Shown here piece by piece: positions 1 to 64,000 of a stretch of DNA of 64,000 nt. The stretch is from Deltaproteobacteria bacterium. Lineage in GTDB: Bacteria; Desulfobacterota; Desulfomonilia; UBA1062. Made by a program: the position numbers and the translations under genes. Positions within the stretch are counted from its first letter, which is position 1. Each line of letters begins with the position of its first letter. Under the pieces are notes generated by a model. It did not search any database and was not told the origin of the DNA. It saw only the letters and a program-made list of their open reading frames with translations. The DNA is taken from the NCBI GenBank assembly GCA_018433085.1, contig JAHDRW010000011.1, forward strand, positions 55,224 to 119,223, in the 5' to 3' direction.

Positions 1-419
1 AGGTGATATCGGTGATGATTCGGTCGGTCGTGTTGCGCGCCGTGTAGAAAAAGGTCACGTCGCCCAGGGCCGACGACGAAGGCGAGATGGATGCCTCGAT
101 GGCCTCCAGGGTGACGGACAGGGCTGAGAGGTGCTTTTTGCGGATGGAGGCGAGCGTGCCGGCGTATGCCTGGTTCCTCTTTTCGAGCACGGCCTGCGCC
201 TTTTTGACCAGCGCATCGAGCTCGTCGATCCGTAGATCTGCGCTCATTGCCGCGAGCCCGCTCTCATACCCGGCCCTGAAATGCTCTATCATGGCCGGGG
301 TGCCTCCCGAGAGGAGATGGGCCTCGGCGACCCCAGGGGGCAGCGTGCACCTGAGGCTCCCAGCGCACAGGGCAGCGGGAGCCAGGAAGATCAACAGTGC
401 GGTGGTGACGATATGTTTC
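1..419 (-). CDS. Partial gene (3' end off-window) for a signal-peptide protein, translationally coupled to the upstream histidine kinase
   Basis: Minus-strand ATG at 419..417 overlaps the HK stop in ATGA fashion. The translation starts MKHIVTTALLIFLAPAALCAGS (signal peptide) and stays open to position 1. It is absent from the ORF track because no stop codon lies in the window. Confidence 0.4.
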
Positions 420-2577
420 ATGCGTCTGCGGCCTCCTCCTTGACGTCTTTGGCGGAACCAAAGGGGATGGAAAAGATAAAGGTCGAACCCGTGCCCCTCT
501 GGCTTTCCACGTCTACCCACCCGTCGTGCGCGTTGGCGATGTACTGGACCAGGGCCAGCCCGAGGCCGGTGCCGTTTTCCTTGGTGGTGAAGTACGGGTC
601 GAATATCCTCCTTAAGTGCTCCTGAGGGACGCCGTAACCGGTGTCCTTGACCAGCAGTAGAAAGTTGTCCTTGATCTTCATGAGGGATATTTCGAGGTTT
701 CCTCCCGAGGGCATGGCATCTTCCGCGTTTTTGATGAGATTTATCAGAAGCTGCTTGAATTGTCCACGATCGATCATGATATCGGGCAGCGTTTCCGGGC
801 ACTTGAGGGCAACCTCTACGTTGCGGCGCTCGAGCTCGGGCATGAGCATGGATACGACGGACTCGACCTCCCGCCTTGGATCCACCGGGTGCTTCTTGGG
901 GTGGGGGAGCCTGGCGTACGACAGATACTCGTCCGTGACCTGGGAAAGGCGGTCGATCTCCCGCCGGATGACCCGGATCAGCTCCCGGGCCTCCTCGTTG
1001 TCTCCGTTGCCTCCGATCTCGTCCTCCAGCAGTTCCGAGTGGAGCAGTACGGAGGTGAGCGGGTTGCGAATCTCGTGGGCCACGTGTGCGGATATCTGGC
1101 CCACGGCGGCGAGCTTTTCCGCCTGAATGAGCTTCTCGGTCAGGGCCTTTTTGTCGGTAATGTCCACCGCGTACTGGACCACGTAGTCCACCTCCCCCCG
1201 GGAGTTGAACAGCGGAATGGCGCTGATGTCGAAGAAGTAGGGCTTGCCCTGGATCTCCATCCTCATGTCGCGCTCGGTGACGATCTGCCCGGTGGTGAAG
1301 CATTTCGCCGCGATGTCGGAGTTGCACATGCGCTCGTTTTCCGGAAAGTCGAGCGAACAGTGTTTTTCCACGATGTCTTCGCGCCTCTTTCCGTAGAGCT
1401 CGCAGAGCCGCTCGTTTACGTCGGTGATGATGAATGCCGCGTCGATCATGGCGAGGTAGTGGGGCACCCCGTTAAAGATGGTCTCCAGCCTCTTGTGCGC
1501 GAGGAGCACGGCCTCGGCCCAGCGATTGCGCTCGGAGGCCGTAGCGCGCGCCCGGTTGATCCTCAGGAGGACCAGGGTGGCCACGGTGATGAACCCGATG
1601 CTCATGGAGCCGAGCACCAGGGTGTTTCTGAAGGTGTCGGACATGAGATAGATCACCTCGCTGTAGGGCGAGGTGGCGGCCGTGATCCACCGGCGGTTGA
1701 GAAAGTGGACCGAGGAAAAGGCCAGGAGTTTCTTGATGGGCTTGGAGTCGGGGAAGTGCGGGAACAGGAATTCATACATGCCGTCGTTCTTGAGCTCCAT
1801 GGCATCCTTGATGCCCTGGATTCCCTTGATGCTGTGCCCCTGCCGCTCCATGCCGAGGACGACATCGTAGAGGTTCAGGCCGATCCACCGGGGGTTGGGG
1901 TGGTAGAGAATCATGCCGGTTTCGTCCACGAGCCAGGCATACCCGGTCTCGGACGGGCGCAGGGGGGCCACGTAGTGGGCGGTGATGTTCGACAGGTCGA
2001 TGGCGCAGCCCACCACTCCGTTGAAGGTTCCATCGCTTCCTTTCAGGGGGAAGGAGATGATGAAGGTCTCGAAGCGTCCCGGAATGTCCTGATAATGTTC
2101 GCCACCCACCATGATGATGTCGGAGACGAAGGGCACGTTGAGATCCCGGGCCACCCGGAAGTAGGTCCTGAAGCTGAAGTCCTTGCCTTCCATCCCCGGG
2201 AGGACCTCCATGGGGTAATGGAGGGCCATGACGCCCTCGGCATTTTCCCAGAACACGAACGAGACCTTGTTTTTCAGGGAGCGATAGGCGTTCTCGAGGG
2301 CGACGCCTATCTCCTCCGGATCTCCGTCGGCAACGGGCCGGATGTGGGCGGTGAGGCCCAGGACGTTGGTGATGTCGTTCATGTACTGCTCGATGCCCAT
2401 GGCGGTCTGCTGTGCGAGCAGCATCTGCTCGCGGTTGAACTGACCGGCCATCTCCCGTTCGACGCTCTTGTAGGAGTACACGGCGAAGAGGACCACGCAA
2501 CCCAGGACAACGAGGCTTCCCATCCAGATGATGATTTCCCAGGATGCCTCTCTGATATTGACCGTATGCCTCTTCAT
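418..2577 (-). CDS. Sensor histidine kinase with an N-terminal TM/periplasmic sensor region, cytoplasmic PAS, HisKA and HATPase_c domains
   Basis: H-box HEIRNPLTSV and a G-box GTGLGLALV are present. A TM segment (IIIWMGSLVVLGCVVLFAVY) follows the start. The likely start is M30 of the track ORF (ATG at 2577). The upstream Arg-rich extension is antisense read-through of the neighbouring gene. Confidence 0.8.
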   Translation of the reverse strand: MKRHTVNIREASWEIIIWMGSLVVLGCVVLFAVYSYKSVEREMAGQFNREQMLLAQQTAMGIEQYMNDITNVLGLTAHIRPVADGDPEEIGVALENAYRSLKNKVSFVFWENAEGVMALHYPMEVLPGMEGKDFSFRTYFRVARDLNVPFVSDIIMVGGEHYQDIPGRFETFIISFPLKGSDGTFNGVVGCAIDLSNITAHYVAPLRPSETGYAWLVDETGMILYHPNPRWIGLNLYDVVLGMERQGHSIKGIQGIKDAMELKNDGMYEFLFPHFPDSKPIKKLLAFSSVHFLNRRWITAATSPYSEVIYLMSDTFRNTLVLGSMSIGFITVATLVLLRINRARATASERNRWAEAVLLAHKRLETIFNGVPHYLAMIDAAFIITDVNERLCELYGKRREDIVEKHCSLDFPENERMCNSDIAAKCFTTGQIVTERDMRMEIQGKPYFFDISAIPLFNSRGEVDYVVQYAVDITDKKALTEKLIQAEKLAAVGQISAHVAHEIRNPLTSVLLHSELLEDEIGGNGDNEEARELIRVIRREIDRLSQVTDEYLSYARLPHPKKHPVDPRREVESVVSMLMPELERRNVEVALKCPETLPDIMIDRGQFKQLLINLIKNAEDAMPSGGNLEISLMKIKDNFLLLVKDTGYGVPQEHLRRIFDPYFTTKENGTGLGLALVQYIANAHDGWVDVESQRGTGSTFIFSIPFGSAKDVKEEAADA

Positions 2578-2605
2578 CTGCTGCCTGCGACCAGGCGTCC
2601 TCCCC

Positions 2606-3967
2606 TCACTGGATGTACATGTCTTCCTCGATCTTCGCCGGCAGGCTCTGCGCCCGCGCCGCAAGGTCGTCTTTTTCCAGGGCGGCCAGGGGGCTGATCT
2701 CGATCAGACTCCGGCCCGAGACCTCCACCCCCAGACCCCTCAGCCAGCCCCTGTGAAGCTCGCTCTGCATGGCCCGGGAGGTCTCCAAGGAGTCTTCCCC
2801 GGTTTTGTTCTTCACCGGGGCGAACTCGCGCTCTCTGAGCACCTCGAGGGTAATCGAATTTTCCGCCATGGGAAGTGCATCGAAAATAAAGGTCTCAAAC
2901 TTTATCCCCGGGGTCTCCACGGGGTTGCCCTTCGAGTCGAGGGCCGGGATGCCCTTCTCTGCCCTATGGAATGGAAGCCTCAGCCCGGAGCCGGTGAGCG
3001 ACTCAACGAAATCGCGCCTGATCATGTGGATAGCACCGTTTCCCGCCCAATAGAGCATGTTCCCCCCATCGTCGACCGCATAGCGCATGTCGTCGCTCAT
3101 GTCGCTGTACTCCACCACGCGGGTCTTCCCGTCGACCTCCGCGATGACGCCCACCTTTTCATTGAAGTCGCGCTTCCTGACCACTTTGGACGACATCTCC
3201 GCGCCCTTGAGGTTGTGCAGGCCGATGAAGAGCGGGTCGCACATCGCAACCAGGGGGTTGTCGACCTGGAAGTAGAAGATCTCTTCGATGCCCTTTGCCC
3301 GCATGATATCGAGGCAGCCGCTCCTTCTCAGGGCGGCGAGCGTGCCCCCGTGGCCGTCCGGGTTCATGAAGAGACCGCCGTCGCGGGAGAGGACGAACCT
3401 GCCTTCAGGGGTGATGGAGGGCAGCATGCCCTGGACGAAGAAGAAGACCTCCTCAGGGTCGAGCCCAAAAAATGAGTGCCGGGCGAAGAAATCACGCGTG
3501 TCCGCGTCGTTGGCGCGCGAGGTCATCACGAACAGGGGCAGGACCCGGGCATACTTTCTCGACAGGGCGAGCACCTTCTCTGCATGGAGCTGGAACAGGC
3601 TCTTGCCGGATACCGGGGTCACCTGGACCACGCCCTTGGGTGCGTCGATGCCCAGCCGGGAGCCCTGGCCGCCCGCCACCACCAGGGCCGCCACCCTGCC
3701 CTTTCTCAGCAGGTCTTCTCCGTGGGCGCGGTAGCGATCGGCCTCGGGGGACGCGGAAAACGAGGCCGGAAACACGGGCACCGGCTTCACCCGCACCAGG
3801 GCAGGCTCCTGATAGAAATGCCTGCCTTCCATCAGTTCCCGGAAGAGGGAAACGTTTATATCCTCAAGATCTTTTTCGATCTCGCTGCGTGAGACAAACC
3901 CGGCCCCGGACTCAAGAAGTTTTGCGATATGATCCTGACCGAGTCGCCGCAATTTTTCTTCGAGCAT
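2606..3967 (-). CDS. UDP-sugar / UDP-N-acetylhexosamine pyrophosphorylase (UDPGP family)
   Basis: N-terminal LGQDHI motif and Gly-rich nucleotide-binding loop LVVAGGQGSRLG, as in the UAP1/UDPGP family. AAGGAG RBS lies 7 nt upstream of the ATG. Confidence 0.7.
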   Translation of the reverse strand: MLEEKLRRLGQDHIAKLLESGAGFVSRSEIEKDLEDINVSLFRELMEGRHFYQEPALVRVKPVPVFPASFSASPEADRYRAHGEDLLRKGRVAALVVAGGQGSRLGIDAPKGVVQVTPVSGKSLFQLHAEKVLALSRKYARVLPLFVMTSRANDADTRDFFARHSFFGLDPEEVFFFVQGMLPSITPEGRFVLSRDGGLFMNPDGHGGTLAALRRSGCLDIMRAKGIEEIFYFQVDNPLVAMCDPLFIGLHNLKGAEMSSKVVRKRDFNEKVGVIAEVDGKTRVVEYSDMSDDMRYAVDDGGNMLYWAGNGAIHMIRRDFVESLTGSGLRLPFHRAEKGIPALDSKGNPVETPGIKFETFIFDALPMAENSITLEVLREREFAPVKNKTGEDSLETSRAMQSELHRGWLRGLGVEVSGRSLIEISPLAALEKDDLAARAQSLPAKIEEDMYIQ

Positions 3968-5204
3968 TCATGATCTCCTTTACGCGTTTTTCGAAGCCGG
4001 TGTCGCGGGGGACATAGAGCCTCACCTCGTCGATCCCGTCGGGTAAGTAGTTCAGCAACAGGGCCCCGTGCGGGTCGTCGTGGGCATAGATATATCCCTT
4101 TCCGTACCCCAGCTCGCGCATGAGCCTGGTCGGCGCGTTGCGCAGAAAGAGGGGCACCTCGGGCGTGCCGGTCTTTCTGATCAGCTCGCGGGTCCGCTTC
4201 TCTGCCATGTAGACGGAGTTGCTCTTGGGCGCGCACGCGAGGTAGACCGCGGCCTGGTAGAGTGCGAGCTCCCCCTCGGGAGAGCCCAGTGTGGTGAACG
4301 CATCCCTGGCGTTGATCGCCATGCGCAGGGCGTTGGGCTCGGCCATGCCGATGTCCTCCGACGCGATGCGGATCATTCTGCGCAGGACGAACAGCCGGTC
4401 TTCCCCCGCCTCGAGCATCCTCCCCAGCCAGTAGACGCTCGCGTTGATGTCGCTTGCGCGCACGCTTTTGTGGAACGCCGAGATGAGGTCGTAGTGGTTC
4501 TCGCCGGTCTTGTCGTGGTAGAGCGGCCTGTCGAGCAGGGCCTTGAGGTCATCGACCTCGACCTGATCTTTATCGATGGTGGTCAGGGCGAGCTCCAGGA
4601 GGTTGAGCGCTGCGCGGGCATCGCCGTCAGCGGCGCGCGACAGGGCCTTGACGGCCTCCGGGGATATGGTTTTTCCCAGCGAGGTCAGATCCGGGTCGAT
4701 CTCCGTGGCCCGCTTGAGGATCTTCTCGACGTCCGAAGGCTTCAGGGCCTTGAACGCGACCACCTGGAGCCGGGAGAGGAGCGGGGAGGTGATGGAGAAC
4801 GAGGGGTTCTCTGTGGTTGCGCCGATCAGGACGATATCGCCCCGTTCTACAAAGGGCAGCAGGGCGTCCTGCTGGACCCGGTTGAACCGGTGCACCTCGT
4901 CGATGAAGACCACCGGGGGCTCCGGGGCGCTCTGCGCGTGTTTGGTTACCCGCCGGATATCCTGGATGCCGCTGGTGACCGCGCTGATGGCGAAGAACGA
5001 GTCCTTGCAGAGCACCTCGATGATGTGCGCGACGCTGCTCTTGCCCGCGCCCGGCGGCCCCCAGAGCATGACGGAGCGGCGATTGCCCGCCGCGAAGCTC
5101 TCGATGAACCTCTTTGCGTCGTCCTGCCCCATGAGCTCGTCGATGCTGTCGGGACGGATCCGGTACGCAAGGGGAGGGGCATGCTTTTCCATACGGTTTT
5201 CCAT
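3912..5204 (-). CDS. rarA: Replication-associated recombination protein A (AAA+ ATPase RarA/MgsA)
   Basis: Walker A GPPGAGKSS, Walker B and sensor FIDEVHRFN, and the conserved RarA C-terminal region. The start is uncertain: candidates are ATG at 5204 or 5192, or the track's TTG at 5222. The 3' end overlaps the next gene by 56 nt. Confidence 0.8.
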   Translation of the reverse strand: MENRMEKHAPPLAYRIRPDSIDELMGQDDAKRFIESFAAGNRRSVMLWGPPGAGKSSVAHIIEVLCKDSFFAISAVTSGIQDIRRVTKHAQSAPEPPVVFIDEVHRFNRVQQDALLPFVERGDIVLIGATTENPSFSITSPLLSRLQVVAFKALKPSDVEKILKRATEIDPDLTSLGKTISPEAVKALSRAADGDARAALNLLELALTTIDKDQVEVDDLKALLDRPLYHDKTGENHYDLISAFHKSVRASDINASVYWLGRMLEAGEDRLFVLRRMIRIASEDIGMAEPNALRMAINARDAFTTLGSPEGELALYQAAVYLACAPKSNSVYMAEKRTRELIRKTGTPEVPLFLRNAPTRLMRELGYGKGYIYAHDDPHGALLLNYLPDGIDEVRLYVPRDTGFEKRVKEIMNARRKIAATRSGSYRKTS

Positions 5205-5530
5205 AAGGATCGTATAGCACAAAAACCAGGGGATAAAAATTTGAATAAATCTGCGAGCAGGGGGTTAAGTAAACCCGGATCGTGACGATAGAAATAAATA
5301 GGTTCTTCAAGATTCATTCCCCGTAGAACCTCCTCATATGTTCGCAGGTCAAAAAGGCCTGCTTTTTTTTTGCCGTTTTCCAGCACCCCTGACGGCACGC
5401 TCCGCCTTATGCCCGAAGAACAATCGCGCAGGCATCCATTTTCAGCGTGGAAAATCGACACCATTCCTCCATGTCAATACAAACATACAAATTTATTTAA
5501 AGTTTGCCATTCAACTCAGGAAATCTATCC

Positions 5531-5559
5531 TTGACAAACCCTTTTGATGCATTATAGAA
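5531..5559 (+). promoter_or_regulatory. Sigma70-type promoter for tRNA-fMet: TTGACA (5531..5536), 17-nt spacer, TATAGA (5554..5559)
   Basis: Consensus -35 hexamer with exact 17-nt spacing to a TATAGA -10, about 19 nt upstream of the mature tRNA 5' end. Confidence 0.4.
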
Positions 5560-5577
5560 GACTCTACAATCAAATGA

Positions 5578-5654
<77 letters not shown>

Positions 5655-6036
5655 AATTTATCTTGTTAATCCTAATCCTAAGACTTATCATTCCGGATAT
5701 CCCCTGAAACAGTGGTGCCTCTTCTTGTTGAGATGAATTACCTCGCCGGTCATCTGTTGTCAGGAGTATCTGAGGAGCCAGCCGTTCATCGACAAGCTCT
5801 TTCTGCACGGAGCTGATAAAAGCCCTAATTTTCACTCAACATTTTTGCACGTTTCAAAAAATCATTCAACAGAGCTTACGGAACTATGATCAGCATAGCA
5901 CTACAGCAGCAAGGTGGAGGTATAAGAAGATAGGCCCTGTATCTTCGACGAGAGCAGCGCCCAGCAGTGCCGCTCTGATGCGAGAAGCGAGCCATGGCAG
6001 GGTTCTGTTATTTCCTTTGAAAAAGCCAATACATCC

Positions 6037-6080
6037 TTGACAGACCGTCTCTTGTATTATATAAGACTGACCGGTCAGTC
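6037..6080 (+). promoter_or_regulatory. Promoter (TTGACA, 17 nt, TATAAG) with an overlapping perfect 16-bp palindrome GACTGACCGGTCAGTC (6065..6080): candidate autoregulatory TetR operator
   Basis: The -35 hexamer lies at 6037..6042 and the -10 at 6060..6065. The palindrome starts at the last -10 base and covers the predicted TSS. A GGAG RBS precedes the TetR ATG at 6109. Confidence 0.45.
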
Positions 6081-6108
6081 ATCATAGAATGGAGTACAGG
6101 GCAATCAC

Positions 6109-7125
6109 ATGACCGGAAAACGTGTCATTCTTGAAAAATCAGGCGGCAGGCGGATTTCGTTTTACGCTGAAGTCGGAAGTTATTTTACGGCAGAAGGGGA
6201 TTTCCATGAGGCCGCCTTTCGCTCCAGCCTGAAAGATCGGCTCTTCGAGGCCGGCGGCGGGGACCAATCCGACAATGCGCGTCTCGATGCGCAGGGGAAG
6301 TGGCTTTCTTCATATCTCCAGGATATTCTCGCCTATCTCCTTGAAAAAGACATGGCTCCGGCCGCGGTCCAACTCTCCGCCGCCGCCATGGACGAGGCCG
6401 GAAAGATGGGGGTGACCAGGGTCGTGCTTCCGCCGCGGCTCCTCGGTGACATCCTGCGGTCAATCTCGCCGGCGGCACCGGAGAAGCCCCAGCACCGTCA
6501 GTCCGCGGATGAAAAGAGGCGCATGATCTATTCCGCCGCGCTCAAGGTTTTCTCCGAGGAAGGCTACCACCAGGCAACCATGGAGAAGATTGCCGCACTC
6601 TCGGGCGTGGCCAAGGGCACGGTATACACCTATTTCAAAAGCAAGGAAGATCTTCTGGACCAGCTTCTGGAGGAATATTATCAGGAAATCGTCAAAAGGA
6701 TCAGCGCGATCTGCGGCAAGGAGACCGACATACTCCAGCAGATCCGCGAGCTGATCGTGTTCTGGGTGCACTTTATCGAGGCAAATCCTCTTGTCTATCG
6801 CCTCATTCAGAGCGAGGCGATATTCCAGCGGCCCGGGGGCAAGACCATGTTCTACGACTACATCGTCTCGCACCTCCCAATGCTCAAGGAGCGCATCGTT
6901 GCCTTGAATCGCGAGCATCGGCTGAAGACCACGAGCTTTTATCCCACCTTCTACGGGGCGCTCGGCTTCATCGACGGCGTTGCCCAGAGATGGTTCCGCT
7001 GCCAGATGGATTATCCCCTGACCGACGAGATCCCCGTTATCCTTGAGGTTCTTCTGAACGGGTTCGTCGGCGAGCACAACAGCAACGCCAGCTATTCTTC
7101 CCCGCCGGAGGCCGAAGACGGGTGA
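6109..7125 (+). CDS. TetR/AcrR-family transcriptional regulator with an unusual ~140-aa N-terminal extension
   Basis: The TetR HTH (IYSAALKVFSEEGYHQATMEKIAALSGVAKGTVYTYFKSKEDLL) begins near residue 150. The promoter/operator and RBS geometry favour the 6109 start. Internal in-frame Met codons (for example at 6346 or 6388) remain alternative starts. Confidence 0.65.
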   Translation: MTGKRVILEKSGGRRISFYAEVGSYFTAEGDFHEAAFRSSLKDRLFEAGGGDQSDNARLDAQGKWLSSYLQDILAYLLEKDMAPAAVQLSAAAMDEAGKMGVTRVVLPPRLLGDILRSISPAAPEKPQHRQSADEKRRMIYSAALKVFSEEGYHQATMEKIAALSGVAKGTVYTYFKSKEDLLDQLLEEYYQEIVKRISAICGKETDILQQIRELIVFWVHFIEANPLVYRLIQSEAIFQRPGGKTMFYDYIVSHLPMLKERIVALNREHRLKTTSFYPTFYGALGFIDGVAQRWFRCQMDYPLTDEIPVILEVLLNGFVGEHNSNASYSSPPEAEDG

Positions 7126-7295
7126 GAGGGAATGGACACGGTCGGGGTGACGACGCAACACTGACAAGGATGCCCCCGTCAGGGGGGCGACGCCGGAAAG
7201 GGCGGCTCCTGTGCCGGCACTGCCATGCCGGCACGATCATGGAGACAGTCCCTGTACCGGCGCCGACCCGATGACGGTACAGCATACACTACTGA

Positions 7296-9026
7296 ATGAA
7301 AGGATACCCGATTATGCAAAAGGAGGAAACAGGAATTTTCGGCAAGGCCAAGGGCAGGAGGGTAGGACCTCAAGGTGCGGACGGTGTGCACGCTTCACAG
7401 TGGTATCCCGCGATGCACCCGGGACGGTCACAGGTGCCGTTCCTGCGTTCTCCCCGGGCGATTACCGGGCACATGAACGCCAGAATCCGCGCGATATGGC
7501 ATGCGAGTGACTACCAGGGCAAGGATTTCAGCCCCTTCGAGGTCTCGTCCATACCGAGCAAGCACAAGCTCGCCCAGGTGCTGGCCTGCGGTCTGAAGGC
7601 CGCAGTGGCGACCTACTCACAGCACTGGCAGGGCATGTATCTTGACTGGACCTTCAACCATCACATCGAGGAGGCCTTTTCGAAATTCGGTATCATGGCG
7701 AATTCGGAAAAGTTCGTGAAAAACGCATTCGCTACCGTGGTGCTCTTCAATACCGGTTATGCCGGAGTGTTCATGGACATGCTCAAAAGCCGGCGCCGTC
7801 TTCTCCCGCCCAGTATGGAGAGCCTCGAAAACCTCGACATGGGCACCTTCGAGCACAACTTGAGGAGCTCGGTCGGCGCGGTGCTCGGAGGCGAGTACGG
7901 GGTGAACGTCATCCGGTGCTCTCTGGCGAAGCCCCTGGTGGCAGAGGCGAACAGGCCGGGCTATGAGGCTCTGCGCGGCGTGGCTTCAGTGGAGGGCATG
8001 GACCCGAAGGCCTCCATCACCTGTATCCTGCAAATCGGGCTCAAGCAGTCCGAAGACCGCGCCAGTTTCGACCAGGAGATGATGGACCTCGCGGCCGCCA
8101 AGATCATCGAGCGCAAGAGCGAACGGCGCAACGCGGATTTATCGCGCCAGGTCCCGGTGGTCGTCATGTCGCGCTATTTTCTCTCCGTGAACCGGGAGCT
8201 GCGAAAGGCCGGGCTGCACGGCATCGTCAAGACCCTGGTGATCGAAGGGAACACTCCCCCGGGCAAGACCATGCTTGCATCCATGAGGGATTGCATAGGG
8301 GACGGGCTCAGGAAGTGCTATGACGACATCCTTGCGGCATATCCGGCCAATCTGGCCGACAGCGGCACCGATCTGGACCTCGGCACGTACCGCGACATGG
8401 CGAAGCTCGCGTGCGACCTCGGACTGAAGGTGCTCAAGCCACGCGAAGACGGACACAAGATGCTCTTCATCTATATCGACATGGAGGCCCTCCAGAAAAA
8501 GGGCATCCCGATCGATGTCGCGGAGCAGACAGCGGGCAGCGCCATTCAGGCCGGGCTCAACTCCGTGCATCTCGATGGGACCACGAATGTACCGGACGAG
8601 CAGGACCTGCTTTACGGCGCCTTCTGTATGACCGGCCCGATCCACTCGGCCGAGCTCCTGGATACGGACGATCAGCTCAAGCGAGGGTGGGGCCAGGGAT
8701 TCTGGAACATCCTTGCGCCGGAGCTGCCGCCGACCAACAAGATGCTCGCCCTTATCGCCGTCTCGGCCAAGAGCGAGCAGGATGCCTTTATCGCCGAGAT
8801 ACAGGCATTGAACGAGCGGAAATCGGTCAACGAGATCTTCTGGTACAAGACCTGGAACCATCCGCAGGGAAAGCGTCTGGACATCCCTCAATGGGTATCC
8901 TATGCCCATGTGCTCGACGTGCTCCCGATTCCCGGTAACTCCATTGCCCATGCGGAAGAGCCTATCCCGGAGCACCTGCCCGAAGATCACCCCCTGACCA
9001 GGGAGTTCAGGCAGATGATTAAGTGA
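7296..9026 (+). CDS. Hypothetical protein (576 aa) with no recognisable motif; start uncertain
   Basis: Long ORF with coding-like composition, ended by a rho-independent terminator. An AAGGAGG lies just inside the 5' end, so the true start may be further downstream (for example the ATG at about 7470). Confidence 0.5.
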   Translation: MKGYPIMQKEETGIFGKAKGRRVGPQGADGVHASQWYPAMHPGRSQVPFLRSPRAITGHMNARIRAIWHASDYQGKDFSPFEVSSIPSKHKLAQVLACGLKAAVATYSQHWQGMYLDWTFNHHIEEAFSKFGIMANSEKFVKNAFATVVLFNTGYAGVFMDMLKSRRRLLPPSMESLENLDMGTFEHNLRSSVGAVLGGEYGVNVIRCSLAKPLVAEANRPGYEALRGVASVEGMDPKASITCILQIGLKQSEDRASFDQEMMDLAAAKIIERKSERRNADLSRQVPVVVMSRYFLSVNRELRKAGLHGIVKTLVIEGNTPPGKTMLASMRDCIGDGLRKCYDDILAAYPANLADSGTDLDLGTYRDMAKLACDLGLKVLKPREDGHKMLFIYIDMEALQKKGIPIDVAEQTAGSAIQAGLNSVHLDGTTNVPDEQDLLYGAFCMTGPIHSAELLDTDDQLKRGWGQGFWNILAPELPPTNKMLALIAVSAKSEQDAFIAEIQALNERKSVNEIFWYKTWNHPQGKRLDIPQWVSYAHVLDVLPIPGNSIAHAEEPIPEHLPEDHPLTREFRQMIK

Positions 9027-9109
9027 TATCAGACTCCTTACGAGTTGTATGAATGAGCAAACAGACAACTTGTGTGATACAAGGCAACCGAGATACTGAT
9101 TTGTGATAT

Positions 9110-9137
9110 GCCGGGCCTTTTCGGCCCGGCTTTTTTA
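9110..9137 (+). terminator. Rho-independent terminator GCCGGGCC-TTTT-CGGCCCGGC followed by TTTTTT
   Basis: A perfect 8-9 bp GC stem with a U6 tract lies 84 nt downstream of the stop of the 7296..9026 gene. Confidence 0.75.
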
Positions 9138-9501
9138 TCAGAAATATACGGGGACGGGAATATACTGACCGGGCTTGGTGATAACCGGCCGGATCTTTTG
9201 TATCGGCCCATAAAGTGAAGAAGCATTGTGAAGAGATACCGAAGGTTCATCACACTGAAGCGTACTTTTTGAGTTGAAAGGAGTGGACATACCTGCCTTT
9301 CTGAACCTGACGAAAGAAAACAGCAAGGGATCAGGGCATGTCCATGTATATATTGTATCAAGGGCTTGGGATTGTCGGTATCAGTATGTCCGTACTGAAT
9401 ACTCTGGATACACGGTGCGCACCACGTCGGCTGACACCGTCGACAGGGCGACAACCAACCCTGCCGACGGTGGTGTGATCCTTTGAAGGGAGACGCCTCT
9501 G

Positions 9502-10494
9502 CTATGGGTTGATCCTCGACCCGATCCCCTTGATCCGGTCGATCGCCTCCTGAACCGTACGGTCCAGCAATTCCTGAACCGATGGGATGTCGTGGATCAG
9601 ACCCACAGACTGACCGACCATCATGGGCGCAAGGTCCACATCGCCCGTTTCCCAGGCCTTGGCGATCCGGTCTCCGGTGATGAGCGGGAGGATGCCTTCG
9701 AGGCCGCCGCCGTCCGCCTCGACCTGGAGGACGGCCTCCACATTCTTGTTTCTCAAGGCCCTGGCCTGGAGATGAATCGATTTGCAGATGAGTGCGGTCT
9801 CGTGTTCCTGCCGCTTGATGAGCTCGTTTTTGATGTTTTCGTGGATGTTGCATTCCTTTGTCGCCACGAAACGGCTCGCCATCATAATGCCCTGTGCGCC
9901 GAGCATGAGAGCCGCGGCAAGCGATCTTCCGTTGACCATGCCGCCCACCGTGACCACGGGCAGATTGACCTCCTCGAGGATCCTCGGGGTCAGTACCATG
10001 GAGGTGACATCGTCGTCCAGAGGATGGCCGCCTTCCTCGATACCTGCGGCATAGATACCGTCGTAACCGGCTTTCTCGGCATGGATCGCGTGACGGACAG
10101 CGCCGACTTTGTGAAACAGCTTCACTCCCGCTTTTTTAAGCATCTCGATGTATTCCATACCGCATGCCTTGTCCACCGGTGCGCCGGAAACCTCCACGCC
10201 GGCCACCTGCTCTTCGGCGCAGACCTTGAGATACATCTTGTAATGTTCGGCCGTGATGCGCACAGAGGGAAGGATCGTCACGCCCACCATAAAGGGCTTG
10301 TCCGTCATCTTTCGCGTTTTGCCAATAGCGGCCCGGAAGTCGGTTTCCGTGTCGTAATTCGCAGCGGTGATATTGCCCATACCGCCCGCGTTTGATATTG
10401 CCGCACAGAATTCCGGTTTGCAAAGCCACATCATGGATCCGCAGATGATAGGGTACTCAATGCCGAACATCTCGGTGATGGCAGTTTTTATCAT
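9502..10494 (-). CDS. NMO-family flavoprotein (nitronate monooxygenase / enoyl-ACP reductase FabK-like, TIM barrel)
   Basis: N-terminus MIKTAITEMFGIEYPIICGSMMWL, a GGMGN motif and a long TIM-barrel body. The start was moved to ATG at 10494, which has a GGAGA RBS. The track's upstream 99 codons are AT-rich leader. Confidence 0.75.
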   Translation of the reverse strand: MIKTAITEMFGIEYPIICGSMMWLCKPEFCAAISNAGGMGNITAANYDTETDFRAAIGKTRKMTDKPFMVGVTILPSVRITAEHYKMYLKVCAEEQVAGVEVSGAPVDKACGMEYIEMLKKAGVKLFHKVGAVRHAIHAEKAGYDGIYAAGIEEGGHPLDDDVTSMVLTPRILEEVNLPVVTVGGMVNGRSLAAALMLGAQGIMMASRFVATKECNIHENIKNELIKRQEHETALICKSIHLQARALRNKNVEAVLQVEADGGGLEGILPLITGDRIAKAWETGDVDLAPMMVGQSVGLIHDIPSVQELLDRTVQEAIDRIKGIGSRINP

Positions 10495-10750
10495 AATATT
10501 CTCCTTAACAGAATAATTTGATGGAACCACCTTCCCCGGGAAACATCTTTCATAATTTCTAAGCCTTTGCTGTAACCAAGTCAATTCAAAAAAGGTTGTA
10601 ATATAATAATACAATATCAATATAAAACGAAATATCATTGACACACGGTTCGAAAAGGTTGTCCTGATGCCGGGAAAACCGCTTTCAGAAAGGGTTTGGA
10701 GGCATGAAGAAGGGTGGTCCTCAAGGTGCAAAAAAAATTCAATGATTGTG

Positions 10751-10801
10751 TTGACAAGGGGCAAATAATTGGTTATATGAAATTCCATCAATTGATGGAA
10801 T
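10751..10801 (+). promoter_or_regulatory. Promoter (TTGACA at 10751..10756, -10 TTATAT/TATATG) followed by a perfect 20-bp palindrome ATTCCATCAATTGATGGAAT (10782..10801) and a repeated half-site ATGGAATCAAT (10821..10831)
   Basis: AT-rich divergent intergenic region upstream of the HMGCS-like/thiolase operon. The palindrome sits immediately downstream of the -10, the expected position for a TetR-type operator. Confidence 0.45.
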
Positions 10802-10953
10802 CAATCAATGTAACGTATGGATGGAATCAATAATTGTAATGAAGCGTGAGAGATGCATGATGGACATTTCCCTCCCCGGGGCGATGTCGGTCTGTTTTAG
10901 CTTCACCTGATCAGCGTCAGGGGTTGCACGACAAATAAAAAGGAGGATCTGGC

Positions 10954-12420
10954 ATGGCAGGAATCACTTCCTTCGGGGGATACATACCCCGTTACCGGCT
11001 CAGCAGGATGGTTATCGTCCAGAACATGGCCTGGTATTTTCCCGTGATCATGGCGGTCGCAGGCGGTGAAAAGGCGGTGGCCAACTGGGATGAAGACTCG
11101 GTGAGCATGGCCGTTGCCGCTGCATACGACTGTATGGCCGGGCACGACAGGAAAGGGCTCGACGCCCTCTATTTCGCATCGACCACGATGCCATTCGCCG
11201 ACAGGCTCAATGCGGGTATCGTCGCAGCCGCGCTCAACATGCGTGAAAACGGCGTGTCGAATGCGGACTTTGCATCCTGCATGAAGGCAGGCACAACCGC
11301 AATGATCTCCGCCCTGGACTCGGTGCAGGCCGGGTCGCGGAAAAACGTGCTGGTGGCGGCATCCGACCAGCGGCGCACGAAAATGGCCACCATGTTCGAG
11401 ATGTTCTACGGCGATGGCGCCGCTGCGGTGCTCATCGGCAACGAGGATGTCGTCGCCGATTATCTGGGCAGCTACTCCATCAACTGCGACTTCGTGGATC
11501 ACTACCGGGGGCAGACCAAGGAGTTCGATTACGGCTACGAAGAGCGCTGGGTCAGGGATATCGGCTACGGAAAGGTCATCCCGGAGGCGATATCCGGGTT
11601 CCTTGCGCAGAGCGGCATGAAGATCGGGGACTTCGCCAAGGTAATCTATCCCTGCTATTTCGGGGGCACACATAAGGCCATTGCCGCAAGGCTCGGAATC
11701 GAAAAGGAAAAGGCGCAGAACAATCTACACGCAGTCTGCGGCGATACGGGAACGGCGCATCCCCTGGTGATGCTGGTCGCCGCACTTGAAGAGGCAAATC
11801 CCGGCGACAAGCTCCTGGTGGCGGGTTTCGGTCAGGGCTGCGATGTGCTGGCCTTCGAGGTGACCGATAAAATCAAGGATATGAAACCGCGCACCGGCAT
11901 CAAGGGATCTCTAGCCAATCGGGTGGATCTGACGAACTACCAGAAGTTCGCCAAATTCAGAGACCTCATCACCGCAGACCTGGGCATCCGCGGAGAGGCC
12001 AACCCGAATACGTCGCTCACCGTGCTCTGGCGGAAGCGTAAAATGCTGCTCGGCCTGGTGGGAGTGCGGTGCAAGAAGTGCGGGACTCCGCAGTTCCCCG
12101 TATATCCGACCTGCGTGAATCCCAAGTGCTGGAGCGTGAACGACTTCGAGGACTATGAGTTCTCCGACAAGGAGGCGAAGATCCTCATGTTCACCGGCGA
12201 TATGCTCTCCCCCTCAGTCGACCCTCCGGCGGTATACGGGCTGATCGCATTCGAGGGCGGAGGCAGGACCATGTTCGACTTCACGGACTGCGATCTCAAC
12301 CAGATCAAGGTGGGCATGAAGACCAGAATGTCGTTCAGAAGGAGGCAGACCGACAACATGCGGGGATTCACCGGATACTTCTGGAAGGCTGTCCCTCAGG
12401 TGGAAGGAGGCGATAAATAA
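10954..12420 (+). CDS. HMG-CoA-synthase-like condensing enzyme (archaeal type) fused to a C-terminal DUF35 zinc-ribbon/OB-fold domain
   Basis: The N-terminus MAGITSFGGYIPRYRLS matches the archaeal HMGCS signature (GxxGYGxYIPRYRI). A catalytic-Cys region SCMKAGT is present. The C-terminal ~130 aa carry CKKCGTPQFPVYPTCVNPKC (rubredoxin-like Zn ribbon) followed by an OB-fold, as in DUF35/BbsA. A GGAGG RBS precedes the ATG. Confidence 0.65.
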   Translation: MAGITSFGGYIPRYRLSRMVIVQNMAWYFPVIMAVAGGEKAVANWDEDSVSMAVAAAYDCMAGHDRKGLDALYFASTTMPFADRLNAGIVAAALNMRENGVSNADFASCMKAGTTAMISALDSVQAGSRKNVLVAASDQRRTKMATMFEMFYGDGAAAVLIGNEDVVADYLGSYSINCDFVDHYRGQTKEFDYGYEERWVRDIGYGKVIPEAISGFLAQSGMKIGDFAKVIYPCYFGGTHKAIAARLGIEKEKAQNNLHAVCGDTGTAHPLVMLVAALEEANPGDKLLVAGFGQGCDVLAFEVTDKIKDMKPRTGIKGSLANRVDLTNYQKFAKFRDLITADLGIRGEANPNTSLTVLWRKRKMLLGLVGVRCKKCGTPQFPVYPTCVNPKCWSVNDFEDYEFSDKEAKILMFTGDMLSPSVDPPAVYGLIAFEGGGRTMFDFTDCDLNQIKVGMKTRMSFRRRQTDNMRGFTGYFWKAVPQVEGGDK

Positions 12421-13628
12421 TGGCTACGGGAATCAGAGACAAGGTCGCGATTATCGGAATGGGGTGCTCGCAGTTCGGCGAGCGCTGGAACGACGGTCCG
12501 GAAGAGCTCATGGTCGAGTCCTTCACGGAATGCCTTCAGGACGCCGGCATCGAAAAGACGGACATCCAGGCCGCGTGGTTCGGATCCTGCTTCGACGAGG
12601 TCGGCGTCGGGAAGAGCGCTTTGCCGGCCTCCATGTCCCTGAGGCTCCCCAACATATCGGTCACCCGGGTGGAGAACTACTGCGCCAGCGGCACCGAGGC
12701 GTTCAGGGGGGCGGTCTATGCCGTGGCGTCCGGGGCATACGACATCGCTCTCGCCATCGGGGTGGAGAAGCTCAAGGACATCGGCTACGGCGGACTGCCC
12801 GAGTTCAGTACCGCCATGGGCACGTTGAACCAGCTCTGGATGGCGAACTTCACCGCCCCGGGCGGCTTCGCCATGCTGGCGACCTCTTATGCGGCGAAAT
12901 ACGGCATCGACATGAGTGAGCTCAAGCGGGCAATGGCCCACGTGTCGGTCAAGAGCCATGCGAACGGGGCGCTCAATCCAAAGGCGCATCTGAGAAAGCC
13001 GGTGACCGAAGAGCAGGTACTCAATGCCCCTCAAATCGCTTATCCTCTGGGACTCTTCGACTGCTGCGGCGTGAGCGACGGTTCTGCATGCGCCATCGTC
13101 ACCACCCCGGAGATCGCAAAGAGCCTCGGGAAAAAGGATCTGGTCACGGTAAAGGCCCTGCAGCTCTCTCTGAGCAATGGCACCGAGTTTGCCTTCGACT
13201 GGGACGGGGACCACTTTATCACCACATCCAAGGCGAGTTCGGAGGCCTACAAGGAGGCGGGCATCAAGAATCCGCGGGGGGAGATCAGCATGATGGAGGT
13301 GCACGACTGCTTCTCCATAACCGAGCTGGTGACCATGGAGGACCTGCACATCTCCGAGAGGGGAAAGGCCCCCAGAGATGTGATGGACGGGTTCTTCGAC
13401 CTGAGGGGCGGCGGGGTTCCCTGCCAGGTGGACGGCGGGCTGAAGTGCTTCGGTCACCCCATCGGGGCCTCAGGCCTGAGAATGCTCTACGAGATGTACC
13501 TGCAGCTCCACGGCAGGGCCGGCCAGAGGCAGCTCAAGGATCCGAAGTTCGGGCTCACCCACAACCTCGGCGGGTTTCCCTTCATGAACGTGTGCAGCGT
13601 CGCCATCATCGGGAAACAGGATGCATAG
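12420..13628 (+). CDS. SCPx-type (SCP2) thiolase / acetyl-CoA C-acyltransferase
   Basis: N-terminus MATGIRDKVAIIGMGCSQFGERW and active-site Cys in ENYCASGTEAF, typical of SCP2 thiolases that partner HMGCS/DUF35. The ATG overlaps the upstream stop (TAATG). Confidence 0.8.
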   Translation: MATGIRDKVAIIGMGCSQFGERWNDGPEELMVESFTECLQDAGIEKTDIQAAWFGSCFDEVGVGKSALPASMSLRLPNISVTRVENYCASGTEAFRGAVYAVASGAYDIALAIGVEKLKDIGYGGLPEFSTAMGTLNQLWMANFTAPGGFAMLATSYAAKYGIDMSELKRAMAHVSVKSHANGALNPKAHLRKPVTEEQVLNAPQIAYPLGLFDCCGVSDGSACAIVTTPEIAKSLGKKDLVTVKALQLSLSNGTEFAFDWDGDHFITTSKASSEAYKEAGIKNPRGEISMMEVHDCFSITELVTMEDLHISERGKAPRDVMDGFFDLRGGGVPCQVDGGLKCFGHPIGASGLRMLYEMYLQLHGRAGQRQLKDPKFGLTHNLGGFPFMNVCSVAIIGKQDA

Positions 13629-13660
13629 GAACAGATCCTTTCATAAAAAGGAGGTGAGAT

Positions 13661-14110
13661 ATGGCTGATTTATCCAAGGTAGGCACCGAGTACACCCCCA
13701 TTGTCTGGGAGGTGGAGCGGGGCAAGATCAGGGAGTTCGCGAAGGCCATCGGCGATTTCAACCCGATCTATCTTGACCGCGAGGCTGCGGTGAAGGCGGG
13801 ATATAAAGACACGCCGGCGCCGCCGACGTTTCTGACCGTGCCCATGATGTGGTGCGGAAAGATGCCGGACTTCATCAACGATCTGAAGATCAACTTCATG
13901 ATGGTGCTTCACGGTGAGGAAGAATACGAATACTACCGGGAGATCTATCCGGGCGATGTGATCACGGGCACTCCGAAGGTGACCAAGATGGAGGAAAAGA
14001 CGAGCAAGTCCGGCTCCAAAATGGACATGATCACCCTTGAGGTGCTCTACATCAACCAGAAGGGCGAAGAGGTCGCCAAGGCCAGATCGCTGCTCGTCGA
14101 AAGGAAATAG
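13661..14110 (+). CDS. MaoC-like hot-dog protein: non-catalytic N-terminal half of hydratase 2
   Basis: Motif GDFNPIY lacks the catalytic His of the hydratase-2 signature. The fold is a hot-dog fold. An AGGAGG RBS is present. Confidence 0.7.
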   Translation: MADLSKVGTEYTPIVWEVERGKIREFAKAIGDFNPIYLDREAAVKAGYKDTPAPPTFLTVPMMWCGKMPDFINDLKINFMMVLHGEEEYEYYREIYPGDVITGTPKVTKMEEKTSKSGSKMDMITLEVLYINQKGEEVAKARSLLVERK

Positions 14111-14119
14111 GGGGCAGTC

Positions 14120-14554
14120 ATGATACAGGAAAAATACTTTGAAGATATAAACGTGGGCGACACGGTCATCGAACTGGTGAAGGGACCTCTGCAGAAGCTG
14201 CAGCTCGTCATGTACGCAGGGGCCTCGGGCGATTTCAATCCCCTGCACACGGACGACGACTTTGCGAAGGCGGTGGGCATGAAAGACGGCGTGATCGCCC
14301 ACGGCATGTTCATCATGGGCTGCGTGGGTCAGGCCGTCACCGACTGGGTGCCGAAGAAGCGGCTCAAGCGCTACGGTGTGCGATTCGCGGGCATGTCCAA
14401 ACCGGGAAGCACCATTACCATTTCCGGCACGGTCACCGACAAGCGCGTGTCCGATGGAGAGAATATCGTCACCTGCGCCGTGGTGGCCAAGGACGAGCAG
14501 GGTGACGTAAAGGTGAGCGGAAGCTTTGATGCGGCCTTGCCCGGCAAGGCATAG
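14120..14554 (+). CDS. MaoC-like (R)-specific enoyl-CoA hydratase: catalytic hydratase-2 half
   Basis: Complete hydratase-2 motif GASGDFNPLHTDDDFA with the catalytic D and H. Confidence 0.75.
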   Translation: MIQEKYFEDINVGDTVIELVKGPLQKLQLVMYAGASGDFNPLHTDDDFAKAVGMKDGVIAHGMFIMGCVGQAVTDWVPKKRLKRYGVRFAGMSKPGSTITISGTVTDKRVSDGENIVTCAVVAKDEQGDVKVSGSFDAALPGKA

Positions 14555-14583
14555 TGCAGGGAAAGAAGAGGGAGGAATCTATA

Positions 14584-15489
14584 ATGAAAATCGATTTTAC
14601 CGGAAGAGTGGCAATCGTAACGGGTTCGGGGGCCGGTCTGGGCAAATGCTATGCCCTCGAGTTGGCGAAGCGCGGGGCCAAGGTGGTGGTGAACGACCTG
14701 GGCGGTTCCCGTGACGGAAAGGGATCAAGCGATGCCGCAGCGAACAAGGTGGTGGACGAGATCAAGGCCCTGGGCGGCGAAGCGGTACCGAACTACGACA
14801 ACGTGGCCACCGTGGCGGGAGGCGCGAACATCGTGAAGACCGCGGTGGATGCCTTCGGCAAGGTGGATATCGTCATCAACAATGCAGGGATCCTGCGCGA
14901 CAAGTCATTCACCAAGATGGAAGAGGAGAACTGGGACGGCGTGATGAACGTCCACCTGAAGGGCGCCTATTGCGTAACCAGACCGGCCTTTGAAATCATG
15001 AGGGCCAACGGGTACGGCAGGGTGGTGATGACAACGTCGGGAGCCGGACTGTTCGGCAACTTCGGGCAGTCAAATTATGCAGCGGCCAAGATGGGGCTCA
15101 TCGGGCTGACAAACGTGCTCAAGATCGAGGGCGAGAAATACAATGTCAAAACCAATGTGATCGTGCCCGTGGCCGCTTCCCGGCTCACCGAAGACGTGCT
15201 TCCCCCCGAGTTCTTCGAGAAGATGAAGCCCGACTTCGTGACCTCTGCGGTGCTCTATCTGTGCTCGGAGCAGTGCACGGACAACGGGATGATCATCAAT
15301 GCGGCCCTGGGATACTACAGCCGTTCCGCCGTGGTGACGGGCCCCGGTGCCATTCTGTCGGACGGGAAGAGGGTTCCCACGCCCGAGGAGGTTATGGAAA
15401 GCTGGAACAAGATAACGAGCCTTGAAAATCCCAAGTATTTTGGTATGCTGCCTGAGATGTTCGGCGTGCTGGGGCCCGTTCTTCAGTAG
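14584..15489 (+). CDS. SDR-family (3R)-hydroxyacyl-CoA dehydrogenase, homologous to the dehydrogenase domain of multifunctional enzyme 2 / HSD17B4
   Basis: Co-linear similarity to human HSD17B4 residues 1-300: VAIVTGSGAGLGKCYALELAKRGAKVVVNDLGG, NNAGILRD, YSAAK and a C-terminal SCP-less tail. The start was moved to the ATG at 14584, which has a GGAGG RBS. Confidence 0.8.
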   Translation: MKIDFTGRVAIVTGSGAGLGKCYALELAKRGAKVVVNDLGGSRDGKGSSDAAANKVVDEIKALGGEAVPNYDNVATVAGGANIVKTAVDAFGKVDIVINNAGILRDKSFTKMEEENWDGVMNVHLKGAYCVTRPAFEIMRANGYGRVVMTTSGAGLFGNFGQSNYAAAKMGLIGLTNVLKIEGEKYNVKTNVIVPVAASRLTEDVLPPEFFEKMKPDFVTSAVLYLCSEQCTDNGMIINAALGYYSRSAVVTGPGAILSDGKRVPTPEEVMESWNKITSLENPKYFGMLPEMFGVLGPVLQ

Positions 15490-15549
15490 GCGGGCGAACA
15501 GTACCGGCCGGGCCGGCCGCAGCCGGAAATTCCAGAGCAGAATGGAGAA

Positions 15550-16188
15550 ATGGTGAAAACGACACTCGAAAAGGCGAAGAAAGACCCCGAATCGATGAAG
15601 GCGAGGATCCTGGCGGTTGCCAGAAGGATCTTCGGCGAATACGGTTTCCACGGAACCACCATGCGGATGATCGCCAAAGAGGTGGGCATCGACATCTCCA
15701 CGCTCCACTACCACTGGGGAGAAAAGAAGGATCTTTACGAGGCGGTGATCATCGACATCAACAACGATCTGGGGAAGAAGTTCATCGAGGTGGAGCGGAT
15801 CATTCACGGCCGCCCCCTCCAAGAACGGATCGCCATCGGCATCGACACCATGGTGGACTATCTCTTTCTTCATCCCGAGATCTCGAACATGGTGCTGTTC
15901 CGCTATTTCGGAAAGATCAGGCACGAAGAGCCGGTCGATCTCAAGGTGCCCGAGTTCACCATCGATATCGTACGCTCCATGGGGCTCAAGCAGGACAAGG
16001 AAAACATCAGCTTCTCCATGACCGCCGTGCTGACCATCATGAACTCCATTCACAGCTTCATTTCAGGGGAGAACTTCTTCTCCCCCATGGTCACGCAGAA
16101 CAAGGACGAGTACATCACCATTGTGAAAGAGACGCTCAAGGGCATTTTCATCCCTGCGTTCACCCAGGATACGAGCAGGTTCGAATAG
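15550..16188 (+). CDS. TetR/AcrR-family transcriptional regulator
   Basis: N-terminal HTH ARILAVARRIFGEYGFHGTTMRMIAKEVGIDISTLHYHW; about 210 aa. Confidence 0.8.
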   Translation: MVKTTLEKAKKDPESMKARILAVARRIFGEYGFHGTTMRMIAKEVGIDISTLHYHWGEKKDLYEAVIIDINNDLGKKFIEVERIIHGRPLQERIAIGIDTMVDYLFLHPEISNMVLFRYFGKIRHEEPVDLKVPEFTIDIVRSMGLKQDKENISFSMTAVLTIMNSIHSFISGENFFSPMVTQNKDEYITIVKETLKGIFIPAFTQDTSRFE

Positions 16189-16231
16189 GCCCTCGGCCGG
16201 ACAGCAGTTGGTCACAGGTTTTTTTATACCG

Positions 16232-16322
16232 GGAGGATGGATCTGTCTTCCTCCTCCGCTAAAGAAAATGCGGAGGTCGGGCCCTCCTCCGAATGAATGC
16301 AGTGAAGACAGATCCGTCCTCC
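16232..16322 (+). promoter_or_regulatory. Structured leader: a 19-bp imperfect inverted repeat (16232..16250 with 16304..16322) enclosing mutually exclusive CCTCCGC/GCGGAGG/CCTCCTCCG pairings
   Basis: Segment B (GCGGAGG, 16270..16276) can pair with either segment A (16253..16259) or segment C (16284..16291). The element lies between the TetR stop and the acyl-CoA dehydrogenase start at 16486. Confidence 0.35.
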
Positions 16323-16485
16323 GTTTGAAGGGTGCATCAGGGACAGGCTCACGTTCCGCATCGTCTCCATAATGCAGCACGGGCGGGCGAGAAGTCTCCG
16401 GACTCACTGGTAGCCTCCCGGCCTTAAAAGAGATGTTCTTTACTGGAGATGCGGAGATTCACATTACCGACGAAGGAGAAACGGC

Positions 16486-17628
16486 ATGGAAATCATCCAG
16501 TATACGGACGAACACAGAATGTTCCGGGATTCCGTGAGGAAATTCCTGGAAAAGGAAGTTATACCCCATGTGGAAGAATGGGAAGAGGCGGGTATCACCC
16601 CCCGGAGTGCGTGGAAGAAGCTGGGCGAGCAGGGCTTTCTCGGCATGGGCGTCCCCGAGGAATACGGGGGCCTCGGTGCGGATTTTCTCTACTCCGTGAT
16701 CATGACCGAGGAGATGAGCCGGACCAACCACATGGGTTTATGCACCGCGCTGCACAGTGATATCGTGATCCCCTACATTTTGTCCTACGGTTCCGAGGAG
16801 ATCAAGAAGAAATACCTTCCGGGCTGCGTGTCGGGAGATACCATCGCCGCCGTGGCCATGACCGAGCCCAACACGGGCAGCGACCTGGCCGCCATCCGGA
16901 CCACGGCCGTTGATGACGGCGATCACGTCGTCATCAACGGGCAGAAGACCTTTATCAGTAACGGCATCAACTGCGGGGTCTGCGTGACCGCTGTCCGCGA
17001 TCCCCAGGTGGAAGATCCGTACCGCGCCATCGACCTCTTTGTCATCGAAGAAGGAACACCCGGCTTCGAGAAGGGCAAGCAGATCAAAAAGGTCGGGTGG
17101 CACAGCCAGGATACGGCGGAGCTGTATTTCAGCGACTGCCGGGTGCCCAAGTCAAACCGCCTGGGCGAAAAGGGAACGGGATTTCTGCACCTCATGGAGA
17201 AGCTCCAGCAGGAGCGGCTCATGTGCGCGGTCGGGGCCCAGGCCCTGGCGGAGTACATGCTCGAGATTACACTGGCATACTGCAAGGAGCGCACCGCCTT
17301 CGGGAGGCCTATCTCCAAATTTCAGCACAACCAGTTCGAGCTGGTCGATATGGCCACGGATCTCAAGCTCGGGCGCACCTTCCTGGACAAGCTGATCGTG
17401 GACCACATGGAGGGCAGAAACGTGGTGGTGGAGGTGTCCATGGCCAAGTTCTGGATCACCGAGATGGCGAGCCGGGTGGCGGACCGCTGCATGCAGCTTC
17501 ACGGCGGCTACGGATACTGCGACGAGTATCCCATCTCGCGCGCATGGCGGGACATCCGGGTGACGCGGATCTTTGCGGGGACCAACGAGATCATGCGCCA
17601 GGTCGCGGCCCGCTTCATGGGCCTGTAG
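16486..17628 (+). CDS. Acyl-CoA dehydrogenase
   Basis: ACAD family N, middle and C domains, with the signature region AMTEPNTGSDLAAIRTTA and a C-terminal catalytic-Glu region. An AGGAGA RBS is present. Confidence 0.85.
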   Translation: MEIIQYTDEHRMFRDSVRKFLEKEVIPHVEEWEEAGITPRSAWKKLGEQGFLGMGVPEEYGGLGADFLYSVIMTEEMSRTNHMGLCTALHSDIVIPYILSYGSEEIKKKYLPGCVSGDTIAAVAMTEPNTGSDLAAIRTTAVDDGDHVVINGQKTFISNGINCGVCVTAVRDPQVEDPYRAIDLFVIEEGTPGFEKGKQIKKVGWHSQDTAELYFSDCRVPKSNRLGEKGTGFLHLMEKLQQERLMCAVGAQALAEYMLEITLAYCKERTAFGRPISKFQHNQFELVDMATDLKLGRTFLDKLIVDHMEGRNVVVEVSMAKFWITEMASRVADRCMQLHGGYGYCDEYPISRAWRDIRVTRIFAGTNEIMRQVAARFMGL

Positions 17629-17679
17629 GGGAGGCGAACGGGCGGGTGACCCGCCCGGAAATCACGAGGAGTCGATGCC

Positions 17680-18861
17680 ATGGCAGGACCGCTTCAAGGA
17701 ATGAAGATTCTGGATTTCACCACGCTGCTGCCCGGACCTTTCTGTACCATGAATCTTGCCGACATGGGCGCGGAGGTACTAAGGATAACATCCGGCTCCA
17801 GGCCGGATATGGCGGCGTTTGCCCCGCCGTTCTTTCCCGGGACCGACCTGTCCTTTGCCACCGCGTATCTGGGACGGGGAAAACGCTGTCTTGCGCTCAA
17901 CCTGAAGGACGAACGGGCCGTGCGCATCGTGCACCAGCTGCTCAAAGACTATGACATCCTGATCGAGCAGTTCCGCCCCGGCGTCATGGCCAGGTTCGGT
18001 CTCGATTACGAGAGCCTCCGGGAGGTCAATCCCGCGCTGATCTACTGCTCCATCACCGGTTACGGCCAGGACAGCCCCATCAGCAGCCGGGCCGGTCACG
18101 ACATCAACTACCTGGCGCGGTCGGGTCTCATGTCCTACTCCGGAAAAACGGAAACCGGGCCTATGCTCATGGGCATGCAGATCGCGGATGTGGCGTCCGG
18201 ATCGAACAATGCCATGATTGGAATCCTTGCTGCGGTGATCAGCCGCGCGAACACCGACAGAGGCCAGCACGTGGACATCTCCATGACCGACGGTGCGATC
18301 GCCTTCAATGCCCTGGTGGCCGGGGCTTACCTGGTGGACGGCCAGGAGCCCGGGCGCGAGGGATTCCTCTTAAACGGCGGGTCGGTCTACGACTTTTATG
18401 AAACAAAAGACGGCGGATATGTGAGCTTCGGCGGACTGGAGCCGCAGTTCTTCGCCGCCTTCTGCCATGCCATCGGACGTCCGGATCTGATCGAGGGGGG
18501 CGTGGCCCCGCAGGATCTCCACAAGGTCAAGGATGAGGTCCGGTCCGTCATAAAAACCAGGACCCGGGACGAGTGGATGGAAATTTTCGACGATACCGAT
18601 GCATGCGTGGATCCGGTCCTTTCCCTTTCCGAGGCCCTGGATGATCCTCACGCAAAGAAGCGGGGGCTGGTGGTGGAGCTGGAACTCGCCGGAGGTGGTC
18701 ATGTTCGGCAGCTTGCCAGCCCCATCAGGTTCTCTGAGACCAGGCAGGTATACACGAAGGCCGGTGTGCAGGCAGGCGCCCATACCGCAGAGGTGCTCCG
18801 GGATCTGGGTTATTCGGAGAAAGATATCCAGACCCTTGAGAGCGAGGGGCTTTTCCGCTGA
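17680..18861 (+). CDS. Family III CoA-transferase (CaiB/BaiF / alpha-methylacyl-CoA racemase-like)
   Basis: N-terminus LQGMKILDFTTLLPGPFCTMNLADMGAEV and the family-III fold. A GAGGAG RBS is present. Confidence 0.8.
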   Translation: MAGPLQGMKILDFTTLLPGPFCTMNLADMGAEVLRITSGSRPDMAAFAPPFFPGTDLSFATAYLGRGKRCLALNLKDERAVRIVHQLLKDYDILIEQFRPGVMARFGLDYESLREVNPALIYCSITGYGQDSPISSRAGHDINYLARSGLMSYSGKTETGPMLMGMQIADVASGSNNAMIGILAAVISRANTDRGQHVDISMTDGAIAFNALVAGAYLVDGQEPGREGFLLNGGSVYDFYETKDGGYVSFGGLEPQFFAAFCHAIGRPDLIEGGVAPQDLHKVKDEVRSVIKTRTRDEWMEIFDDTDACVDPVLSLSEALDDPHAKKRGLVVELELAGGGHVRQLASPIRFSETRQVYTKAGVQAGAHTAEVLRDLGYSEKDIQTLESEGLFR

Positions 18862-19042
18862 TCAAGGTACATGTTCGTGTCAAACCGCTCGTGCAGAGTG
18901 CGCGGGTAGATCATCCGGTTGCCCCATATTCAAGGGCAGGGTAACGTTTGACGGCACGGAGTTTTAGACGTGCGCAGCCGGGCCGTGAAGAGAGGTGCTT
19001 CAGGGGAAGCGGCACAGCCCTTTTCAAGAGGAGGAAAGTCAA

Positions 19043-19876
19043 ATGAGCGCGAGAAAAGACGAAACCGGTACGGCCGCCGGGCCCTGCCTGAAGGTCGAGA
19101 AAAGCGGACACGTGGCCTGGCTGGTGCTGAACCGGCCCCGGCAGCGCAATACCATGACCCCGGAGTTCTTCGATGAGATCACCAGGCGCTTCGAGGAATT
19201 CGATGCCGATCCGGATGTGCGGGTGGTGGTCATCCGGGCGGAGGGGAAGAGCTTTACCGCGGGTCTGGATCTGGTGGCGGCCCAGGCGCTTCTCGGCGAC
19301 GGGTCGGCCGTGTATCGGGACTGGCTGTACCGGAAGATCAAGCAGCTCCAGGCAAGCATGACAGCCGTCGAAAAGTGCAGGAAACCCGTCATCGCGGCGA
19401 TCCACGGGCACTGCATCGGCGGCGGGGTGGACTTGACCAGCGCCTGCGACATCAGGATCGCGTCAGAGGATGCGGTCTTTTCCATCCGGTAGACGCGCAT
19501 CGCCATCATCGCGGACATCGGAACCCTGCAGCGCCTCCCGTACATCGTCGGGCAGGGCTGGTTCAGGGAGCTGGCGCTTACGGGAAGGGACTTCACCGCA
19601 GGCGAGGCCCTGCAGATGGGATACATCACCCGGCTCTGTCCTGACCGGGACGCATTGATGGAGCAGGCGCGCACGCTCGCCGAAGAGATCGCCGGGCTGT
19701 CCCCGCTGGCCGTACAGGGGGTGAAGGAGGTGGCGAATTACACCCGTGACCACGGACTTCACCAGGGCCTGGAATATGTGGCCCAGAGAAATGCGGCCGT
19801 CGTACCTAATGAAGACATGATCGAGGCGGTCGCGGCCTTTCTCGAAAAGCGGACACCGCAGTTCAAGGGCAGATAG
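19043..19876 (+). pseudogene. ECH1-like delta3,5-delta2,4-dienoyl-CoA isomerase (crotonase family) interrupted by one in-frame TAG at 19490..19492
   Basis: A single frame encodes CRKPVIAAIHGHCIGGGVDLTSACDIRIASEDAVFSIR*TRIAIIADIGTLQRLP ... SPLAVQGVK ... AAFLEKR. It is co-linear with ECH1 (CPKPVIAAVHGGCIGGGVDLVTACDIRYCAQDAFFQVKEVDVGLAADVGTLQRLP). The TAG aligns with the catalytic Glu (GAG to TAG, one substitution). Confidence 0.7.
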
Positions 19877-20018
19877 GAAAGTGTGCCCGGTAAGGGGCGA
19901 AAGGAGGTGGAATACAAAAGCAGAGAAGGTGACAGCCATAGTCTTGCTTTAAGCAGCACCTTTGCAATGGATTTCAGCATTTGTGACGGTACGGAAGATC
20001 AATCACAAGGAGGGAGAT

Positions 20019-21698
20019 ATGTCCTTTGAACGATTATGGCACAAATCGTATGTGCCGGGCGTACCCACGGATTTCGAGGTGAAAAGGATCACCATGGCGG
20101 AAAGGCTCAGCAAGATTGCCGCGAAATATCCGGACCGTGTGGCCTTTATCTACATGGGGAAGAAGATCACCTATCGTGAGCTGGAAGGACTGGTAAACCG
20201 ATTCACGAGAGCCTTGGTCGATATCGGGGTCAAGGAGGGCGATAAGGTGGGAGTGCTTCTGCCCAACATCCCCCAGACGGTCATCGCCAACCATGCCATT
20301 TACCGTGCCGGGGCGGTCACGGCCATGAACAATCCTCTCTACGCCGAGCTGGAGCTGACGCATCAGCTCCACGACTCGGACGCCACGGTGCTGATCACGC
20401 TGGACCTGCTCCTTCCCCGGGCGCTCAAGATAAAGCCGGGGACGAAGATCAGGACCATCATCACCTGCCACATCAGCGACTACCTCCCATTTCCCAAGAA
20501 GCAGCTCTTTCCCTATGTGAAGAAAGGCATGTTCCGGAAGGTGGAGCCCCAGCCGGATGTCTACCAGTTCATGGATCTCATAGGCAAATATCCCGATGGG
20601 CCGGTGGAAAACAAGGCCCGGTGGGATGCGCTGGCCGCGCTGCTCTACACGGGGGGTACCACGGGCGTCAGCAAGGGGGCAATGCTGACCCATGGCAACA
20701 TCTCCTCGGTCGTCCAGCAGTTCACGGCCTGGTTTCCGGATCTCCAGGATACATACGAGAACCTCCTGGGCATCTATCCGATATTCCATTCCGCAGGATA
20801 CTCGGTGGGCCAGAACCTCCCGATATGGAACGGCTGGTGCTGCACGCTCGTGCCAAGGCCCGAGCCGGGTGTCATCGTGGAAATGCTCTCCAAGTTCAAA
20901 CCCACCTTTCTCCCTGGGGTGCCCACCATCTTTACCGGGCTGCTGAAGAACGAAAAATTCCGGAAGATGAACCTCTCGCATATCAAAGGCTACTTCGGCG
21001 GGGCCGCGCCGCTTCCCGAAGATACCCTGAGCCAGCTCAAGCAGCTCCACGGCGCGATCATCTACGACGTCTACGGGGCGACCGAGAATACGGCATTCGC
21101 AACCGTGACACCCTGGGGCGGGAAGGTCAAGATCGGAACCGTGGGAGTGCCGCTTCCCGGTACGGATATCAAAATTGTGGATCTGGATACGGGTACTCGC
21201 GAGCTTCCTCCGGGAGAGGCCGGGGAAATCTGCATCAAGGGCCCTCAGGTCATGACCGGATACTACAAGAAACCGGAGGAAACAGCGCTGACCCTGAGGG
21301 ATGGATGGTTTTACACCGGCGACATCGGGTTCCTGGATGAAGACGGCTATCTGACCATTTCGGATCGCAAGAAAGACATGATCTGCGCCAGCGGCTTCAA
21401 TATCTATCCCAAGGAGGTCGACGAGATACTCTTCAGCCATCCCAAAATCCTGGAGGCATGCTGCATCGGAGTTCCGGACGAGTACCGCGGGGAGACGGTG
21501 AAGGCCTATGTCGTCGTGCAGCCGGGAGAGACGCTCACGGAGCAGGACGTGATCTCGTACTGCAAGGGGAAAATGACCGGCTACAAGGTGCCGACACAGG
21601 TGGCTTTCATTGATCAGCTCCCCAAGAGCACCATCGGCAAGATCATGCGGCGTGAGGTCAGAGACATGGATGCGAAAAAAAAGGAAGGGAGATTATGA
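20019..21698 (+). CDS. Long-chain acyl-CoA ligase (AMP-binding, FadD-like)
   Basis: AMP-binding motif LLYTGGTTGVSKGAML and C-terminal DRKKDMI...GFNIYP. The start was moved to the ATG at 20019, which has a GGAGGGAG RBS. Confidence 0.85.
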   Translation: MSFERLWHKSYVPGVPTDFEVKRITMAERLSKIAAKYPDRVAFIYMGKKITYRELEGLVNRFTRALVDIGVKEGDKVGVLLPNIPQTVIANHAIYRAGAVTAMNNPLYAELELTHQLHDSDATVLITLDLLLPRALKIKPGTKIRTIITCHISDYLPFPKKQLFPYVKKGMFRKVEPQPDVYQFMDLIGKYPDGPVENKARWDALAALLYTGGTTGVSKGAMLTHGNISSVVQQFTAWFPDLQDTYENLLGIYPIFHSAGYSVGQNLPIWNGWCCTLVPRPEPGVIVEMLSKFKPTFLPGVPTIFTGLLKNEKFRKMNLSHIKGYFGGAAPLPEDTLSQLKQLHGAIIYDVYGATENTAFATVTPWGGKVKIGTVGVPLPGTDIKIVDLDTGTRELPPGEAGEICIKGPQVMTGYYKKPEETALTLRDGWFYTGDIGFLDEDGYLTISDRKKDMICASGFNIYPKEVDEILFSHPKILEACCIGVPDEYRGETVKAYVVVQPGETLTEQDVISYCKGKMTGYKVPTQVAFIDQLPKSTIGKIMRREVRDMDAKKKEGRL

Positions 21699-22498
21699 GC
21701 GGGAAAATGGGAGAATTCAGAACACTCATCTTCGAGGAAAAAGAACCGTCCATCGGGCTGGTCACCATGAATCGCCCCGATCAGCTCAACGCCATCAACC
21801 TGGCGATGCTGGAGGATTTCGAGCAGCTGTGCGAGGCATTGACCCGGGACGATTCCATCAGGGTTCTCGTCATTACCGGCGCCGGCAGGGGATTCTCCTC
21901 GGGGGCGGACCTGAACGACGCCGTTGTCCATAAGGACACGGATGCGTTCGCCGACCCCGAGAACTTCCTGAAGATCGTTCAGGAGCGATATGCGTCGCTG
22001 GTGCTGAATTTGAGAAAGATTCCCCAGCCTATCGTATCAGCGGTGAACGGGCCCGCCGCAGGAGGTGGCTTTGCCATGACCCTGGCAAGCGACATCCGGG
22101 TGGCGAGCCCTGAGGCATACTTCGTGGCATCGTTCATCAACATCGGGCTTTCGGGCGGCGAGCTCGGGTGCTCCTATTTTCTGCCCCGGCTGGTGGGGCT
22201 CTCGCATGCGTCCGACATGATGTACACCGGCAGGAAGGTCAGGGCGCAGGAGGCCGAGAAGATGGGGCTGGTCAGCACGGTGGTGCCTAAGGAGGAGCTG
22301 ATCGAGACTGCCCTTTCCTATGCGCGGATGATGACGGGCAAGAGCGTCGGCGGCCTGAAACTCACCAAGCGGGTGATTGAAGACAATCTTCATGCATCCT
22401 CGCTCCAGAGCGCGATAAATCTCGAAAACCGCAACCAGACCGTCATGGTGTTCTCGGGTGAGTTTTTCAAGCTGATACAGTCGTTCTACAAAGAATGA
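21695..22498 (+). CDS. Enoyl-CoA hydratase/isomerase (crotonase family)
   Basis: Crotonase fold: VITGAGRGFSSGADL and the oxyanion-hole region. The ATG overlaps the ligase stop (ATGA). Confidence 0.8.
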   Translation: MSGKMGEFRTLIFEEKEPSIGLVTMNRPDQLNAINLAMLEDFEQLCEALTRDDSIRVLVITGAGRGFSSGADLNDAVVHKDTDAFADPENFLKIVQERYASLVLNLRKIPQPIVSAVNGPAAGGGFAMTLASDIRVASPEAYFVASFINIGLSGGELGCSYFLPRLVGLSHASDMMYTGRKVRAQEAEKMGLVSTVVPKEELIETALSYARMMTGKSVGGLKLTKRVIEDNLHASSLQSAINLENRNQTVMVFSGEFFKLIQSFYKE

Positions 22499-22594
22499 TC
22501 TTCCTGCGAGGGCTGCCGGATAACCGCGCCTGCCAGGGAATGGTCTCGATAAGAAGGCGGATGTGCGGCTGTCTGGGATGACCGGCGAGGACGT

Positions 22595-24474
22595 TTGAAC
22601 AAGGAGAGGACTGTGCATACATATCGTGTCGATGAGCGGGATCTCCAGTTCGTTCTATTCGAATTCCTGGAGCTGGACAAGATGAATAGATTCAAGAGGT
22701 ATGAATCCTTTGACCGAGCCGTATACGAGGAGACCATCCATCTGGCATACAGGATCGCGGCGAAGCATCTGTTCCCTGTGAATACTTCCGGCCATAGACA
22801 GGGCTGCTCCTATGATCCGGAGACCAGATCCGTGCGTCTTCCCGCCGGATATGCGGATGCCTCTCGGGCCCTGCTCGATGCGGGATTTTTAAGCATCTCG
22901 GATGATCCCGATATCGGTGGGACCGGCATGCCGCTTGCCATACAGGCATGTTCATGGGAGATATGCTGTGGCGCGGGCGGAGCGCTCATGCTTTTCCTGA
23001 TGCTCGGGCATGGGGCGGCGCTCATGATCCAGCACTTCGGATCTCCTGAACAGAAGGCGCTCTACGTGCCGAGGATGCTTTCAGGAGAGTGGGGGGTACC
23101 ATGTGTCTCACTGAACCTGAAGCCGGTTCGGATGTGGGCGCCCTCAAAACAAAGGCTGTTCCTCAACCGGATGGGAGCTATCGAATTACGGGTCAGAAGT
23201 GCTTTATCACCAACGGGGATCAGGATATCACCAAGCAGATCGTTTATCCGGTCCTGGCGCGCATCGAGGGGGATCCTCCGGGGACGAAGGGAATTTCCCT
23301 GTTCCTCGTTCCCAAGTATCTGGTGCATGAGGACGGCACCCTCGGCGAACGAAACGATGTGTTCTGCACCGGCATCGAGAAAAAGATGGGCGCGCACGGG
23401 TCCGCCACCTGCTCCATGTCCTTCGGCGAGGATGACCGGTGCACTGGGTATCTACTGGGGCAAAGGGGCAGGGGGATGAATATCATGTTCCAGATGCTCA
23501 ACGAGACGCGCCTTGAGGTGGGGATCATGGCCCTGGGAGGTTCCTCGGCTGCATATCTCCATGCAGTCGATTATGCGCGCACCAGGCAGCAGGGCTCGCA
23601 TGTGAGCCGGATGTTCGATCCGGCGGCTCCGAAGGTGCCCATTATCGAGCATCCCGACGTCCTGAGAATGCTTTTATGGATGAAGTCCTGGGTGGAGGGC
23701 CAGCGGATGCTCTCGTACTACCTTTCTCAGCAGATCGATCTCCAGAACCTGCTGGAAGGAGATGAGGCCAGGGAAGCGAAGGCCCTTGTGGATTTTCTCA
23801 TTCCCGTGGTCAAGGCAGGCAATTCGGACATGGCGTGGCGGATTACCTCGGAGGCGATCCAGGTTCACGGCGGTTACGGCTACTGCTCAGAGTATCCCGT
23901 GGAGCAGATCGCCGTGGACTGTAAGGCCCTGTGCATCGTGGAAGGAACCAACGGCATCCAGTCTCTCGATCTGGTCATGAGAAAGATTCTGATGAATCCG
24001 GAACAGTACAACTATTGTGTAGTGAAAGAAAGGATCCGCAAGACGATTGATAGCGCTGCAGGAATTGTCCATGAGGCACACCTTCGCTCGCTGGCCGAGG
24101 CGATTGACCTCATGGACGCGGCTGTGGATTTCATGGAGCAGTTGATGGAATCGGGAGACTTCAGGGTTCTGCTGGTGAATGTGGATCCGTTGCGCAGGGC
24201 GATCCTTTACCTGGTGATCGCATGGATGCAGCTGTGGTGCCTGAAGATCGCGAAGCCGAAGCTTGCAGCTCTCACCGGCGGCGCGACGGGCGCTGATCTG
24301 GAATCGGTTCTGGAGGGAAGTCCGGAGGCAGGCTTTTACCACGGCAAGGTATGCGCTTCCGAGTTCTGGCTTGCCACGGAATTTCCCAAGTACTTTGGAA
24401 AGATCGAAGCCATCTTGCAGGGAGGGAGAATGGACCTCCGGCAGGCAGAAACCGTTTTTCCGGCGTTTTCTTAG
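22595..24474 (+). pseudogene. Large FadE-like acyl-CoA dehydrogenase (~626 aa) split by a frameshift in a G6 run (23091..23096)
   Basis: The N-terminal part ends ...RMLSGEWG in one frame. The C-terminal part continues GGTMCLTEPEAGSDVGALKT... one frame over. Seven Gs (TGG GGG GGT ACC ATG) would restore the continuous SGEWGGTMCLTEPEAGSD signature. An alternative GTG start with an AGGAG RBS lies at 22613. Confidence 0.7.
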
Positions 24475-24610
24475 CATCTGGGAAAGTGCCCGGGGAAGAG
24501 GAGACCAAAAGGGGGCATGCACGTGAAGGCGCTGAACAATGCCTCCTGCAGCGCCTTGCTGCCTCAAAAGAGGTTTCTTCGGCCCCGGGTACGGTCTTCT
24601 CCGCCGGCTG

Positions 24611-25024
24611 CTACTGGAATGATATGTCGTAGACCCCGTTCTCTTGGTCGCGGCAGGTACCGCAGCCTATCATCTTCATATCGCCCATGCCCTTTGACCT
24701 GAACTCGGCCGTGATATCGCACTCGAGAAAGCGCATGGCCTTGTTGCCGAGGTGGGCCTTGCCGGAAAACTGGAGCATGGGCAGGTTCGAAAGCTCGATG
24801 ACGGGATTCCCCCCCGTGGTCACGAGCGTGAAAGGGCCGGTGACGTCGCCGTAGGGGGTGCCGGAGAAGGCGATGGTCCCTGTCTTGTACTCCGAGTCAA
24901 AGCTCACGGTGCCGTAATACATGTGGCCTTTCTGGTCGACCAGGACCGCCTCATTGCTCCATGTGCACCCGGCGAGCAGTGCCGCGAGCACGACAGCGGC
25001 AAGCACGAGAAATCCAAGCTTCAC
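24611..25024 (-). CDS. Small hypothetical lipoprotein
   Basis: Signal peptide with a lipobox (LLAGC). Size is 137 aa and no known motif is present. Confidence 0.5.
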   Translation of the reverse strand: MKLGFLVLAAVVLAALLAGCTWSNEAVLVDQKGHMYYGTVSFDSEYKTGTIAFSGTPYGDVTGPFTLVTTGGNPVIELSNLPMLQFSGKAHLGNKAMRFLECDITAEFRSKGMGDMKMIGCGTCRDQENGVYDISFQ

Positions 25025-25551
25025 GATAAAGCCTCCTCACTTGAAAAACAGCAAACGAAACGGATAAAGCCCAATCTTGTATAAAAATGCCCGGGTTGTC
25101 AATCCCGCGATCAGGATGAGCCGGCCGGTGCACCCGGATCAGGGATCGTTGAGGCTGCCCCCGGGGCAGGGATCGGGCGAGTTGGAGAGTCGCGGCCGGT
25201 ACATGGGACCCGGAAGATCTGGCGCCTCCGAATGCGGGCGACTATACCGCTGAAGGCAGCATGTGCCGGGATAGACGATTGAGCCGAGCCCGGATGGGGG
25301 ATGATGGATACTGCAAAAAAAGGTTTGAGCTGTCCGGCAGGCCGTTTAAGGAAGAAAAAGTAGTGTCCCCTGTGCTTTAATCCATAATCGAATCTCGTAG
25401 TGCCTATACACTATACGATCATACCAGGTGCACTACAGATATCACCTTTTATAAGCCCCCTTTTTTTCACCATTAATACGCGCACAGGAGACCTATAAAA
25501 TATACTCCACAAGGACTGGAAAAATCAAGGAATAATTTACTTTTCGTTCAC

Positions 25552-28500
25552 TTACTTGATATCCTTGTGATACTCCTGGATCGACTTGACCATGTCCTTG
25601 CCGTTGCGGCAGGCCTCGATCCCCCGGGCCGCGGCAATGGCCGCGGCGAGCGTGGTGATGTAGGGCAGCTTGTACCTGATGGCCGCCTTCCGGATGTAGG
25701 AATCGTCGTGCTTGCTGAGCTTGCCGCTGGGGGTGTTGATGATCAGGTCGTACTCCTTGTTCTTGATGCCGTCGATGATGTTGGGACGGCCTTCGTGAAG
25801 CTTGAGCACCTTCTTCGACCGGACCCCGTGCTCCTGGAGGAACTTGTGCGTCCCCCGGGTGGCCCATATGGTGAACCCCAGAGAATCGAAGAGCTGAGCG
25901 ACCTCTAACACCGCCGGACGTTCCCTCCGGGAGACTGTCAGCAGGACGGTGCCCTCTCTGGGCAGGATCTGGCTGCCCGCCTCGGAGGCCTTGTAGAAGG
26001 CCTGGCCGAACGATTTGCCCATGCCCAGCACCTCGCCGGTGGACCGCATTTCCGGACCCAGGAGCGGGTCCACTTCGGGGAACATGTTGAAGGGGAACAC
26101 CGCCTCCTTCACGCCGAAGTGCGGTATGACCCGGGCTTTGAGATCGAAGTCGCCCAGATGTCTGCCCAGGACGATCTTTGTGGCGATGCTCGCCATGGGG
26201 ATATTGCACACCTTGGACACCAGCGGCACCGTGCGGGACGCCCGGGGGTTCGCCTCCAGAACGTACACGGTATCGTCCATGATGGCGTACTGCATGTTCA
26301 TGAGCCCCACCACGGACAGCTCAATGGCGATCTTTTTCGTGTACTCGTTGATCGTGTCGAGATGCCTCTGCGAGATGCTGATGGGCGGGATGGCGCAGGC
26401 CGAGTCGCCGGAGTGCACCCCGGCGCGCTCGATGTGCTCCATGACCGCGGGCACGTACGCAGTGCTGCCGTCCGCGATTGCGTCCGCCTCGGCCTCGATG
26501 GCGTTGTCCAGGAATTTGTCGATGAGAATGGGTCGCTCAGGGGTCACCCCGACGGCGGCCTGGACATAGGTCTGCAGCATCTCATCATCGTGCACGATCT
26601 CCATGCCGCGGCCGCCCAGAACGTATGAGGGCCTGACCATCAGGGGGTAGCCGATCTTCTCGGCCGCCGCCAGCGCCTCTTCCAGGGTGCTCACCATGGC
26701 GGACTCGGCCATGGGGATGCCAAGCTTGCGCATCCGCTGGTCGAAGTGCTCCCGGTCCTCGGCCAGGTCGATGGCCGCGGGCGAGGTGCCCAGGATCTTC
26801 ACCCCGGCCTTCTCCAGCTCTTCCGCGATGTTCAGCGGCGTCTGCCCGCCGAACTGCACGATGACGCCCACGGGCTGTTCCTTTTCATAGATGCTCAGCA
26901 CCTCCTCCACGGTCAGGGGTTCGAAGTAGAGCTTGTTGGAGGTGTCGTAGTCCGTGGACACGGTCTCGGGATTGCAGTTCACCATGATGGACTCGTATCC
27001 CATCTCCCGGATGGCAAAGGCCGCATGCACGCAGCAGTAGTCGAATTCGATCCCCTGGCCGATCCGGTTGGGGCCGCCGCCTAAGACCATGATCTTGGGC
27101 CTTTTGCTCACCGTCACGCTGTCGACGCCGTTATAGGTGGAGTAGTAATACTCTGCATTTTCCACGCCGCTCACCGGCACGCGGTCCCACGCGTGGGTGA
27201 CGCCCAGGGAGATGCGCCTGGCCCTGACCGCCTGCTCGCTCGTGCCCAGGAGCCCGGCCAGATACCGGTCGGCAAAGCCGTCCTTCTTGGCCTGGACGAG
27301 GAGTTTGTCGGGCAGATCTCCGCCCTTGTACGAGACGATCCGTTCCTCCAGCTCGACCAACTCCTGCATCTGCTCGACGAACCAGGGCTTGATCGAGGTT
27401 TTCTCCGCAAGCTCGCGGACCGTCGCGCCCTTTCTCAGGGCCTCGTACATGATGAAGTGCCGCTCGCTGGTCGGCTCGGAAAGGAGGTCCATCAGCGACT
27501 TGAGATCCATCTCGTTGAAGTTCCTGGCAAAGCCCAGGCCGTAGCGGCCGATCTCCAGCGAGCGGATGGCCTTCTGCAGGGCCTCCTTGTAGGTCTTGCC
27601 GATGCTCATGACCTCGCCCACCGCGCGCATCTGGGTGCCGAGCTTGTCCTGCACGCCCTTGAACTTTTCGAAGGCCCACCGCGCGAACTTCACCACCACA
27701 TAGTCTCCCGACGGCGCATACTTCTCGAGGGTGCCCTCCTTCCAGTAGGGTATCTCGTCGAGGGTGAGCCCCGCGGCGAGCTTGGAGGATATCAGCGCGA
27801 TGGGGAATCCGGTGGCCTTGGAAGCCAGGGCCGACGACCGCGAGGTCCGGGGGTTGATCTCGATGACCACCACCCGGTCGGTCTTGGGATCGTGGGCAAA
27901 CTGGACATTGGTGCCGCCGATGACCTCGATGGCCTCCACGATCTTGTAGGAGTACTCCTGAAGCCTTTTTTGCAGCTCGCTCGAGATGGTGAGCATGGGA
28001 GCCGTGCAGAAAGAGTCGCCGGTGTGCACCCCCATGGGGTCCACGTTCTCGATGAAGCATACGGTGATCATGTTGTTCTTGGCATCCCTGACCACCTCGA
28101 GCTCCAGCTCCTCCCACCCCAGAACGGACTCCTCCACGAGGATCTGGTTGATGAGGCTGGCCGACAGGCCCCTGCTGGCGACCGTTCTGAGCTCTTCCAC
28201 ATTGTAGACCAGACCTCCGCCGGTCCCGCCGAGGGTATAGGCCGGTCTGATCACCACCGGATACCCGAGATCGGCCGCGATGGCCTCGGCCTCCTCGATC
28301 GTGTAGGCCGGCTCGCTCCGTGGGATCTCTATGCCGAGACGGTTCATGGTCTCCTTGAAGGCGATCCGGTCTTCCCCGCGGTCGATGGCGTTGGCGTTGA
28401 CGCCGATGATCTGCACCCCGAACTTTTCCAGGACACCCTTGCGGGAGAGCTCGGAGGTGAGGTTCAGGCCGGTCTGGCCGCCGAGGTTCGGGAGCACCGC

Positions 28501-28752
28501 GTCGGGACGCTCCTTCTCGATGATGGCCGCGAGGGTGTCGACGTTCAGCGGTTCGATATAGGTGATATCGGCGATCTCGGGGTCGGTCATGATGGTGGCG
28601 GGGTTCGAGTTGACCAGCACGATCTCATATCCCAGTTCCCTGAGCGCCTTGCACGCCTGGGTTCCGGAGTAGTCGAACTCGCACGCCTGTCCGATGACGA
28701 TAGGGCCTGACCCGATGATCATTACCTTGCGGATGTCGTCTCTCTTCGGCAT
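25552..28752 (-). CDS. carB: Carbamoyl-phosphate synthase large subunit
   Basis: N-terminus MPKRDDIRKVMIIGSGPIVIGQACEFDYSGTQACKAL, a duplicated ATP-grasp architecture and about 1066 aa. The start was moved to the ATG at 28752 (AGGAGG RBS). The track's N-terminal extension is leader sequence. Confidence 0.9.
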   Translation of the reverse strand: MPKRDDIRKVMIIGSGPIVIGQACEFDYSGTQACKALRELGYEIVLVNSNPATIMTDPEIADITYIEPLNVDTLAAIIEKERPDAVLPNLGGQTGLNLTSELSRKGVLEKFGVQIIGVNANAIDRGEDRIAFKETMNRLGIEIPRSEPAYTIEEAEAIAADLGYPVVIRPAYTLGGTGGGLVYNVEELRTVASRGLSASLINQILVEESVLGWEELELEVVRDAKNNMITVCFIENVDPMGVHTGDSFCTAPMLTISSELQKRLQEYSYKIVEAIEVIGGTNVQFAHDPKTDRVVVIEINPRTSRSSALASKATGFPIALISSKLAAGLTLDEIPYWKEGTLEKYAPSGDYVVVKFARWAFEKFKGVQDKLGTQMRAVGEVMSIGKTYKEALQKAIRSLEIGRYGLGFARNFNEMDLKSLMDLLSEPTSERHFIMYEALRKGATVRELAEKTSIKPWFVEQMQELVELEERIVSYKGGDLPDKLLVQAKKDGFADRYLAGLLGTSEQAVRARRISLGVTHAWDRVPVSGVENAEYYYSTYNGVDSVTVSKRPKIMVLGGGPNRIGQGIEFDYCCVHAAFAIREMGYESIMVNCNPETVSTDYDTSNKLYFEPLTVEEVLSIYEKEQPVGVIVQFGGQTPLNIAEELEKAGVKILGTSPAAIDLAEDREHFDQRMRKLGIPMAESAMVSTLEEALAAAEKIGYPLMVRPSYVLGGRGMEIVHDDEMLQTYVQAAVGVTPERPILIDKFLDNAIEAEADAIADGSTAYVPAVMEHIERAGVHSGDSACAIPPISISQRHLDTINEYTKKIAIELSVVGLMNMQYAIMDDTVYVLEANPRASRTVPLVSKVCNIPMASIATKIVLGRHLGDFDLKARVIPHFGVKEAVFPFNMFPEVDPLLGPEMRSTGEVLGMGKSFGQAFYKASEAGSQILPREGTVLLTVSRRERPAVLEVAQLFDSLGFTIWATRGTHKFLQEHGVRSKKVLKLHEGRPNIIDGIKNKEYDLIINTPSGKLSKHDDSYIRKAAIRYKLPYITTLAAAIAAARGIEACRNGKDMVKSIQEYHKDIK

Positions 28753-29029
28753 AGATGTCGTCCTCCTGAAAAAATGCGAATGCACTATAGGAGAGCCCAC
28801 AGGGTGAGTCAAGATAAAAGGGGGAAACAATACGCCTCGTTCGGATACGCGGGAAATACCGGCCGGGACGCGCGAAATACCTGAAGAGACATACCCCATG
28901 GTCCTTTCGGACCAGACAGGGAAAACGGCGCGCCTTTTATCGCCGCACCGCCCCGCTCAAGGGATGGCTGCGGTTAAAAAGGCGCGCCGTGCTTATCCTT
29001 ATAAATAAACCGGCCTTTCGTGAGACCGG

Positions 29030-30040
29030 TTACAGGCCCTTACCCGCCATGTAGTCGGCCAGGTCGGCCGTGCGGCAGGAATAGCCCCACTCGTTGTCGT
29101 ACCAGGTGACGAGCTTGGCCATGGTGCCCTTCATCACCTGGGTGAACTCGATGTCCACGATCGAGGAGTGCGGGTTGCCCTTGAAGTCGGTCGAGACCAG
29201 GGGCTTCTCTTCGCAGGCCATGATCCCCTTCAGCGAGGTCTTCGACGCCTTGATGAGGCGGCCCCTCAGCTCCTCGGTGGTGGTCTCCTTGCCGAGACTG
29301 ACCGTGAGGTCCACGACCGAAACCGTGGGCGTGGGCACCCTCAGGGCATACCCGTCCACCTTGCCCTTGAGGTCCGGGATGACGAGCGAGACCGCCTTGG
29401 CCGCGCCCGTGGTGGTGGGGATGATGTTCATGGCTGCGGCGCGGGCGCGCCTGAGGTCCTTGTGGGGCATGTCGAGGATCCTCTGGTCGTTGGTGTACGC
29501 GTGGACCGTGACCATCATGGCGCTCTCGATCCCGAAATTTTTGTGGATGACCATCGCCGGCGGCGCCAGGCAGTTGGTGGTGCACGAGGCGTTCGAGACG
29601 ATATGGTGCTTGTCGGGCTTGTAGCTCTTGTGGTTCACGCCCATGACCACGGTGATGTCTTCCTGCTTGGCGGGCGCCGTGATGATCACCTTTTTGGCTC
29701 CGCCATAGATGTGCGCCGAGGCCTCGGGTCCGGACCGGAACAGGCCGGTGGACTCGATGACGATATCGACCCCCTCGTCATCCCAGGGTATGGACGAAGG
29801 GTCCCTGAAGGCATAGCTCCTGATCTTCTGGCCGTTGATGATGAACGAGTCCTTCTTGACCGAGATATCCCCCGCAAACCGGCCGTAGTTGGTATCATAC
29901 TGGAAGAGGTGGGCATTGGTCTCCACGTCGAAGAGGTCATTGACCGCCACGACCTGGAGGTTGTCTGAGTGCCGCTCCATAATGGCCTTCAAGACCTGTC
30001 TTCCTATGCGACCGAAACCGTTGATTCCGCATCGGACCAT
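29030..30040 (-). CDS. gap: Glyceraldehyde-3-phosphate dehydrogenase
   Basis: N-terminus [15 protein letters not shown], active-site region [12 protein letters not shown]; 336 aa. Confidence 0.9.
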
Positions 30041-30055
30041 GTGGCTGCCTCCTTA

Positions 30056-30670
30056 TTAATTGTCGTCCAGACGATACTTGTGGGCGATGAGCAGTTCATA
30101 GTTGGTCTTCAGGGCCTGATGGAGCCTGGCGTTCTCGAGCGCCAGGGCGCTCAGGTTCGCCACCGACTCCATGAACTTGGTTTCCTGCTCGTTGAATTCC
30201 CGGATCTTGTCGGTATAGACCCTGAGCACACCGATCACGTTCTTTTCCACCTTCAAGGGAACCACGATCACCGACTTGATCCCTTCGGCCTTCGCGCCCG
30301 CGCCGTACTGAAAGCCCGGGTCGGTCTGGGCGTTCTTGATCCAGATGAGTTGGCCGGTCATGGCCTTCTGATCGAGGCCGCTCTCCTTGATGAGAACCGG
30401 GCCCTTGCGGATATAGCCTTTGGAAAGCCCGTACGAGGCGCCCATGATGAGGGCCTTCTTCCGGGAATCCAGCAGGCGGATGGAGCACGCCTTGGCACCC
30501 ATGGCAAGGGCGACGGCCTTGACGATCTCATCGAGCACGGTCGTCATCTCCAGTGACGCGTTGATCACCTTCACCACATCGTACAATGCCAGAAAATAGT
30601 CCTTTTCCTTCACCTGCACGCTCCTCCTTTTTGCCGAATAGGTTCTTCGTATATCACTGTTCCCTCCCAT
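30056..30670 (-). CDS. Stand-alone GAF-domain protein
   Basis: GAF-like region LEMTTVLDEIVKAVALAMGAKACSIRLLD...VIGVLRVYT. The start is uncertain. A GTG at 30613 with an AAGGAGG RBS is plausible and would give about 185 aa. Confidence 0.55.
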   Translation of the reverse strand: MGGNSDIRRTYSAKRRSVQVKEKDYFLALYDVVKVINASLEMTTVLDEIVKAVALAMGAKACSIRLLDSRKKALIMGASYGLSKGYIRKGPVLIKESGLDQKAMTGQLIWIKNAQTDPGFQYGAGAKAEGIKSVIVVPLKVEKNVIGVLRVYTDKIREFNEQETKFMESVANLSALALENARLHQALKTNYELLIAHKYRLDDN

Positions 30671-30916
30671 ATCTCCCTTGTCCGGGAATTCTCACGACCC
30701 GGACGGTATAAGGTTTCTCCTATGAAGCTTAACCTTCATCGCCGCCGAGTCAAGTGTCCTTTTCGGAGAGCGAACCTTTTTTCTAAAATACAGTCTTTTC
30801 CAGCCGGATTTCCGATCCGGGATGAGACCGGTCCGAAAAAGGGATGCGGCCTCCTCTTCGATGCACAACGGTCCGATCCCGCGCCAGGGGTTTCACAGGA
30901 ACGGTATGGCAGGGGT

Positions 30917-31315
30917 TCAGACGAGGGTGATCAGGACCTCGCGGGTTGCCCTGGGGCCGTCGAACTCGCAGAAAAAGATATTCTGCCAGGTGCTGAGGAT
31001 GAGCCGGGAGTCTTCCACCGGGACCACCTCGGAGGGGCCGATGATGCCCGCCTTGATGTGCGCGTCACCGTTGCCGTCGACGCGGTCGTGCAGCCAGACG
31101 CCCCGGGGAACGAGTTTTTCCAGGCAGGTGATCACGTCGGCGGGGATGTTGGGGTCCCAGTTTTCCTGGATCATGAGGGCGGCGGTGGCGCCCATGGCAT
31201 AGAGCGCGCAGAGCCTCGAGCCTGCCCCGTGTTCGGCGACCACGGCGCGGACCCGCTCGGTGATGTCCACGAGCTCCTGTCTTTCACGGGTCGGGAAGGT
31301 TATGGAAAATCTCAT
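30917..31315 (-). CDS. YjbQ/UPF0047 family protein (secondary thiamine-phosphate synthase-like)
   Basis: MRFSITFPTRERQELVDITERV ... HDRVDGNGDAHIKA ... EFDG motif pattern of YjbQ. The start was moved to the ATG at 31315. The track's TTG-initiated extension was dropped. Confidence 0.7.
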   Translation of the reverse strand: MRFSITFPTRERQELVDITERVRAVVAEHGAGSRLCALYAMGATAALMIQENWDPNIPADVITCLEKLVPRGVWLHDRVDGNGDAHIKAGIIGPSEVVPVEDSRLILSTWQNIFFCEFDGPRATREVLITLV

Positions 31316-31478
31316 GGGCACCCCTTTCCCCCATGCCATATCACCGCTGCAACCAGGAGACAAGACGTTCTGTTTCGGAAGAGCACGGCCTTTGCCTTGG
31401 GAATCAATATCTTGATAATGGAACTATTCCATGCAATACTGCAACCCGCATTTCTGAAGAGGAGGAACATGTCAGGAT

Positions 31479-33137
31479 ATGAGAAGCGATCGTACCAAGA
31501 AATCTTATGAAAAGGCCCCTCACCGGTCCCTGCTCAAGGCGAACGGCTTTACCGACGAAGAAATTGCGCGGCCCTTTGTGGGAATCGTGAACTCGGCGAA
31601 TGAAATCATCCCCGGGCACATTCATCTCAATCAGATTGCCCAGGCCGCAAAGGACGGGGTACGCATGGCGGGCGGCACGCCCATGGAATTCTCCGTAATC
31701 GGCATCTGCGACGGCATCGCCATGAACCACGCGGGCATGAAGTACTCCCTGCCGTCCAGGGAGATCATCGCGGACTCCATTGAGCTCGTGGCCATGGGGC
31801 ACGCCTTTGACGCCATGGTCTTTGTCCCCAACTGCGACAAGATCGTCCCGGGCATGCTCATGGCGGCCCTGCGGCTCAACATCCCAGCCGTTATCGTCTC
31901 CGGGGGGCCCATGCTCGCCGGCAGGCTGAAGGGCAGGGCCGTGGATCTGATCAGTGTATTCGAGGGCATCGGCAGGCTTAAAGCAGGCGCGATCACCGGG
32001 GAAGAGCTTCGGGAGCTCGAGGGATGCGCCTGTCCCACGGCCGGGAGCTGCTCGGGCATGTTCACCGCCAACTCCATGAATTGCCTCACCGAGGCCCTGG
32101 GCCTGGGCCTGCCGGGCAACGGAACCGTGCCCGCCGCCTTCTCCGAGCGGATCAGGCTTGCCAAGCACGCGGGCATGAAGGTGATGGAGCTCCTGGAAAA
32201 GGACATCAAACCCCGGGACATCGCGAGCCCGAGCGCCTTCAACAACGCCATTGCCGTGGACATGGCCTTGGGCTGTTCCACCAACACGGTGCTTCATGTC
32301 CCGGCGGTGGCCTATGAGGCGGGCATCGAGCTCAGCCTGGACGACTTCGACCGGATGAGCAAGCGGGTTCCTCACCTGTGCAATCTCTCCCCGGCCGGAC
32401 CGCACCACATCGAGGACCTCTACTACGCGGGCGGGATCCAGGCGGTGATGAAGCGGCTGGAGCCCCTGGGTGTCTTGGATACGGGTGTGGTCACTGCAAC
32501 GGGTGAGACGCTGCAGGAAAATCTCGCCCGGGCCGAGATCGTGGACCCCGAGGTGATACGTCCCCTGGAAAGCCCCTACCACCAGGAGGGCGGGATCGCG
32601 ATCCTGCGCGGCTCCCTGGCGCCCGACGGGGCGGTGGTGAAACAGTCGGGCGTGCTGCCGGAGATGATGAAGCGCGAGGGCACGGCCCGGGTGTTCGATT
32701 CCGAGGAGGAGGCGGCCGACGCCATCCTCGCCGGAAAGATCCGGGCGGGGGACATCGTGGTCATCCGGTACGAGGGGCCCAAGGGTGGGCCGGGCATGCG
32801 CGAGATGCTCACGCCCACCTCTTCGATCGCGGGCATGGGGCTGGACAGGGACGTGGCGTTGATAACGGACGGCCGGTTCTCCGGCGGTACCAGGGGTGCG
32901 GCCATCGGGCACTGCTCGCCCGAGGCGGCCGAGGGCGGGCCGATCGCCCTGGTGCAGGAAGGCGACCGCATCGGAATCGACATCCCTGCCAGGAAGATCG
33001 ATCTCCTCGTCGACGAGGCCGAGCTCTCCAGGCGCGGGCAGGCCTTCAGGCCGCCGGAGAAAAAGCTCACCGGCGTGCTGAAGCGCTATGCGCGGGAGAC
33101 CCTCTCGGCAGACAAAGGGGCCCGATACAGAGACTGA
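31479..33137 (+). CDS. ilvD: Dihydroxy-acid dehydratase
   Basis: IlvD/EDD family: N-terminal [13 protein letters not shown], the Fe-S ligand region CDKIVPGM and C-terminal GGPIALV; 552 aa. Confidence 0.9.
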
Positions 33138-34150
33138 TGAAACAGGCGCGGTACTGGAAAGCACGTGAAGACGGCACGGTGGACTGCCTGCTGTGCCCCC
33201 ACCGCTGCACCATCAGAGACGGCAAGACCGGGATATGCGGGGTGAGAAAGAACGAGGGAGGCACGCTTTACTCCCTGGTCTGGGGACTGAGCATCGCCGC
33301 GAGCGTGGACCCGATCGAGAAAAAGCCGCTCTATCACCTGCTGCCCGGATCGCTGTCATTCTCCATTGCAACCGTGGGCTGCAACATGAGATGCGCCTTC
33401 TGCCAGAACAGCGACATCTCCCAGTATCCTTTCCACACCGGGGGTGTCACCGGAGAGGATCTGTCGCCCGAAGAGGTGGTTCGGGCGGCGCTTGCACGGG
33501 GATGCGCGAGCATTTCCTACACCTACACCGAGCCCACGGTGTATCTGGAGTACGCGCTCGACACGGCTCGCCTGGCGAGGCAGGCCGGGCTGCTCAATGT
33601 CATGGTCACGAACGGCTACATCTCGCCCGCGATCGTCAGGGACGACCTCGCCGGGCTCATCGACGCTGCAAACATCGACCTGAAGTCGTTTTCCGACGGT
33701 TTCTACCGCAGGCTCTGCTCGGCCAGGCTCGCCCCGGTGCTCGAGGCCATACAGGCCTACTTCGAGGCCGGCATCTGGATCGAGATCACCACGCTCGTCA
33801 TTCCCGGAGAGAACGACTCCGAAGAAGAGCTCAGGGAGATCGCGCGGTTTATCCGGAGCATGAGCCCGGATATCCCCTGGCACATCAGCCGCTACTTTCC
33901 CCGGTATCGCTATCGGGACGCGCCGCCCACGCAGGTGGAGAGCCTGGAAGCGGCCCGGGAGATCGGCCTGGCCGAGGGGCTCCATTACGTATATACCGGA
34001 AACGTCATGGGGCATGCCCATGAAAACACCGTCTGCCCGGGATGCGGGCAGGAGGTCATCACCCGGAAGGGATTCTCCATAGAGAACAAGAGCATGCAGG
34101 GCAGCCACTGCAGCCGCTGCAGCCAAAACATACCAGGGAGGTTCACATGA
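33137..34150 (+). CDS. Radical SAM enzyme of the PFL-activase-like AmmeMemoRadiSam type
   Basis: N-terminal Cys cluster CLLCPHRCTIRDGKTGICGVR, KKPLYHLLPG, and the radical-SAM CxxxCxxC motif GCNMRCAFCQN. The ATG overlaps the ilvD stop (TGATG). Confidence 0.7.
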   Translation: MKQARYWKAREDGTVDCLLCPHRCTIRDGKTGICGVRKNEGGTLYSLVWGLSIAASVDPIEKKPLYHLLPGSLSFSIATVGCNMRCAFCQNSDISQYPFHTGGVTGEDLSPEEVVRAALARGCASISYTYTEPTVYLEYALDTARLARQAGLLNVMVTNGYISPAIVRDDLAGLIDAANIDLKSFSDGFYRRLCSARLAPVLEAIQAYFEAGIWIEITTLVIPGENDSEEELREIARFIRSMSPDIPWHISRYFPRYRYRDAPPTQVESLEAAREIGLAEGLHYVYTGNVMGHAHENTVCPGCGQEVITRKGFSIENKSMQGSHCSRCSQNIPGRFT

Positions 34151-34317
34151 AAAACCAGAATTACGTGCTCAAAGTCGTCGATGCCAAAAAGGCTGATATC
34201 AAAAAGGCTCTCAAAGAAGCAGGGATAGAAGTTCGCGCCATTACCGAGGTGTATTCCGAAGAGGTAGCCGACGAAGGAAAAGAGGGTGGAGATGCCGAGA
34301 AAAAGAATAACGGATAA
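34147..34317 (+). CDS. Small hypothetical protein (56 aa, Lys/Glu-rich) translationally coupled to the radical SAM gene
   Basis: ATG at 34147 overlaps the radical SAM stop (ATGA). The product is MKNQNYVLKVVDAKKADIKKALKEAGIEVRAITEVYSEEVADEGKEGGDAEKKNNG. The track's longer N-terminus is read-through of the upstream gene. The ORF overlaps the next gene by about 26 nt. Confidence 0.35.
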   Translation: MKNQNYVLKVVDAKKADIKKALKEAGIEVRAITEVYSEEVADEGKEGGDAEKKNNG

Positions 34318-35656
34318 ACCCGATCTGAGCCATAAGATCAAGTCCGGGTGGGAGATTCTTCAAGGATCTCTCCCCGAGGTCGAATCGTACAACCGGGATT
34401 ACGTGCGGTTCCTTTCCCAGGTGAAGACCGAGCGCGAGGCCGTGGAATATTTCCGGGATCAAGCGGGCGAGGCCGGCGGGCTCGAACTCGTGGAGAACCG
34501 GGGCAAGGCCCTGGCCGTGTGCGGGAGGGGGGCGATTCCCCTGAAGGAAGGGGTCCGAATCGTGGTGGCCCACATCGACAGCCCCCGGCTCGACCTCAAG
34601 GCCAACCCGCTCTACGAGGACACCGACCTGGCCATGCTCAAGACGCACTACTACGGCGGGATCAAGAAGTACCAGTGGCTCGCGCGGGCTCTTGCTCTCC
34701 ACGGCGTGGTCGTCAAGGAGGACGGAAGCCCGGTGAAGGTGCTCATCGGCGAGGACCCGGACGATCCCTGCTTCACCATCGAAGACCTCCTGCCCCACTT
34801 GGCCGCCAATGCGCAGTATGCGAAAAAGCTCCCCGATGCATTCCAGGCCGAGAAGCTCAATATCATTCTGGGATCACGGCCGGACCTCACGGCAAAGGAC
34901 AACAAGGTCAAGGAGTACATCCTCTCCCTGCTGCACGAGAAGTACGGCATCGTGGAACAGGACTTCGTCTCCGCCGACCTGGAGATCGTGCCGGCAGGCC
35001 CCGCGCGCGAGGTGGGGATCGACCGGTCCCTGATCGGCGGGTACGGCCAGGACGACCGGGCCTGCTCGTGGGCGGCCTTTGCCGCGGTGCGGGACGCCGC
35101 CTCGAAAGGATATACGTCGATCGCCCTGCTCATGGACAAGGAGGAGATCGGCAGTGAGGGCAACACCGGCGCCAAAAGCATGTTCATCGAGGAGGTGCTC
35201 TGGGAGCTGGCCGATCGTTTTGGGGAGGAGCTCGTCCCGTCGCGGGTGCTGTTCAAGTCCAGGGCCATCTCCGGGGATGCGAACGGCGCTTTCGATCCGG
35301 ATTATCCCGAGGTCCACGAAAAGATGAACGCCGCCAGGCTCGGCTTTGGCGTGTGCGTGACCAAGTTCACCGGGGCCCGGGGCAAGGTGGGCTCCAGCGA
35401 GGCACATGCCGAGTACATGGCCTACATGAGATCTCTCCTCAACCGGTCTGGGATACCCTGGCAGACCGGCGAGCTGGGCAAGGTCGATGAGGGGGGAGGG
35501 GGAACGGTCGCGAAGTTCCTGGCCGAGTACGGCATGGATATCGTGGACATGGGTCCGGCGCTGCTGTCCATGCACTCGCCCTTCGAGCTTTCGTCCAAGG
35601 TCGACACCTATTCCACCTATCTGGCATATCGGGCATTCATGGAGGATAGAGGATAA
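34292..35656 (+). CDS. M18-family aminopeptidase (aspartyl aminopeptidase-like)
   Basis: M18 hallmarks: HIDSPRLDLK, the metal-binding region DDRACSWAAF and C-terminal MHSPFEL. A GAGGGTGGAG RBS precedes the ATG at 34292. Confidence 0.8.
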   Translation: MPRKRITDKPDLSHKIKSGWEILQGSLPEVESYNRDYVRFLSQVKTEREAVEYFRDQAGEAGGLELVENRGKALAVCGRGAIPLKEGVRIVVAHIDSPRLDLKANPLYEDTDLAMLKTHYYGGIKKYQWLARALALHGVVVKEDGSPVKVLIGEDPDDPCFTIEDLLPHLAANAQYAKKLPDAFQAEKLNIILGSRPDLTAKDNKVKEYILSLLHEKYGIVEQDFVSADLEIVPAGPAREVGIDRSLIGGYGQDDRACSWAAFAAVRDAASKGYTSIALLMDKEEIGSEGNTGAKSMFIEEVLWELADRFGEELVPSRVLFKSRAISGDANGAFDPDYPEVHEKMNAARLGFGVCVTKFTGARGKVGSSEAHAEYMAYMRSLLNRSGIPWQTGELGKVDEGGGGTVAKFLAEYGMDIVDMGPALLSMHSPFELSSKVDTYSTYLAYRAFMEDRG

Positions 35657-36301
35657 ATGAAGCAGAAGGTGCTCGCGCACATCGGTTCCCTCATGGGAGG
35701 CATGGTTCACAACCTCAACACCCCGCTCATGTGGATCATGGGGAGGGCTCAACTCGTCCAGTCGAGGAACGAGAAGCTCGACACCCTCAACGGAAAGGAC
35801 GGAGACGATCTCCACGCCATAAAGACGAAGAACAGCAAGGACCTCAAGTCCATCCAGGATGGCGCGGACAAGATCGACCACATCCTGAAGTCGCTGGGCT
35901 ACAAGATCCAGATGACCAACGAGGGCTACACCTCCATTGAGCTCAGGGAATTTCTGGAGAGGGAAACCGACTTCCTCATGGCGGACATGCGCTTCAAGCA
36001 CGAGACCGCCAGGGAGGTGGAGCCCGGCCCCCGGTCGTGCTACGTGAAGTGCGACTACAACGCCCTGTCCTGCGCGTTCACCGGCATCATCGATACGATC
36101 ATGAACGCCACGGAAAAGGGCAGGACCCTGAAGATTTCCCTGGAGAACGGGGCCATTCTCTTCCGTTGTCCGGATCTGAAGCTGACCCCCGAGGTTCGGG
36201 GGATGATGGAAGGCGTCTGTCTCGGGATCAGGGGGAGGGCCGACATCGTGATCGAAGGCGGGCACGGGTTCGAGATGTCCCTGTGGATTAAGGACGCGTG
36301 A
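35657..36301 (+). CDS. Small cytoplasmic histidine-kinase-like protein (H-box plus ATPase-like C-terminus, no sensor domain)
   Basis: H-box-like MVHNLNTPL and a C-terminal GHKL-like segment. The start abuts the aminopeptidase stop (TAAATG). Confidence 0.45.
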
Positions 36302-36771
36302 TGGCCGCGAAGGAGGCGTTTACCTGCCCCTCGTGCGGGCATGTCATGGAGCGGTACAAAAACCCGGTGCCCACGGTGGACATCGTCATCGAGTATGCCC
36401 CGGGCATTGTCCTGGTGGAGAGGAAGAACCCTCCCTACGGGTGGGCCCTGCCGGGAGGCTTCGTGGACTACGGCGAGACCGTGGAGCATGCCGCCGCCAG
36501 AGAGGCGCAGGAGGAGACGGGCCTGGTCCTGGAAAACCTGCTGATGTTTCACGTATACTCCGACCCCTCGAGAGATCCCCGGATGCACACCATCACCACG
36601 GTCTTCACGGCCTCGGGCACAGGCGTTCTCCGGGCGGGCGACGACGCGGGGAGCGTCGGGGTGTTCGCGGAAGACGAGCTGCCCGGGAACATAGCATTCG
36701 ACCATTCCCGGATCATCGCGGACTATTTCTCCTTCAGGCGCGGGGAAAGGAAGGGTATGACGTGCCGGTAG
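36298..36771 (+). CDS. NUDIX hydrolase with an N-terminal zinc ribbon
   Basis: Nudix box [24 protein letters not shown], preceded by CPSCGH. The ATG overlaps the upstream stop (ATGA). Confidence 0.8.
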
Positions 36772-39338
36772 CGGAAAACAGAGAAGTCTATCTCATCGAC
36801 GGCAGCTCGTATATCTACCGGGCGTTCTATGCCATGAGAAACATGTCCACCTCCGGAGGCATGCCCACCAACGCGGTCTTCATCTGCTCGCGGATGCTCA
36901 TCAACCTCCTGAAGGAGAAAAAGCCCGAGCACATCTGCTTCGTGCTGGATTCCCGGGGGCCCACCTTCCGCCACGAGCTCTACCAGGACTACAAGGCCAC
37001 CCGGCAGAAGATGCCCGAGGGTCTCGGTGTGCAGATCCCCTACATCATCCGGATCATCGAGGCCCTGGGGGTCCCTATCGTGCAGAAGCAGGGCTTCGAG
37101 GCGGACGACATCATCGCGGACCTGGCCAGGCGGTGCGGGCAGGGATGCATGGTCTACATCGTCTCGGGCGACAAAGATCTCATGCAGCTCGTGAACGAGA
37201 CCACCCTGGTCTGGGACACCCTCACGAACAAGGTATACGACCGGGAGGCGGTGAAGGAGAAGTTCGACGTCTATCCCGAGTATATCCCGGACCTGCTCGC
37301 GCTCATGGGCGACGCATCGGACAACATCCCCGGGGTCCCCGGGATCGGCGCCAAGGGGGCCGCGGCCCTGATCAGGGACATGGGCCATCTGCAGGACATC
37401 CTCGATCACGTGGAGGCCGTCGGGTCCCCCAAGCAGAGAAAGGCGCTTCAAGAGCATGCGGACCAGGCCCGGGAGGGATTCGAACTGGTGAGGCTCGACC
37501 GGGAGGTGGATCTCGATTTCGGGCCCGAGGACCTCAGGGCGGGCAAGCCCGATGCCGAAGGCCTCCGGAAGATTTTTACGGAGCTCGAGTTCAAGGCCCT
37601 CCTCAAGGAGCTGAACCTCAGGCCCGACGAGAAGAGGGCCTGCATGCACGAGGGCAGGATCGAGTACGCCTGCAGGTGCGATCTTACCGGAGAAATGGGC
37701 ATGTACGTGATGCCGGGCGTCGGGTCGGCGGTGGCGCAGGGCGGGGTTTCCACGGTGTGCCTGGACCCTGAAGCCTGCCTCGACCCGCTCAAGGCCGAGG
37801 GCGTGCTCGTGTGCATGCACGACGCCAAGCAGGCCTTCGTGGCCGCCATGATGAAGGGGCTGGAGGTCCGTGCGGGCGTGTTCGACACCATGCTCGCCAC
37901 CTACTGCATCGATGCGGTCAATTCCCAGGCCGGCCTGGAGGATCTCGCCAGGGCCTGCCTGGAAACGGATATCCCGAACTCGAGCGATCTCCTTGGCTCG
38001 GGCAGAAACGCCCGCAGCATAATCGGGATCGACCGGGAAACCCTGGGCAGCTACCTCGCCTGTCACGCGAGCGTGCTGGTCCCTTTAAAGGAGCGGCTCG
38101 CCGAGCAGATGACCCGGGTGGGGGTGGACAGGATATTCTATGACATCGAGATCCCGCTCACCACGGTGCTCTCCTCCCTGGAGGCGTGCGGGGTGCTCGT
38201 GGACACGGCAGGGCTTGGAAGGATATCCGCGGAGATCGACGGGCTCCTGAAGGGCATGGAGGCGAAGATCTTCGCCCTGGCAGGCGGGGAGTTCAACATC
38301 AACTCTCCCAAGCAGCTGGGCGTCATCCTGTTCGAGAAGCTGGGGCTGCCCGCGGTGAAAAAGACCAAGACCGGCTATTCCACGGACAGCAAGGTCCTGG
38401 AGTCTCTCGCGTCCAGGCATGATCTGCCCGCGCTCATCCTGGAGTACCGGATGTTCGCCAAGCTCAAGAACACCTATGTGGATGCGCTGCCCTCCATGAT
38501 CAATCCGCAGACCGGCAGAATTCACACCCGGTTCAACCAGGCCGTCACCGCCACGGGCCGGATATCCTCATCCGAGCCCAACCTCCAGAATATCCCCGTG
38601 CGCTCCGATATGGGCCGCAGGATCCGGCAGGCCTTCATCGCTCCCGAGGGGTATCGGATCCTGAGCGCCGACTACTCCCAGATCGAGCTCAGGATTCTCG
38701 CCCACATCACCCGCGACGCCACCCTGATGGATGCCTTTACCCACGGCCAGGACATTCATGCAAAGACCGCCGCCGAGATCTTCGGCATCCCCTTGCAGGA
38801 GGTGTCCGAAAACCAGCGGAGGACGGCCAAGACCATCAATTTCGGCATCATGTACGGCATGGGGCCGCACAAGCTCTCCCAGGAGCTGGGAATACGGCGC
38901 GACACGGCCAAGGCCTACATCGACAGCTACCTCGCCAAGTATCCGGGCGTGAGGGAGTATACCGAGACCATCGCTGCAAAGGCCGAACGGGACGGTTTCG
39001 TCACCACGCTTCTGGGCAGGCGCAGGTCCATCCCCGAGATCGCGTCGTCCAATTTCAACGAGCGCGAGGCCGGCAGGAGGATCGCAATCAACACCCCAAT
39101 CCAGGGAACTGCGGCCGACATCATCAAGATCGCCATGGTGAGGATATACGAACGCATAAAAGAATTCCGGAGCAGGATGGTCCTGCAGGTGCACGACGAA
39201 CTGGTGTTCGAGGCGGCCGAGGATGAGGTTGATGCGCTGACCGCCATGGTGGGTCAGGAGATGGAGCACGCCTACGAACTGGACGTCCCGGTCCGGGTGG
39301 ATATCGGCACGGGAAAAAACTGGGCGGGCGCCCACTGA
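36762..39338 (+). CDS. polA: DNA polymerase I
   Basis: 5'-3' exonuclease N-terminus ([18 protein letters not shown]), a 3'-5' exonuclease region, and the polymerase motifs [14 protein letters not shown] and [13 protein letters not shown] start at 36762 with a GGAAAGGAAGGG RBS gives about 858 aa. The track's upstream 143 codons are out-of-frame overlap with the NUDIX gene. Confidence 0.85.
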
Positions 39339-39463
39339 TGCGAATTCCACTACCTCGAAGCATCCGGGCAAAGGTCTTTTGCGGCTCGGAAAGGGTGGGC
39401 GTGTAACTGAAAAACAAAAAGCGGGGCAGACAGAGAGTCCGCCCCGCAGCGTTCTTGGTCAGA

Positions 39464-40612
39464 TTACCGCATTCCCAGGACGTTTCTGGCGATGACGACG
39501 CGCATGATCTCGTTTGTGCCTTCGTAGATCTGGGTAATCTTGGCGTCTCTCATGAGCCGCTCTACGGGGTATTCGATGCTGTAGCCGTAGCCGCCCAGGA
39601 TCTGCACCGCCTCGACCGTGGCGTCCATGGCCGTGTCGGAGGCAAACATCTTGGCCTGCGCCGCCTCCCGCTCAAAGGGCAGGTGGTTGCTCTCAAGCCA
39701 CGCCGCCTTCAGGATCAAAAGCTCGGAGGCATCGATGCGGGTCGCCATGTCGGCCAGCTTGAACTGCGTGGCCTGGAAGCTCGAAATCGCCTTGCCGAAC
39801 TGCACCCGCTCCTTGGAGTAGCCCACCGACTCCTCCAGCGCCGCCTTGGCAATCCCCAAGGCCTGCGAGGCGATCCCGATCCGGCCCGAATCCAGCGTGG
39901 TGAGCATCTGCCTGAAGCCCGAGCCCGGGTCGCCCAGAATGGAGTCCTTGGGTATCCTGGCGTCCTGGAACACCAGCTCGGAGGTGCCAGACCCCCTGAT
40001 GCCCAGCTTCTCCTCCACCTTGCCCACCGAGAACCCCTCGGTGTTCTCCAGGTCCACCACGAACTGGGTGATGCCCTTGTATCCTTTTGCCTTGTCCGTG
40101 ACCGCCGCGATCACCGCGTACCTGGCGATGTTGCCGTTGGTGATGAACTTCTTCTCCCCGTTGATGATCCAGGAGTCCCCGTCGAGCACGGCCGTGGTCT
40201 TCATGCCCGCCGGGTCGGAGCCCGCATTGGCCTCGGTGAGCCCGTAGCACCCGTGCGCCTCGCCGCTCGCCACCGGGGTGTTGAATCGGATCTTCTGCTC
40301 CTCGGTGCCGAAGGTGTTTACCGGAAAGCCATAAAGCGAGTTGTTGACCGACATGATGACCCCGGTGCTCGCACAGGCCCGCGAGATCTCGGTGAGGATC
40401 AGGGCATAGGCCACGTAGTCCATGCCCGCCCCGCCGTACTCCACGGGGATAGCCACCCCCATGAAACCGTTCTCGGCCATCTTCCTCACCACCTCGTCGT
40501 CGTGACGGTGCTCCTGGTCGATCCGGGCCGCTATGGGCTTGAGCTCCTGGTCCGCAAACTTCCTGGCCATGTCCTGAACCATCTTGTGCTCTTCACTGAA
40601 AGAGAAATCCAT
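39464..40612 (-). CDS. Acyl-CoA dehydrogenase (short/medium-chain type)
   Basis: The product starts MDFSFSEEHKMVQDMARKFADQELKPIAARID and ends with the catalytic-Glu region YEGTNEIMRVVIAR. The start was moved to the ATG at 40612 (AGGAGGG RBS). Confidence 0.85.
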   Translation of the reverse strand: MDFSFSEEHKMVQDMARKFADQELKPIAARIDQEHRHDDEVVRKMAENGFMGVAIPVEYGGAGMDYVAYALILTEISRACASTGVIMSVNNSLYGFPVNTFGTEEQKIRFNTPVASGEAHGCYGLTEANAGSDPAGMKTTAVLDGDSWIINGEKKFITNGNIARYAVIAAVTDKAKGYKGITQFVVDLENTEGFSVGKVEEKLGIRGSGTSELVFQDARIPKDSILGDPGSGFRQMLTTLDSGRIGIASQALGIAKAALEESVGYSKERVQFGKAISSFQATQFKLADMATRIDASELLILKAAWLESNHLPFEREAAQAKMFASDTAMDATVEAVQILGGYGYSIEYPVERLMRDAKITQIYEGTNEIMRVVIARNVLGMR

Positions 40613-40924
40613 ATATACCCTCCTAATTGTTAGTGACACTTGCTCAGCCCCGGGTTCCATGCCCCGGGCAGCATCCGCAGGCGGAAACGAGGCCGAAGCT
40701 GAATGAGTATTCATTTTCTATAATCCTTATCCGCTCTTTCTGTCAATATAATCGTCCCTTGCCGGAAAAAGGGGCAGTGTTCACTGGTTCATGTTTCGTC
40801 GGGAAACAGGCACGAGCCCTTTCTTGGGTGTCTTTCAAGGGTTGAGAATAATTGCCTTTGCCATCGAGAGGCATTCTGGTATATATTTTTCACCCAATAT
40901 ATGTCCAGGAGGCGAAAGGTTTAT

Positions 40925-42007
40925 ATGAGAGACGTATTCAATTTCAATCCCGGGCCCGCGGTGTTGCCCGAGCCGGTTCTCGAGAATACGAGCAAGGCTG
41001 TTCTGAACTTTGCGAACACCGGCATGTCCGTGATGGAGGTAAGCCACCGGTCCAAGGAGTTCGATGCACTGCTGGTGGAGACCGAATCTCTGGCGGCCGA
41101 GGTCATGGGGATTCCCGAGAACTACAAGGTCCTTTTTCTTCAGGGAGGGGCGAGTCTCCAGTTTTCCATGGTGCCCATGAATCTTCTGTTTGACGGCAAG
41201 ACCGCCGACTATATCGATACCGGTTCATGGTCTTCCAAGGCCATCAAAGAGGCGCGGAAGGTGGGCAAGGTCAATGTGGCCGCATCGACCAAGGATGACA
41301 AGTATACCCGGATACCCTCGCCCTCCGAGCTCAAGCTCACCCCGGGAGCGGTCTATTGCCACATCACCTCCAACAACACCATCTATGGAACCCAGTGGCA
41401 GACCTTTCCCGATACCGGGGACGTTCCGCTGGTGGCCGACATGTCGTCGGATATCCTCTCCAGGCAGTTCGACATGAGCAAGTTCGGGATCGTCTATGCC
41501 GGCGCCCAGAAGAACATGGGTCCTGCCGGGGTCACGATGGTGGTCATCCGCAAGGACCTTGTCGACGAAGCTCCGGAGAACATCCCCACCATGCTCAAGT
41601 ACTCCACCCACGTGGAGAGCAACTCCACCTTCAACACCTGTCCGGTGCTGGCCATATTCGTGGTCCACGAGGTCCTGAAGTGGCTCAGGGACATGGGCGG
41701 CGTTCCGGAGATGGAGAAGCTGAACGACAGGAAGGCCGCCGTCATATACGACGTGCTGGACAGCAGCTCCTTCTACCGCGGTACGGTGCAGAAGGATTCG
41801 CGTTCCAGGATGAACGTCCCCTTCCGGCTTCCCACCGAGGAGCTGGAGGCCGAGTTTCTCTCCGAGGCGAACAAGAGAAGCCTCAAGGGCCTCAAGGGTC
41901 ACCGGTCCGTGGGCGGCATGCGGGCATCCATCTACAACGCCATGCCTCTCGAGGGTGTGCAGAAGCTTGCCGATTTCATGACGGAGTTCGAGAAGCTCCA
42001 TTCATAG
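40925..42007 (+). CDS. serC: Phosphoserine aminotransferase
   Basis: N-terminus MRDVFNFNPGPAVLPEPVL and the PLP-Lys region. An AGGAGG RBS precedes the ATG at 40925. Confidence 0.85.
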   Translation: MRDVFNFNPGPAVLPEPVLENTSKAVLNFANTGMSVMEVSHRSKEFDALLVETESLAAEVMGIPENYKVLFLQGGASLQFSMVPMNLLFDGKTADYIDTGSWSSKAIKEARKVGKVNVAASTKDDKYTRIPSPSELKLTPGAVYCHITSNNTIYGTQWQTFPDTGDVPLVADMSSDILSRQFDMSKFGIVYAGAQKNMGPAGVTMVVIRKDLVDEAPENIPTMLKYSTHVESNSTFNTCPVLAIFVVHEVLKWLRDMGGVPEMEKLNDRKAAVIYDVLDSSSFYRGTVQKDSRSRMNVPFRLPTEELEAEFLSEANKRSLKGLKGHRSVGGMRASIYNAMPLEGVQKLADFMTEFEKLHS

Positions 42008-42167
42008 CATCTGCGCCGGGCGGTGCGCCGGTCGCGCTGCCCGGCTTGTCCGGGGACGGCAGGTGTGATTTCGCGGGGACGGTTCGCAGGACGGATCATG
42101 TCCCGGCGGGTCCGCCCTTGTCGTGTGAAGCGCCCCCCCTCGCCGCCGCGTGCGGCAGGGAGACGGT

Positions 42168-42196
42168 TTGACTTTATCAATAACCAATGTTATAAA
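42168..42196 (+). promoter_or_regulatory. Sigma70-type promoter TTGACT, 17 nt, TATAAA upstream of the TetR-like gene
   Basis: The -35 lies at 42168..42173 and the -10 at 42191..42196, about 25 nt upstream of the ATG at 42221. Confidence 0.4.
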
Positions 42197-42220
42197 TCTT
42201 GATCATGTAGTGGGGTTTTC

Positions 42221-42892
42221 ATGCCGGTAAAGAGCAAGTTCGCTGTTGAAGACATCGTTGACGCGGCATTTTGCATCGTTCGAAGGCAGGGTGCAGACAA
42301 ATGTTCCGCCCGGGCCATAGCGAATGAGTTGAACTCGTCGACCATGCCCATCTATTCATGCCTGAGCTCCATGAAAGAGCTGGAGAAGGCGGTGATCAAA
42401 AAGGCCTTGGACCTGCTGATCAGCTATGAGACCAAGGTGCGGACAGGAGATGTGTTTCTCGACATGGGCATCGGGTACATCATGTTCGCCAAGACCGAGA
42501 AGCATCTGTTCAGGATGCTTTTTCTCTCCGAGAGAAAAGGGGCCTCCGGTGATACCCGGAAGCGCTTTAACGACTATGTGATGGACGCACTTCTGGAGAA
42601 GCTCAGCGGATTCGAGCCTCTCAACGGTTTTTCCCAGGAGCAGAAAAGGGATCTCATAAACCGGATGTGGGTCTTCACCCATGGGCTTGCCGTGCTGCTG
42701 AACAATTCGATCATTCGGGATTTGAGCGAGCGGAAGATCACGGAGCTGATCATGGACACGGGACTGTTCGTGATCCAGGGAGAAAAGATCCGCAAAGAGA
42801 TCTATGCCGAACCCGATGTGCAGGATTTTCTGAAGAGAGCGGGGTTTTCGGACCTGGATGATCGCAGTGCAGCAGACTTTGATTTGTTCTGA
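42221..42892 (+). CDS. TetR/AcrR-like transcriptional regulator
   Basis: N-terminal HTH-like segment AFCIVRRQGADKCSARAIANELNSSTMPIYSCL, and a helical C-terminal domain. Confidence 0.6.
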   Translation: MPVKSKFAVEDIVDAAFCIVRRQGADKCSARAIANELNSSTMPIYSCLSSMKELEKAVIKKALDLLISYETKVRTGDVFLDMGIGYIMFAKTEKHLFRMLFLSERKGASGDTRKRFNDYVMDALLEKLSGFEPLNGFSQEQKRDLINRMWVFTHGLAVLLNNSIIRDLSERKITELIMDTGLFVIQGEKIRKEIYAEPDVQDFLKRAGFSDLDDRSAADFDLF

Positions 42893-43098
42893 CCGTGTTC
42901 TACAGAAGGCTCTCGCATTATTGATACTCGCAGTTGTTGCGGCGTGATTCTTTTTCATGGGCGCTCGCGTGAAGAGCCCCGGTTTCCGGCCTGCCGTATT
43001 CACACACGGCCGAGGTGGACGGCTTCAGGGTTCTGGCAAGGGCGGGAGTTCCGGAGATGGATGATCCCCCCGCAGCCGGGGGAGTGAGAGGAGGGGAT

Positions 43099-43977
43099 AT
43101 GGCGTCGAAACGGAAACATCTTGCGACCATTGCAGGTTTTGTGTCTCTGATGTTGTTTCTCTCGGGGTGCGCTTCTCCCGAGTTCATGGTGAAGTCCATG
43201 GATCCGCTCATGGACAGGATGGATACCTCGGTGAACCGGTGTCCCGATGTAGATACGATCCGCGATTCTCTTCCCACCACGATCGTCCAGCTGGACGGGT
43301 TCATCGATATCGCCCCGAGCGCCAAGCTCTATTTGCGGGCCGCCGAGGTGAACTTTGGATACTCGTTTGCCTTTATCGAGGATGTCGACAGGGACAGGGC
43401 GAGCTATCTCTATCTCAAGGCGCGGGACTATGCGCTGCAGCCCCTGTTGCTCAACGACGACTTCCGCGGGGCGCTTCACCGGCCGGTGGACAAGTTCAGG
43501 GCCTCCCTCGACGACTTCAGCAAGGCCGATGCGCCTGCGCTCTACTGGGCGGCAAGCTCCTGGATGGCGTGGATATCGCTCAACCTCGATAAGACCGAGG
43601 TCCTCATGGATATTCCCAAGATCGAGGCCATGCTGCTCAAGGTGGTCGAGCTCGACGAAAACTACTACCACGGGAGCGCCCACGCCACCCTGGGGGCCTA
43701 TTACGCATCCCGCTCCAAGGTCATCGGCGGAGACCCGGACAAGGCGAAGTATCACTTCGACCGGGCGTTCGCGATCTCAAAGTCCAGGCTTCTCTTCGTA
43801 CACCTGCTCTACGCCAAGTACTACGCCTACCAGATCCAGGACAGGGCGCTCTTTGAGCAGACCCTTCAGCAGGTGATAGACACGCCGGTGGATTATTTTC
43901 CCCGGAAGAACTTCGCCAACGAGGTGGCAAAGAGAAAGGCCCGGGTGCTGCTGAACGAGGTGGATTCGTATTTCTGA
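43099..43977 (+). CDS. TPR lipoprotein of the TatT type (TRAP-transporter-associated)
   Basis: Lipoprotein signal MASKRKHLATIAGFVSLMLFLSGCAS, helical repeat content, and a position immediately upstream of dctPQM. A GAGGAGGGG RBS is present. Confidence 0.5.
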   Translation: MASKRKHLATIAGFVSLMLFLSGCASPEFMVKSMDPLMDRMDTSVNRCPDVDTIRDSLPTTIVQLDGFIDIAPSAKLYLRAAEVNFGYSFAFIEDVDRDRASYLYLKARDYALQPLLLNDDFRGALHRPVDKFRASLDDFSKADAPALYWAASSWMAWISLNLDKTEVLMDIPKIEAMLLKVVELDENYYHGSAHATLGAYYASRSKVIGGDPDKAKYHFDRAFAISKSRLLFVHLLYAKYYAYQIQDRALFEQTLQQVIDTPVDYFPRKNFANEVAKRKARVLLNEVDSYF

Positions 43978-44016
43978 TGACATGCAATCCGTGAGAACCA
44001 AGGAGGAGGAAACCGT

Positions 44017-45075
44017 ATGAACCGTTTTGGGCTTATTATTCCGGCTGTTTTCCTGGCGATGGGGCTTCTCTGTAACGGCGTGTCCGCAGCCGATAAGGCC
44101 CGGATTACGATCAAGATGGCCACGCTGGCCCCCAAGGGTTCCACCCTGGTGAACACCTATGAAAAACTCGCCGAGGATATCACCGCCAGGACAGGGGGTG
44201 AGGTGGGGTTCAAGATCTACTGGGGGGGCGTCCAGGGCGACGAAAAGGACATGATCCGGAAGATCAAGCTCGGCCAGCTCCACGGCGGTGCATTTTCCGG
44301 TGCCGGCCTCGGGGATATCGTTCCCGAGGTCCGGGTGACCGAGATTCCATACGTGTTCAGGAATCACCGCGAGGTCGCCTACGTGCGGAAAGGGCTGCAG
44401 GACACCATGGAGAAGCTCTTCGAAGAGAAGGGGTTCGTGGTTCTCGGGTGGGGGGACATCGGTTTTCTCTATACCTTTTCCAAGGTGCCGCTCACCTCGC
44501 TCGAGGTGGCGCGGCAGCAGAAGTGGTGGACGCTCGAGGGTGAGCCCATCGGCCGCGAGATGTACAAGGCCCTGGGCATTTCCCCCATATCCCTGTCCGT
44601 CACGGACGTGGCCACGTCCCTTTCCACCAACCTCATCGACTGCGCAGGCGCCACCCCCTATATGGCGGTTGCGTTCCAGTGGTACACGAGGTTCAAATAC
44701 ATCAACGAGTTTCCCTCATCGAGCCTCCTGGGCGCCATGGTCATATCCAAGAAGGTATGGGACAAGATCTCGCCCGAGAGCCGGCAGATCATGCTCCGGC
44801 TGGCCCGGGAATCGCAGGAGAAGATCGCGGAGGCCGCCCGCAGGGAGGATGAAAAATGCCTGAAGATACTTCTGGATGCGGGAATTCAGGTGTACCGCAC
44901 GGAAGATAACATCCAGGAAGAGGAGGTCCGGTTTATCTTCGACGCCGCGGAAAAGACCCGGAACAATCTCGTGGGAGAGCTCTATTCCCAGGAGCTTCTC
45001 GACCGGACGCTGGGCCTTCTCGAGGAGTACCGGAGCAAGCACCCCGAAGATACCGGTGTTGTCCGGATCGAATAG
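44017..45075 (+). CDS. dctP: TRAP transporter substrate-binding protein (DctP family)
   Basis: Signal peptide and DctP-family N-domain RITIKMATLAPKGS...; 352 aa. An AAGGAGGAGG RBS is present. Confidence 0.8.
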   Translation: MNRFGLIIPAVFLAMGLLCNGVSAADKARITIKMATLAPKGSTLVNTYEKLAEDITARTGGEVGFKIYWGGVQGDEKDMIRKIKLGQLHGGAFSGAGLGDIVPEVRVTEIPYVFRNHREVAYVRKGLQDTMEKLFEEKGFVVLGWGDIGFLYTFSKVPLTSLEVARQQKWWTLEGEPIGREMYKALGISPISLSVTDVATSLSTNLIDCAGATPYMAVAFQWYTRFKYINEFPSSSLLGAMVISKKVWDKISPESRQIMLRLARESQEKIAEAARREDEKCLKILLDAGIQVYRTEDNIQEEEVRFIFDAAEKTRNNLVGELYSQELLDRTLGLLEEYRSKHPEDTGVVRIE

Positions 45076-45099
45076 CCGAAAAGATGTGGAGGAGCGTTC

Positions 45100-45666
45100 A
45101 TGCGCTGTAAGGTCTGCGGGCTGAGGCGATATGACCATCTGAGGGAATGTCCCGAGTGCGGCACCCCATACCCCGCTCCTCATCCGGCGATATCGGCCCT
45201 CCAGAAGGCGGAGGAGGGCCTGCTGGCGGTATTTCTCGGGCTCATGGTATTGCTGGTCCTGGTTCAGATCGTGATGAGGAATTTTTTTTCCACCGGGATC
45301 CCGGGCGGGGCCGAGATGGTTCGGCATCTCGTCCTTTGGGTGGCCTTCCTCGGGGCAGGGGTAGCGGCCCGCGAGGGGAAGCACATCCGTATCGATATTG
45401 CCGGCAGGCTCCTGAGCCCCAGGTTCAAGTGCGGGGCCGATGTTCTCACCGGCATCTTCTCGGTTGCAATATGCGCCATCCTCGCGTATGCGTCGGTCAA
45501 CTTTCTCCTGGTGGACTTTGAAGCGCAGATGTCCATACCCTTTCTCGGCCTGCCCATATGGGTGCTCGAGCTCATCATCCCCATCGGATACCTGGTGATC
45601 GCCGCGAGATTTGCCATGAGGACCGTGCGTTCCCTGATCTGGTTCATCCAGGGGGGCAATCTATGA
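45100..45666 (+). CDS. dctQ: TRAP transporter small permease (DctQ family) with an N-terminal CxxC-x12-CxxC extension
   Basis: Four predicted TM helices typical of DctQ, preceded by MRCKVCGLRRYDHLRECPECG. Confidence 0.65.
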   Translation: MRCKVCGLRRYDHLRECPECGTPYPAPHPAISALQKAEEGLLAVFLGLMVLLVLVQIVMRNFFSTGIPGGAEMVRHLVLWVAFLGAGVAAREGKHIRIDIAGRLLSPRFKCGADVLTGIFSVAICAILAYASVNFLLVDFEAQMSIPFLGLPIWVLELIIPIGYLVIAARFAMRTVRSLIWFIQGGNL

Positions 45667-46940
45667 CCGGAGCGCTGGCGGCCCTCATCATCCTCATGGC
45701 CTTTCTCGGCGCGCCGGTTTTCGTGGTTTTGTCCTCGTTCGCCATCCTGGGGTTCTATCTCTCGGACATCCAGTTTGCGGTCCTGATCGTGGACATCTAC
45801 TCGAAGTTCTCCAACAACCCGGTGCTCTATACCATACCCATCTTCACCTTTGCCGGTTACATCCTCGCCGAGAGCAAGGCCTCGGTGAGGATCGTGGATT
45901 TTTCCCAGGCGCTCTTCGGCTGGATGCCGGGCGGGCTCGCGATTGTGTCTCTGGTGGCGTGCGCGTTCTTCACCGCCTTTACCGGTGCATCGGGCGTCAC
46001 CATCATTGCGCTGGGCGGTCTTCTCTATCCTGCGCTTATCAAGGGGCTCTACCCGGAGCGGTTCTCGCTGGGGCTGCTGACATCTTCGGGCAGCCTCGGG
46101 CTGCTCTTCTTCCCGAGCCTGCCTATCATCATCTACGGGGTGGTGGCCGAGGTGAGCATCCCCCAGCTTTTTGCAGCCGGCTTTGTCCCAGGCGTGTTTC
46201 TGGTCGTGCTCCTTTCGCTGTATTCCATATTCAAGGGCGGCACGTCCACCGTAAGGACCACGAGGTTCTCCCTGCGCGAGGCGGCCAGGAGCGCGGGAAG
46301 GGCCAAGTGGGAGCTGTTCATCCCGGTCATGCTCGTGGTGGGGATTTTCGGCGGGTTCGTCACCCTGGGGGAGGTGGCGTCCATCACCGTAGCCTATGCC
46401 CTGATCGTGGAAACCCTGATTCACCGGGACATTCCGCTCAGGCGGATCCCCGGCGTCATGCACGAGAGCATGGTACTCGTGGGCGGTATCTTCATCATCT
46501 TCGGCTCGGCGCTGGCGCTCACCACCTACATGATCGACGCGGAGATTCCCTATGCCATGCTCGAGTTCATCCAGCTGCACATCTCATCCAAGATCGTGTT
46601 TCTCATCGCGCTCAACGTGGTTCTGCTCATGGTCGGATGCATCATGGACATCTATTCCGCGCTCGTGGTCGTGGTTCCCCTGATCATTCCTATTGCCGTG
46701 AGCTACGACATCAACCCCGTCCACCTGGGCATCATCTTTCTGACAAACCTGGAGATCGGGTACTCGACGCCGCCGGTGGGGATGAACCTCTTCATCTCGT
46801 GCTTCCGGTTCAACAAGCCGGTGGTAACCCTGTACAAGGCCTCGGTGCCGTTCCTCATCATCCTCCTCGTGGGCCTTGCCGTCATCACCTACGTCCCCCA
46901 GCTGAGCCTTATGCTAGTAGAATATTTCAACATCCGATAG
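45663..46940 (+). CDS. dctM: TRAP transporter large permease (DctM family)
   Basis: Polytopic membrane protein of about 425 aa. The ATG overlaps the dctQ stop (ATGA). The start was moved from the track ORF to 45663. Confidence 0.85.
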   Translation: MTGALAALIILMAFLGAPVFVVLSSFAILGFYLSDIQFAVLIVDIYSKFSNNPVLYTIPIFTFAGYILAESKASVRIVDFSQALFGWMPGGLAIVSLVACAFFTAFTGASGVTIIALGGLLYPALIKGLYPERFSLGLLTSSGSLGLLFFPSLPIIIYGVVAEVSIPQLFAAGFVPGVFLVVLLSLYSIFKGGTSTVRTTRFSLREAARSAGRAKWELFIPVMLVVGIFGGFVTLGEVASITVAYALIVETLIHRDIPLRRIPGVMHESMVLVGGIFIIFGSALALTTYMIDAEIPYAMLEFIQLHISSKIVFLIALNVVLLMVGCIMDIYSALVVVVPLIIPIAVSYDINPVHLGIIFLTNLEIGYSTPPVGMNLFISCFRFNKPVVTLYKASVPFLIILLVGLAVITYVPQLSLMLVEYFNIR

Positions 46941-47183
46941 AAATCGGGGACGGGTTCACATTACAACCCCCGCACCCGCAGGAGAGAGTCGGGATACGGC
47001 TTTCACGAGGAGAGGACCCGCTCGCGGATTCACAAAACGATCCCCCGCTCGCTTTGTCGAACCGACGCGAGCGTCCTTGACAGCATTATGCTTTTACTGC
47101 GGGCAGGGCCAAACTCATCTCCCCGCAGACGGCTGTCTCAAACAGCGGTGCAGATACTGCCTTACGATCGGAAGAGACAGGAA

Positions 47184-47615
47184 TCAGACGATATCGACAA
47201 GCTCGATATCAAAGACGAGGGTTTTCCCCGCAAGGGGATGATTTGCATCCAGGCGCACGGCTTCGTCACGGACCTCACTTACCACCACAGGGAGTTCCTC
47301 GCCGCTGTTGTCGACAATGATCAGCCTCATGCCGACCTCGGGCTCGATATCTTCAGGGAAATACTCCTTGGGCATTTCCACCACAAGGTTATCGTTATAT
47401 GAGCCATATGCCTGTTCGGGCTCGATGGAAACCGTCTTGGACTCGCCGACGTTCATACCTTCGGCAGCTTCCTCGAAACCGGGGATGACCTCATGGGAAC
47501 CGAGCGTGAACTCGAGGGGTTCGGCGTCTACGGAAGAATCGAAGATAACCCCGTCCTCGAAACGGCCCGTGTAATGTACCTTTACGGTGTCTCCTTGTTT
47601 TACCGGTGTATTCAT
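47184..47615 (-). CDS. FKBP-type peptidyl-prolyl cis-trans isomerase (SlyD/FkpB-like)
   Basis: VKVHYTGRFEDGVIFDSS...FTLGSHEVIPGFEEA. The start was moved to the ATG at 47615 (AGGAGG RBS); 143 aa. Confidence 0.8.
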   Translation of the reverse strand: MNTPVKQGDTVKVHYTGRFEDGVIFDSSVDAEPLEFTLGSHEVIPGFEEAAEGMNVGESKTVSIEPEQAYGSYNDNLVVEMPKEYFPEDIEPEVGMRLIIVDNSGEELPVVVSEVRDEAVRLDANHPLAGKTLVFDIELVDIV

Positions 47616-47820
47616 AACCAGACCTCCTGCTGTAGGGACATTCATATAAGAGTAACAGATAGGCTTCAGAAACACAAAAAGAATATCCCCCTGGCGGAGA
47701 ATGTGGCATCAGGCCAAATATTTTTCAGGAAGGCATGGTTTTGATGAGCAGCAAATCCTGGATTATCCTGAAGGAATAGGTATAATATCCTGCAAACCAG
47801 AGAAAGAGGAGGTTTTGATC

Positions 47821-48540
47821 ATGTCCAGGATCAAATATACCCTTGACGGCAGCATAGCGGTCATTACCATGAACAGCGGTGAAAACCGGTTCAACCTCGA
47901 CTTTCTCGGAGAATTCCTCGGTATCCTCGACGAAATCGAATATTCCACATCGGCAGACGCCCTGGTTGTGGAATCGGCCCACGAAAAGATCTTCTGCAAC
48001 GGGATCGACCTCGACTGGCTCGAACCCATCGCAAGGGCCGGAGACAGAGAAACGGTCGTACGTTTCTGCCGGACCTTCAACGGCCTGCTCAGAAGGATCC
48101 TTCTGTATCCCATGCCCACCATTGCGGCGATAACGGGACACGCCTTTGCCGGAGGCGCCATCATGTGCTGCTGCTTCGACTTCCGCTTCATGCGCTCCGA
48201 CAGGGGTTTTTTCTGCTTTCCCGAGGTGGATATCGGCATACCCTTCTGGCCCGGGATGGTGGCCATGGTGAAAAAGGCAATGCCCCGGTACATCCTCGAC
48301 GATCTGTACTATCTGGGCGCACGGCTCACCGGCCTGGAGTGCCAGGAGCATCGTATCGTCAGAAAGGCGCTGCCCATGGACGACCTCATGCCCGAAGTCC
48401 TGGCATTCGCCAAAGGTCTTCACAAAAACCGTGCCTTTTACAAGGCCCAGAAGGACAGGATGAATGCCGGTATCATCCGGATCATGGATGAAGAGGACCC
48501 ACAGGTCATCGAGACCGGGAAGATCTCGGCAGGGAGTTGA
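47821..48540 (+). CDS. Enoyl-CoA hydratase/isomerase family protein
   Basis: Crotonase-like IAVITMNSGENRFN and FCNGIDL. The start was moved to the ATG at 47821 (GAGGAGG RBS). Confidence 0.7.
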   Translation: MSRIKYTLDGSIAVITMNSGENRFNLDFLGEFLGILDEIEYSTSADALVVESAHEKIFCNGIDLDWLEPIARAGDRETVVRFCRTFNGLLRRILLYPMPTIAAITGHAFAGGAIMCCCFDFRFMRSDRGFFCFPEVDIGIPFWPGMVAMVKKAMPRYILDDLYYLGARLTGLECQEHRIVRKALPMDDLMPEVLAFAKGLHKNRAFYKAQKDRMNAGIIRIMDEEDPQVIETGKISAGS

Positions 48541-48680
48541 TCCGTCCATTCCGCTGTCCGGAGAACGGGGAGCGGCGCCTTTTCGGCCCGCGCATTTCAA
48601 CGCATTGTTCTGTCCTTGGTGAAATGTTCGGAAACGTGGTATGAAAATAATACAATAAGAGTTCGATATGAGGAGGGACC

Positions 48681-50240
48681 ATGGCAGAGAAAGAATATGT
48701 CCTGGCGGTCGACTCGGGCACCCAGAGCATCCGGGCGGTGCTCTTCGATGCTCAAGGGAATGAGCTGGCGATAGAGCAGGCCCAGTACGACCCCTATTTC
48801 TCAATGCAGCCCGGGTGGGCGGAGCAGCGCACGGAAGACTACTGGTCGAAGTTCTGCCAGGTCACAAAAGGGCTCATGGCCAAGATCTCCATCGACCCCG
48901 GGGCAATCGCCGGACTCGGCATAACCACCCAGCGCAATACCGTGATCCCCATGGACAAGGAGGGCAACGCCCTGAGGCCGGCCATTATCTGGCTCGATCA
49001 GCGCGTGGTTTCCCAGCTCCCTCCTCTGGGCCTTGCCGGCAAGGTGCTTTTCGGCGCAGCCGGCCTGCTCGATGCCATCCGGTATGCGCAGAAGCACTCC
49101 AAGTTCCTGTGGATCCAGCAGAACGAGCCCTGGATTTACGAGAAGACGTACAAGTTCGTCCAGGCGTCCGGGTTCTTCGTCCGGAAGCTCACCGGCGAGT
49201 TCCACGACTCCACCGGCATGGTCACCGGGATATGGCCCTTCGACTACAAGAAGCTGAAATGGTACCCCATCAGCATTGCCTACAGCCCGCTGGGAATCAC
49301 CCAGGACCAGTGCGTCAGCCTGTTTTCTCCGGATCAGGTCCTGGGGCGGGTCACCCGGCAGGCATCGCAGGAAACCGGGTTGCCGGAAGGGCTGTCCGTG
49401 GTGGTGGGCGCGGGCGACAAGCAGAGCGAGCTCCTCGGTGCGGGCGCGCTCGACCCGCAGGTCGCTGAGATCAGCTTCGGAACCGCCACGGCAATGCATG
49501 TCATGACCCGGAAGTATATCGTGGAAAAGGACATGAAGTTTTTCACCTGGCCCGCGGCCATCCCCAACACCTGGGACATCGAGATGTTCATATTCCGGGG
49601 GTTCTGGATGGTTACCTGGTTCAAGCAGGAGTTCGGTCACCGGGAGGCCCTCGAGGCGAAAGAACGCGGCATCGCGCCCGAGGTGATATTCGACGAAGTC
49701 GTGAGGAACATACCCGCGGGGTCCATGGGGCTCATGCTCCAGCCCTACTGGTCTCCCATGGTCTACAACAAATATGCGAAGGGCTCCATCATCGGCTTCA
49801 GCGACGTGCATACCCGCGCCCACATCTACCGCGCAATCCTGGAGGGAATCGGCTTCGAGCTGAGGAGACTCTCGGAGATCGTACAGCGCAAGACCGGGAT
49901 ACCCTTCCGCGAGATCAGGGTCGGCGGCGGCGGCTCCAAGAGCGACGTGGCGGTCCAGGTGGCAGCCGATATGTTCAACCTGCCGGTGTCGCGCATGGCG
50001 ACCTCGGAGATCTCGGCCCTGGGCGCCGCCATTGACGCGGCCGTTGCCACCGGGATGCACACGAACTTCGAAGATGCGGTCAGGTCCATGGTCAAGAAGG
50101 GCAGGACCTTCGAACCCCACACACCGAATTGCAGAATCTACAGCGACCTGTACCACGACGTGTACCTGAAGACCTATACGACCATCGAGCCGCTGAACCG
50201 CAGGATCGCGCAGATCATCGGGTATCCGGCGGAGGACTAG
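48681..50240 (+). CDS. FGGY-family carbohydrate kinase (xylulokinase/glycerol kinase-like)
   Basis: N-terminus YVLAVDSGTQSIRAVLFD and the FGGY C-terminal domain. A GAGGAGGG RBS is present. Confidence 0.8.
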   Translation: MAEKEYVLAVDSGTQSIRAVLFDAQGNELAIEQAQYDPYFSMQPGWAEQRTEDYWSKFCQVTKGLMAKISIDPGAIAGLGITTQRNTVIPMDKEGNALRPAIIWLDQRVVSQLPPLGLAGKVLFGAAGLLDAIRYAQKHSKFLWIQQNEPWIYEKTYKFVQASGFFVRKLTGEFHDSTGMVTGIWPFDYKKLKWYPISIAYSPLGITQDQCVSLFSPDQVLGRVTRQASQETGLPEGLSVVVGAGDKQSELLGAGALDPQVAEISFGTATAMHVMTRKYIVEKDMKFFTWPAAIPNTWDIEMFIFRGFWMVTWFKQEFGHREALEAKERGIAPEVIFDEVVRNIPAGSMGLMLQPYWSPMVYNKYAKGSIIGFSDVHTRAHIYRAILEGIGFELRRLSEIVQRKTGIPFREIRVGGGGSKSDVAVQVAADMFNLPVSRMATSEISALGAAIDAAVATGMHTNFEDAVRSMVKKGRTFEPHTPNCRIYSDLYHDVYLKTYTTIEPLNRRIAQIIGYPAED

Positions 50241-50653
50241 AGGCGCAGGCGAGGGAACCGGAGGCCCCGGCTTCTTCCGATGCAAAGGGATCGGGCAGTG
50301 GTCGACGAAATGCGTCCGGTACGGAATCCGCCATGGGGGTCCGAGCCCTTAGCCCCGGGCAGCAGAAACCATGGGGCGGGAATCCTTGTCAATACTCGCC
50401 ATATAGGGTAATCCTTATAAGGCTAGTCCTGAAGATTTACCGGAGAGGAAAACCTCCTAGCCTAATCCACTGCGGCATTTATTCTGTATTCTTTCCCGGA
50501 CCGCTCCAATGAGCCGGATTCAATCTTTTCAGTTCATTTTCCGAAATAGAAGAACATATGGCACACTATGCTCAAAAGAGCCATTTATCACTTGACATAA
50601 TGCGATATTTCAAGCACAAGAAAAAAAACTTACGGTGTTGTGCTGATTTTATA

Positions 50654-51853
50654 ATGAGAAGGCCTATTAGGGCAGTCATTACCATACTGGTGCTGTATCT
50701 CTTCTGTATTCCGGGGATTCTGTGTGCCGCGACCCTGGAGATCTCCTGGAATCACAACTTGGAAAGCGATCTGAGCGGCTACCGGATATTTTACGGAAAC
50801 GCCCCGGGAAGCTATCAGTGCGCCCTTGATGTCGGAAACACCAACAACGTGACCATTGGCGGTTTTCTCGAGGGGCAGGTCTATTACATCGCAGTCACCG
50901 CCTATGATTATGCGGGCAATGAGAGCCCCTTCTCCCGCGAGGTGAGCGTCGACGTTCCGCCGGAGCAGGGTGGAGGGGTTCTCGCTACCCTCATGGACTG
51001 GCTTTTCGGCATCATCGGCGGGACAGGCGGCAATCAGGAAATATTCCAATATGATATCTCCGATTTCTCGGCAGCCGGACCGGCGGATATTGCCGGTTCC
51101 GTGGCCGTGGTTCGGCTCGGCACCCTCGAAAGCTCCGGACCGGCGGATGCTTACGATGGCGGCATGGGTGATCCTTCAGGCTGTGAGATCCGGGATATCA
51201 TTACCGAGGTGGGACGGCAGGTGGACCTGCTTTCCCTTTATCCGCAAGGGATCTACTATTTTCTTCCCCTTACCGGGAACACCGCGGTTATCGAGAACGA
51301 ATATCTCTCCTGCCGGGAGGCGGGCGTGTATCTCTACATGGTGGCGGACGCCTCAGGTGACCTGATCCATCTGCTGCGGGTTTCGTCGCTTGACGTTCTC
51401 ACCCTCTCCGCCGAGTACGTCAGCGGTGGGAACACGGTGTTCGAGGATCAGGGGCTCGGCATAACCCTCGAGCTGTCTTCCTGGGCTGTGGAGGAAGGAT
51501 TCCCCATCGGCATCGGACGGAGCGCCTCCGGGCTCAACGGCTCAGGTCTCGTATTCGTCGACACCACCCATCTCGTGGAGTTCGGTATAGCCCCCTTCGG
51601 GCTCGTCCTCTCGGAGCCGGCAGAGGTGGGGGTATTCTATGATGGACCCGACGATGCCGTGGTGGAGTATTTCGACGAAGGCAGGAAGCAGTGGGTGCCC
51701 ATTGAAGACGCCCGGATCGAGGGAAGAGAAGTGGTCTTCTCGGCCCAGTCTCTGGGGCGCTTCAAGATCTATCCTCAGTCGGACAGTGTGGCCAGGGGGG
51801 ATTCTTCCTCGTCTTCATCGGGGGGATGTTTTATTTCCGCCTGTGCTCCATGA
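50654..51853 (+). CDS. Secreted hypothetical protein with a fibronectin type-III-like domain and a Ser-rich C-terminal tail
   Basis: Signal peptide MRRPIRAVITILVLYLFCIPGILCA. An FN3-like block GYRIFYGNAPGSYQ...YYIAVTAYDYAGNESPFS follows, and the tail is SSSSSSGGCFISACAP. The start was moved to 50654. Confidence 0.55.
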   Translation: MRRPIRAVITILVLYLFCIPGILCAATLEISWNHNLESDLSGYRIFYGNAPGSYQCALDVGNTNNVTIGGFLEGQVYYIAVTAYDYAGNESPFSREVSVDVPPEQGGGVLATLMDWLFGIIGGTGGNQEIFQYDISDFSAAGPADIAGSVAVVRLGTLESSGPADAYDGGMGDPSGCEIRDIITEVGRQVDLLSLYPQGIYYFLPLTGNTAVIENEYLSCREAGVYLYMVADASGDLIHLLRVSSLDVLTLSAEYVSGGNTVFEDQGLGITLELSSWAVEEGFPIGIGRSASGLNGSGLVFVDTTHLVEFGIAPFGLVLSEPAEVGVFYDGPDDAVVEYFDEGRKQWVPIEDARIEGREVVFSAQSLGRFKIYPQSDSVARGDSSSSSSGGCFISACAP

Positions 51854-51905
51854 CCTCATGCAATGCTTGCAAACCATGGAGAGCTCTGATATTTAAAAAA
51901 TCACT

Positions 51906-51992
51906 GCCGGAGTGGTGGAAGTGGTAGACGCGTCGGACTCAAAATCCGATGAGCGCAAGCTCGTGGGGGTTCAAGTCCCTTCTCCGGCACCA
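51906..51992 (+). tRNA. tRNA-Leu (anticodon CAA), type II with a long variable arm, CCA encoded
   Basis: Acceptor stem GCCGGAG/CTCCGGC, D-arm GTGGTGGAAGTGGTAGACGC, anticodon stem-loop TCGGA-CTCAAAA-TCCGA and a 16-nt variable arm. Its 3' 55 nt are duplicated 6.3 kb downstream. Confidence 0.85.
51938..51992 (+). repeat. attL: a 55-bp core inside the 3' half of tRNA-Leu, identical to 58284..58338
   Basis: An exact 55/55 match, with divergence immediately on both sides of the repeat. Confidence 0.85.
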
Positions 51993-52022
51993 TATTTTTA
52001 TTAAAGATTTTCCAAAAGAAGG

Positions 52023-53129
52023 TCATCTCTTAAACCCATTGATAACAGTAAGTGTGCCCAAATTGTGCCCATCGCCCGATCGGGAGAGGGTATCGTCGTT
52101 CTCCTGATACATGCTGGAGACCTTCTCGCAGGCAAGCCGGATATCATCTTCACTGGTAATATTGTACCTGTCGAATATGCTTCGTGTCTTGTGACCCGAT
52201 ATCCTCATGGCTACCACTTCAGACACCCCCGAACGAACCATATTCCTCACTGCCGTTCTTCTCAAGTCGTGGAATAAACGGCCCTCAAGATTGGTTTGCT
52301 TGAGCGCCTTCTCCCACACAGCTCGGAAGGTCTTGATTAGGGGCTCATCCTCTTCGTGATTGTAGAAGACATAAGTGCACTCCGGGTTTGTTGCGTCACG
52401 GATCTTCTTCTGTGTGAGAATGGTATCGAAGAGCTCACCATACATATAAACCACCCTGCCTTCACCGTTTTTTGTCGATCCCGGTTCCAGGACTATTCGA
52501 TGAGCCCAGATATCCACCTGATGCCACTGGAGGGCCAGGAGTTCCCCTCGCCTCATGCCCGTGTGATAGGCTGCAATCAGCAACGGCCTGGCGTAAGCAG
52601 GCAGGGCATCCCGGAGTTTCACGTATTCGTCAAACTCAAAGAAGCCTGTTCTCGCGTTGCTTTCTTTCAGCTTAGGGATATGCGGCACCATCATCACCTT
52701 TGGTGGTGTATGTCTTGAGCCAATAATGAAAGCCCTATGAAGAGCGCTCAGTTCGCGGTTAATAGTGCCATTCTTCGCTCCTGCTTCCCTGCGGGTCAGA
52801 ATATATTGCTGAACACTGTTTGTTGTGACCCGGCAAGCCCTGGCATCTCCGAAGAATTCCTTGAGATGATTAACGCTCGATTCTAGCCGCACCAGAGATT
52901 TCCTCTCCATTAGGCGATATTCGGAGATTGTATCCTCCAAGAGTTCCTTCACTGTTGTGCGTTCTACTTGAAGCCCTTGGAAGGTTCCTTGCGCAATGGA
53001 GCCTTCCCTGAGCTTCAGGAGCTTTTCAGCCACAGTCTTTTTCTCCGAGTGTGAAGATTCCCGATACGGTTTTCCATCACGATAATACTTGATCCACCAG
53101 ACATTGCCTCGCTGAAAAACGCTTCCCAT
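52023..53129 (-). CDS. int: Tyrosine-type site-specific integrase
   Basis: N-terminal SAM-like/arm-binding region and C-terminal catalytic domain (...RHTPPKVMMVPH...HDLRRTAVRNMVRSG...GHKTRSIFDRY). It lies next to the tRNA. Confidence 0.85.
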   Translation of the reverse strand: MGSVFQRGNVWWIKYYRDGKPYRESSHSEKKTVAEKLLKLREGSIAQGTFQGLQVERTTVKELLEDTISEYRLMERKSLVRLESSVNHLKEFFGDARACRVTTNSVQQYILTRREAGAKNGTINRELSALHRAFIIGSRHTPPKVMMVPHIPKLKESNARTGFFEFDEYVKLRDALPAYARPLLIAAYHTGMRRGELLALQWHQVDIWAHRIVLEPGSTKNGEGRVVYMYGELFDTILTQKKIRDATNPECTYVFYNHEEDEPLIKTFRAVWEKALKQTNLEGRLFHDLRRTAVRNMVRSGVSEVVAMRISGHKTRSIFDRYNITSEDDIRLACEKVSSMYQENDDTLSRSGDGHNLGTLTVINGFKR

Positions 53130-53281
53130 ATCAAACCACCTTAACCTTTCTCGCCGTGGGTACTGCCTTTGTGCACACCTCCTTTCTCTCCATGGACTCG
53201 AAACAGAACAGGTGAATTGTCTTTGGCTTCCTGTTCTGGCTCTGCCCTAATTGTAGTCTCATCTTCATGGTAATGTAAGCC

Positions 53282-53482
53282 TCAAAAAGGATAGGTTGTC
53301 TTGCTCTTCTCAATCCACTTGTCCATATCGTTCACATCAAGGAGCACGCGCCTTCCATCACGGACACAGGGAATCTTGCCCGCCCAGACCATTTCTCGGA
53401 TTGCCCAGGGAGTTCGGCCAAGGTAGGTTGCGGACTCCTTTATGGAATACAATCTCTTTAATGGTCTTGTCTTTTCTGCCAT
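53282..53482 (-). CDS. alpA: AlpA-family phage transcriptional regulator / excisionase-like HTH
   Basis: The 66-aa product has RLYSIKESATYLGRTPWAIREMVWAGKIPCVRDGRRVL, the AlpA/MerR-like HTH pattern. It sits directly upstream of int. Confidence 0.7.
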   Translation of the reverse strand: MAEKTRPLKRLYSIKESATYLGRTPWAIREMVWAGKIPCVRDGRRVLLDVNDMDKWIEKSKTTYPF

Positions 53483-53492
53483 TCGTTCAGTT

Positions 53493-53687
53493 TTAAGATG
53501 CTCTCATGTATATCCGCTGCTTTGACCTTGCCGCATTCTCAAGAACACCGATCCTTGAATCCACGTAATCATATACAGTGGCCTCATTCTTCCCTGGTGC
53601 CGGTCTAGCAATCACTACACACCCCATGTGATACAGCCGAAAAGCCGAAAACGCCGCCCGCAGGATTTTGGCCCTTTTTCTTCCCAT
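53493..53687 (-). CDS. Small hypothetical protein (64 aa)
   Basis: ORF lying between alpA and the next cargo gene. Support comes from context only. Confidence 0.2.
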   Translation of the reverse strand: MGRKRAKILRAAFSAFRLYHMGCVVIARPAPGKNEATVYDYVDSRIGVLENAARSKQRIYMRAS

Positions 53688-53870
53688 TTTCCCAGTTGAC
53701 GTGCTGCATAAGATTACCCCCTACCCCTGGTAATACTAGAGAGTACTGTCACCCATGCCCCCCATTGGGTCTTTTGGGGATTTATGGGCATGTCTGCCTG
53801 CAAGGTATCATGATTGCCTGTTTTGCCGCTTCTCTGGGCTTTTCTTTCGGCTGTCATCTATGCCCCCCTT

Positions 53871-54461
53871 TCACTGCTGCCTTTTAGGTCTTCGGCTGTC
53901 ACCCACGACAGTGAGTCGGCTATCGCCCATGTCAGTCGAAAATGTTTTATCTCCCGCCACTGCCCGCAATCTCTTTCCGGCCGTCCTGGCCTGGTTGTAT
54001 ATTGCCAGAGAGTCGCTGAAGCACACCCCCTTCGGTGCAGTCCTTTGGGTAAAAGCAGAGGTTCCATAATGCTTCCAGTCATCAATAAGGTCATACTCGC
54101 TGCATTCCTTATGACCACGAAACTGGCCGCCTTGCTTGGCAATTTCGAGGAAGCCGTGCTCTATGAGTTCCTTAAGGCAACGCCTGAACTGCTTTGCATT
54201 AATGCCGTATGCCGCCGCTTCACTGTATGGAAGTTTCAGCCCGGTATTATGGTAAACAGGCTTCTTCTTGCGGCCTTGTTTATCGGTGTGCCATCCTCGC
54301 CTTGAGAGAAATAGCATCAGGATGTACTTGGCTGTGTGCGTTAACGAGATGAAAGCCTCAGACCGAAGCATCTCCTGAGGCATCCGCAGATCGCGTTCAT
54401 GATACCACTTATTCTGTTTCAGATTCTTTATGTCCGGTGATTTCATAGGTTCTCCCTGCAA
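53871..54461 (-). CDS. Hypothetical protein with a winged-helix-like segment; possible replication or regulatory function
   Basis: Segment YSEAAAYGINAKQFRRCLKELIEHGFLEIAKQGG resembles a wHTH. No catalytic motif is present. A start at the internal Met (54446) is possible. Confidence 0.4.
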   Translation of the reverse strand: MQGEPMKSPDIKNLKQNKWYHERDLRMPQEMLRSEAFISLTHTAKYILMLFLSRRGWHTDKQGRKKKPVYHNTGLKLPYSEAAAYGINAKQFRRCLKELIEHGFLEIAKQGGQFRGHKECSEYDLIDDWKHYGTSAFTQRTAPKGVCFSDSLAIYNQARTAGKRLRAVAGDKTFSTDMGDSRLTVVGDSRRPKRQQ

Positions 54462-54577
54462 TGCGGCAAACCTGCCGGGTGATGCTGAGGGAGATGCAGC
54501 ACCATCTTTTCACGTGGTTCCCTGCCACGCGCCCGGCAAGCGCCATTGACTTTGTAAAGCCTGAGTGTGCTTCAGAA

Positions 54578-54961
54578 TTATATCCGGCTTGATGAATCAT
54601 GCACTTTCTCCCAGCGGGGGCGAAAAACACCCCTGCCGGTGATGTTTTTTTGAGAAAGAGGGGCATTCTGGTGGTTCTCTCTTGCCTGCCTGAAGGGGTG
54701 AAGTGGGCAGTCACTACTTGGGCACAGACGAACTTCAGAAGGTTGCCCTGCGCAACACCACAGACAGTAAGACCGAATCGCCCTGTTTCTGTCTTTCGGG
54801 TTTTGTTTCCCTCTGCCCATCCTGAAAGGATAAAGGGCACAATCTGTCATGGGACACTCGGCTACATCCTTCGTGCTCCTGGCTGAACAATCAAGGCATT
54901 TCTCTCGGATAGCTTGCCGCCTGTTGAGTTTACCCCTTAGTTTACAAGACTTTTTATTCAT
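54578..54961 (-). CDS. Small Cys-rich protein with two tandem C4 zinc-ribbon repeats
   Basis: Internal duplication: AIREKCLDCSARSTKDVAECPMTDCALYPFR and AIRSYCLWCCAGQPSEVRLCPSSDCPLHPFR. Each copy is C-x2-C-x9-C-P-x3-C-x-L-[YH]-P-F-R. Confidence 0.5.
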   Translation of the reverse strand: MNKKSCKLRGKLNRRQAIREKCLDCSARSTKDVAECPMTDCALYPFRMGRGKQNPKDRNRAIRSYCLWCCAGQPSEVRLCPSSDCPLHPFRQARENHQNAPLSQKNITGRGVFRPRWEKVHDSSSRI

Positions 54962-54972
54962 GCCGCTTCGTC

Positions 54973-55209
54973 CTACACAACTCCCGCTTCATTTGTTTTA
55001 TGCTCGTCTGCATATGCCTCATCCTCGCTCAATCCCAGGCAGGAGCAGAGTTTCTTGACTCTCTTATCACCCAGCTTAGGCCTGTCGATGCCTGCACTGA
55101 TTTTGTAGAGCATCCCCGGCGATACACCTGCATCCCACGCGATCTGATAAAGAGGCTTCCCTGATTCCTTTACGCTTTTCAGCGCTTTCATGAACTTCTC
55201 GCTAACCAT
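54973..55209 (-). CDS. Cro/CI-type (XRE-like) HTH DNA-binding protein
   Basis: HTH segment KPLYQIAWDAGVSPGMLYKISAG. The start was moved to the ATG at 55209. The gene lies divergent from the resolvase across an AT-rich promoter region. Confidence 0.5.
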   Translation of the reverse strand: MVSEKFMKALKSVKESGKPLYQIAWDAGVSPGMLYKISAGIDRPKLGDKRVKKLCSCLGLSEDEAYADEHKTNEAGVV

Positions 55210-55714
55210 TTCGTTTCCCCTTTGTTGGCTTGTCGCCCATTGCTCTGTTTCCCCTGATGATATTTTTAAGTTTTCTCTCAAGTTTTTCTCTCATCTGCCG
55301 AATATATTTTTATTCTGCGCGTCTATATTCCTTATCGTCTGAAGTCTAGAGTGCATCTAGTAGAAAATAAGAAAAAAGATCTCCTCAGTTGCTCGCTAGC
55401 CTTGTTTTTTCTCCGCTAATGAGTAAGGCAATTGTTAGGACTGCCTAGTGCCTTTGCTCTGTAGATATTCAGTAAATACCACCATTGCTTGGCCGAATAT
55501 TTCAGGTTTTATCAGGTTGTCATGGAATAACTCCTCTTTAGGTACTGAAACTTAAGTTATCTAAAGTAATTGATACGCTATTTGATCGACACTAGATCCC
55601 TTAACCAGACCAGGCTTTTTTACACACCGGACGGTATGTAAAAACCAATGGTTGACTATGGATGATAATTGTATTAGATTTATTGGAGATAATTGATATA
55701 TGGAGGTGAGGGCT

Positions 55715-56389
55715 ATGAGATATGTTATTTATCTGAGGGTAAGCACGGATGAGCAGGCAGACAGCAAGGCAGGGCTCAATGCTCAGTTGGATTCCTGCAG
55801 GGCGCACATTAAACGAAATAGTGGTGAATGCCTTGATGTCTTTTCTGACGAGGGAATCAGCGGAGCCGCAGGCTTGGAGAAAAGGCCCGGATTGCTCCAA
55901 GCCATTGCTTCACTCGACAAGGGTGACACCCTATTGGTTGCCAAACGGGACCGGCTCGGAAGAGATCCTATCGTAACGGCCATGATTGAGAGCGCCATTG
56001 CCCGGAAGAAGGCAAGGGTAGTTTCAGCGGCGGGGGAAGGCACGGATGGTGATAGCCCTTCCGATGTTCTCATGAGAAGGATGATAGATGCCTTTGCGGA
56101 ATACGAACGATTAATCATCAAGGCCCGGACATCGAGTGCATTGCAGGCCAAGAAGACGCGAAATGAGCGTGTGGGCTCCATTCCTTACGGCTTCAGGCTT
56201 TCTGGTGACGGCGTACACATTGAAGAGAACCCGGCAGAGCAGGAGGTTATAACCGAGATCAGGAGACTTGGAACGGCAGGACTTAACCTTCCGGCCATAT
56301 GCAGAGAGCTTGAACGAAAGGGATTCACCACCAGGACGGGCAAGGCATTCCTGCCCGTACAGGTTCAGAGGGTATTGAAAGCGGCATGA
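55715..56389 (+). CDS. Serine recombinase (resolvase/invertase family)
   Basis: N-terminus MRYVIYLRVSTDEQ with the catalytic Ser, followed by DTLLVAKRDRLGRD and a C-terminal recombinase/HTH extension. A GGAGGTGAGGG RBS is present. Confidence 0.8.
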   Translation: MRYVIYLRVSTDEQADSKAGLNAQLDSCRAHIKRNSGECLDVFSDEGISGAAGLEKRPGLLQAIASLDKGDTLLVAKRDRLGRDPIVTAMIESAIARKKARVVSAAGEGTDGDSPSDVLMRRMIDAFAEYERLIIKARTSSALQAKKTRNERVGSIPYGFRLSGDGVHIEENPAEQEVITEIRRLGTAGLNLPAICRELERKGFTTRTGKAFLPVQVQRVLKAA

Positions 56390-56721
56390 GCAAGAAGGCA
56401 ATCAACATGGATATGGTGCGGGAAGCCAGGGCAAACCTTGAGCGTATCGCCAGGGAGCACCCGGAGCTTACGAACCTGTCCGGTGATGATGTGGAACGAT
56501 TATTACAGGGAGTGTTCAACGAAATGGTAGACAAAGACAAACTGACCTTCTCTCTTGGAGAGGCAGCGGAGGTTCTGGGGCTTCACAAGGAATACCTGAG
56601 GCGTAAAATCAAAGACGGTTCTCTCAAGGCCATGAAGACCGGGAAGCAGTACATCATCTCACGGCCAGACCTGCAGGCTTACTATTCAAAGCATGGCGGC
56701 GGCAAGCTGTTCGATGATTGA
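56386..56721 (+). CDS. Excisionase-family helix-turn-helix DNA-binding protein
   Basis: C-terminal FSLGEAAEVLGLHKEYLRRKIKDGSLKAMKTGKQYIISRPDLQAYY matches the excisionase-family HTH. The ATG overlaps the resolvase stop (ATGA). Confidence 0.6.
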   Translation: MSKKAINMDMVREARANLERIAREHPELTNLSGDDVERLLQGVFNEMVDKDKLTFSLGEAAEVLGLHKEYLRRKIKDGSLKAMKTGKQYIISRPDLQAYYSKHGGGKLFDD

Positions 56722-57181
56722 TTTCAGACAATAGAGACTTGCATCGCTGCCCTCTGCGGTCAAGTGGCAAGGATGTTAGCAAATATTAGCATCAAAGGAG
56801 CCCTCGATAATAAGTAACAAGAAGGGAAATCATCAGTGTCCGAGATTGTTGACAAATGTTTACATTCAGGAAGCCCTTGATTATAAGAGACCGGATACAG
56901 CGAGAAGACCGCAGCCAATATAGCGTCAGAGAACCTTAGAAAACCATATATTCAGGAAGCTCTCCGCGAACTCCGCGAAAAATTGGCTCAGAAAACCGCA
57001 TTGTATACCGAGAAGACCGCTAAAGATATCTCATACCAAGACAACAATTATAGTAAATATATCTAAGCCTGATGCACAGCGGTATTCTCTTTTTTATCTT
57101 AATCATACACATTGTCCCTTGCAACAGAGACTTTTCTTCTTTATTAATAATACAGTGTTATTCTTGTTTAGGAGGACTGAA

Positions 57182-57541
57182 ATGAGGTATTTGATAGCCA
57201 TTGTCTGTATGCTTTCCCTGTCCGGGTGCGCCGTGAATGCTACCGGCATCAGTAGGGATACCGGCGAAACTTTGTCTATCCACTATCAGAGTAATGCTAT
57301 AACGAACAAAATCTCTGCCGCTGCCGGAGATGAGTCGTTCAGGGGTAAGATAGTCTCCACGGGTGGCGGGACTATTTCCGATGAATACGGCAACCGAGTC
57401 AAAATCTCCGGGAACACCTACAGGGCTGTTTTTGTCGGAGACAGAGGCCGCACCATGAGGTGTGAGCTGTGCGGTGGCCTTGCAAGCGGTGTCGGCACCT
57501 GTATTACATCGGATGGGGAAGAGTTCGATGTTATGTGGTAG
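57182..57541 (+). CDS. Hypothetical lipoprotein (120 aa)
   Basis: Lipobox MRYLIAIVCMLSLSGCAV. A GGAGGA RBS is present. No known domain. Confidence 0.5.
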   Translation: MRYLIAIVCMLSLSGCAVNATGISRDTGETLSIHYQSNAITNKISAAAGDESFRGKIVSTGGGTISDEYGNRVKISGNTYRAVFVGDRGRTMRCELCGGLASGVGTCITSDGEEFDVMW

Positions 57542-57571
57542 AAGCGTAATATCTCTAACTCTGTAGTCGTT

Positions 57572-58045
57572 ATGAGAGGTTGGGTCTATATAATTACGAA
57601 CAAAGCAATGCCGGGTCTTGTTAAAATTGGGTTTTCAATGAGAGATCCTGTAAATCGCGCATCCGAACTCGATAACACAGGCTCACCCCATCCTTATGTT
57701 GTTGAGTATGATATGCTTATTGAAGACCCGCAACAGCTTGAAAAGCAAGTTCATGAGACTCTTAAGAATGCGAATGAAGGGAAAGAATGGTTCCGTTGCT
57801 CAGTGCATGATGCGATAAAAGAAATCCAGAAGGCGTCGTTGGGTAAATTCATATATCAGAACTATACTAATAACGAGAAAGAAAATGACAGGGTTGTTTA
57901 TTGGCATAAAGAGATAGATATGGAACGCCCCCCATCCAAAACTGCCCAAGATACACAATCACCTCTAAGACAGAAAGAAGTGTATGACTCGACTGAAAAA
58001 CTGAGATTATGGCAAGAGAAGGTCTATAAGGCCAAAAAGCCCTGA
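57572..58045 (+). CDS. T5orf172 / GIY-YIG-like domain protein
   Basis: WVYIITNKAMPGLVKIGFSMRDPVNRASELDNTGSPHPYVVEY...EWFRCSVHDA matches the T5orf172 (GIY-YIG-related) domain pattern. Confidence 0.6.
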   Translation: MRGWVYIITNKAMPGLVKIGFSMRDPVNRASELDNTGSPHPYVVEYDMLIEDPQQLEKQVHETLKNANEGKEWFRCSVHDAIKEIQKASLGKFIYQNYTNNEKENDRVVYWHKEIDMERPPSKTAQDTQSPLRQKEVYDSTEKLRLWQEKVYKAKKP

Positions 58046-58283
58046 TTCACATTTTCCCCAGATTAGGAATGCTCCCCTATGCTGTAAGGGGGAAATTGAT
58101 AGTTTTCAAATATCGGTCAATCCCATTATTCATGGGAAAAAGGAGTGTGCCCAAATTGTGCCCACGACGGCTAAATTCTTCCCAATTCCTACCAACTCCT
58201 ACCAACTAGCCGAATTGCTTAACCGATTGAAATCATTTGCCAGTGCGCCTTTGCAGGCTAGTAATATCAAACGGTTAATGCTC

Positions 58284-58338
58284 TCAAAATCCGATGAGCG
58301 CAAGCTCGTGGGGGTTCAAGTCCCTTCTCCGGCACCAC
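58284..58338 (+). repeat. attR: a 55-bp direct repeat of the tRNA-Leu 3' half
   Basis: Identical to 51938..51992 and ending with the CCA-equivalent bases. The flanks diverge. Confidence 0.85.
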
Positions 58339-58861
58339 ATCTTTCTAATCGGTCTGAGGGCGCCGACATTTTTTTCGCAGGTCCACCGAGTGTATTGTTT
58401 ACCTCCACGCTTTTCACTCCAGGAGGAAGACGCGGAAATCATTACCAGGTCCATAGCCCTCCCGGTCTGGACCTCGAGTCCTGATATATTCACGGTTGCC
58501 GCTCATAAAGGACCATGCTGTCCTGAGGAGCCGAACTCGCGTAGTGGTATGGAGTAGAAAGCCTCCGATTCCCGGGAATAAGAAAAAACCGAGCCCTGGA
58601 TTAAGAGCATACCGATATCCTTTCAGTATTCTCCTGCCTGAGAATGTGAACTCGTCCCCGGATTCCCCCGAGGAGAAAAATCTCAAAGGACGGGGTCGAT
58701 TCTCATGGCGTTATTGCATAAGGGTGGTAAACTTACCATTCCCATTTTTGGTAAACTTTTATCTTCCCGTTGACAATAATACCGATTAATCAAAGAAGAC
58801 ATCGGCTATCGAAGGGGGGATTTCTCGGTTCCTTTCCTGGTGGAATTCAAGCAGGGGGAGT

Positions 58862-59305
58862 ATGGAGGGATTGATTCGTGCGGCTGTCGGGCGTTTCCGG
58901 TTCGAGATCATCAATCCTTTCGAAGTCGGCAACGGACGCATAGCGCGGGCTCTCACGGACATGGCCCTTGCCCAGGACGATTCTCAGAAGCACAGGTATT
59001 ACAGCTTGTCATCCCAGATCATGGAGGAGCGGGAGAGCTGCTGCGATGTCCTGGAAGCCTGTCAGAAGGGGGCCAGCGACATCACCCCGTGGCTTGTCTG
59101 GTTCCTGGAATGTTTCTCCCGGGCCATTGACCGGTCCGAGCTCCTCCTATCCGGAGTCATCAGAAAGGCGAGCTTCTGGAGGATGCATGCACAGACATCA
59201 CTGAACGAGAGGCAGCACAAGGTCATCAATAGGCTTCTCGATGCAGGGCCGAATGGTTTCGAAGGAGGCCTTACCACAAGGAAGTACGCTTCGTGGCCAA
59301 AGTGA
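58862..59305 (+). pseudogene. Fic-family protein remnant (5'-truncated, motif His replaced by Asn)
   Basis: FRFEIINPFEVGNGRIARAL corresponds to the Fic motif HPFxxGNGR, with N in place of H. The roughly 100-aa N-terminal helical region is absent and no upstream in-frame continuation exists. Confidence 0.5.
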
Positions 59306-59453
59306 GCAAGCCTACAGCATTCCGCGAGATCAACCGGCACCTCGAACTGGGCATCATAAGCCCGAATCCGGGTAGGGGGAGAAGTGTGAGCTATGACCTG
59401 ATCTGGCCCTGATATATGCCTTCCGGGGAATTCATCCGATGTCCACGAATTTG

Positions 59454-60257
59454 CTAGGCCACGCTCTCGGCGCTGTAGCGGGCGATGAGGCCGGTGCGCA
59501 CGGCGTGGCGAAAGGTCCGGGCGAAAAACAGGCCCGCGAGCAGGATATACAGCGCGGCAAGGCCGGCACTCATGAGCAGGACGGAGCCGGACGCCGATCC
59601 GCCTGATATGATCGAGCGCATGCCTTCGAACACGTATGCAGGCGGGAGCAGGCGCGATATGTACTGCATCCACTCGGGCAGCGTGGAGAGCGGGTAGAAC
59701 ACCCCGGCAAAGGGTGAGAGGAGCGCGGGAACGGGCCACACGAACCACTCCGCCGATGGGCCGAGCCTGAGCACCATGGCGCTCGCAAAGATGCCGAGCG
59801 CGATCCCGAACAGAAAGAGCACCAGGAGAAAGGGAAAGATCGCGATGCCGTAAATAAAGAATGAAAGCCCGAACACGAGCGTGGCGAGCACGAGCATCAC
59901 GACGAGCCCGATCGAGCTCGTGATGATGCTGGAGAGCACGAGGCCGCCCAGGTATTCGGAAATGGAGAGCGGTGTGGCGAAAAAGTTGAGGAAGTTTCTG
60001 GACCACACATCCTCGAAAAAGGCCATGGTCACCCCCTGCATGACCCGGATGAAGAAATCCCAGAGCAGGACCGCACCCAGAAGGATGGGCACGAAGTTGA
60101 GCCCGCTGACCGTGACGGTGTTGAGGTATTTCGTGATGAAGCCCCAGAGCACGATATCGATGGCGACCCAGGCAAAGAGCGGCACCACGCGCGAGAAGCT
60201 CCCGCGGATGAGATAGAACTGGCGCAGCACCACAGCCGACACGCGGTTCAGGTTCAC
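59454..60257 (-). CDS. ABC-2-type exporter permease
   Basis: Six TM helices characteristic of ABC-2 permeases. The start is taken as the GTG at 60257 (GGAGG RBS), overlapping the ATPase stop in GTGA fashion. Confidence 0.7.
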   Translation of the reverse strand: MNLNRVSAVVLRQFYLIRGSFSRVVPLFAWVAIDIVLWGFITKYLNTVTVSGLNFVPILLGAVLLWDFFIRVMQGVTMAFFEDVWSRNFLNFFATPLSISEYLGGLVLSSIITSSIGLVVMLVLATLVFGLSFFIYGIAIFPFLLVLFLFGIALGIFASAMVLRLGPSAEWFVWPVPALLSPFAGVFYPLSTLPEWMQYISRLLPPAYVFEGMRSIISGGSASGSVLLMSAGLAALYILLAGLFFARTFRHAVRTGLIARYSAESVA

Positions 60258-61030
60258 GGCAGCCTCCTGTTCCCGAGCGTGAGGGGCTCGCGAGCAACCG
60301 TGATGAAAAGCTCTTCGAGGTTCTCCTTGCCGTGCTTTGCAGGCAGGGATTTCGGGTCGCCTTCGAGCAGGATCTTCCCGTGCGAGAGAAAGAGCACCCG
60401 GTCGCACACCTCTTCGACCTCGTACATATTGTGTGAGGTCCACAGCACGCCTCCGGTGCTCTCCGAGGCGAACATGCGGATCTTCCGGCGGATTTCGCGG
60501 GCAGTCGCAGGGTCGAGCGACGCGGTCGGCTCGTCGAGCAGAAGGAGATCGGGCCGGTTGAGCATGGCCTTGGCAAGACTTGCGCGAGTCTGTTCACCGG
60601 AAGAGAGCACGCCGCATTTCACGTTGCGAAACGTGGTGAGATCGAACTGTGCGAGGAGCTCCTCGATCCTGGATGAGAGGTTTTTCACCGCATAGATCAG
60701 CCCGAAGACGCGCAGGTTCTGATACACGGTCAGGTTGCCCGGAAGCGGGGCGTAGACGGCCGCGAAGTTCGTGCGCGCGAGCGCCTGTGACCGGCGGGAG
60801 CGGATATCCGACCCTTCGATGAGTATGGTGCCGCAGCTCGGCTCGAGAACGCCCAGGATCATGTTGATGGTCGTGGTTTTTCCCGCCCCGTTGGGCCCCA
60901 GCAGGCCGACGATCTCGTTTGCACCAACCTCGAAGGAGATATCGTCCACGGCGAGGGTGTCGCCGTACCGCTTGCACAGCCCGCTCACCGAAAGCACTTT
61001 CATTGTCCGATACGCCTTTGTCTTCTCCAT
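60254..61030 (-). CDS. ABC transporter ATP-binding protein
   Basis: Walker A GPNGAGKTT, signature LSSGEQ and Walker B LLLLDEP. Confidence 0.85.
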   Translation of the reverse strand: MEKTKAYRTMKVLSVSGLCKRYGDTLAVDDISFEVGANEIVGLLGPNGAGKTTTINMILGVLEPSCGTILIEGSDIRSRRSQALARTNFAAVYAPLPGNLTVYQNLRVFGLIYAVKNLSSRIEELLAQFDLTTFRNVKCGVLSSGEQTRASLAKAMLNRPDLLLLDEPTASLDPATAREIRRKIRMFASESTGGVLWTSHNMYEVEEVCDRVLFLSHGKILLEGDPKSLPAKHGKENLEELFITVAREPLTLGNRRLP

Positions 61031-61322
61031 GCGCCTTTATGATATGGTAATGTTCTCTCTTTTCGATGTCTTCTCAAGCGGCCCGCTGAAGCGGGTATCT
61101 CTTGAGAAGGGGAAATCGCGGAAATCCAAGCCCCAGTGGTACCGTCTCCAGCCATGCGCAGTAAGAAGCGGGTGTTTAAGATGGGTTCGGGACAACCGGG
61201 ATCCTCACCGTGCTCCGGACGCCGGGCCTCGCGCCGCTTGTGCGGAAAGGAGGCAGGCCCTTTGAGACGGCCGGACAGGAGCGGCACTGTGGACGGCTTT
61301 CACGGAACACGGTGCAGCCGCC

Positions 61323-61934
61323 TCACCATGACGGATAGATCCAGGGGAGCACCCATATCCCGAGGTTCGCCGCCGCGTGGACCGTATAGGGTGCCCAGAC
61401 GCTGCCCCGCCACTCGTAGAGCCCTGCGAAGATCAGGCCTCCGGCAAGCTGCACCGGCGCGATGAAACCGTGCATCCCCGCGAAGAAAAGGGCCGATACG
61501 ACGATGGAGACGATCACGGGCATCCTCTGCCTGAGCCACGAATAAAGGAGACCGCGGAAAAAGAGCTCCTCTGCAAAGGGGGCGATTACGCACCCGACCA
61601 GAAAGAACAGGACGGGATCGGCCACCTCCTGCCTCCCGATGAGGAATCTCAAGGCGCCGCCTTCGAGGAGCGCCCGGGAGGCGGCGTCTCCCAGGGCGAC
61701 CATGGCGCCGAAGACACCGGCGACCCCCGCCCCGATGAGGATCTCGCGCAGTATGGACCGGGCGCGGACCCCGCTGAGCTGAAACGCGAGTCCGAGGATG
61801 ATGAGCGTTTCCACCAGCCGGACCAGCAGGGTGAAGAGCAGGGGGTTCATCGGGAGCGAAACAGTTCTGTACACAAGCCTGAATGCAAGCTCCACGAGAA
61901 TGACGATCAATATTACGCCGATGCGCCTGTCCAT
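61323..61934 (-). CDS. CPBP-family intramembrane metalloprotease (CAAX protease-like)
   Basis: Conserved EELFFRG...FAGMHG motifs and a multi-TM topology. The start was moved to the ATG at 61934. Confidence 0.7.
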   Translation of the reverse strand: MDRRIGVILIVILVELAFRLVYRTVSLPMNPLLFTLLVRLVETLIILGLAFQLSGVRARSILREILIGAGVAGVFGAMVALGDAASRALLEGGALRFLIGRQEVADPVLFFLVGCVIAPFAEELFFRGLLYSWLRQRMPVIVSIVVSALFFAGMHGFIAPVQLAGGLIFAGLYEWRGSVWAPYTVHAAANLGIWVLPWIYPSW

Positions 61935-62125
61935 ATGTGGCTTACCGTTATACGATCGCGGGCAGGGAATCACAAGCCCAATATCCGGGGGGGGTGTCTG
62001 CAAGCACCCATCCGAGCTTGCACCGCTCTGCCCCGATCAACATCGCGGAGTGCCGGTTATGCAGCGGAAGGCAAAGCATGTGGGAATTGACGATGTGCGG
62101 GGAATCTGATTTAACCATAACCATT

Positions 62126-63994
62126 ATGAAGAGAATCGTCATCGGCACCGCAGGACACGTGGACCACGGCAAGACATCGCTCATCAGGGCGATGACCGGC
62201 GTGGACTGCGACCGGCTGAAAGAGGAAAAGCAGCGCGGGCTGACCATCGAGCTCGGCTTCACCTCGCTGGACCTGCCTTCCGGAGAGAAGGTCGGCGTGG
62301 TGGACGTGCCCGGCCACGTGAGGTTCATCCGGCACATGCTCTCCGGGGCGTCGGGAATCGACCTGGTCATGCTGGTGGTCGCCGCGGACGAAGGGGTAAT
62401 GCCCCAGACCGTCGAACACATCCAGATCTGCAGCCTCCTGGGCATCCAGCGGGGCGTGGTCGTGCTCACCAAGACCGACATGGTGGACGACGACCTCCTG
62501 GAACTTGCGTATGCTGATATCCAGGATTTCATGTCGCGCACCTTCCTCAAGGATGCGCCTATCGTGGCCGTGAGCTCGGCGACCGGCAAAGGCATAGACG
62601 AGCTCAAGCAGATTCTCGACGAGCAGATCCGCTCTCTGGAAGAGCGGCGCATCACCGGCATCCCGGTCCTGCCCGTCGACCGGGTGTTCACGATCAAGGG
62701 CTTCGGGACCGTGGTCACCGGGACCATGAAGCAGGGGGTGTTCAAAGAGGATCAGGAGGTTGAGGTCCTGCCCGCCGGCCGCAAGGCCCGGGTTCGGAAC
62801 ATCCAGGTACATGGACATGATGCGGACAGTGCGATGGCCGGCATGCGCACGGCGATCAATCTCCAGGGCTTTTCCCGGGAAGACATCGAGCGTGGACAGT
62901 GGGTGGTGCCGGCCGGTGTGTTCAAGCCCACGCGGCTCCTGGATGCCCGCCTGGATCTCCTGGCCAAGCCCAAGAAGGGCGAGGTCAAGATCCACTTCGG
63001 CACGTCCGAGCTCACCGGTGAGATGAGCATCCACACCATGGACGGTCTCGATTTGGCAAGGATACGCCTCAAGGAGCCGGTTATCGCTGCGTTCGGCGAT
63101 CGGTTCATCATCCGGAGCATCTCCCCCTCCCACACGCTCGCAGGGGGCACGGTGCTCAATCCCTCGCCCCACCGGAGGTTTTCCGAGGATATTGCCAGGG
63201 ATCTGCTGAGCGCGGACAGGGTCTGTCAGGTCACGGGAATTGTCAGGGACGCGGGGGTCCGGGGGATATCAAAGAAGGCTCTTGCCGCAGTCTTTGCCGA
63301 TGGAGGCTCGTCCCTGGACAAGGTCATGGGGGAGCTTCTGTCGTCCGGGCAGGTTATCCGCTTCGACCCCAACAACGATCTCTATGTCTTCGAGGCCTAT
63401 GCGCTCTCGCTCAAAGAGCTCATGCTGAAGAAGGTGAAGGAATATCATAAGGATCATGCCTCCTCCCCCGGCATCTCCCGCGAGCACCTGCGCTCGGCGC
63501 TCAAGGGGAGCGTGGATCCCAAGCTCTTTCATAAGCTGCTGACCGACCTCATGAGAAAGGGTGAGATCGAGGAAGTCGGCCCCGGCATCAGAGAGAAGGG
63601 CTTCAGACCGTCTCTCGGTGACGCCATGGGCGCCGTGGGGGAGAAGGCCTATGACATGCTTTCCGCGAGCGGATTCGAGCCGCCGCGCGTTCAAGAGCTC
63701 GCGGAGCGCCTCTCCATAGACTTAAAGCAGATGGAGGATGTGCTTGGTTTCCTCACCCGGCAGGGGAGGCTCACCAAGATCAAGGACGATGTGTATCTCA
63801 CCGAGGCCGCAGTCTCCCGGCTCAAGGAAAAGGTTTGCCTGTTCATTCGCGAGCATGATTCGCTCGCGCCTACCGATATGAAGCAGATCGTCGGCGTCAG
63901 CCGCAAATATGCCATTCCCTTTCTCGAGTATCTCGACCGCGTCCGATTCACGGTACGCGTGGACAACGTCCGCAAGCTGGGCACGGGGGGATGA
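62126..63994 (+). CDS. selB: Selenocysteine-specific translation elongation factor
   Basis: GTPase N-terminus IGTAGHVDHGKTSL, DVPGH and NKTD, followed by the long winged-helix C-terminal extension typical of SelB (about 622 aa). The start was moved to the ATG at 62126. Confidence 0.85.
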   Translation: MKRIVIGTAGHVDHGKTSLIRAMTGVDCDRLKEEKQRGLTIELGFTSLDLPSGEKVGVVDVPGHVRFIRHMLSGASGIDLVMLVVAADEGVMPQTVEHIQICSLLGIQRGVVVLTKTDMVDDDLLELAYADIQDFMSRTFLKDAPIVAVSSATGKGIDELKQILDEQIRSLEERRITGIPVLPVDRVFTIKGFGTVVTGTMKQGVFKEDQEVEVLPAGRKARVRNIQVHGHDADSAMAGMRTAINLQGFSREDIERGQWVVPAGVFKPTRLLDARLDLLAKPKKGEVKIHFGTSELTGEMSIHTMDGLDLARIRLKEPVIAAFGDRFIIRSISPSHTLAGGTVLNPSPHRRFSEDIARDLLSADRVCQVTGIVRDAGVRGISKKALAAVFADGGSSLDKVMGELLSSGQVIRFDPNNDLYVFEAYALSLKELMLKKVKEYHKDHASSPGISREHLRSALKGSVDPKLFHKLLTDLMRKGEIEEVGPGIREKGFRPSLGDAMGAVGEKAYDMLSASGFEPPRVQELAERLSIDLKQMEDVLGFLTRQGRLTKIKDDVYLTEAAVSRLKEKVCLFIREHDSLAPTDMKQIVGVSRKYAIPFLEYLDRVRFTVRVDNVRKLGTGG

Positions 63995-64000
63995 ACAGGG

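Follow-up and report, generated by a model that had tools for sequence, protein, structure and literature searches.

A predicted TetR-repressed operon for beta-oxidation through (3R)-hydroxyacyl-CoA in a syntrophic anaerobe, with an HMG-CoA-synthase-like protein as putative non-condensing partner of its thiolase

The 64,000-nucleotide stretch of DNA analyzed here (the window) contains five genes, g1 to g5, which we consider likely to form a TetR-repressed catabolic operon for beta-oxidation via (3R)-hydroxyacyl-CoA, with g1 as a non-condensing partner of the g2 thiolase. This type of pathway is that of animal peroxisomes, found here in a syntrophic anaerobe; syntrophic beta-oxidation is documented for the host genus, which has several paralogues per step. 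The five genes would carry out hydration, oxidation, and thiolysis in a CoA-dependent cycle. An ORF check placed all of them on the plus strand, at the coordinates given by the first-pass annotation, and a neighborhood comparison with 67 loci from other genomes, which that annotation had suggested, showed synteny of the block in about 40 of them. All cluster genes are under strong purifying selection (dN/dS 0.03-0.13 versus close relatives). Because of this synteny and selection, the co-directional block is real and more than a chance arrangement. Desulfomonilia and Syntrophales repeatedly carry a seven-gene version, set between unrelated flanks, in which genes for an acyl-CoA dehydrogenase (ACAD) and a family-III CoA-transferase-fold protein precede g1-g5, and the set of SDR, MaoC, HMGS-like-DUF35, ACAT, ACAD, and family-III proteins is syntenic in Variovorax and partly so in Sphingomonas.

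The window also encodes a TetR-family regulator (15550..16188, plus strand; PF00440, 56.9 bits), and a 20-bp perfect palindrome at 10782..10801, ATTCCATCAATTGATGGAAT, is its candidate operator. The palindrome lies 153 bp upstream of g1 and just downstream of a promoter-like site, TTGACA-N17-TATATG (10753-10781). A scan of the related loci (893 kb) for TCCATC-N4-GATGGA, allowing up to two mismatches, gave 19 sites, and 17 of them sit 160-450 bp upstream of g1 homologues. The palindrome is present in every locus with a detected TetR gene, while loci that begin with the ACAD and family-III genes have neither; one locus (L010) carries a second copy directly upstream of its TetR gene. This co-occurrence agrees with the earlier proposal of TetR control, and the regulator probably represses the operon through the predicted operator.

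The first gene, g1 (10954..12420, plus strand), encodes an HMG-CoA-synthase-like domain (about residues 1-340; HMGS/KAS-III-like) joined to a DUF35 Zn-ribbon/OB-fold (about residues 358-483; zf-ChsH2/OB_ChsH2_C), as identified with Pfam and NCBIfam. Its PDB matches are PhlA (2e-31), archaeal HMGCS (8.5e-23), and DUF35 (2.8e-13), and its AF2 model (pLDDT 83.7) gave PhlA, HMGCS (TM 0.89), and MucA as the best Foldseek matches. Clustering with FabH had been set beforehand as the refuting outcome; g1 falls instead in the archaeal-HMGCS/PhlA clade. The catalytic tetrad E82/C114/H238/N270 corresponds in g1 to T77/M110/P233/D264, and a search of the g1 homologues found the E-C-H-N tetrad absent in 65 of 65. 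Because all four residues are replaced, here and in the homologues, g1 is predicted not to be a condensing enzyme, its HMGS-like domain being to all appearance catalytically dead. Of the first-pass description of g1 as an HMGCS-like condensing enzyme fused to DUF35, the HMGCS affinity and the fusion stand and the condensing role does not. The four Zn-ribbon cysteines (373/376/387/392) are invariant, the homologues share invariant His, Cys, and acidic residues along with many unchanging polar positions, and the dN/dS of g1 (0.034-0.066) is the lowest of the cluster; such constraint would suit a scaffold, though an unrecognized activity would fit as well.

A catalytic g1 would perform HMGS-type condensation or, as proposed for LrcC, the reverse cleavage of a 3-hydroxy-3-alkylglutaryl-CoA. 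LrcC, encoded in an operon for limonene ring cleavage in a Syntrophobacteraceae MAG, has the same HMGS-like and DUF35 architecture (PF08541 and PF12172). A thiolase and an SDR come after it, and it was annotated as a 3-isopropenyl-3-hydroxyglutaryl-CoA synthase working in reverse. HMGS chemistry includes a thioester hydrolysis step, which makes reversal unfavorable. This precedent and the low dN/dS and invariant residues of g1 notwithstanding, we regard the possibility as improbable: the tetrad is replaced throughout the homologues, Cys109, beside the lost tetrad cysteine, is not conserved, Cys234 is missing in the Variovorax and Sphingomonas homologues, and HMG-CoA is produced neither by an archaeal HMGS with all four tetrad residues mutated nor by a natural fusion from Pseudomonas fluorescens. 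The latter has the same HMGS-DUF35 architecture as g1 and a biochemically inactive HMGS domain; in complex with its ACAT it catalyzes only acetoacetyl-CoA thiolysis, requiring the HDxF histidine, and synthesizes neither HMG-CoA nor acetoacetyl-CoA (Liao et al. 2026). The parallel drawn earlier between this locus and the archaeal HMGCS/thiolase/DUF35 channeling complex, which is anabolic, is therefore one of structure only, since the g1 tetrad is lost as in the inactive P. fluorescens domain; it does not extend to a condensing function of g1.

In our preferred reading, g1 acts with g2 (12420..13628, plus strand), a thiolase of the SCP2-superfamily/archaeal-ACAT type that is translationally coupled to it, the g1 stop and g2 start sharing 1 nt (TAATG). 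The NCBIfam model PRK06157 scores 683 bits (cutoff 403), and the motifs CxS (NYCASG), HDCF, and GHPIGASG are all present, so that g2 is catalytically complete by motif; it would cleave the 3-oxoacyl-CoA by means of its Cys, HDCF, and GHP motifs. The closest structures are ACATs of the archaeal complexes (7yvy, 8e-55; 6esq_A, 1.7e-53) and not SCPx itself; thus the superfamily and the overlap with g1 noted in the first-pass annotation hold, and the closeness to SCPx does not. In relatives, the HMGS-like-DUF35 protein is fused either to an SCP2 domain or to an SDR sharing 62% identity with g5, and in one locus (L072) a full MFE-2-like protein (SDR, hydratase-2, and SCP2) adjoins an HMGS-like-DUF35 fusion and a thiolase. 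These fusions to dehydrogenase or SCP2 suggest that g1, the proposed non-catalytic partner of g2, is a scaffold for a multi-enzyme complex. It would be an obligate structural partner of the thiolase, contributing the DUF35 Zn-ribbon/OB-fold and no condensation, and probably a docking hub for the dehydrogenase; from the fusions in relatives we infer that g5 and g3/g4 may join the complex.

The hydration step would fall to two MaoC hot-dog proteins. The first, g3 (13661..14110, plus strand; PF13452, 118 bits; PF22622, 32.9 bits), resembles HadA or the N-terminal half of MFE-2 hydratase-2; its PDB matches are the N-terminal halves of fused MaoC proteins (5i7n/4v12), followed by HadC/HadA and ChsH1/2. 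It is predicted to be non-catalytic, since its motif GDFNPIY has Tyr in place of His. The second, g4 (14120..14554, plus strand; PF01575, 84.8 bits), is a HadB-like/MaoC (R)-specific enoyl-CoA hydratase by homology (best PDB match HadB, 4rv2_B, 8.5e-19) and keeps the catalytic Asp/His in YAGASGDFNPLH, a motif identical in 37 of 39 homologues. As judged from these motifs, and as the first-pass annotation had it, the pair is a split hydratase-2 that is catalytic in only one half; it would form a HadAB-type heterodimer that hydrates 2-enoyl-CoA, with g4 catalytic and g3 shaping the substrate pocket. The resulting (3R)-alcohol would be oxidized by g5 (14584..15489, plus strand), an SDR collinear with MFE-2 dehydrogenases (2et6, 6e-128; 3oml, 1e-93; 1zbq, 4e-90; 1gz6, 2e-89) and, like the catalytic half g4, retaining its catalytic residues. 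Its likely start is ATG 14584, preceded by the ribosome-binding site GAGGGAGGA, with GTG 14554 formally possible. The motifs TGSGAGLG, YAAAK, and VVVNDLGG are present, the last common to g5 and the MFE-2 dehydrogenases. In VVVNDLGG, beta-2 ends with an Asp, which under the established SDR cofactor rule denotes NAD, so g5 is probably NAD-dependent. The MFE-2-type g5 and the split hydratase bear out the (R)-hydroxyacyl-CoA route first proposed.

All steps of such a cycle are chemically reversible, and syntrophs run such pathways in either direction. The operon could be the bacterial equivalent of the archaeal fatty-acid synthase complex that is DUF35-mediated and ACP-independent and combines thiolase/DUF35 with an (R)-ketoacyl-CoA reductase and a MaoC dehydratase; a stable anabolic complex of the same four protein classes is described for Sulfolobus acidocaldarius (preprint). 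The enoyl-CoA reductase for acyl-CoA elongation would be a divergent NMO/FabK-like flavoprotein (9502..10494, minus strand; PF03060, 154.6 bits; FabK model 220.7 bits, cutoff 453), a candidate enoyl-thioester reductase with a likely start at ATG 10494 behind an AAGGAGA site, whose gene shares a 459-bp regulatory region with g1. However, its adjacency to g1 is confined to the closest clade (L001-L006), VVVNDLGG is the NAD-type signature of catabolic MFE-2 and not one for NADPH, the P. fluorescens complex performs thiolysis without condensation, and the genes conserved alongside encode an ACAD, a racemase/CoA-transferase, and an acyl-CoA ligase. We consider anabolism unlikely, and the neighboring ACADs, FadD-like ligase, and crotonases point to the catabolic direction.

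Three downstream products would complete the pathway. An LCAD-like ACAD (16486..17628, plus strand; Pfam; 2pg0, 4e-146; human LCAD, 4e-101), syntenic with g1-g5 in many loci, would catalyze the first step. A FadD-like acyl-CoA synthetase with an AMP-binding domain (19962..21698, plus strand) scores 400-487 bits with long-chain fatty-acid-CoA ligase models, all under their cutoffs. The family-III protein (17680..18861, plus strand; PF02515, 335 bits) has residues of the alpha-methylacyl-CoA racemase type, consistent with its first-pass label of AMACR-like: its segments GHDINYL (His), IADVASG (Asp), and EPQFFAA line up with those of M. tuberculosis FAR (2g04, 7e-59) and MCR (1x74, 2.5e-54). Overall similarity is slightly higher to SUGCT (1e-62), which has GYD at the GHD position; module-adjacent homologues elsewhere have GHD or GYD, often with Tyr for His. 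Since they are racemase-type, these residues hint at 2-methyl-branched substrates, and we tentatively propose a possible preference for 2-methyl-branched or bulky acyl-CoAs.

Similar logic (family-III enzyme, ACAD, hydratase, SDR, and thiolase with DUF35) underlies the Bbs-like oxidation of the arylsuccinyl- or alkylsuccinyl-CoA that arises when fumarate is added to hydrocarbons, and BbsB is a moderate PDB match of g2 (1.9e-43) and BbsD a weak one of g5. However, the BbsB and BbsA equivalog models score 147.9 and 17.4 bits (cutoffs 750 and 250), which speaks against the benzylsuccinate-type substrates listed among the first candidates; the hydratase is of MaoC type and not a BbsH-type crotonase; and the SDR is MFE-2-type, far nearer 2et6 than BbsD. 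The module also occurs in aerobic Variovorax and Sphingomonas, and the window ORFs that were scanned include no glycyl-radical enzyme. A Bbs-like role is very improbable.

Also downstream is a crotonase-family enoyl-CoA hydratase (21695..22498, plus strand; PRK05864, 234 bits; EchA19, 163 bits; both under cutoff). The ECH1-like isomerase and further ACAD of the first-pass annotation are present, but two accessory genes in the window are disrupted. The ECH1-like (dienoyl-CoA-isomerase-like) crotonase gene (18995..19876, plus strand) has an in-frame TAG (19490-19492) replacing a Glu codon, where three related loci (L001, L003, L009) have FSIRETRIAIIADIGTLQRLP, with Glu at that position. The second, long ACAD gene (22595..24474, plus strand; C-terminal PF12806) has a frameshift near 23090, its N-terminal domain lying in the frame of 22595-23479 and the rest in that of 23089-24474.

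Both in the window and in the related loci studied (Desulfobacterota and Proteobacteria), the HMGS-ACAT-DUF35 complex probably serves as the thiolase unit within a self-contained cassette for (R)-specific beta-oxidation. The five open reading frames of the first-pass annotation (g1 to g5) were recovered at exactly its coordinates, all on the plus strand. g1 (10954-12420, +) encodes a 488-aa protein with KAS-III/HMGS-type domains, zf-ChsH2 and OB_ChsH2_C (DUF35), and g2 (12420-13628, +) a thiolase (NCBIfam PRK06157, 683 bits against a cutoff of 403), whose ATG shares one base with the TAA of g1 and is preceded by the ribosome-binding site GGAAGGAGG. g3 and g4 each encode a single hot-dog protein. 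g5 encodes an SDR for which ATG 14584 is a likelier start than GTG 14554, given the ribosome-binding site GAGGGAGGA and the MFE-2 homology starting there. An exact-sequence look-up of g1 returned no record; the closest matches (94-98% amino-acid identity) come from the MAGs Deltaproteobacteria bacterium LM3-B1m, SM3-B3m, Syntrophaceae UBA1062 and Phox-21, the last being Ca. Phosphitivorax anaerolimi. A scan of one genome per species yielded 67 loci with a g1 relative, about 40 of which keep the order g1-g2-g3-g4(-g5), and dN/dS against the closest relatives is 0.03-0.13 across all genes, with the lowest values in g1 (0.034-0.066). The shared order and the low dN/dS indicate that the block is no chance arrangement. 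The initial observation is confirmed, and its interpretation as a peroxisome-type beta-oxidation operon is supported in part.

The N-terminal domain of g1 had been placed on the HMGCS side rather than with FabH-type enzymes, and the sequence, NCBIfam and Foldseek rankings all bear this out. Among PDB sequences it ranks closest to PhlA (2e-31, 113 bits), then to the HMGCS of the archaeal complex (8.5e-23, 84 bits) and then to MucA, with FabH (27 bits) and bacterial MvaS far lower. It scores below cutoff with both NCBIfam HMGCS equivalogs (archaeal-type, 194.5 vs 244 bits; the other, 134.9 vs 353) and reaches only 29-40 bits with the FabH models. The AlphaFold2 model (pLDDT 83.7, pTM 0.89) has PhlA, the HMGCS of Methanothermococcus thermolithotrophicus (TM 0.89, rmsd 2.6) and MucA as its top Foldseek matches. 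The further claim that g1 is a condensing enzyme does not hold. The catalytic tetrad of HMGS (E82/C114/H238/N270 in M. thermolithotrophicus numbering; Liao et al. 2026, PMC12960953) is replaced in the window by T77, M110, P233 and D264, and none of 65 full-length g1 homologues taken from the related loci has it: the Glu site is T in all 65, the Cys site is M, L, I, T or Q, the His site is P in 60 and the Asn site is D or E in 60. All four cysteines of the Zn-ribbon are invariant in the homologues. Two other cysteines were considered: C109, adjacent to the nucleophile position, is ruled out as a shifted nucleophile, with Gly, Ser or Ala in its place in 25/65 homologues, and Cys234 is unlikely to be a new catalytic residue, as it is missing from the Variovorax and Sphingomonas homologues.

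The thiolase motifs of g2, by comparison, are all there: NYCASG (CxS), VHDCF (HDxF) and GHPIGASG (GHx), with HDCF present in g2 and in 60/60 of the thiolase homologues scored. Its description as an SCP2-type thiolase stands as regards the HDCF type, but the protein is nearer to archaeal ACATs than to SCPx. In architecture and motifs the pair matches PfACAT/HMGS-DUF35 of Pseudomonas fluorescens, in which the fusion likewise lies beside an ACAT-type thiolase, outside any PKS/NRPS context; there, too, the tetrad is absent from the HMGS domain, and Cys, HDxF and GHx are retained in the ACAT. That complex cleaves acetoacetyl-CoA but synthesises neither this compound nor HMG-CoA (Liao et al., Nat Commun 2026, PMC12960953). 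Given the lost tetrad, the thiolysis-only activity of the fused P. fluorescens complex and the complete motifs of g2, g1 reads as a non-catalytic partner of g2 rather than a condensing enzyme. A catalytic g1, working as a forward HMGS or in the reverse direction proposed for LrcC, we rate as highly improbable because the tetrad is missing.

LrcC, encoded within lrcB-lrcE of the limonene ring-cleavage operon, has the HMGS-like and DUF35 Zn-ribbon architecture of g1 (PF08541 and PF12172) and is followed by a thiolase and an SDR; its published annotation is 3-isopropenyl-3-hydroxyglutaryl-CoA synthase acting in the reverse direction (PMC12583861, supplementary file 2). Since all Desulfobacterales homologues examined are without the HMGS tetrad, LrcC too may act as a thiolase partner and not as a C-C lyase. 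Many g1 homologues are labelled HMG-CoA synthase by JGI; for proteins of this type the label is unsafe, as is the reverse-HMGS reading of LrcC.

Several better-known assemblies share parts of this arrangement. The thiolase/HMGCS/DUF35 complex of M. thermolithotrophicus (6esq/6et9) is homologous throughout (HMGCS, 8.5e-23, TM 0.89; DUF35, 2.8e-13; thiolase, 1.7e-53), but its HMGCS is active and serves the anabolic mevalonate pathway, whereas in the window the tetrad is gone, the HMGS-like and DUF35 parts are fused and the context is catabolic. The Friedel-Crafts acyltransferases PhlACB and MucABC, which the N-terminal domain of g1 resembles most in sequence and fold, also combine a dead HMGS-like subunit with a thiolase-like subunit and DUF35; however, PhlC and MucB have lost HDxF, use phenolic or tetramic-acid acceptors and belong to biosynthetic clusters, while g2 retains HDCF and has beta-oxidation genes around it. 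In the steroid ChsH1-ChsH2-Ltp2 system, DUF35 acts as a staple for a thiolase-fold partner, as is proposed for the window, but there it is fused to the hydratase (ChsH2) and not to an HMGS-like domain, and the window thiolase is intact. Ltp2, in contrast to g2, is an aldolase and lacks the Cys of thiolases.

The proposal that g3 and g4 form a split hydratase-2 is borne out by their motifs. g4 carries YAGASGDFNPLH (GDFNPLH), with the hydratase-2 Asp/His pair, identical in 37/39 homologues, and its best structural relatives are HadB subunits (PDB HadB 8.5e-19); g3 reads GDFNPIY, with Tyr in place of His, and matches the non-catalytic HadA/HadC, the N-terminal halves of fused MaoC proteins and the N-domain of MFE-2 hydratase-2. 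Mycobacterial HadAB and HadBC are likewise heterodimeric hot-dog (R)-hydratases with one catalytic and one non-catalytic subunit, but the substrate of HadAB is acyl-ACP. The HadA and HadB equivalog scores fall below cutoff (70 vs 180 and 77 vs 203), so that g3 and g4 are not orthologues of the ACP-dependent enzymes. The SDR g5 is collinear over its whole length with the dehydrogenase domains of MFE-2 (Candida 2et6, 6e-128; Drosophila 3oml, 1e-93, residues 11-310; human 1zbq, 4e-90) and keeps TGSGAGLG (TGxxxGxG), YAAAK (YxxxK), the Ser/Tyr/Lys catalytic residues and, as in MFE-2, VVVNDLGG, in agreement with its initial likening to MFE-2/HSD17B4. Under the established cofactor rule for SDRs, the Asp of VVVNDLGG predicts NAD rather than NADP. 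By family membership, g5 is predicted to be (3R)-stereospecific and NAD+-dependent.

Gene fusions and synteny elsewhere connect these activities. In relatives whose g1 domains are 58-59% identical, the C-terminus is extended by an SDR (62% identical to g5) or by an SCP2 domain, and in the related locus L072 such a fusion and a 402-aa thiolase adjoin a 709-aa bacterial protein (5271-7400) with the full MFE-2 order of SDR, hydratase-2 and SCP2. The same locus has small genes of the '23S rRNA intervening sequence protein' family (7457-7945, 10399-10902) scattered among its beta-oxidation genes. Variovorax paradoxus has the order SDR, unsplit MaoC (YRLSGDLNPLH), HMGSL-DUF35, ACAT, ACAD and family-III protein, the first four of which recur in Sphingomonas paeninsulae. 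Upstream of the Variovorax module (CP063167, locus L068, 87-3489) there are two adjacent ACADs and then a second family-III protein with a racemase-type GHDLNYIA, which the in-module family-III protein does not have; TTT-family solute-binding proteins flank both. Desulfomonilia and Syntrophales have a seven-gene form (ACAD, family-III protein, g1-g5) with unrelated flanks; clustering and annotation of the Desulfomonilia flanks revealed no substrate-specific neighbours, only a glycosyltransferase, a phosphoesterase and an ABC transporter. In a distant subfamily (~50% identical) the HMGSL-DUF35/thiolase pair is found with crotonases and FabG-like SDRs, the arrangement also seen in lrcB-lrcE, and a Novosphingobium plasmid carries a ~30% identical g1 homologue within a steroid-type cluster. 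Because its partners differ from locus to locus, the g1/g2 pair looks like a portable thiolase unit, joined in the window to peroxisome-type (R)-specific partners.

The likeness to the peroxisomal MFE-2/SCPx/AMACR system consists of a (3R)-dehydrogenase SDR of the same family, the hydratase-2 motif, an HDCF-type thiolase and a family-III protein with racemase-type residues, and extends in relatives to the SCP2 fusions and the full SDR-hydratase-SCP2 protein. Unlike their peroxisomal counterparts, the window enzymes are separate polypeptides, the hydratase is split in two and an ACAD replaces acyl-CoA oxidase; the thiolase, nearer to archaeal ACATs, also differs from SCPx in its proposed need for a pseudo-HMGS/DUF35 partner. 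Each component is already known, as is the fused thiolase complex. Outside biosynthetic clusters, Liao et al. tallied 1,001 HMGS-ACAT-DUF35 loci; the P. fluorescens representative that they assayed led them to suggest an 'evolutionary intermediate' without a defined role (PMC12960953). Whereas no pathway had been assigned to the P. fluorescens complex, the window fusion lies inside a conserved (R)-specific beta-oxidation cassette, which gives a widespread bacterial thiolase complex a pathway context. The novelty is modest: the conserved cassette context and the corrected 'HMG-CoA synthase' label. Our literature searches found nothing specific on this cassette in Desulfatibacillum, Syntrophus or Smithella, nor on AMACR, SCP2 and MaoC together in anaerobes.

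Downstream of g5 follow, in order, genes for a TetR regulator, an ACAD nearest to 2pg0 and human LCAD, the family-III protein (17680-18861, +), an ECH1-like crotonase, a FadD-like ligase, a crotonase and a long ACAD. The family-III protein has GHDINYL (His), the catalytic Asp and EPQFFAA in common with the M. tuberculosis racemases FAR (2g04) and MCR. The transferase SUGCT, which has GYD at the His position, scores slightly higher overall, and homologues beside the module elsewhere have His or Tyr there, so that racemase is only the probable assignment. The ECH1-like crotonase gene (18995-19876) contains an in-frame TAG (19490-19492), whereas the related loci L001, L003 and L009 encode Glu there (GAG, in FSIRETRIAIIADIGT). 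The stop codon is due either to a sequencing error or to a nonsense mutation of recent origin, and both halves around it keep a low dN/dS (0.05-0.20). The long ACAD (22595-24474) is in two reading frames, with a break at ~23090 near GEWG|GTMCLTEPE that is either a frameshift or an assembly indel.

We favour catabolism as the direction of the operon, based on the NAD-type SDR, the thiolysis-only Pseudomonas complex, the ACAD and ligase partners and the syntrophic genus: metatranscriptomics of the Ca. Phosphitivorax genus identified its members as syntrophic butyrate oxidisers with several paralogues per beta-oxidation step. The main competing explanation is a machine that would run anabolically or in both directions with the help of the divergent FabK-like gene (9502-10494, -), on the model of the Sulfolobus acidocaldarius fatty-acid synthase complex, in which thiolase/DUF35, an (R)-specific SDR and a MaoC hydratase are associated (bioRxiv 2024.07.05.601840). 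The enzyme classes are the same, but the Sulfolobus pathway is synthetic, has no HMGS-like domain and uses an NADPH-specific SDR, whereas the signature of g5 is of the NAD type and the genes around it are catabolic; we consider this explanation improbable. It is similarly doubtful that the dead HMGS::DUF35 is the hub of a reversible machine of thiolase, (R)-dehydrogenase and hydratase-2 for ACP-free elongation in a syntroph or lithotroph with a FabK-like reductase, a machine whose logic would be homologous to that of the archaeal DUF35-mediated complex, or that the strongly conserved HMGS-like domain has gained a new catalytic or ligand-binding site.

For the favoured catabolic direction, the racemase-type protein, the LCAD-like ACAD and the MFE-2/SCP2 analogy lead us to guess, at less than even odds, at 2-methyl-branched or bulky acyl-CoAs as substrates. 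Ca. Phosphitivorax-like syntrophs of anaerobic digesters could then have a putative added catabolic capacity, possibly for branched-chain acids. Benzylsuccinate-like substrates, among those first suggested, are disfavoured and a Bbs-like role is unlikely, because the scores are far under the cutoffs (BbsB, 147.9 bits vs 750; BbsA, 17.4 vs 250). PHA metabolism was discarded, with no PHA synthase among the scanned window ORFs.

A perfect 20-bp palindrome, ATTCCATCAATTGATGGAAT (10782-10801), lies directly downstream of a TTGACA-N17-TATATG site, and further copies of its core stand 160-450 bp ahead of g1 homologues. The palindrome is present in every locus with a detected TetR and in several short loci ending before the TetR position, and loci beginning with the ACAD and family-III genes have neither. 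The related locus L010 has a second copy directly before its TetR gene; no second copy was found in the window. The suggested TetR control of the operon, exerted through this candidate operator, is a well-supported prediction from the co-occurrence of palindrome and TetR gene and from the L010 copy. A generic sigma-70 and terminator scan gave no enrichment over shuffles.

Between a FadR-like TetR gene (6109-7125) and the FabK-like gene lies a 576-aa ORF (7296-9026) without a Pfam or NCBIfam match; it is kept in the related loci L001 and L003 (93-94% identity, dN/dS 0.08-0.12). Another ACAD, another crotonase, a TRAP-T transporter (TAtT/DctP/DctM) and the selenocysteine elongation factor SelB, at the window end, are found at 39464-40714, 43015-46940, 47701-48540 and 61937-63994. 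Within 51906-58000, a tRNA-Leu(CAA) gene (51906-51992) is immediately followed by a phage-type integrase (52023-53129, -) and a stretch of low GC content (0.47-0.50 against ~0.58-0.61), which together look like an island integrated at this tRNA.

Follow-up and report, generated by a model that had tools for sequence, protein, structure and literature searches.

The locus analysed here raises the question whether an amber codon within a conserved crotonase gene marks the genuine loss of an enzyme, a fault in the recorded sequence or a stop that is decoded in the living cell. The gene is located in a window, i.e., the whole stretch of DNA under study, of 64,000 nucleotides. A sequence-only reading of this window had claimed that a single frame from 19043 to 19876 gives a complete, co-linear crotonase with one TAG at 19490..19492, and both the translation of this frame and its protein domain match agree with that description. 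The open reading frame (ORF) starts on the plus strand with an ATG at 19043, which has a Shine-Dalgarno-like GAGGAGGAAAG on its 5' side, and runs over 277 codons to its natural TAG at 19874..19876. Its sole interior stop is the TAG at 19490..19492, which represents codon 150. Upstream of this stop, codons 1-149 (19043..19489) comprise the oxyanion-hole region and Asp130, while codons 151-277 together with the natural TAG (19493..19876) form the 3' part, which contains Asp158. From this 3' part, gene callers delivered a separate ORF of 86 amino acids at 19616..19876.

If read through the stop, the product matches the Pfam model ECH_1 (PF00378) from position 2 to 250 of 251 with an E-value of 3.7e-52, and its score of 177.6 bits against a gathering cutoff of 27 places it in the crotonase superfamily. 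Since this match spans both halves, they belong to one co-linear gene. The repaired protein was also recognized by the NCBIfam model NF004794 (328.4 against a cutoff of 308), which bears the generic name 'crotonase/enoyl-CoA hydratase family protein'. When all six frames were scanned for stops with at least 70 codons of coding-like sequence on each side, four sites of the window were flagged. The three sites besides the crotonase TAG, at 14108, 15487 and 35654, were rejected as interior stops, as they turned out to be ordinary ends of adjacent genes with their own start codons. Thus, the crotonase TAG is the unique interior stop of the window and not a chance alignment.

To which residue the stop corresponds was addressed by comparison with homologous proteins and solved structures. 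A search of 5.8 billion proteins revealed 7,108 relatives, of which the best 120 were used. Nearly all of these 120 are full-length, with about 248-309 amino acids, and the closest among them are 92-94% identical to the crotonase at the protein level. Sixteen homologues with 65-94% identity were taken from this set and aligned: all 16 possess Glu at the position of the stop, while Asp130 and Asp158 are invariant. The local motif of the window reads DAVFSIR(stop)TRIAIIADIG, and its counterpart in the relatives is FSIRETRI(A/G)IIADxG. Among solved structures, the nearest ones are the dienoyl-CoA isomerases 1DCI from rat (4e-63) and, both from human, 2VRE (2.7e-61) and 8SK6 (2.8e-61), which outrank the enoyl-CoA hydratases with the exception of EchA21 (8SOY, 1.6e-60). 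1DCI and the crotonase share 44% identity over 251 residues, and the stop aligns exactly to the Glu of FFQVKEVDVGLAADVG in the former. Asp130, position 150 and Asp158 correspond to the 1DCI chain positions 124, 144 and 152 or, after addition of an offset of 52, to 176, 196 and 204. The catalytic triad of the rat delta3,5-delta2,4-dienoyl-CoA isomerase (DCI) reportedly consists of Asp176, Glu196 and Asp204. We take Asp130, codon 150 and Asp158 to be the equivalents of this triad, with which their spacing agrees.

While the family thus has the complete Asp/Glu/Asp triad of DCI, this genome retains both aspartates and carries a stop in place of the glutamate. That the gene is ECH1-like and that the stop falls exactly on the catalytic Glu had both been put forward by the sequence-only reading, and the rat and human dienoyl-CoA isomerases as best solved relatives, together with the alignment to Glu196 of 1DCI, bear this out. 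Judged by its sequence, the gene is a disabled ECH1/DCI-like member of the superfamily, and the intact enzyme would presumably act as a dienoyl-CoA isomerase. Two further crotonases of the window, at 21695..22495 and 47701..48537, share only 26 and 23% identity with the interrupted one. They were considered as paralogous back-up and dismissed, because neither has the Asp/Glu/Asp triad; consequently, no back-up copy is visible locally.

At the DNA level, four genomes were available for comparison: L001 and L002 are metagenome-assembled genomes (MAGs) of Deltaproteobacteria, L003 and L004 are MAGs of the Syntrophaceae type. L001 and L002 are the nearest to the window, with about 92% nucleotide identity, and within the crotonase gene this value ranges from 89 to 93%. 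All four genomes have GAG at codon 150, and their alignment with the crotonase gene comprises 837 columns and no indel. Furthermore, 80 genomic loci were fetched, 68 of which matched the strict motif, the other 12 being outside the count; all 68 encode Glu (36 GAG, 32 GAA) and none has a stop. The comparison of the orthologous codon in relatives, which had been proposed as a check of the sequence-only reading, hence gave Glu in 16/16 proteins and 68/68 loci. As the nearest genomes carry GAG, one G-to-T transversion explains the stop, exactly as that reading had assumed.

The same alignments give a hint toward the age of the lesion. Using the Nei-Gojobori method against L001-L004, we obtained dN/dS values of 0.11-0.14 for the part before the stop and of 0.05-0.11 for the part behind it, while dS to L001 amounts to 0.2-0.4. 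Based on these values, purifying selection has acted on the 127 codons behind the stop during practically all of the period that separates them from the sister species. The low dN/dS downstream and the lack of indels imply that the stop is either very recent or not real. The gene shows what is expected of a recent pseudogene: its lesion is absent from close relatives and it is otherwise under purifying selection.

The crotonase gene is part of a plus-strand cluster of the acyl-CoA beta-oxidation type at 10954..24474, whose products were assigned with Pfam. The order starts with an ACP_syn_III/ChsH2-OB protein, followed by an SCP2-type thiolase, two MaoC hot-dog hydratase subunits, a short-chain dehydrogenase (SDR) and a TetR regulator. 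Next come an acyl-CoA dehydrogenase, a family III CoA-transferase, the interrupted crotonase, an acyl-CoA synthetase and the second crotonase, and a large, frameshifted FadE-like dehydrogenase closes the row. Over 13172..25269, L001 and L002 are collinear with the window, with about 92% of the nucleotides identical. As an observation in its own right, the segment 10954..15489 resembles modules for the beta-oxidation of steroid or branched side chains: its ACP_syn_III-like protein is fused to ChsH2 zinc-ribbon and OB domains, and the SCP2-type thiolase, a MaoC hot-dog pair (FAS1_DH_region and MaoC_dehydratas) and an MFE-2-like SDR accompany it.

The sequence-only reading had described the surroundings as an otherwise intact beta-oxidation operon, and this part of it does not hold. 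The FadE-like acyl-CoA dehydrogenase at 22613..24474 (plus strand), 3.6 kb downstream of the crotonase, harbors a -1 frameshift if compared to L001, L002 and L003, in which it is a single ORF of 624-625 codons. The frameshift site is a run of six G at 23091..23096 (plus strand), where L001 and L002 have seven (GAG TGG GGG GGT, encoding EWGG). Consequently, the Pfam domains of the dehydrogenase are split, the N domain being located in an ORF that ends at 23479 and the middle and C domains in the ORF 23089..24474. Insertion of one G at this run restores an ORF of 620 amino acids without stops. Behind the frameshift, dN/dS is 0.13-0.18, so that this lesion as well is either recent or an error. 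It was not found in a second assembly, and the fragments of the dehydrogenase are known solely from an NCBI contig of 128,804 bp, presumably the one from which the window was taken. Close to the GTG start at 22613, on its 5' side, the Shine-Dalgarno sequence of the dehydrogenase differs by one base at 22607 (AAGGAGA-GGA, compared to AAGGAGAGGGA in L001 and L002); this non-coding difference is probably harmless.

Several other features of the window lie apart from the cluster. A tRNA-Leu(CAA) at 51906..51992 is directly followed by a tyrosine integrase on the minus strand (52023..53129), and within 51906..59000 the GC content falls to 0.43-0.50 over about 7 kb. This stretch contains a serine-recombinase ORF of 229 amino acids (55700..56389), which has the resolvase domain and only the start of the Recombinase domain, an excisionase-like HTH_17 ORF (56386..56721), a T5orf172 protein (57572..58045) and a Fic remnant (58862..59305). 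Most likely, it is an integrated element of small size that has been degraded in part. The DNA polymerase I ORF at 36333..39338 comprises about 150 extra N-terminal codons in front of its 5'-3' exonuclease domain, and its start is probably located near 36775, just past the end of an ORF in another frame (36298..36771). At an E-value of 1e-5 or below, Pfam gave no match for the well-formed ORFs 7296..9026 (576 amino acids), 50558..51853 (431), 42221..42892 (223), 35657..36301 (214) and 30722..31510 (262).

Is the TAG then present in the organism at all? A consensus, sequencing or assembly error would mean that the organism has GAG and an intact enzyme, the T having arisen, for example, as an oxidative G-to-T artefact of library preparation at low coverage, and the G6/G7 frameshift of the dehydrogenase would then be a second artefact. 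Neither lesion shows secondary decay, as would be expected of consensus errors, and both are of an error-prone type, namely a G-to-T change and a change in homopolymer length, the latter being a classic kind of sequencing error. In addition, the sequence stems from a metagenome-assembled genome, and the TAG allele is known from only one NCBI contig and one run. However, a Logan assembly of this run, SRR13787012, yielded a contig (L081) that is 100% identical to 18747..20720 of the window over 1,974 bases, including the TAG, at which it is not broken. The crotonase fragments of 149 and 86 amino acids are accordingly on record from two sources, the NCBI contig and Logan SRR13787012, although this run may be the MAG's own source data, in which case the two assemblies would not be independent samples. 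Since a second assembler recovered the same base from a single run, an assembler artefact is disfavored. For accurate short reads, this concordance also speaks against a random base-call error. In the Logan pipeline, the k-mers of a contig must be seen at least twice. Moreover, the rest of the window is clean: there is no other interior stop, and the other large genes have full-length Pfam coverage. As these genes lack interior stops and domain-splitting frameshifts, the consensus is not generally poor. Altogether, we regard consensus error as a serious rival explanation, whose probability for the TAG is lowered by the concordant Logan assembly, so that it appears unlikely, if by no means negligible.

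Alternatively, GAG and TAG alleles could coexist in the population, with assemblers reporting the majority or an arbitrary one of them, and the null allele might be transient or mildly deleterious. Such a polymorphism would fit a very young mutation as well as the limited length of the Logan contig and its breaks at both ends, an effect known from strain variation. Yet neither assembly breaks at the TAG, and the repaired protein with Glu150 is on record in no source, as a collection of 15 billion proteins contained zero records of it. When the same strain was sought in the JGI metagenomes by a DNA pattern in which the G/T position was not fixed, zero matches were obtained. We therefore consider coexisting alleles improbable; they would in any case be a sub-case of a null allele and not a true alternative to it. 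A protein of 124 amino acids (P0122) was examined as a possible second truncated crotonase and rejected, since its last residue, 124 (GGGVDLT), lies ahead of the site in question; its source labels it 'partial', as would fit a protein truncated by the end of a contig.

Finally, the TAG might be decoded in vivo, through pyrrolysine, a strain-specific amber suppressor tRNA or context-dependent readthrough, and a full-length protein would be made. The pyrrolysine system is encoded by some Deltaproteobacteria, and the 3' part of the crotonase is intact and looks selected, which both would fit to such decoding. However, TAG is the normal terminator of four neighboring cluster genes at their expected ends, all on the plus strand: the SCP2-type thiolase (12420..13628), the MaoC N-subunit (13661..14110, TAG at 14108), the SDR (14554..15489, TAG at 15487) and the acyl-CoA dehydrogenase (16486..17628). 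Including these four, about 9-11 well-formed ORFs of the window end with TAG at places behind which the following gene brings a start codon of its own, and a genome-wide reassignment of this codon was rejected on these grounds. The TAGs at 14108 and 15487 were likewise discarded as further recoding sites, because behind the ends of the MaoC N-subunit and the SDR a new start codon opens a gene of another protein family. Furthermore, the position of the stop is Glu in all homologues checked, while near-cognate readthrough or pyrrolysine would not insert Glu and thus would hardly restore function. A recoded UAG should be conserved among orthologues; here, TAG was found in 0/16 proteins and 0/68 loci, and a degenerate pattern for TAG at the crotonase Glu codon of any family member gave zero matches in the JGI metagenome collection. 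The tRNAs encoded in the window are limited to tRNA-Met(CAT) and tRNA-Leu(CAA), and no tRNA with a CUA anticodon was detected within its 64 kb. No pyl genes were found among the about 50 window ORFs scanned against Pfam, and behind the TAG the RNA is not more strongly folded than shuffled sequences are (z = -1.28). We consequently deem decoding of the TAG very improbable. One might speculate that the amber codon is tolerated through a suppressor tRNA or pyrrolysine machinery encoded elsewhere in the genome, giving a full-length crotonase with a catalytic residue other than Glu. This scenario would possibly involve an altered chemistry and would account for a 3' half that looks perfectly preserved, but we regard it as very improbable, too. 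Independently of this issue, the window contains a SelB-type selenocysteine-specific elongation factor at 61937..63994, with GTP_EFTU, SelB wing and beta-barrel domains, whose ORF ends six bases before the window does. On account of this SelB, the organism probably decodes UGA as selenocysteine at some sites, which is unrelated to the TAG.

Of the options that the sequence-only reading had left side by side, a fresh nonsense mutation is therefore the best supported one, while a base-call error is weakened by the second assembly with TAG and readthrough found no support. In our opinion, the TAG is probably real and represents a loss-of-function allele of very recent origin, in a cluster on which selection is relaxed. 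A single G-to-T transversion would have turned the GAG of the catalytic Glu, equivalent to Glu196 of the rat enzyme, into an amber codon, and translation would end after residue 149. What remains would be a fragment without the catalytic Glu, without Asp158 as the third catalytic acid and without the entire C-terminal half. Because two of three catalytic acids and this half would be missing, the enzyme is expected to be dead, and we infer that the truncated product is inactive. The mutation would be too young for further damage to have accumulated in the 3' part. The second single-hit lesion in the same cluster suggests that the pathway is dispensable in this lineage or under its growth conditions and is starting to decay; selection on the cluster thus seems to be relaxed.

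For annotation, it follows that the crotonase is better marked as a pseudogene, or as a possible error, than recorded as fragments of 149 and 86 amino acids, as in existing gene calls, and the frameshifted acyl-CoA dehydrogenase at 22613..24474 deserves the same mark. Provided that both lesions are real, they give a hint that the cluster is dispensable in this Syntrophales-like lineage or under its enrichment conditions. The value of the finding is limited to annotation and to metabolic reconstruction from this MAG, for which it represents a small data point.

Compared to known systems, the crotonase resembles the ECH1/DCI enzymes of known structure (1DCI, 2VRE and 8SK6) in its Asp/Glu/Asp triad with the same spacing and in the matching motif GGGVD ... 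E ... (A/I)AD(V/I)GTLQRLP. It differs from them in being a bacterial protein of the Syntrophales/Smithellaceae clade, whose activity is predicted from sequence, and in having a stop as Glu codon in this genome. With the methylamine methyltransferase genes, in which UAG is decoded as pyrrolysine, it shares an in-frame TAG within a conserved ORF of an anaerobe. In those genes, however, the TAG is conserved across orthologues, while that of the crotonase occurs in a single genome, in place of a conserved Glu; in addition, the enzyme family is unrelated, and the window contains neither pyl genes nor tRNA-Pyl. The crotonase also resembles recent bacterial pseudogenes that result from a single nonsense mutation or a homopolymer frameshift, since here, too, one disabling change affects an otherwise perfectly conserved ORF without secondary decay and is accompanied by a second single-hit lesion in the same pathway cluster. 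Such single-hit pseudogenes are commonplace in bacterial genomes and MAGs. Nothing sets the crotonase apart from them, and the only curiosity is the hit on a catalytic residue. As GAG is one substitution away from TAG, this hit is unremarkable, a coincidence without mechanistic consequence. The crotonase lesion is thus an ordinary feature of an already known kind.

What the first reader, a model, noticed from the sequence alone, without database searches (positions are those of the whole stretch)
51938..58338. Small integrative element in tRNA-Leu(CAA) bounded by a perfect 55-bp direct repeat
The sequence shows an exact 55-bp duplication of the tRNA 3' half (51938..51992 and 58284..58338) framing 6.3 kb. 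The interval holds a tRNA-adjacent tyrosine integrase, alpA directly upstream of int, a Cro-like HTH at a divergent AT-rich promoter, a serine resolvase with an excisionase-family HTH, and cargo genes of unknown function. The int-alpA juxtaposition and small size resemble Gram-negative phage satellites (PICI-like elements) and small mobilisable islands, which in other genomes are recognised hotspots for anti-phage cargo. No capsid, terminase or mob genes are present. The element therefore cannot move on its own and may be helper-dependent or undescribed.
Basis: partly seen in the sequence, partly recalled or inferred. Interest (0 to 1): 0.7.

Follow-up and report, generated by a model that had tools for sequence, protein, structure and literature searches.

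The report
Small mobile island in tRNA-Leu gene
A 6.3-kb piece of foreign DNA sits in a leucine tRNA gene; related bacteria have the same site empty, so it moved recently, but it is a small, unusual example of a well-known kind of mobile island, not a new kind.

Summary
The 6,290 bp between the copies have GC 0.48, against 0.59 for the rest of the window.

The island is real and moved recently. Two related host lineages occur both with an element carrying this integrase and with the tRNA site empty. The integrase DNA is 99.6-100% identical across hosts whose neighbouring genes are only 68-91% identical.

The contents are:
- a tyrosine integrase, an excisionase and paired 21-bp candidate arm sites;
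- a rare winged-helix protein with a conserved array of iteron-like repeats, which I read as a plasmid-like origin;
- a double zinc-finger protein of unknown fold;
- a stump of a deleted SF2 helicase;
- a plasmid-type serine recombinase with an HTH partner;
- a lipoprotein and a T5orf172 (GIY-YIG) nuclease-like cargo gene.

The island is a mosaic of at least two related islands. Larger relatives carry a primase-helicase or a small terminase subunit, plus defence systems, so the family looks satellite-like. This copy has no packaging, capsid or conjugation gene, and how it passes between cells is unknown.

Verdict: a real island that is a new variant of a known kind, of moderate interest.

The parts
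51906..51992 (+). tRNA-Leu(CAA), the integration target; it stays intact after insertion
   Evidence: ARAGORN; Rfam tRNA, 51.4 bits
51938..51992 (+). attL core: the 55-bp 3' half of the tRNA
   Evidence: Exact repeat of 58283-58337. In occupied versus empty relatives, sequence identity starts exactly at the tRNA 3' end.
52023..53129 (-). Tyrosine integrase, 368 aa
   Evidence: PF00589 at 1.6e-20 and phrog_1 at 1.5e-51. The DNA is 99.6-100% identical in hosts whose flanking genes are 68-91% identical.
52051..52071 (+). Candidate integrase arm-type site near attL: two TGTGCCCA copies 11 bp apart, inside the 3' end of int
   Evidence: Exact 21-bp direct repeat of 58144-58164. Four of the five TGTGCCCA copies in the window lie in these two sites. 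The arm-site role is inferred.
53282..53482 (-). Excisionase / AlpA-type HTH protein, 66 aa
   Evidence: PF12728 HTH_17 at 8.7e-10, TIGR01764 'excise' at 1.4e-8, phrog_66
53493..53687 (-). Stump of a deleted SF2 (ResIII/DEAD) helicase gene, a 64-codon chimeric ORF
   Evidence: Its C-terminal 51 residues align to the end of the intact 461-aa helicase in L027 (65%) and to the 455-aa helicases in L015-18 (54%). About 1.26 kb of L027 (10859-12120) is missing here.
53625..53931 (-). Iteron-like array, a candidate replication origin: four direct copies (minus-strand starts 53931, 53907, 53862, 53757; spacing 24, 45, 105) and one inverted copy (53625-53640) of CATGGGTGACAGCCGA
   Evidence: Five matches in the window against 0.94 expected; 0 of 100 shuffles reach five. 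Four of the five lie in this array, three of the direct copies and the inverted one; the fifth match, at 55918-55933, lies outside it, and the fourth direct copy was read from the sequence. The same 24/45/105 spacing occurs in L027, L011 and L015, where the adjacent protein is only 61-70% identical.
53871..54461 (-). p196: a rare winged-helix protein and candidate origin-binding initiator or helicase loader
54578..54961 (-). cys127: a tandem Cys4 zinc-knuckle protein that always sits just upstream of the replication gene in relatives; function unknown
54973..55281 (-). First gene of the leftward operon, 102 aa; a possible HTH regulator, found only in this variant
   Evidence: Only sub-threshold HTH_31/HTH_3 and phrog_8 hits. 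Absent from L006, L027 and L035.
55617..55644 (.). Palindrome TTTTTACACACCG-GA-CGGTATGTAAAAA, 56 nt upstream of the recombinase gene: a candidate crossover site or operator
   Evidence: Arms of 13 nt, 92% complementary, with a 2-nt centre. A palindrome of the same build (..CACCG-NN-CGGT..) precedes the homologue on plasmid pALVIN02 and in L035. It is the only such site in the element.
55700..56389 (+). Small serine recombinase, 229 aa
   Evidence: PF00239 at 2.7e-32. Best matches are plasmid genes: 63% to Solidesulfovibrio magneticus pDMC1 and 54% to Allochromatium pALVIN02.
56386..56721 (+). HTH_17 partner of the recombinase, 111 aa, with a 4-nt ATGA overlap
   Evidence: PF12728 at 8.3e-10. 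It is 43% identical to the gene in the same position on pDMC1. The pair is 95-99.6% identical in L035.
56774..57020 (+). Non-coding stretch with 73-108-bp spaced imperfect repeats between the recombinase operon and the cargo genes; function unknown
   Evidence: The block is conserved, within a region of 94.7% identity, in L035, where the 86-bp repeat is also seen.
57119..57541 (+). Small predicted lipoprotein (cargo); the likely start gives 119 aa with an LSLSGC lipobox
   Evidence: ORF and lipobox read from the sequence. No family hit.
57572..58045 (+). T5orf172 / GIY-YIG-superfamily protein (cargo), 157 aa
   Evidence: PF10544 at 1.4e-13; PADLOC candidate PDC-S57 at 5e-23 and PD-Lambda-1 at 2.8e-7. 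Homologues share only the N-terminal ~95 aa.
58144..58164 (+). Candidate integrase arm-type site near attR
   Evidence: Exact copy of 52051-52071, 119 bp from the core
58283..58337 (+). attR core: the partial tRNA copy
   Evidence: The next 35 nt resemble the native sequence downstream of the tRNA at the empty site in L023 (permutation p about 0.008).

Best explanation
This is an intact, recently mobile integrative island, not a prophage or a conjugative element.

Shown: it lies between a 55-bp duplication of the tRNA-Leu(CAA) 3' half. The same site is empty in near-identical relatives. Its integrase is almost identical across diverged hosts.

Inferred mechanism:
1. The tyrosine integrase recombines a 55-bp core on the circular element with the identical 3' half of the tRNA gene, which rebuilds the tRNA.
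2. The two 21-bp TGTGCCCA-N3-TGTGCCCA sites near each end are its arm sites, and the 66-aa HTH_17 protein upstream of int acts as the directionality factor for excision.
3. Once excised, the 6.3-kb circle behaves like a small iteron plasmid. The winged-helix protein p196 binds the conserved four-plus-one repeat array at the end of its own gene and recruits host replication proteins.
4. The element's own SF2 helicase has been deleted. Some relatives lack that helicase naturally, so replication may still be possible.
5. The plasmid-type serine recombinase, with its HTH partner, resolves multimers at the single palindrome upstream of its gene.
6. The T5orf172 nuclease-like protein and the lipoprotein are cargo, possibly for defence or exclusion.

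Cell-to-cell transfer is not encoded. The most likely route is hitch-hiking in phage capsids, because relatives sharing the core module carry a lone small terminase subunit or a P4/PICMI-type primase-helicase. This copy is a mosaic: the int, xis and recombinase modules come from an L035-like island, and the zinc-finger and winged-helix module comes from an L027-like island.
For: Integration and mobility:
- Exact 55-bp att repeat, and a tRNA-adjacent integrase.
- Occupied loci L001, L002 and L006 are 99.98-100% identical in their flanks to empty loci L023 and L024. Occupied L003 and L007 are 96-97.4% identical to empty L022, L025 and L026. In each case identity starts at the tRNA 3' end.
- The int DNA is 99.6-100% identical while the adjacent FGGY gene is 86.5-91% and the fn3 gene 68-77% identical.
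- The whole element is 99.8-100% identical in independent samples.

Candidate arm sites: an exact 21-bp repeat near both ends.

Replicon:
- p196 has a winged-helix fold with replication-initiator-like best hits, plus a DnaD-like PHROG hit.
- The repeat array is above chance. It keeps the same 24/45/105 spacing in relatives whose protein is only 61-70% identical.

Resolution: the recombinase and HTH pair is conserved on plasmids pDMC1 and pALVIN02, with a palindrome of the same build upstream of the pALVIN02 gene (none found in pDMC1).

Mosaic origin: 95% DNA identity to L027 over 53604-54931, and 94.7% to L035 over 55525-57038.

Satellite-like relatives: a small terminase subunit (phrog_51, 1.4e-29) in L011-14, a DUF3987 primase-helicase in L035, and type I restriction-modification, Gabija-like, Lamassu-like and type IIG-like cargo.
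Against: - No circular junction (attP) was observed. The 6,350-bp Logan contigs stop 30 nt into each repeat copy, which is what a k=31 assembly graph produces for any repeat-bounded segment.
- The comparisons across host lineages show only the int-xis end. Other variants (L006, L035) share that integrase, so the spread of this exact 6.3-kb variant across hosts is not shown. Only 3 contigs carry its T5orf172 gene.
- The first two repeat copies lie inside the p196 coding sequence.
- The helicase is deleted.
- This element has no terminase, pac or cos site, or primase, and no relative of its proteins appears in IMG/VR viral contigs.
- The defence role of the cargo rests on an untested PADLOC candidate family.
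Confidence: 0.6

Rival explanations
1. A true helper-dependent phage satellite (PICI-, PICMI- or VEIME-like). A helper phage induces excision, and the element is packaged, probably as concatemers, into helper capsids. The T5orf172 protein acts on the helper, as such domains do in the PLE-ICP1 conflict.
For: The element has int plus an AlpA/Xis-type HTH_17 protein, is small, and has no structural genes. Relatives with the same core module carry a lone small terminase subunit or a DUF3987 primase-helicase with the same int, xis and recombinase genes, and they carry defence cargo. PICMIs are 6.1 kb and have no capsid-remodelling genes (PMC10803314). Some VEIME groups carry both a tyrosine and a serine recombinase (PMC9618062). 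T5orf172 domains take part in satellite-phage conflicts (PMC8096241, PMC10448857).
Against: This element has no primase or replicase and no terminase, so it fails the defining gene sets. No relative was found in IMG/VR viral contigs. No helper is known and no encapsidation data exist. The recombinase pair is closest to plasmid genes, not phage genes.
Confidence: 0.3
2. A non-autonomous derivative that depends on an intact sibling island. It keeps the origin and initiator but has lost the helicase, so it replicates only when an L027-type island supplies the helicase in trans. The L027-type island sits in a different tRNA-Leu gene (anticodon TAG).
For: The helicase deletion leaves the whole repeat array intact. 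The zinc-finger and p196 module is 95% identical in DNA to that of L027, which has an intact helicase, a different integrase (49% identical) and a different tRNA target. The two islands would therefore not compete for a site.
Against: Co-residence in one genome was not shown. Relatives L011-14 lack the helicase naturally, so the helicase may be dispensable.
Confidence: 0.15
3. An integrative mobilisable element that is moved by a co-resident conjugative system through an unrecognised oriT.
For: The recombinase pair has plasmid affinity. The non-coding repeat regions at 56774-57020 and 55282-55699 are unexplained. The element is small and has no packaging genes.
Against: No relaxase, coupling-protein or other transfer family was hit in this element. 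None appears among the precomputed Pfam hits of the genes called in the relatives examined, nor in those proteins of the relatives that were scanned. Some relatives carry terminase genes instead.
Confidence: 0.1
4. A decaying remnant of an island or prophage that is no longer mobile. On this reading the similarity between hosts reflects homologous recombination of a shared int-xis segment.
For: The helicase is deleted. A truncated Fic gene just outside attR shows that the locus collects debris. The contigs of other hosts show only the int-xis end.
Against: The att copies are perfect and the paired 21-bp sites are exact. int, xis and all other ORFs are intact. Two host lineages show occupied versus empty polymorphism with breakpoints exactly at the tRNA end. 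No phage structural gene is present.
Confidence: 0.08

Closest known systems
Tycheposons and the 'cryptic' tRNA-flanked elements of Prochlorococcus (bioRxiv 10.1101/2020.12.28.424599)
   Same: Integration at a tRNA that leaves a partial tRNA copy. A tyrosine recombinase with an excisionase. Helicase or primase replication genes. Small serine recombinases listed among the hallmark genes. Cargo genes. Tandem insertions and degraded remnants next to the tRNA. No capsid or conjugation genes.
   Different: The hosts here are uncultured deltaproteobacteria from anaerobic digesters. Tycheposons are defined by shared hallmark gene families, and homology to those families was not tested. The replicon candidate here is a winged-helix protein plus iteron-like repeats, together with a zinc-finger protein not reported for tycheposons.
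PICMI, phage-inducible chromosomal minimalist islands of Vibrionaceae (PMC10803314)
   Same: About 6 kb in size. Has int and an AlpA/HTH_17 protein. One or two unknown genes lie between alpA and the replication gene. No capsid-remodelling genes. A small anti-phage cargo. The larger relative L035 has the same DUF3987-type primase.
   Different: This copy has no primase. It integrates in tRNA-Leu with a 55-bp core, not next to fis with 17-bp repeats. It carries an extra serine recombinase pair. No helper phage is known.
VEIMEs, virion-encapsidated integrative mobile elements (PMC9618062)
   Same: Small integrative elements without capsid genes. Some groups have both a tyrosine and a serine recombinase, and some have plasmid-like replication genes.
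   Different: VEIMEs are defined by being found as concatemers inside virus particles. No such data exist here.
PICIs and P4-like satellites as defined by SatelliteFinder (PMC10085698, PMC8628076)
   Same: An int and alpA arrangement, tRNA-type integration, defence cargo in relatives, and a small terminase subunit in some relatives.
   Different: This copy has no primase-replicase and no hit to any capsid, packaging-redirection or terminase family, and the psu, delta and sid genes of P4 were not found among its family hits. The element is about half the usual size.
Iteron plasmids with a Rep protein and a resolvase (general knowledge; structural hit to 4pta)
   Same: A winged-helix protein next to an array of direct repeats. 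A serine recombinase with a single palindromic site upstream of its gene, whose closest homologues are on plasmids.
   Different: The element is integrated in the chromosome through a tyrosine integrase. p196 has no sequence similarity to known Rep families, and no partition genes are present.

Membership tests
tRNA-integrated genomic island with a tyrosine integrase (generic class) | Direct repeat made from the 3' part of a tRNA gene, with the intact tRNA at one end | tested here: met
   55-bp exact repeat; tRNA-Leu(CAA) is intact
tRNA-integrated genomic island with a tyrosine integrase (generic class) | Integrase gene next to the tRNA-proximal end | tested here: met
   PF00589 gene ends 30 bp from the tRNA
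tRNA-integrated genomic island with a tyrosine integrase (generic class) | Empty site in close relatives, and a composition unlike the host | tested here: met
   Empty sites in L022-L026, with flanks up to 100% identical to occupied contigs. GC 0.478 against 0.591.
PICI (SatelliteFinder definition) | int and alpA present | tested here: met
   PF00589 and PF12728/TIGR01764 were hit. PF05930 (Phage_AlpA) itself was not hit.
PICI (SatelliteFinder definition) | Primase-replicase (pri-rep) gene | tested here: not met
   No primase or replicase family in any ORF. Only a helicase stump remains.
PICI (SatelliteFinder definition) | Induction and packaging by a helper phage | not testable with these tools
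   No helper known; no relatives in IMG/VR
PICMI | Primase with DUF3987 or DUF5906 (mandatory in the published model, PMC10803314) | tested here: not met
   Absent here; present in the larger relative L035
PICMI | Integration next to fis | tested here: not met
   Integrated in tRNA-Leu(CAA)
PICMI | About 6 kb, with int and alpA and no capsid-remodelling genes | tested here: met
   6.3 kb
P4-like satellite | psu, delta and sid capsid-size genes, epsilon, and the alpha primase | tested here: not met
   No matching Pfam, PHROG or NCBIfam hits
Tycheposon | Flanked by a full and a partial tRNA, with a tyrosine recombinase and replication hallmark genes | tested here: inconclusive
   The architecture matches. 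Homology to the tycheposon hallmark profiles was not tested because those profiles are not available here.
Integrative mobilisable element (IME) | Relaxase and/or oriT | tested here: not met
   No relaxase or transfer family hit. An oriT without a relaxase cannot be recognised with these tools.
Prophage (intact or defective) | Capsid, terminase, tail or lysis genes | tested here: not met
   None among the 10 ORFs tested against Pfam and PHROGs
Iteron-type plasmid replicon | Winged-helix initiator next to an array of direct repeats | tested here: inconclusive
   [not shown]
PADLOC candidate defence family PDC-S57 | Profile match to the single-gene candidate | tested here: inconclusive
   E 5e-23, but only profile positions 5-107 of 212 are covered, which is the T5orf172 domain. 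The C-terminal half differs. The family itself is an untested candidate, and no paper mentions it.

The most novel reading that the evidence does not exclude
The zinc-finger protein, the winged-helix p196 and the conserved 24/45/105-spaced repeat array may form a previously undescribed minimal replicon. It would define a new family of roughly 6-kb and larger phage-satellite-like islands in syntrophic deltaproteobacteria of anaerobic digesters. On this reading the window's copy is a non-autonomous, helicase-deleted derivative that keeps the origin and is propagated in trans by an intact sibling island sitting in a different tRNA-Leu gene. It would be a parasite of a satellite, comparable to a non-autonomous transposon derivative.
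Probability: 0.12. Interest if true: 0.65.

Novelty: new variant of a known kind. Interest (0 to 1): 0.38.

Why it matters
Small integrase-bearing islands at tRNA genes are a main route by which bacteria exchange defence and niche genes. Almost all mechanistic knowledge of them comes from enterobacteria, staphylococci, vibrios and marine cyanobacteria. This locus gives a well-bounded example from uncultured syntrophic bacteria of anaerobic digesters. The natural 'before and after' sites and the near-identical copies in diverged hosts show that the element is currently moving.

It also exposes a compact core module that is not in Pfam, in the PDB or in the viral collections searched. The module consists of a double zinc-knuckle protein, a rare winged-helix protein and a repeat array with conserved spacing. 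It recurs in larger islands that carry restriction-modification, Gabija-like and Lamassu-like systems. If the module is a replicon, it is a small and directly testable one. If the family proves to be phage satellites, that would extend satellites to a new host group.

The element itself does not change the current understanding of mobile islands.

Tried and rejected
- An exact-match scan of metagenome contigs for the attR junction (core plus right flank) found nothing. A scan with the tRNA itself worked.
- Look-ups of the window's own flanking proteins (the FGGY kinase and the ABC ATPase) found no record, so the source genome could not be traced that way.
- The 6,350-bp Logan contigs at first looked like excised circles. 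They were rejected as evidence because they end exactly 30 nt into each repeat copy, which is what a k=31 assembly graph produces.
- DNA searches of the element against phage and plasmid collections gave nothing except a weak resolvase match.
- Scans of viral contigs with p196, the zinc-finger protein, the integrase and T5orf172 found no relatives.
- The zinc-finger alignment was too diverse for a genome-contig scan.
- The zinc-finger model had no PDB match. It had only marginal matches (E 0.04-0.4) to small uncharacterised phage proteins.
- PDB sequence hits of the 102-aa protein to designed armadillo repeats had no stretch passing the E-value threshold on its own (the stretches column reads 0), so I judged them spurious.
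- A conserved lipoprotein plus T5orf172 gene pair was looked for and not found.
- A second recombinase site, which would imply inversion or excision of a cassette, was looked for and not found.
- The promoter and terminator scan was no better than shuffled sequence.
- An Rfam scan of the region found only the tRNA.
- The prophage and conjugative-element readings were rejected because no hallmark genes are present.

Full report
**1. The observation**

ARAGORN places tRNA-Leu(CAA) at 51906-51992 on the + strand, and Rfam agrees. The last 55 nt of the tRNA (51938-51992) recur exactly at 58283-58337, with a mismatch immediately on each side.

A 25-mer from the repeat has only these two matches in 64 kb, and none in 100 shuffles. 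The 6,290 bp between the copies have GC 0.478, against 0.591 for the rest of the window. No other stretch of that length before the island falls below 0.547.

**2. It is a real insertion that moved recently**

A scan of metagenome contigs with the tRNA sequence returned five loci in which the tRNA is not followed by the element. A look-up of the exact integrase protein returned contigs in which it is. Comparing the two sets gave the following.

| Occupied contigs | Empty contigs | Flank identity |
|---|---|---|
| L001, L002, L006 | L023, L024 | 99.98-100% |
| L003, L007 | L022, L025, L026 | 96-97.4% |

In every case the alignment begins exactly at the tRNA 3' end. Two host lineages therefore exist both with and without an element at this site.

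Across these hosts and the window, the integrase gene is 99.6-100% identical in DNA. The adjacent chromosomal FGGY kinase gene is 86.5-91% identical and the fn3 gene 68-77%.

In the window, the 35 nt after attR resemble the native sequence downstream of the tRNA in L023 (permutation p about 0.008). One short contig (L033) joins the element's right end to 'TGT', as in the L022-type flank. That is only 3 nt and is no more than a hint.

One caveat applies. The contigs from other hosts show only the int-xis end, and other variants share this integrase (see section 5). The full 6.3-kb variant is documented at 99.8-100% identity in Logan contigs of the same element (L004/L031 and L005/L032, the latter seen in three samples) and in L033. 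Those contigs stop 30 nt into each repeat copy, which is the expected k=31 assembly break, so they are not evidence of a circle.

**3. Integration module**

- The 368-aa tyrosine integrase (52023-53129, minus strand; PF00589 at 1.6e-20, phrog_1 at 1.5e-51) ends 30 bp from the tRNA.
- Upstream lies a 66-aa HTH_17 / TIGR01764 'excise' protein at 53282-53482.
- An exact 21-bp direct repeat, AGTGTGCCCAAATTGTGCCCA, lies 59 bp inside attL (52051-52071) and 119 bp inside attR (58144-58164). Each copy holds two TGTGCCCA octamers 11 bp apart.

I read these repeats as arm-type integrase sites. This is an inference from position and symmetry, by analogy with lambda-type integrases.

**4.

Three genes lie upstream of xis on the minus strand.

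- *A 102-aa ORF (54973-55281).* It has only sub-threshold HTH hits.

The 16-mer CATGGGTGACAGCCGA is repeated across the 3' end of p196 and the spacer after it. There are four direct copies, with spacing 24, 45 and 105 nt, and one inverted copy. The window as a whole has five matches against 0.94 expected, and none of 100 shuffles reaches five. Four of the five lie in this array, three of the direct copies and the inverted one. The fifth is at 55918-55933, outside the array, and the fourth direct copy was read directly from the sequence.

The same array with the same 24/45/105 spacing occurs in L027, L011 and L015, although p196 is only 61-70% identical there and the motif has drifted. Spacing that is conserved while the sequence diverges argues for a functional cis site. 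An iteron-type origin bound by p196 is the simplest reading. Binding and replication are untested.

**5. A deleted helicase and a mosaic origin**

The 64-codon ORF at 53493-53687 is a stump. Its last 51 residues align to the C-terminus of an SF2 (ResIII/DEAD/Helicase_C) helicase. That helicase is intact (461 aa) at the same position in L027, and about 1.26 kb of L027 is missing here. The deletion spares the repeat array. Relatives L011-14 lack this helicase naturally, so its loss need not abolish replication.

L027 comes from a MAG labelled Deltaproteobacteria bacterium LM3-B1m. It is itself a 6,386-bp island between 53-nt repeats of tRNA-Leu(TAG). Its gene order is: a 304-aa gene, HTH_17, the zinc-finger protein, p196, the helicase, xis and int. 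It is 95% identical in DNA to the window over 53604-54931, but its integrase is only 49% identical.

L035 (NCBI GCA_018433775.1) shows the opposite pattern. Its integrase (94.6% aa), xis (95.5%), serine recombinase (99.6%) and HTH partner (95.5%) are closely related to the window's. Instead of p196 it has a 912-aa DUF3987 primase-helicase after its zinc-finger gene. It also carries a T5orf172-helicase fusion and type IIG-like methyltransferase genes.

L006 combines this int, xis, stump, p196 and zinc-finger set with a second, P4-type integrase.

The window's element is therefore a recombinant of at least two island lineages.

**6. The serine recombinase pair**

The 229-aa recombinase (55700-56389; PF00239 at 2.7e-32) overlaps a separate 111-aa HTH_17 gene by ATGA. 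The closest homologues of both are adjacent genes on plasmid pDMC1 of Solidesulfovibrio magneticus (63% and 43% aa). pALVIN02 of Allochromatium is next at 54%. Phage matches are 34% or lower.

A 13-2-13 palindrome lies 56 nt upstream of the gene (55617-55644). A counterpart of the same build precedes the pALVIN02 and L035 genes. It occurs only once in the element.

One site per monomer fits multimer resolution or autoregulation. It does not fit inversion or excision of a cassette.

**7. Cargo**

- The ORF at 57119-57541 encodes a small predicted lipoprotein with no family hit.
- The ORF at 57572-58045 encodes a T5orf172/MUG113 protein (PF10544 at 1.4e-13). It matches the PADLOC candidate PDC-S57 (5e-23) and PD-Lambda-1 (2.8e-7), through the T5orf172 domain only.
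- Its homologues share just the N-terminal ~95 residues, and no conserved lipoprotein partner was found.
- T5orf172 is a GIY-YIG subfamily. It is used by homing endonucleases, and its domains are engaged in the conflict between phage ICP1 and its satellite PLE (PMC8096241, PMC10448857).

A defence or exclusion role is plausible but untested.

**8. What kind of element it is**

No capsid, terminase, primase or relaxase family was hit in the 10 ORFs scanned; tail and lysis genes were also absent. The element fails the gene-content definitions of PICI, PICMI and P4-like satellites, and those of prophages and mobilisable elements.

Its relatives, however, look satellite-like. L011-14 carry a small terminase subunit (phrog_51 at 1.4e-29) as their only packaging gene, next to a type I restriction-modification system. 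L015-18 carry Gabija-like and Lamassu-like genes. L035 has the PICMI/P4-type primase. Against this, no relative was found in IMG/VR viral contigs.

The closest described analogues by architecture are:
- tycheposons and the 'cryptic' tRNA-flanked elements of Prochlorococcus (bioRxiv 10.1101/2020.12.28.424599);
- PICMIs (PMC10803314);
- VEIMEs (PMC9618062).

**9. Verdict**

The satellite label is not established for this copy.

My best explanation is a self-integrating, plasmid-like mini-island whose transfer between cells depends on something external, most likely phage capsids. Confidence is about 0.6 for the whole model and above 0.95 for 'recently mobile integrative island'.

It is a new variant of a known kind. 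Interest is moderate. The conserved module (zinc-finger protein, p196 and repeat array) and the natural occupied and empty site pairs are the most useful outcomes.

Noticed in passing
window 58338-59310: Just outside attR lies a stretch of intermediate GC (0.525) holding a truncated Fic/SoFic-like gene. Only the C-terminal half is present (58862-59305; it matches positions 179-302 of the 361-position SoFic profile). It may be debris of an older insertion at the same tRNA. No further att copy was found.
   Followed up: partly
window 59454-62003, compared with L022, L025, L026 and with L023, L024: The three host lineages differ in what follows the tRNA. In one lineage a CAAX-protease gene homologous to window 61333-61986 follows almost directly. 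In another, RodZ-like and MgtE-like genes that are absent from the window follow. In the window, the Fic fragment and an ABC-2 transporter pair lie in between. The tRNA-Leu(CAA) locus is a rearrangement hotspot beyond this one element.
   Followed up: partly
L035 15225-16726 (NCBI GCA_018433775.1): In this MAG the related island is followed by only a partial tRNA copy (55 nt with 2 mismatches) and then a second, unrelated 418-aa integrase gene. This looks like a tandem array of islands at the same site.
   Followed up: no
L006 1-2200: A variant with the identical integrase replaces the recombinase and cargo half with an HTH_17 gene, a 178-aa gene and a second, P4-type integrase. The element therefore has an integrase at both ends.
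   Followed up: partly
[not shown]
   Followed up: partly
window 56774-57020: The 397-bp gap between the recombinase operon and the cargo genes holds imperfect repeats spaced 73-108 bp apart, each with sigma-70-like hexamers. The block is conserved in L035. Possible roles are tandem promoters, accessory recombinase sites or a packaging or transfer site. It remains unexplained.
   Followed up: partly
window 53871-53931: The last ~20 codons of p196 carry two of the repeat copies, which produces the repeated peptide MGDSRLTVVGDSRR. The C-terminal tails of homologues vary in protein sequence but keep the DNA repeats, so this coding stretch seems constrained at the DNA level.
   Followed up: partly

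Follow-up and report, generated by a model that had tools for sequence, protein, structure and literature searches.

Mobile elements often encode small Cys4 proteins; what we report here is a very large family of them for which there is no model in Pfam, NCBIfam or PHROGs, no solved structure and no name. Its representative in the window (the whole 64,000-nt stretch of DNA analysed) is the Cys4x2 gene (54578..54961, minus strand), which encodes a basic protein of 127 aa (pI 10.0) carrying two Cys4 modules in tandem. The slot in which such genes are found is conserved in phages and minimalist integrative islands alike, and lies at the junction of a regulatory switch and a replication module. 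Our preferred reading, which we regard as plausible at somewhat less than an even chance, is that the Cys4x2 protein serves as an accessory factor in the early replication/regulation programme, binding nucleic acid as a metal-stabilised pseudo-dimer.

A tandem Cys4 module and its family

The Cys4x2 reading frame starts with an ATG at position 54961, which is preceded by the sequence AGGAcGAAG, and the stop codon of the upstream HTH gene is 11 nt away. When the gene was compared with its homologues in loci L091, L092, L095 and L098, dN/dS values of 0.38, 0.16, 0.11 and 0.17, respectively, were obtained. The protein has kept its eight ligand Cys, as well as Arg, Leu and Glu at the conserved positions. 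Judged by its sequence, the ORF is a real, functional gene under purifying selection. The original prediction had named unconserved noise as the finding that would undo it; we collected 228 homologues of the protein and 12,245 family representatives, and the dN/dS range is 0.11-0.38. Promoter and terminator scans near the gene gave results at the level of shuffled sequence, and a search for iterons or operators around it returned short, unconvincing repeats only.

Module A (54815..54913, minus strand; residues 17-49, AIREKCLDCSARSTKDVAECPMTDCALYPFRMG) carries Cys22, 25, 36 and 41, and module B (54683..54781, minus strand; residues 61-93, AIRSYCLWCCAGQPSEVRLCPSSDCPLHPFRQA) carries Cys66, 69, 80 and 85. 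The two modules are co-linear and follow the pattern AIRxxCLxC-x10-C-x4-CxL[YH]PFR. Compared by BLASTP, the two halves aligned without gaps at 18/37 identities (49%) and E=7e-12, and an HMM made from single-module homologues alone (31 proteins) scored 71.5 bits with module A and 64.7 bits with module B. Since each module independently matches the single-module HMM and the halves match each other at this E value, the duplication, which the original prediction had pointed out, is far beyond chance. The idea that the two modules had diverged asymmetrically was ruled out, both scoring equally against this HMM. The spacing of the Cys residues, however, had been misread as x9/x3; the true spacing is C-x2-C-x10-C-x4-C, which was found in 402 of the 442 modules of the collected relatives, and the four Cys columns of a module are invariant in the alignments. 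Each module belongs to the family that we define here as 'AIRxKCLDC...EVRLCP...CPLYPFRMG', with four invariant Cys at x2/x10/x4 and conserved I-R, E-V, L and R positions. No further copies of the module were found within the 64-kb window. The modules are followed by a basic C-terminal tail (54581..54682, minus strand; residues 94-127), which is predicted to be disordered (pLDDT 57-62) and whose motif NHQxAxLLQK is kept among close relatives only, as given by the consensus of A4, the narrow alignment used for the genome scan for relatives.

A profile search with the single module retrieved the 12,245 representatives (clusters at 50% identity) at E<=1e-3, and 511 family loci were confirmed in IMG/VR. 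The number of modules in a family member is one or two, in rare cases three; tandem modules occur in either A-B or B-A order, and the median pI of the family is 9.4. The closest relatives of the Cys4x2 protein come from strict anaerobes, and cultured phages of Pseudomonas, Rhodobacter and Agrobacterium carry homologues, RcDurkin gp27 and JP1_011 among them; as for plasmids, a single weak match was the only one identified. Scans of the protein and at least nine relatives against Pfam, NCBIfam, PHROGs and PADLOC gave nothing above threshold, and the source names of family members are all 'hypothetical protein'. The claim that the repeat falls in no named family is thus upheld in these four libraries and in the source names, and the identity that was singled out as its refutation, TraR/DksA or another known zinc finger, did not turn up among the matches.

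The original prediction had also called the module a zinc ribbon, and this was not supported by structure prediction. AlphaFold2 modelled the two-module protein as all helical, free of beta strands and with pLDDT >90 at residues 11-90; the predicted helices are H14-25 and H30-34 in module A and H55-69 and H74-78 in module B, and the first CxxC forms the end of helix 1. The single-module relative P0096 was predicted with the same strand-free helix pattern at pLDDT ~80-85, and this lower value is consistent with modules that stabilise each other in the two-module model. A zinc ribbon is recognised by two zinc knuckles on beta-hairpins that make up a small antiparallel sheet; these models have helices only. 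Likewise, no named zinc-ribbon family was matched: Pfam at E<=1 returned sub-threshold zf-C4pol only, and the NCBIfam and PHROGs searches were empty. A fold search of the PDB with the two-module model found no match, and hence no structural neighbour of established function, and sequence searches of the PDB with single- and two-module profiles gave chance matches to the S27e N-terminus (E ~1) or nothing. Going by the predicted models, the module should not carry a zinc ribbon annotation.

The tRNA-Leu island and the neighbourhoods of relatives

The gene is island-encoded, as predicted. It lies in a 6.3-kb element which is delimited by 62-nt direct repeats at 51938-51999 and 58283-58344. The left repeat (attL, 51938..51999, plus strand) is the 3′ part of a tRNA-Leu(caa) gene (51906-51992), and the right one (attR, 58283..58344, plus strand) repeats this 3′ part with 97% identity. 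The leftward operon has the order HTH gene, Cys4x2, winged-helix initiator-like gene, (deleted SF2 helicase), xis and int. Its first gene (54973..55281, minus strand) encodes a small Cro/XRE-like HTH protein with weak matches to HTH_31/HTH_3 and phrog_8/phrog_4268; the real start is probably an internal ATG near 55209, which would give a product of ~78 aa, and HTH homologues of 71-83 aa precede the Cys4 gene in L096 and L002. Cys4x2 is the second gene, and is followed by the gene of a 196-aa winged-helix, DnaD-like/replication-initiator-like protein (53871..54461, minus strand), which matched phrog_186 (DnaD-like helicase loader, 2.6e-5) and other replication-initiation PHROGs. These Pfam and PHROGs matches agree with the predicted location between a winged-helix-like protein and a Cro-like repressor. 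Further left, blastn against L091 identified the 3′ remnant of an SF2 (ResIII/DEAD) helicase gene (53498..53607, minus strand), and ~1.26 kb of L091 sequence is deleted in the window element, removing the helicase (Pfam matches at L091 9347-10732). An excisionase/AlpA-like HTH_17 protein of 66 aa (53282..53482, minus strand; PF12728 8.7e-10, TIGR01764 1.4e-8) and a tyrosine integrase of 368 aa (52023..53129, minus strand; PF00589 1.6e-20), 95% identical to the integrase of L001, complete this side.

On the other side of the operon, a divergent unit (55700..56721, plus strand) encodes a serine recombinase of 229 aa (PF00239 2.7e-32), 99% identical to the recombinase of L001, and an HTH_17 protein of 111 aa (PF12728 8.3e-10). 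It is followed by cargo (57119..58045, plus strand) that consists of a 140-aa lipoprotein-like ORF and a 157-aa T5orf172 protein (PF10544 1.4e-13, PADLOC PDC-S57 5e-23), the latter a candidate defence gene. The window element is a mosaic, partly decayed tRNA-Leu integrative element. Its integrase and AlpA/HTH_17 protein are co-localised, a combination that is one of the marks of PICMI-like and P4-like satellites. No primase of the DUF3987/DUF5906 or P4 alpha type was identified in it, the winged-helix protein and the helicase remnant being all that is present, and the 196-aa protein was ruled out as a DUF3987 primase-helicase remnant, similarity being absent. Given that the window element has lost its helicase, the Cys4 gene may no longer serve a working replication module here.

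We then compared the surroundings of the Cys4 gene in other integrative elements. Conservation of the neighbourhood had been proposed as a check, and a tyrosine integrase was found near the Cys4 gene in all 11 Desulfobacterota-type loci. In these loci an HTH gene of 70-100 aa is located upstream, and gene overlaps of 1-4 nt are frequent. Directly downstream, one of three things is found: a member of the winged-helix 196-aa family (then the SF2 helicase in L091), a RepB-primase/DUF3987 primase-helicase, or a primase-like protein with an AAA_25 helicase. The winged-helix family is immediately 3′ of the Cys4 gene in L091, L096, L098 and L100, while in L001, L092, L093 and L095 the Cys4 gene is immediately 5′ of a DUF3987 primase-helicase, within a small integrase-bearing island; in L001 and L095 a small gene precedes it. 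The Cys4 core of the window gene is 91-95% identical in nucleotides to those of L091 and L092, and in L092 a primase-helicase replaces the winged-helix protein. The downstream proteins of different loci are mutually unrelated by BLASTP, and the idea of a fixed physical partner encoded downstream was therefore dropped. Other elements showed further arrangements: a Firmicute-type element has the order Xis_Tn916, Cys4, 218-aa protein and int; another has AAA_25, Cys4, 76-aa protein and HTH_17 with an adjoining Hachiman system; and in P0151, within an integrase-bearing element, an HUH Rep-like N-terminal domain is fused to two Cys4 modules. The gene of P0067 lies in apparently ordinary chromosomal surroundings, and no recognisable replication gene was found in the neighbourhood of P0038.

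Similar neighbours were found in phages, where the Cys4 genes lie in early regions concerned with regulation, replication and recombination. The Samunavirus homologue PAL9_40 is immediately 5′ of genes that the record annotates as DNA replication proteins. Among the downstream neighbours of 71 viral loci, ~13 matched DNA methyltransferases and others matched ribonucleotide reductase, DNA polymerase, primase, Sak4 and ThyX; the upstream neighbours include transcriptional regulators and repressors. Two-module viral loci carry DnaB-like helicases, primase/helicase, SSB, Erf, UvsX, Gam and repressors within 4 kb. Agrobacterium phage JP1, on the other hand, carries its Cys4 gene between terminase and portal. 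A simple division, in which the tandem form belongs to satellite-like islands and the single form to phages, was weakened by two-module proteins on viral contigs of 39-150 kb that have DnaB, portal and terminase genes nearby.

Proposed role and rival explanations

In the accessory factor that we propose, the four invariant Cys of each module would hold one metal ion, most likely Zn2+, with [4Fe-4S] also considered. The module would be a small helical metal-clasp with the first CxxC at the C-terminal end of a helix, and the two modules would pack together as a covalent pseudo-dimer, the counterpart of the homodimer that single-module phage proteins would form. Co-produced with the Cro-like regulator and the replication proteins, the Cys4x2 protein would most likely aid replication initiation or control an early promoter, either by binding element DNA, by bridging to a constant host factor, or both. 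A specific contact with the downstream protein appears less likely, as near-identical Cys4 genes precede unrelated replication proteins. The conserved charged residues R19/R63, E76 and R47/R91 may have a structural part and need not contact DNA. The original prediction had suggested a regulator or anti-repressor; the conserved neighbours, genes of replication and the early region, agree with a regulator, and agree equally well or better with a replication accessory protein. The fusion in P0151, the basic pI and the helical models also favour our reading; JP1, P0067 and P0038 show that the context varies. Gene association carries little weight for small early genes, among which host-takeover and anti-defence factors are also found.

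A different function considered for such a protein is that of a transcription factor directed at RNA polymerase, similar to Ogr/Delta, which would bind RNAP or sigma and turn on the next set of genes, the tandem form being a covalent dimer. The slot right after a Cro-like gene suggests as much, and in lambda this slot is occupied by cII; transcriptional regulators are also often found upstream. Moreover, the family consists of small basic Cys4 proteins of phages and integrative elements that come in single and tandem forms, and P4 delta is homologous to P2 ogr, both being activators of late genes (PMC8628076). However, no match to Ogr_Delta (PF04606) was obtained at E<=1 or at the limits used for relatives, the Cys spacer is x10 rather than x22 in a fold predicted to be helical, the gene sits in an early operon on the replication side, away from late and structural genes, and tandem forms also occur outside satellite-like islands, on the 39-150-kb viral contigs. 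We consider this function unlikely. A somewhat lower probability still is given to an early host-takeover or anti-defence protein, in which the compact Cys4 module would serve as a scaffold for protein binding and so inhibit an enzyme of host defence or DNA metabolism; phages and islands that need to survive entry would carry it. Orphan DNA methyltransferases often adjoin the viral homologues (~13 of the 71 downstream neighbours), the genomic position is variable, as in the terminase-portal gap of JP1, and a near-identical gene beside different neighbours would be expected if the target were a host factor; the islands also bear defence cargo, namely Hachiman, DUF499/DUF1156 and the PDC-S57-like T5orf172 of the window. 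Against it, the protein is strongly basic and unlike an acidic DNA mimic, PADLOC gave no match and no known anti-defence family was found in the libraries searched, one relative (P0151) is fused to a Rep-like domain, and in integrative elements the gene is tightly coupled to replication genes, often with overlapping stop and start codons.

The metal itself was also considered. Compatible with our main explanation, but rather improbable, is that the Cys of the module hold [4Fe-4S] instead of zinc, as in the CysB motif from the C-terminal domain of eukaryotic family-B DNA polymerases, which would make the protein a replication-associated factor sensitive to redox state or oxygen. The window protein and five relatives gave sub-threshold matches of 14.9-19.2 bits to the CysB half (~23-67) of PF14260 zf-C4pol, the module is helical in the models, the closest relatives come from strict anaerobes, and extra Cys residues are present beside the second ligand (CLWCC, CLDCCC). 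The CysB motif of Pol delta is a known [4Fe-4S] site (PMC8495945). Yet these scores (14.9 bits for the window protein and 16.0-19.2 for the relatives) are far below the gathering cut-off of 28.9 bits and may reflect the Cys pattern only, the extra Cys residues are not conserved, Cys4 sites of this size usually hold zinc, and the family also occurs in phages of the aerobes Pseudomonas, Agrobacterium and Rhodobacter. The possibility to which we give least weight is that the window gene has no present function and is merely carried along by a dead element, being intact only because the decay is recent. It would fit the mosaic island with its 1.26-kb deletion of the SF2 helicase, an L091 recombination breakpoint 30 nt within the 5′ end of the gene, which gives a different N-terminus, and the absence of the exact protein sequence elsewhere in the collection. 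The ORF is nevertheless intact with a plausible ribosome-binding site, the eight ligand Cys and conserved Arg, Leu and Glu positions are kept, even the closest relative gives a dN/dS of 0.38, and integrase, xis and the att repeats on both sides have stayed intact.

Extended to the whole family, our preferred reading of an early accessory factor becomes more doubtful: the module may be a novel helical Cys4 domain, possibly with Fe-S, that acts as a dimer and serves tailed phages, as well as small elements of an integrative or satellite-like kind, in many bacterial phyla as a general early co-factor of DNA replication or transcription, tandem hetero-duplicates being covalent dimers. If this is true, the family would rank with the larger core accessory families of the mobilome that have so far gone unrecognised. 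Defining the family should improve the annotation of phage early regions and satellites, and the homologues in cultured phages offer a tractable handle on how small elements begin replication or early transcription.

Comparison with known systems

Several known small Cys4 proteins resemble the family in part. Those of the TraR/DksA family (PF01258) are common in prophages and conjugative elements, and have a coiled coil that ends in the motif C-x2-C-x17-C-x2-C; unlike them, the Cys4x2 protein has no HMM match to the family at E<=1 and no predicted long coiled coil. CysB (PF14260, zf-C4pol) is the sole library family that recurs, below threshold, and shares a link to DNA replication and a similar spacing, C-x2-C-x9-C-x4-C in Pol delta. 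The Cys4 module, in contrast, is a free-standing unit of 35 residues without a CysA partner and outside any polymerase, and a homology of the two is at most putative.

Ogr/Delta proteins (PF04606), the zinc-finger activators of late genes in P2-like phages and P4 satellites, are likewise small Cys4 proteins with a final C-x4-C pair and both single and tandem units, and P4 Delta is a tandem double unit resembling an Ogr duplication. Their spacing is nevertheless x2/x22/x4 against x2/x10/x4 here, they act in late control whereas the Cys4 gene sits in an early/replication operon, no HMM similarity was detected at E<=1, and the Cys4 module is predicted to be helical. Com of phage Mu is a Cys4 zinc-finger translational activator whose gene is just upstream of mom and overlaps it; in the same way, many single-module homologues precede DNA methyltransferase genes. 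The Cys spacing of Com differs, however, and no sequence match to it was found in the libraries searched.

The slot itself has a counterpart in PICMI, and the islands that have it include PICMI-like int/HTH_17/DUF3987 elements. PICMIs are minimalist satellites of Vibrionaceae that are integrated beside fis, whereas the window element carries a winged-helix protein and a helicase remnant, and the two are likened by slot alone, not by sequence. In PICMI, the up1 gene, whose role is unknown, or one of eight other families lies between alpA and the DUF3987 primase, and alpA-up1-prim forms the early regulon (PMC10803314). Similarly, in L001, L092, L093 and L095 it is the Cys4 gene that takes this place before the DUF3987 primase-helicase.

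A tandem Cys4 protein and its family

Translation of the ORF at 54578-54961 on the minus strand gave a basic protein of 127 aa (pI 10.0; 27 K+R vs 11 D+E; 10 Cys), and the two co-linear repeats claimed in the original prediction were confirmed as module A (residues 17-49, AIREKCLDCSARSTKDVAECPMTDCALYPFRMG) and module B (residues 61-93, AIRSYCLWCCAGQPSEVRLCPSSDCPLHPFRQA). The two halves aligned without gaps in BLASTP (18/37 identities, E=7e-12) and scored 71.5 and 64.7 bits against an HMM of single-module relatives only, which bears out the tandem duplication. The proposed Cys spacings of x9 and x3 were each one residue short: both modules read C-x2-C-x10-C-x4-C with four invariant Cys, and the x2/x10/x4 spacing was kept in 402 of the 442 modules from the relatives collected. 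The ATG lies 11 nt past the stop of the upstream gene, with a purine-rich AGGAcGAAG on its 5′ side. The linker GKGKQNPKDR and the tail NHQxAxLLQK are features of the window subfamily. Many members (e.g. P0104, P0120, P0055, P0151 and the L120 protein) carry a conserved GKNPNR(K/A)GIGG extension directly after the last module, which the window subfamily lacks.

A word-indexed search identified 228 homologues, mostly metagenomic and all unnamed or "hypothetical protein", with Syntrophorhabdus, Syntrophobacteraceae and a single Promethearchaeota MAG among the sources that have names. Among the 120 homologues listed, 66 carry two modules, 53 carry one (mostly 70-95 aa) and one carries three. When a profile of 31 single-module proteins (alignment A1) was run exhaustively against 1.84 billion cluster representatives, 12,245 proteins were found at E<=1e-3 and 6,108 at E<=1e-10. 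The dN/dS of the gene was 0.38, 0.16, 0.11 and 0.17 against its relatives at loci L091, L092, L095 and L098, respectively (Nei-Gojobori). The ORF is thus not unconserved noise, and is a real, conserved gene of a very large unnamed family. Scans of Pfam, NCBIfam, PHROGs and PADLOC returned no family, in line with the first assessment, and members in RefSeq/GenBank are named "hypothetical protein" (e.g. WP_158707304.1, HPW37581.1). Membership of TraR/DksA, of Ogr/Delta or of any named zinc-ribbon family was rejected, as HMM, motif and fold tests were all negative. The sole recurring library signal was the CysB half of zf-C4pol (PF14260), a resemblance of 14.9-19.2 bits that stays below the cut-off of 28.9.

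Modules come in two flavours, "CLDCS..." and "CLWCC..EVRLCP", and their order in two-module proteins goes both ways (43 A-B and 43 B-A in the sample examined); by HMM scoring, the single-module consensus is equally near both. One two-module protein of B-A order (P0043, 113 aa, GenBank MFX1538555.1) is annotated from a 3-kb contig of a Promethearchaeota (Asgard) MAG; it may belong to a mobile element of archaea or reflect a binning artefact. We also observed that one MAG (LM3-B1m) bears three elements (L091, L094, L095) and Desulfomonilia SPRUCE 18 two (L096, L100), all different and every one with a two-module Cys4 gene of its own.

The zinc ribbon of the original prediction did not hold. AlphaFold2, run on the window protein with a 38-sequence alignment (A2), gave a mean pLDDT of 81 (>90 over residues 11-90), with helices at 14-25, 30-34, 55-69 and 74-78, zero strands and a tail predicted to be disordered beyond residue 91. 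The module fold is therefore predicted to be helical; by these helix positions, the first CxxC falls at a helix C-terminus in both modules. The model of P0096, a relative with one module (alignment A1), repeats this arrangement of helices with less confidence (about 80-85), as one would predict from mutual stabilisation of modules in a dimer.

A decayed mosaic island at tRNA-Leu

As had been proposed, the gene is island-encoded: it lies in a 6.3-kb integrated element bounded by 62-nt repeats of the 3′ part of tRNA-Leu(caa) (51906-51992), located at 51938-51999 and 58283-58344 with 97% identity. Transcription on the minus strand runs from a small Cro/XRE-like HTH gene (54973-55281, 102-aa ORF) through the Cys4 gene to a 196-aa winged-helix protein (53871-54461; PHROG matches to DnaD-like helicase loaders and replication initiators), an excisionase/AlpA-like HTH_17 protein (53282-53482) and a tyrosine integrase (52023-53129), in agreement with the predicted position between a winged-helix-like protein and a Cro-like repressor. 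The probable true start of the HTH ORF is an internal ATG near 55209 (MVSEKF...), preceded by a GGGGAAA ribosome-binding site and giving a product of ~78 aa, like its 71-83-aa homologues. Divergent from this operon are a serine recombinase and a second HTH_17 gene (56386-56721, plus strand; weak PADLOC match to the MADS system protein mad1, 1e-5), then a lipoprotein-like ORF and a 157-aa T5orf172/GIY-YIG-like protein (57572-58045, plus strand). The latter, probably carried by the island as defence cargo, matched PDC-S57 (5e-23), a candidate defence family of PADLOC, and also PD-Lambda-1. A weak NCBIfam match to mad1 (2e-3) was likewise obtained for the xis-like paralogue (53282-53482).

Several repeats were found in the island. 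Just within each end (52051-52071 and 58144-58164) is a copy of a perfect 21-nt direct repeat, AGTGTGCCCAAATTGTGCCCA, which may represent integrase arm-type sites. A candidate operator is the 13-nt palindrome TTTTTACACACCG/CGGTATGTAAAAA (55617-55644), in the intergenic region from which the HTH operon and the serine recombinase gene diverge. Just 3′ of the winged-helix gene, an imperfect 21-nt direct repeat (53746-53766 and 53851-53871; 86% identical, 105 nt apart) is accompanied by the 11-nt repeat TTCGGCTGTCA, both perhaps iteron-like or else mere remnants. Directly outside attR is a Fic-like fragment with the motif FEVGNGRIAR (58862-59305, plus strand).

Comparison by blastn showed that the element is a decayed mosaic, whose patchwork segments are 83-95% identical to their respective elements: 51933-53476 to L001, 53604-54931 to L091, 55525-57038 again to L001 and 57103-57541 to L095. 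The match to L001, at 93-95% nucleotide identity, comprises the att/int/xis end and the serine-recombinase unit (integrase 95% and serine recombinase 99% at the protein level). The segment spanning the Cys4 and winged-helix genes is 95% identical to the MAG locus L091, from which ~1.26 kb (9358-10730 region), encoding a 461-aa ResIII/DEAD SF2 helicase, is deleted in the window; a 110-nt 3′ remnant persists at 53498-53607, and corresponds to the 64-aa ORF at 53493-53687. One breakpoint falls 30 nt within the 5′ end of the Cys4 gene. At L001 the upstream gene is unrelated (84 aa) and a 912-aa RepB-primase/DUF3987 primase-helicase replaces the winged-helix protein, while L092 (Phox-21 MAG) has only the Cys4 core in common with the window (91% nucleotide identity), followed by a primase-helicase. 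These different partners indicate that the Cys4 gene stayed intact while both flanks were exchanged.

Gene neighbourhoods and possible role

A check for neighbourhood conservation, as had been suggested, showed a tyrosine integrase within a few kb in 11/11 Desulfobacterota-type loci, where the upstream gene is usually a 70-100-aa HTH gene (HTH_17/Xis-like or XRE-like) and 1-4-nt overlaps are frequent; overall, the original interpretation is partly supported. Directly downstream of the Cys4 gene is the winged-helix family in the window, L091, L096, L098 and L100, a DUF3987 primase-helicase in L001, L092, L093 and L095, and a primase-like protein with an AAA_25 helicase in L002. A Firmicute-type element has the order Rha, Xis_Tn916, Cys4 (77 aa), a 218-aa protein and Int_Tn916; another integrative element has resolvase, AAA_25, Cys4, a 76-aa protein and HTH_17, adjoined by a Hachiman system.

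In IMG/VR, 511 loci encode a relative, and cultured carriers include Pseudomonas Samunavirus, Rhodobacter RcDurkin-like and Agrobacterium JP1 phages. In Samunavirus PA_L9, PAL9_40 lies directly upstream of genes annotated in its record as DNA replication proteins. Among the downstream neighbours at 71 viral loci, DNA methyltransferases are enriched, and ribonucleotide reductase, DNA polymerases, primase, Sak4 and ThyX also occur; on the upstream side, repressors and regulators are among the neighbours. In ten viral loci that encode two-module proteins, the genes up to 4 kb away include those for DnaB-like helicases, primase/helicase, SSB, Erf, UvsX, Gam and repressors. In one protein, P0151 (L101, 6001-6753), an N-terminal domain resembling HUH rolling-circle Rep (visible motifs FCTFTF, HVHALVG and YYLGKKV; Pfam REP_ORF2-G2P at 6.5e-4, below cut-off) is naturally fused to two Cys4 modules, and its gene is flanked within its element by genes for a tyrosine integrase and for a large serine recombinase. 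Exceptions are JP1, where the gene lies between terminase and portal, P0067, whose neighbourhood looks like ordinary chromosome, and the P0038 locus, which has no recognisable replication gene. These results show that, in phages and integrative elements, the Cys4 gene shares the orientation of genes for regulation and replication and often overlaps them.

Our preferred reading, held tentatively, is that each module would clasp one metal ion, the two modules would pair as a pseudo-dimer, the counterpart of a homodimer in single-module proteins, and the protein would bind nucleic acid or bridge to a constant host factor, thereby assisting replication initiation or early-promoter control. Because near-identical Cys4 genes precede unrelated replication proteins, the protein more likely acts on DNA or a host component than through a dedicated contact with the product of the downstream gene.

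An RNAP-directed regulator, functionally analogous to Ogr/Delta, was also considered; we regard this as unlikely, and an early host-takeover or anti-defence factor as somewhat less likely still. At a similarly low probability, the modules might hold a CysB-like [4Fe-4S] site in place of zinc, which would be compatible with replication or early-promoter control by a pseudo-dimer. That the gene is a passenger in a decayed island, functionless at present, appears the least probable.

Comparison with known systems

The markers by which PICMI minimalist satellites are defined are matched by relatives whose elements carry int, HTH_17 and a DUF3987 primase. Between alpA and prim, and as part of the early regulon, PICMI have a small gene whose function is unknown (up1 and eight other families; PMC10803314). 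The Cys4 gene of the relatives occupies this same alpA-prim slot. The window's own element is without a primase. The family is worth defining, experimental systems are accessible, and current understanding is not contradicted. P2 Ogr is a single unit and P4 Delta a tandem one; the parallel with single and tandem Cys4 proteins is structural only. Tandem Cys4 proteins are also encoded on large viral contigs. Small Cys4 metal-binding proteins of mobile elements are a known kind, and what is new is a large family of them absent from Pfam, NCBIfam, PHROGs and PADLOC.
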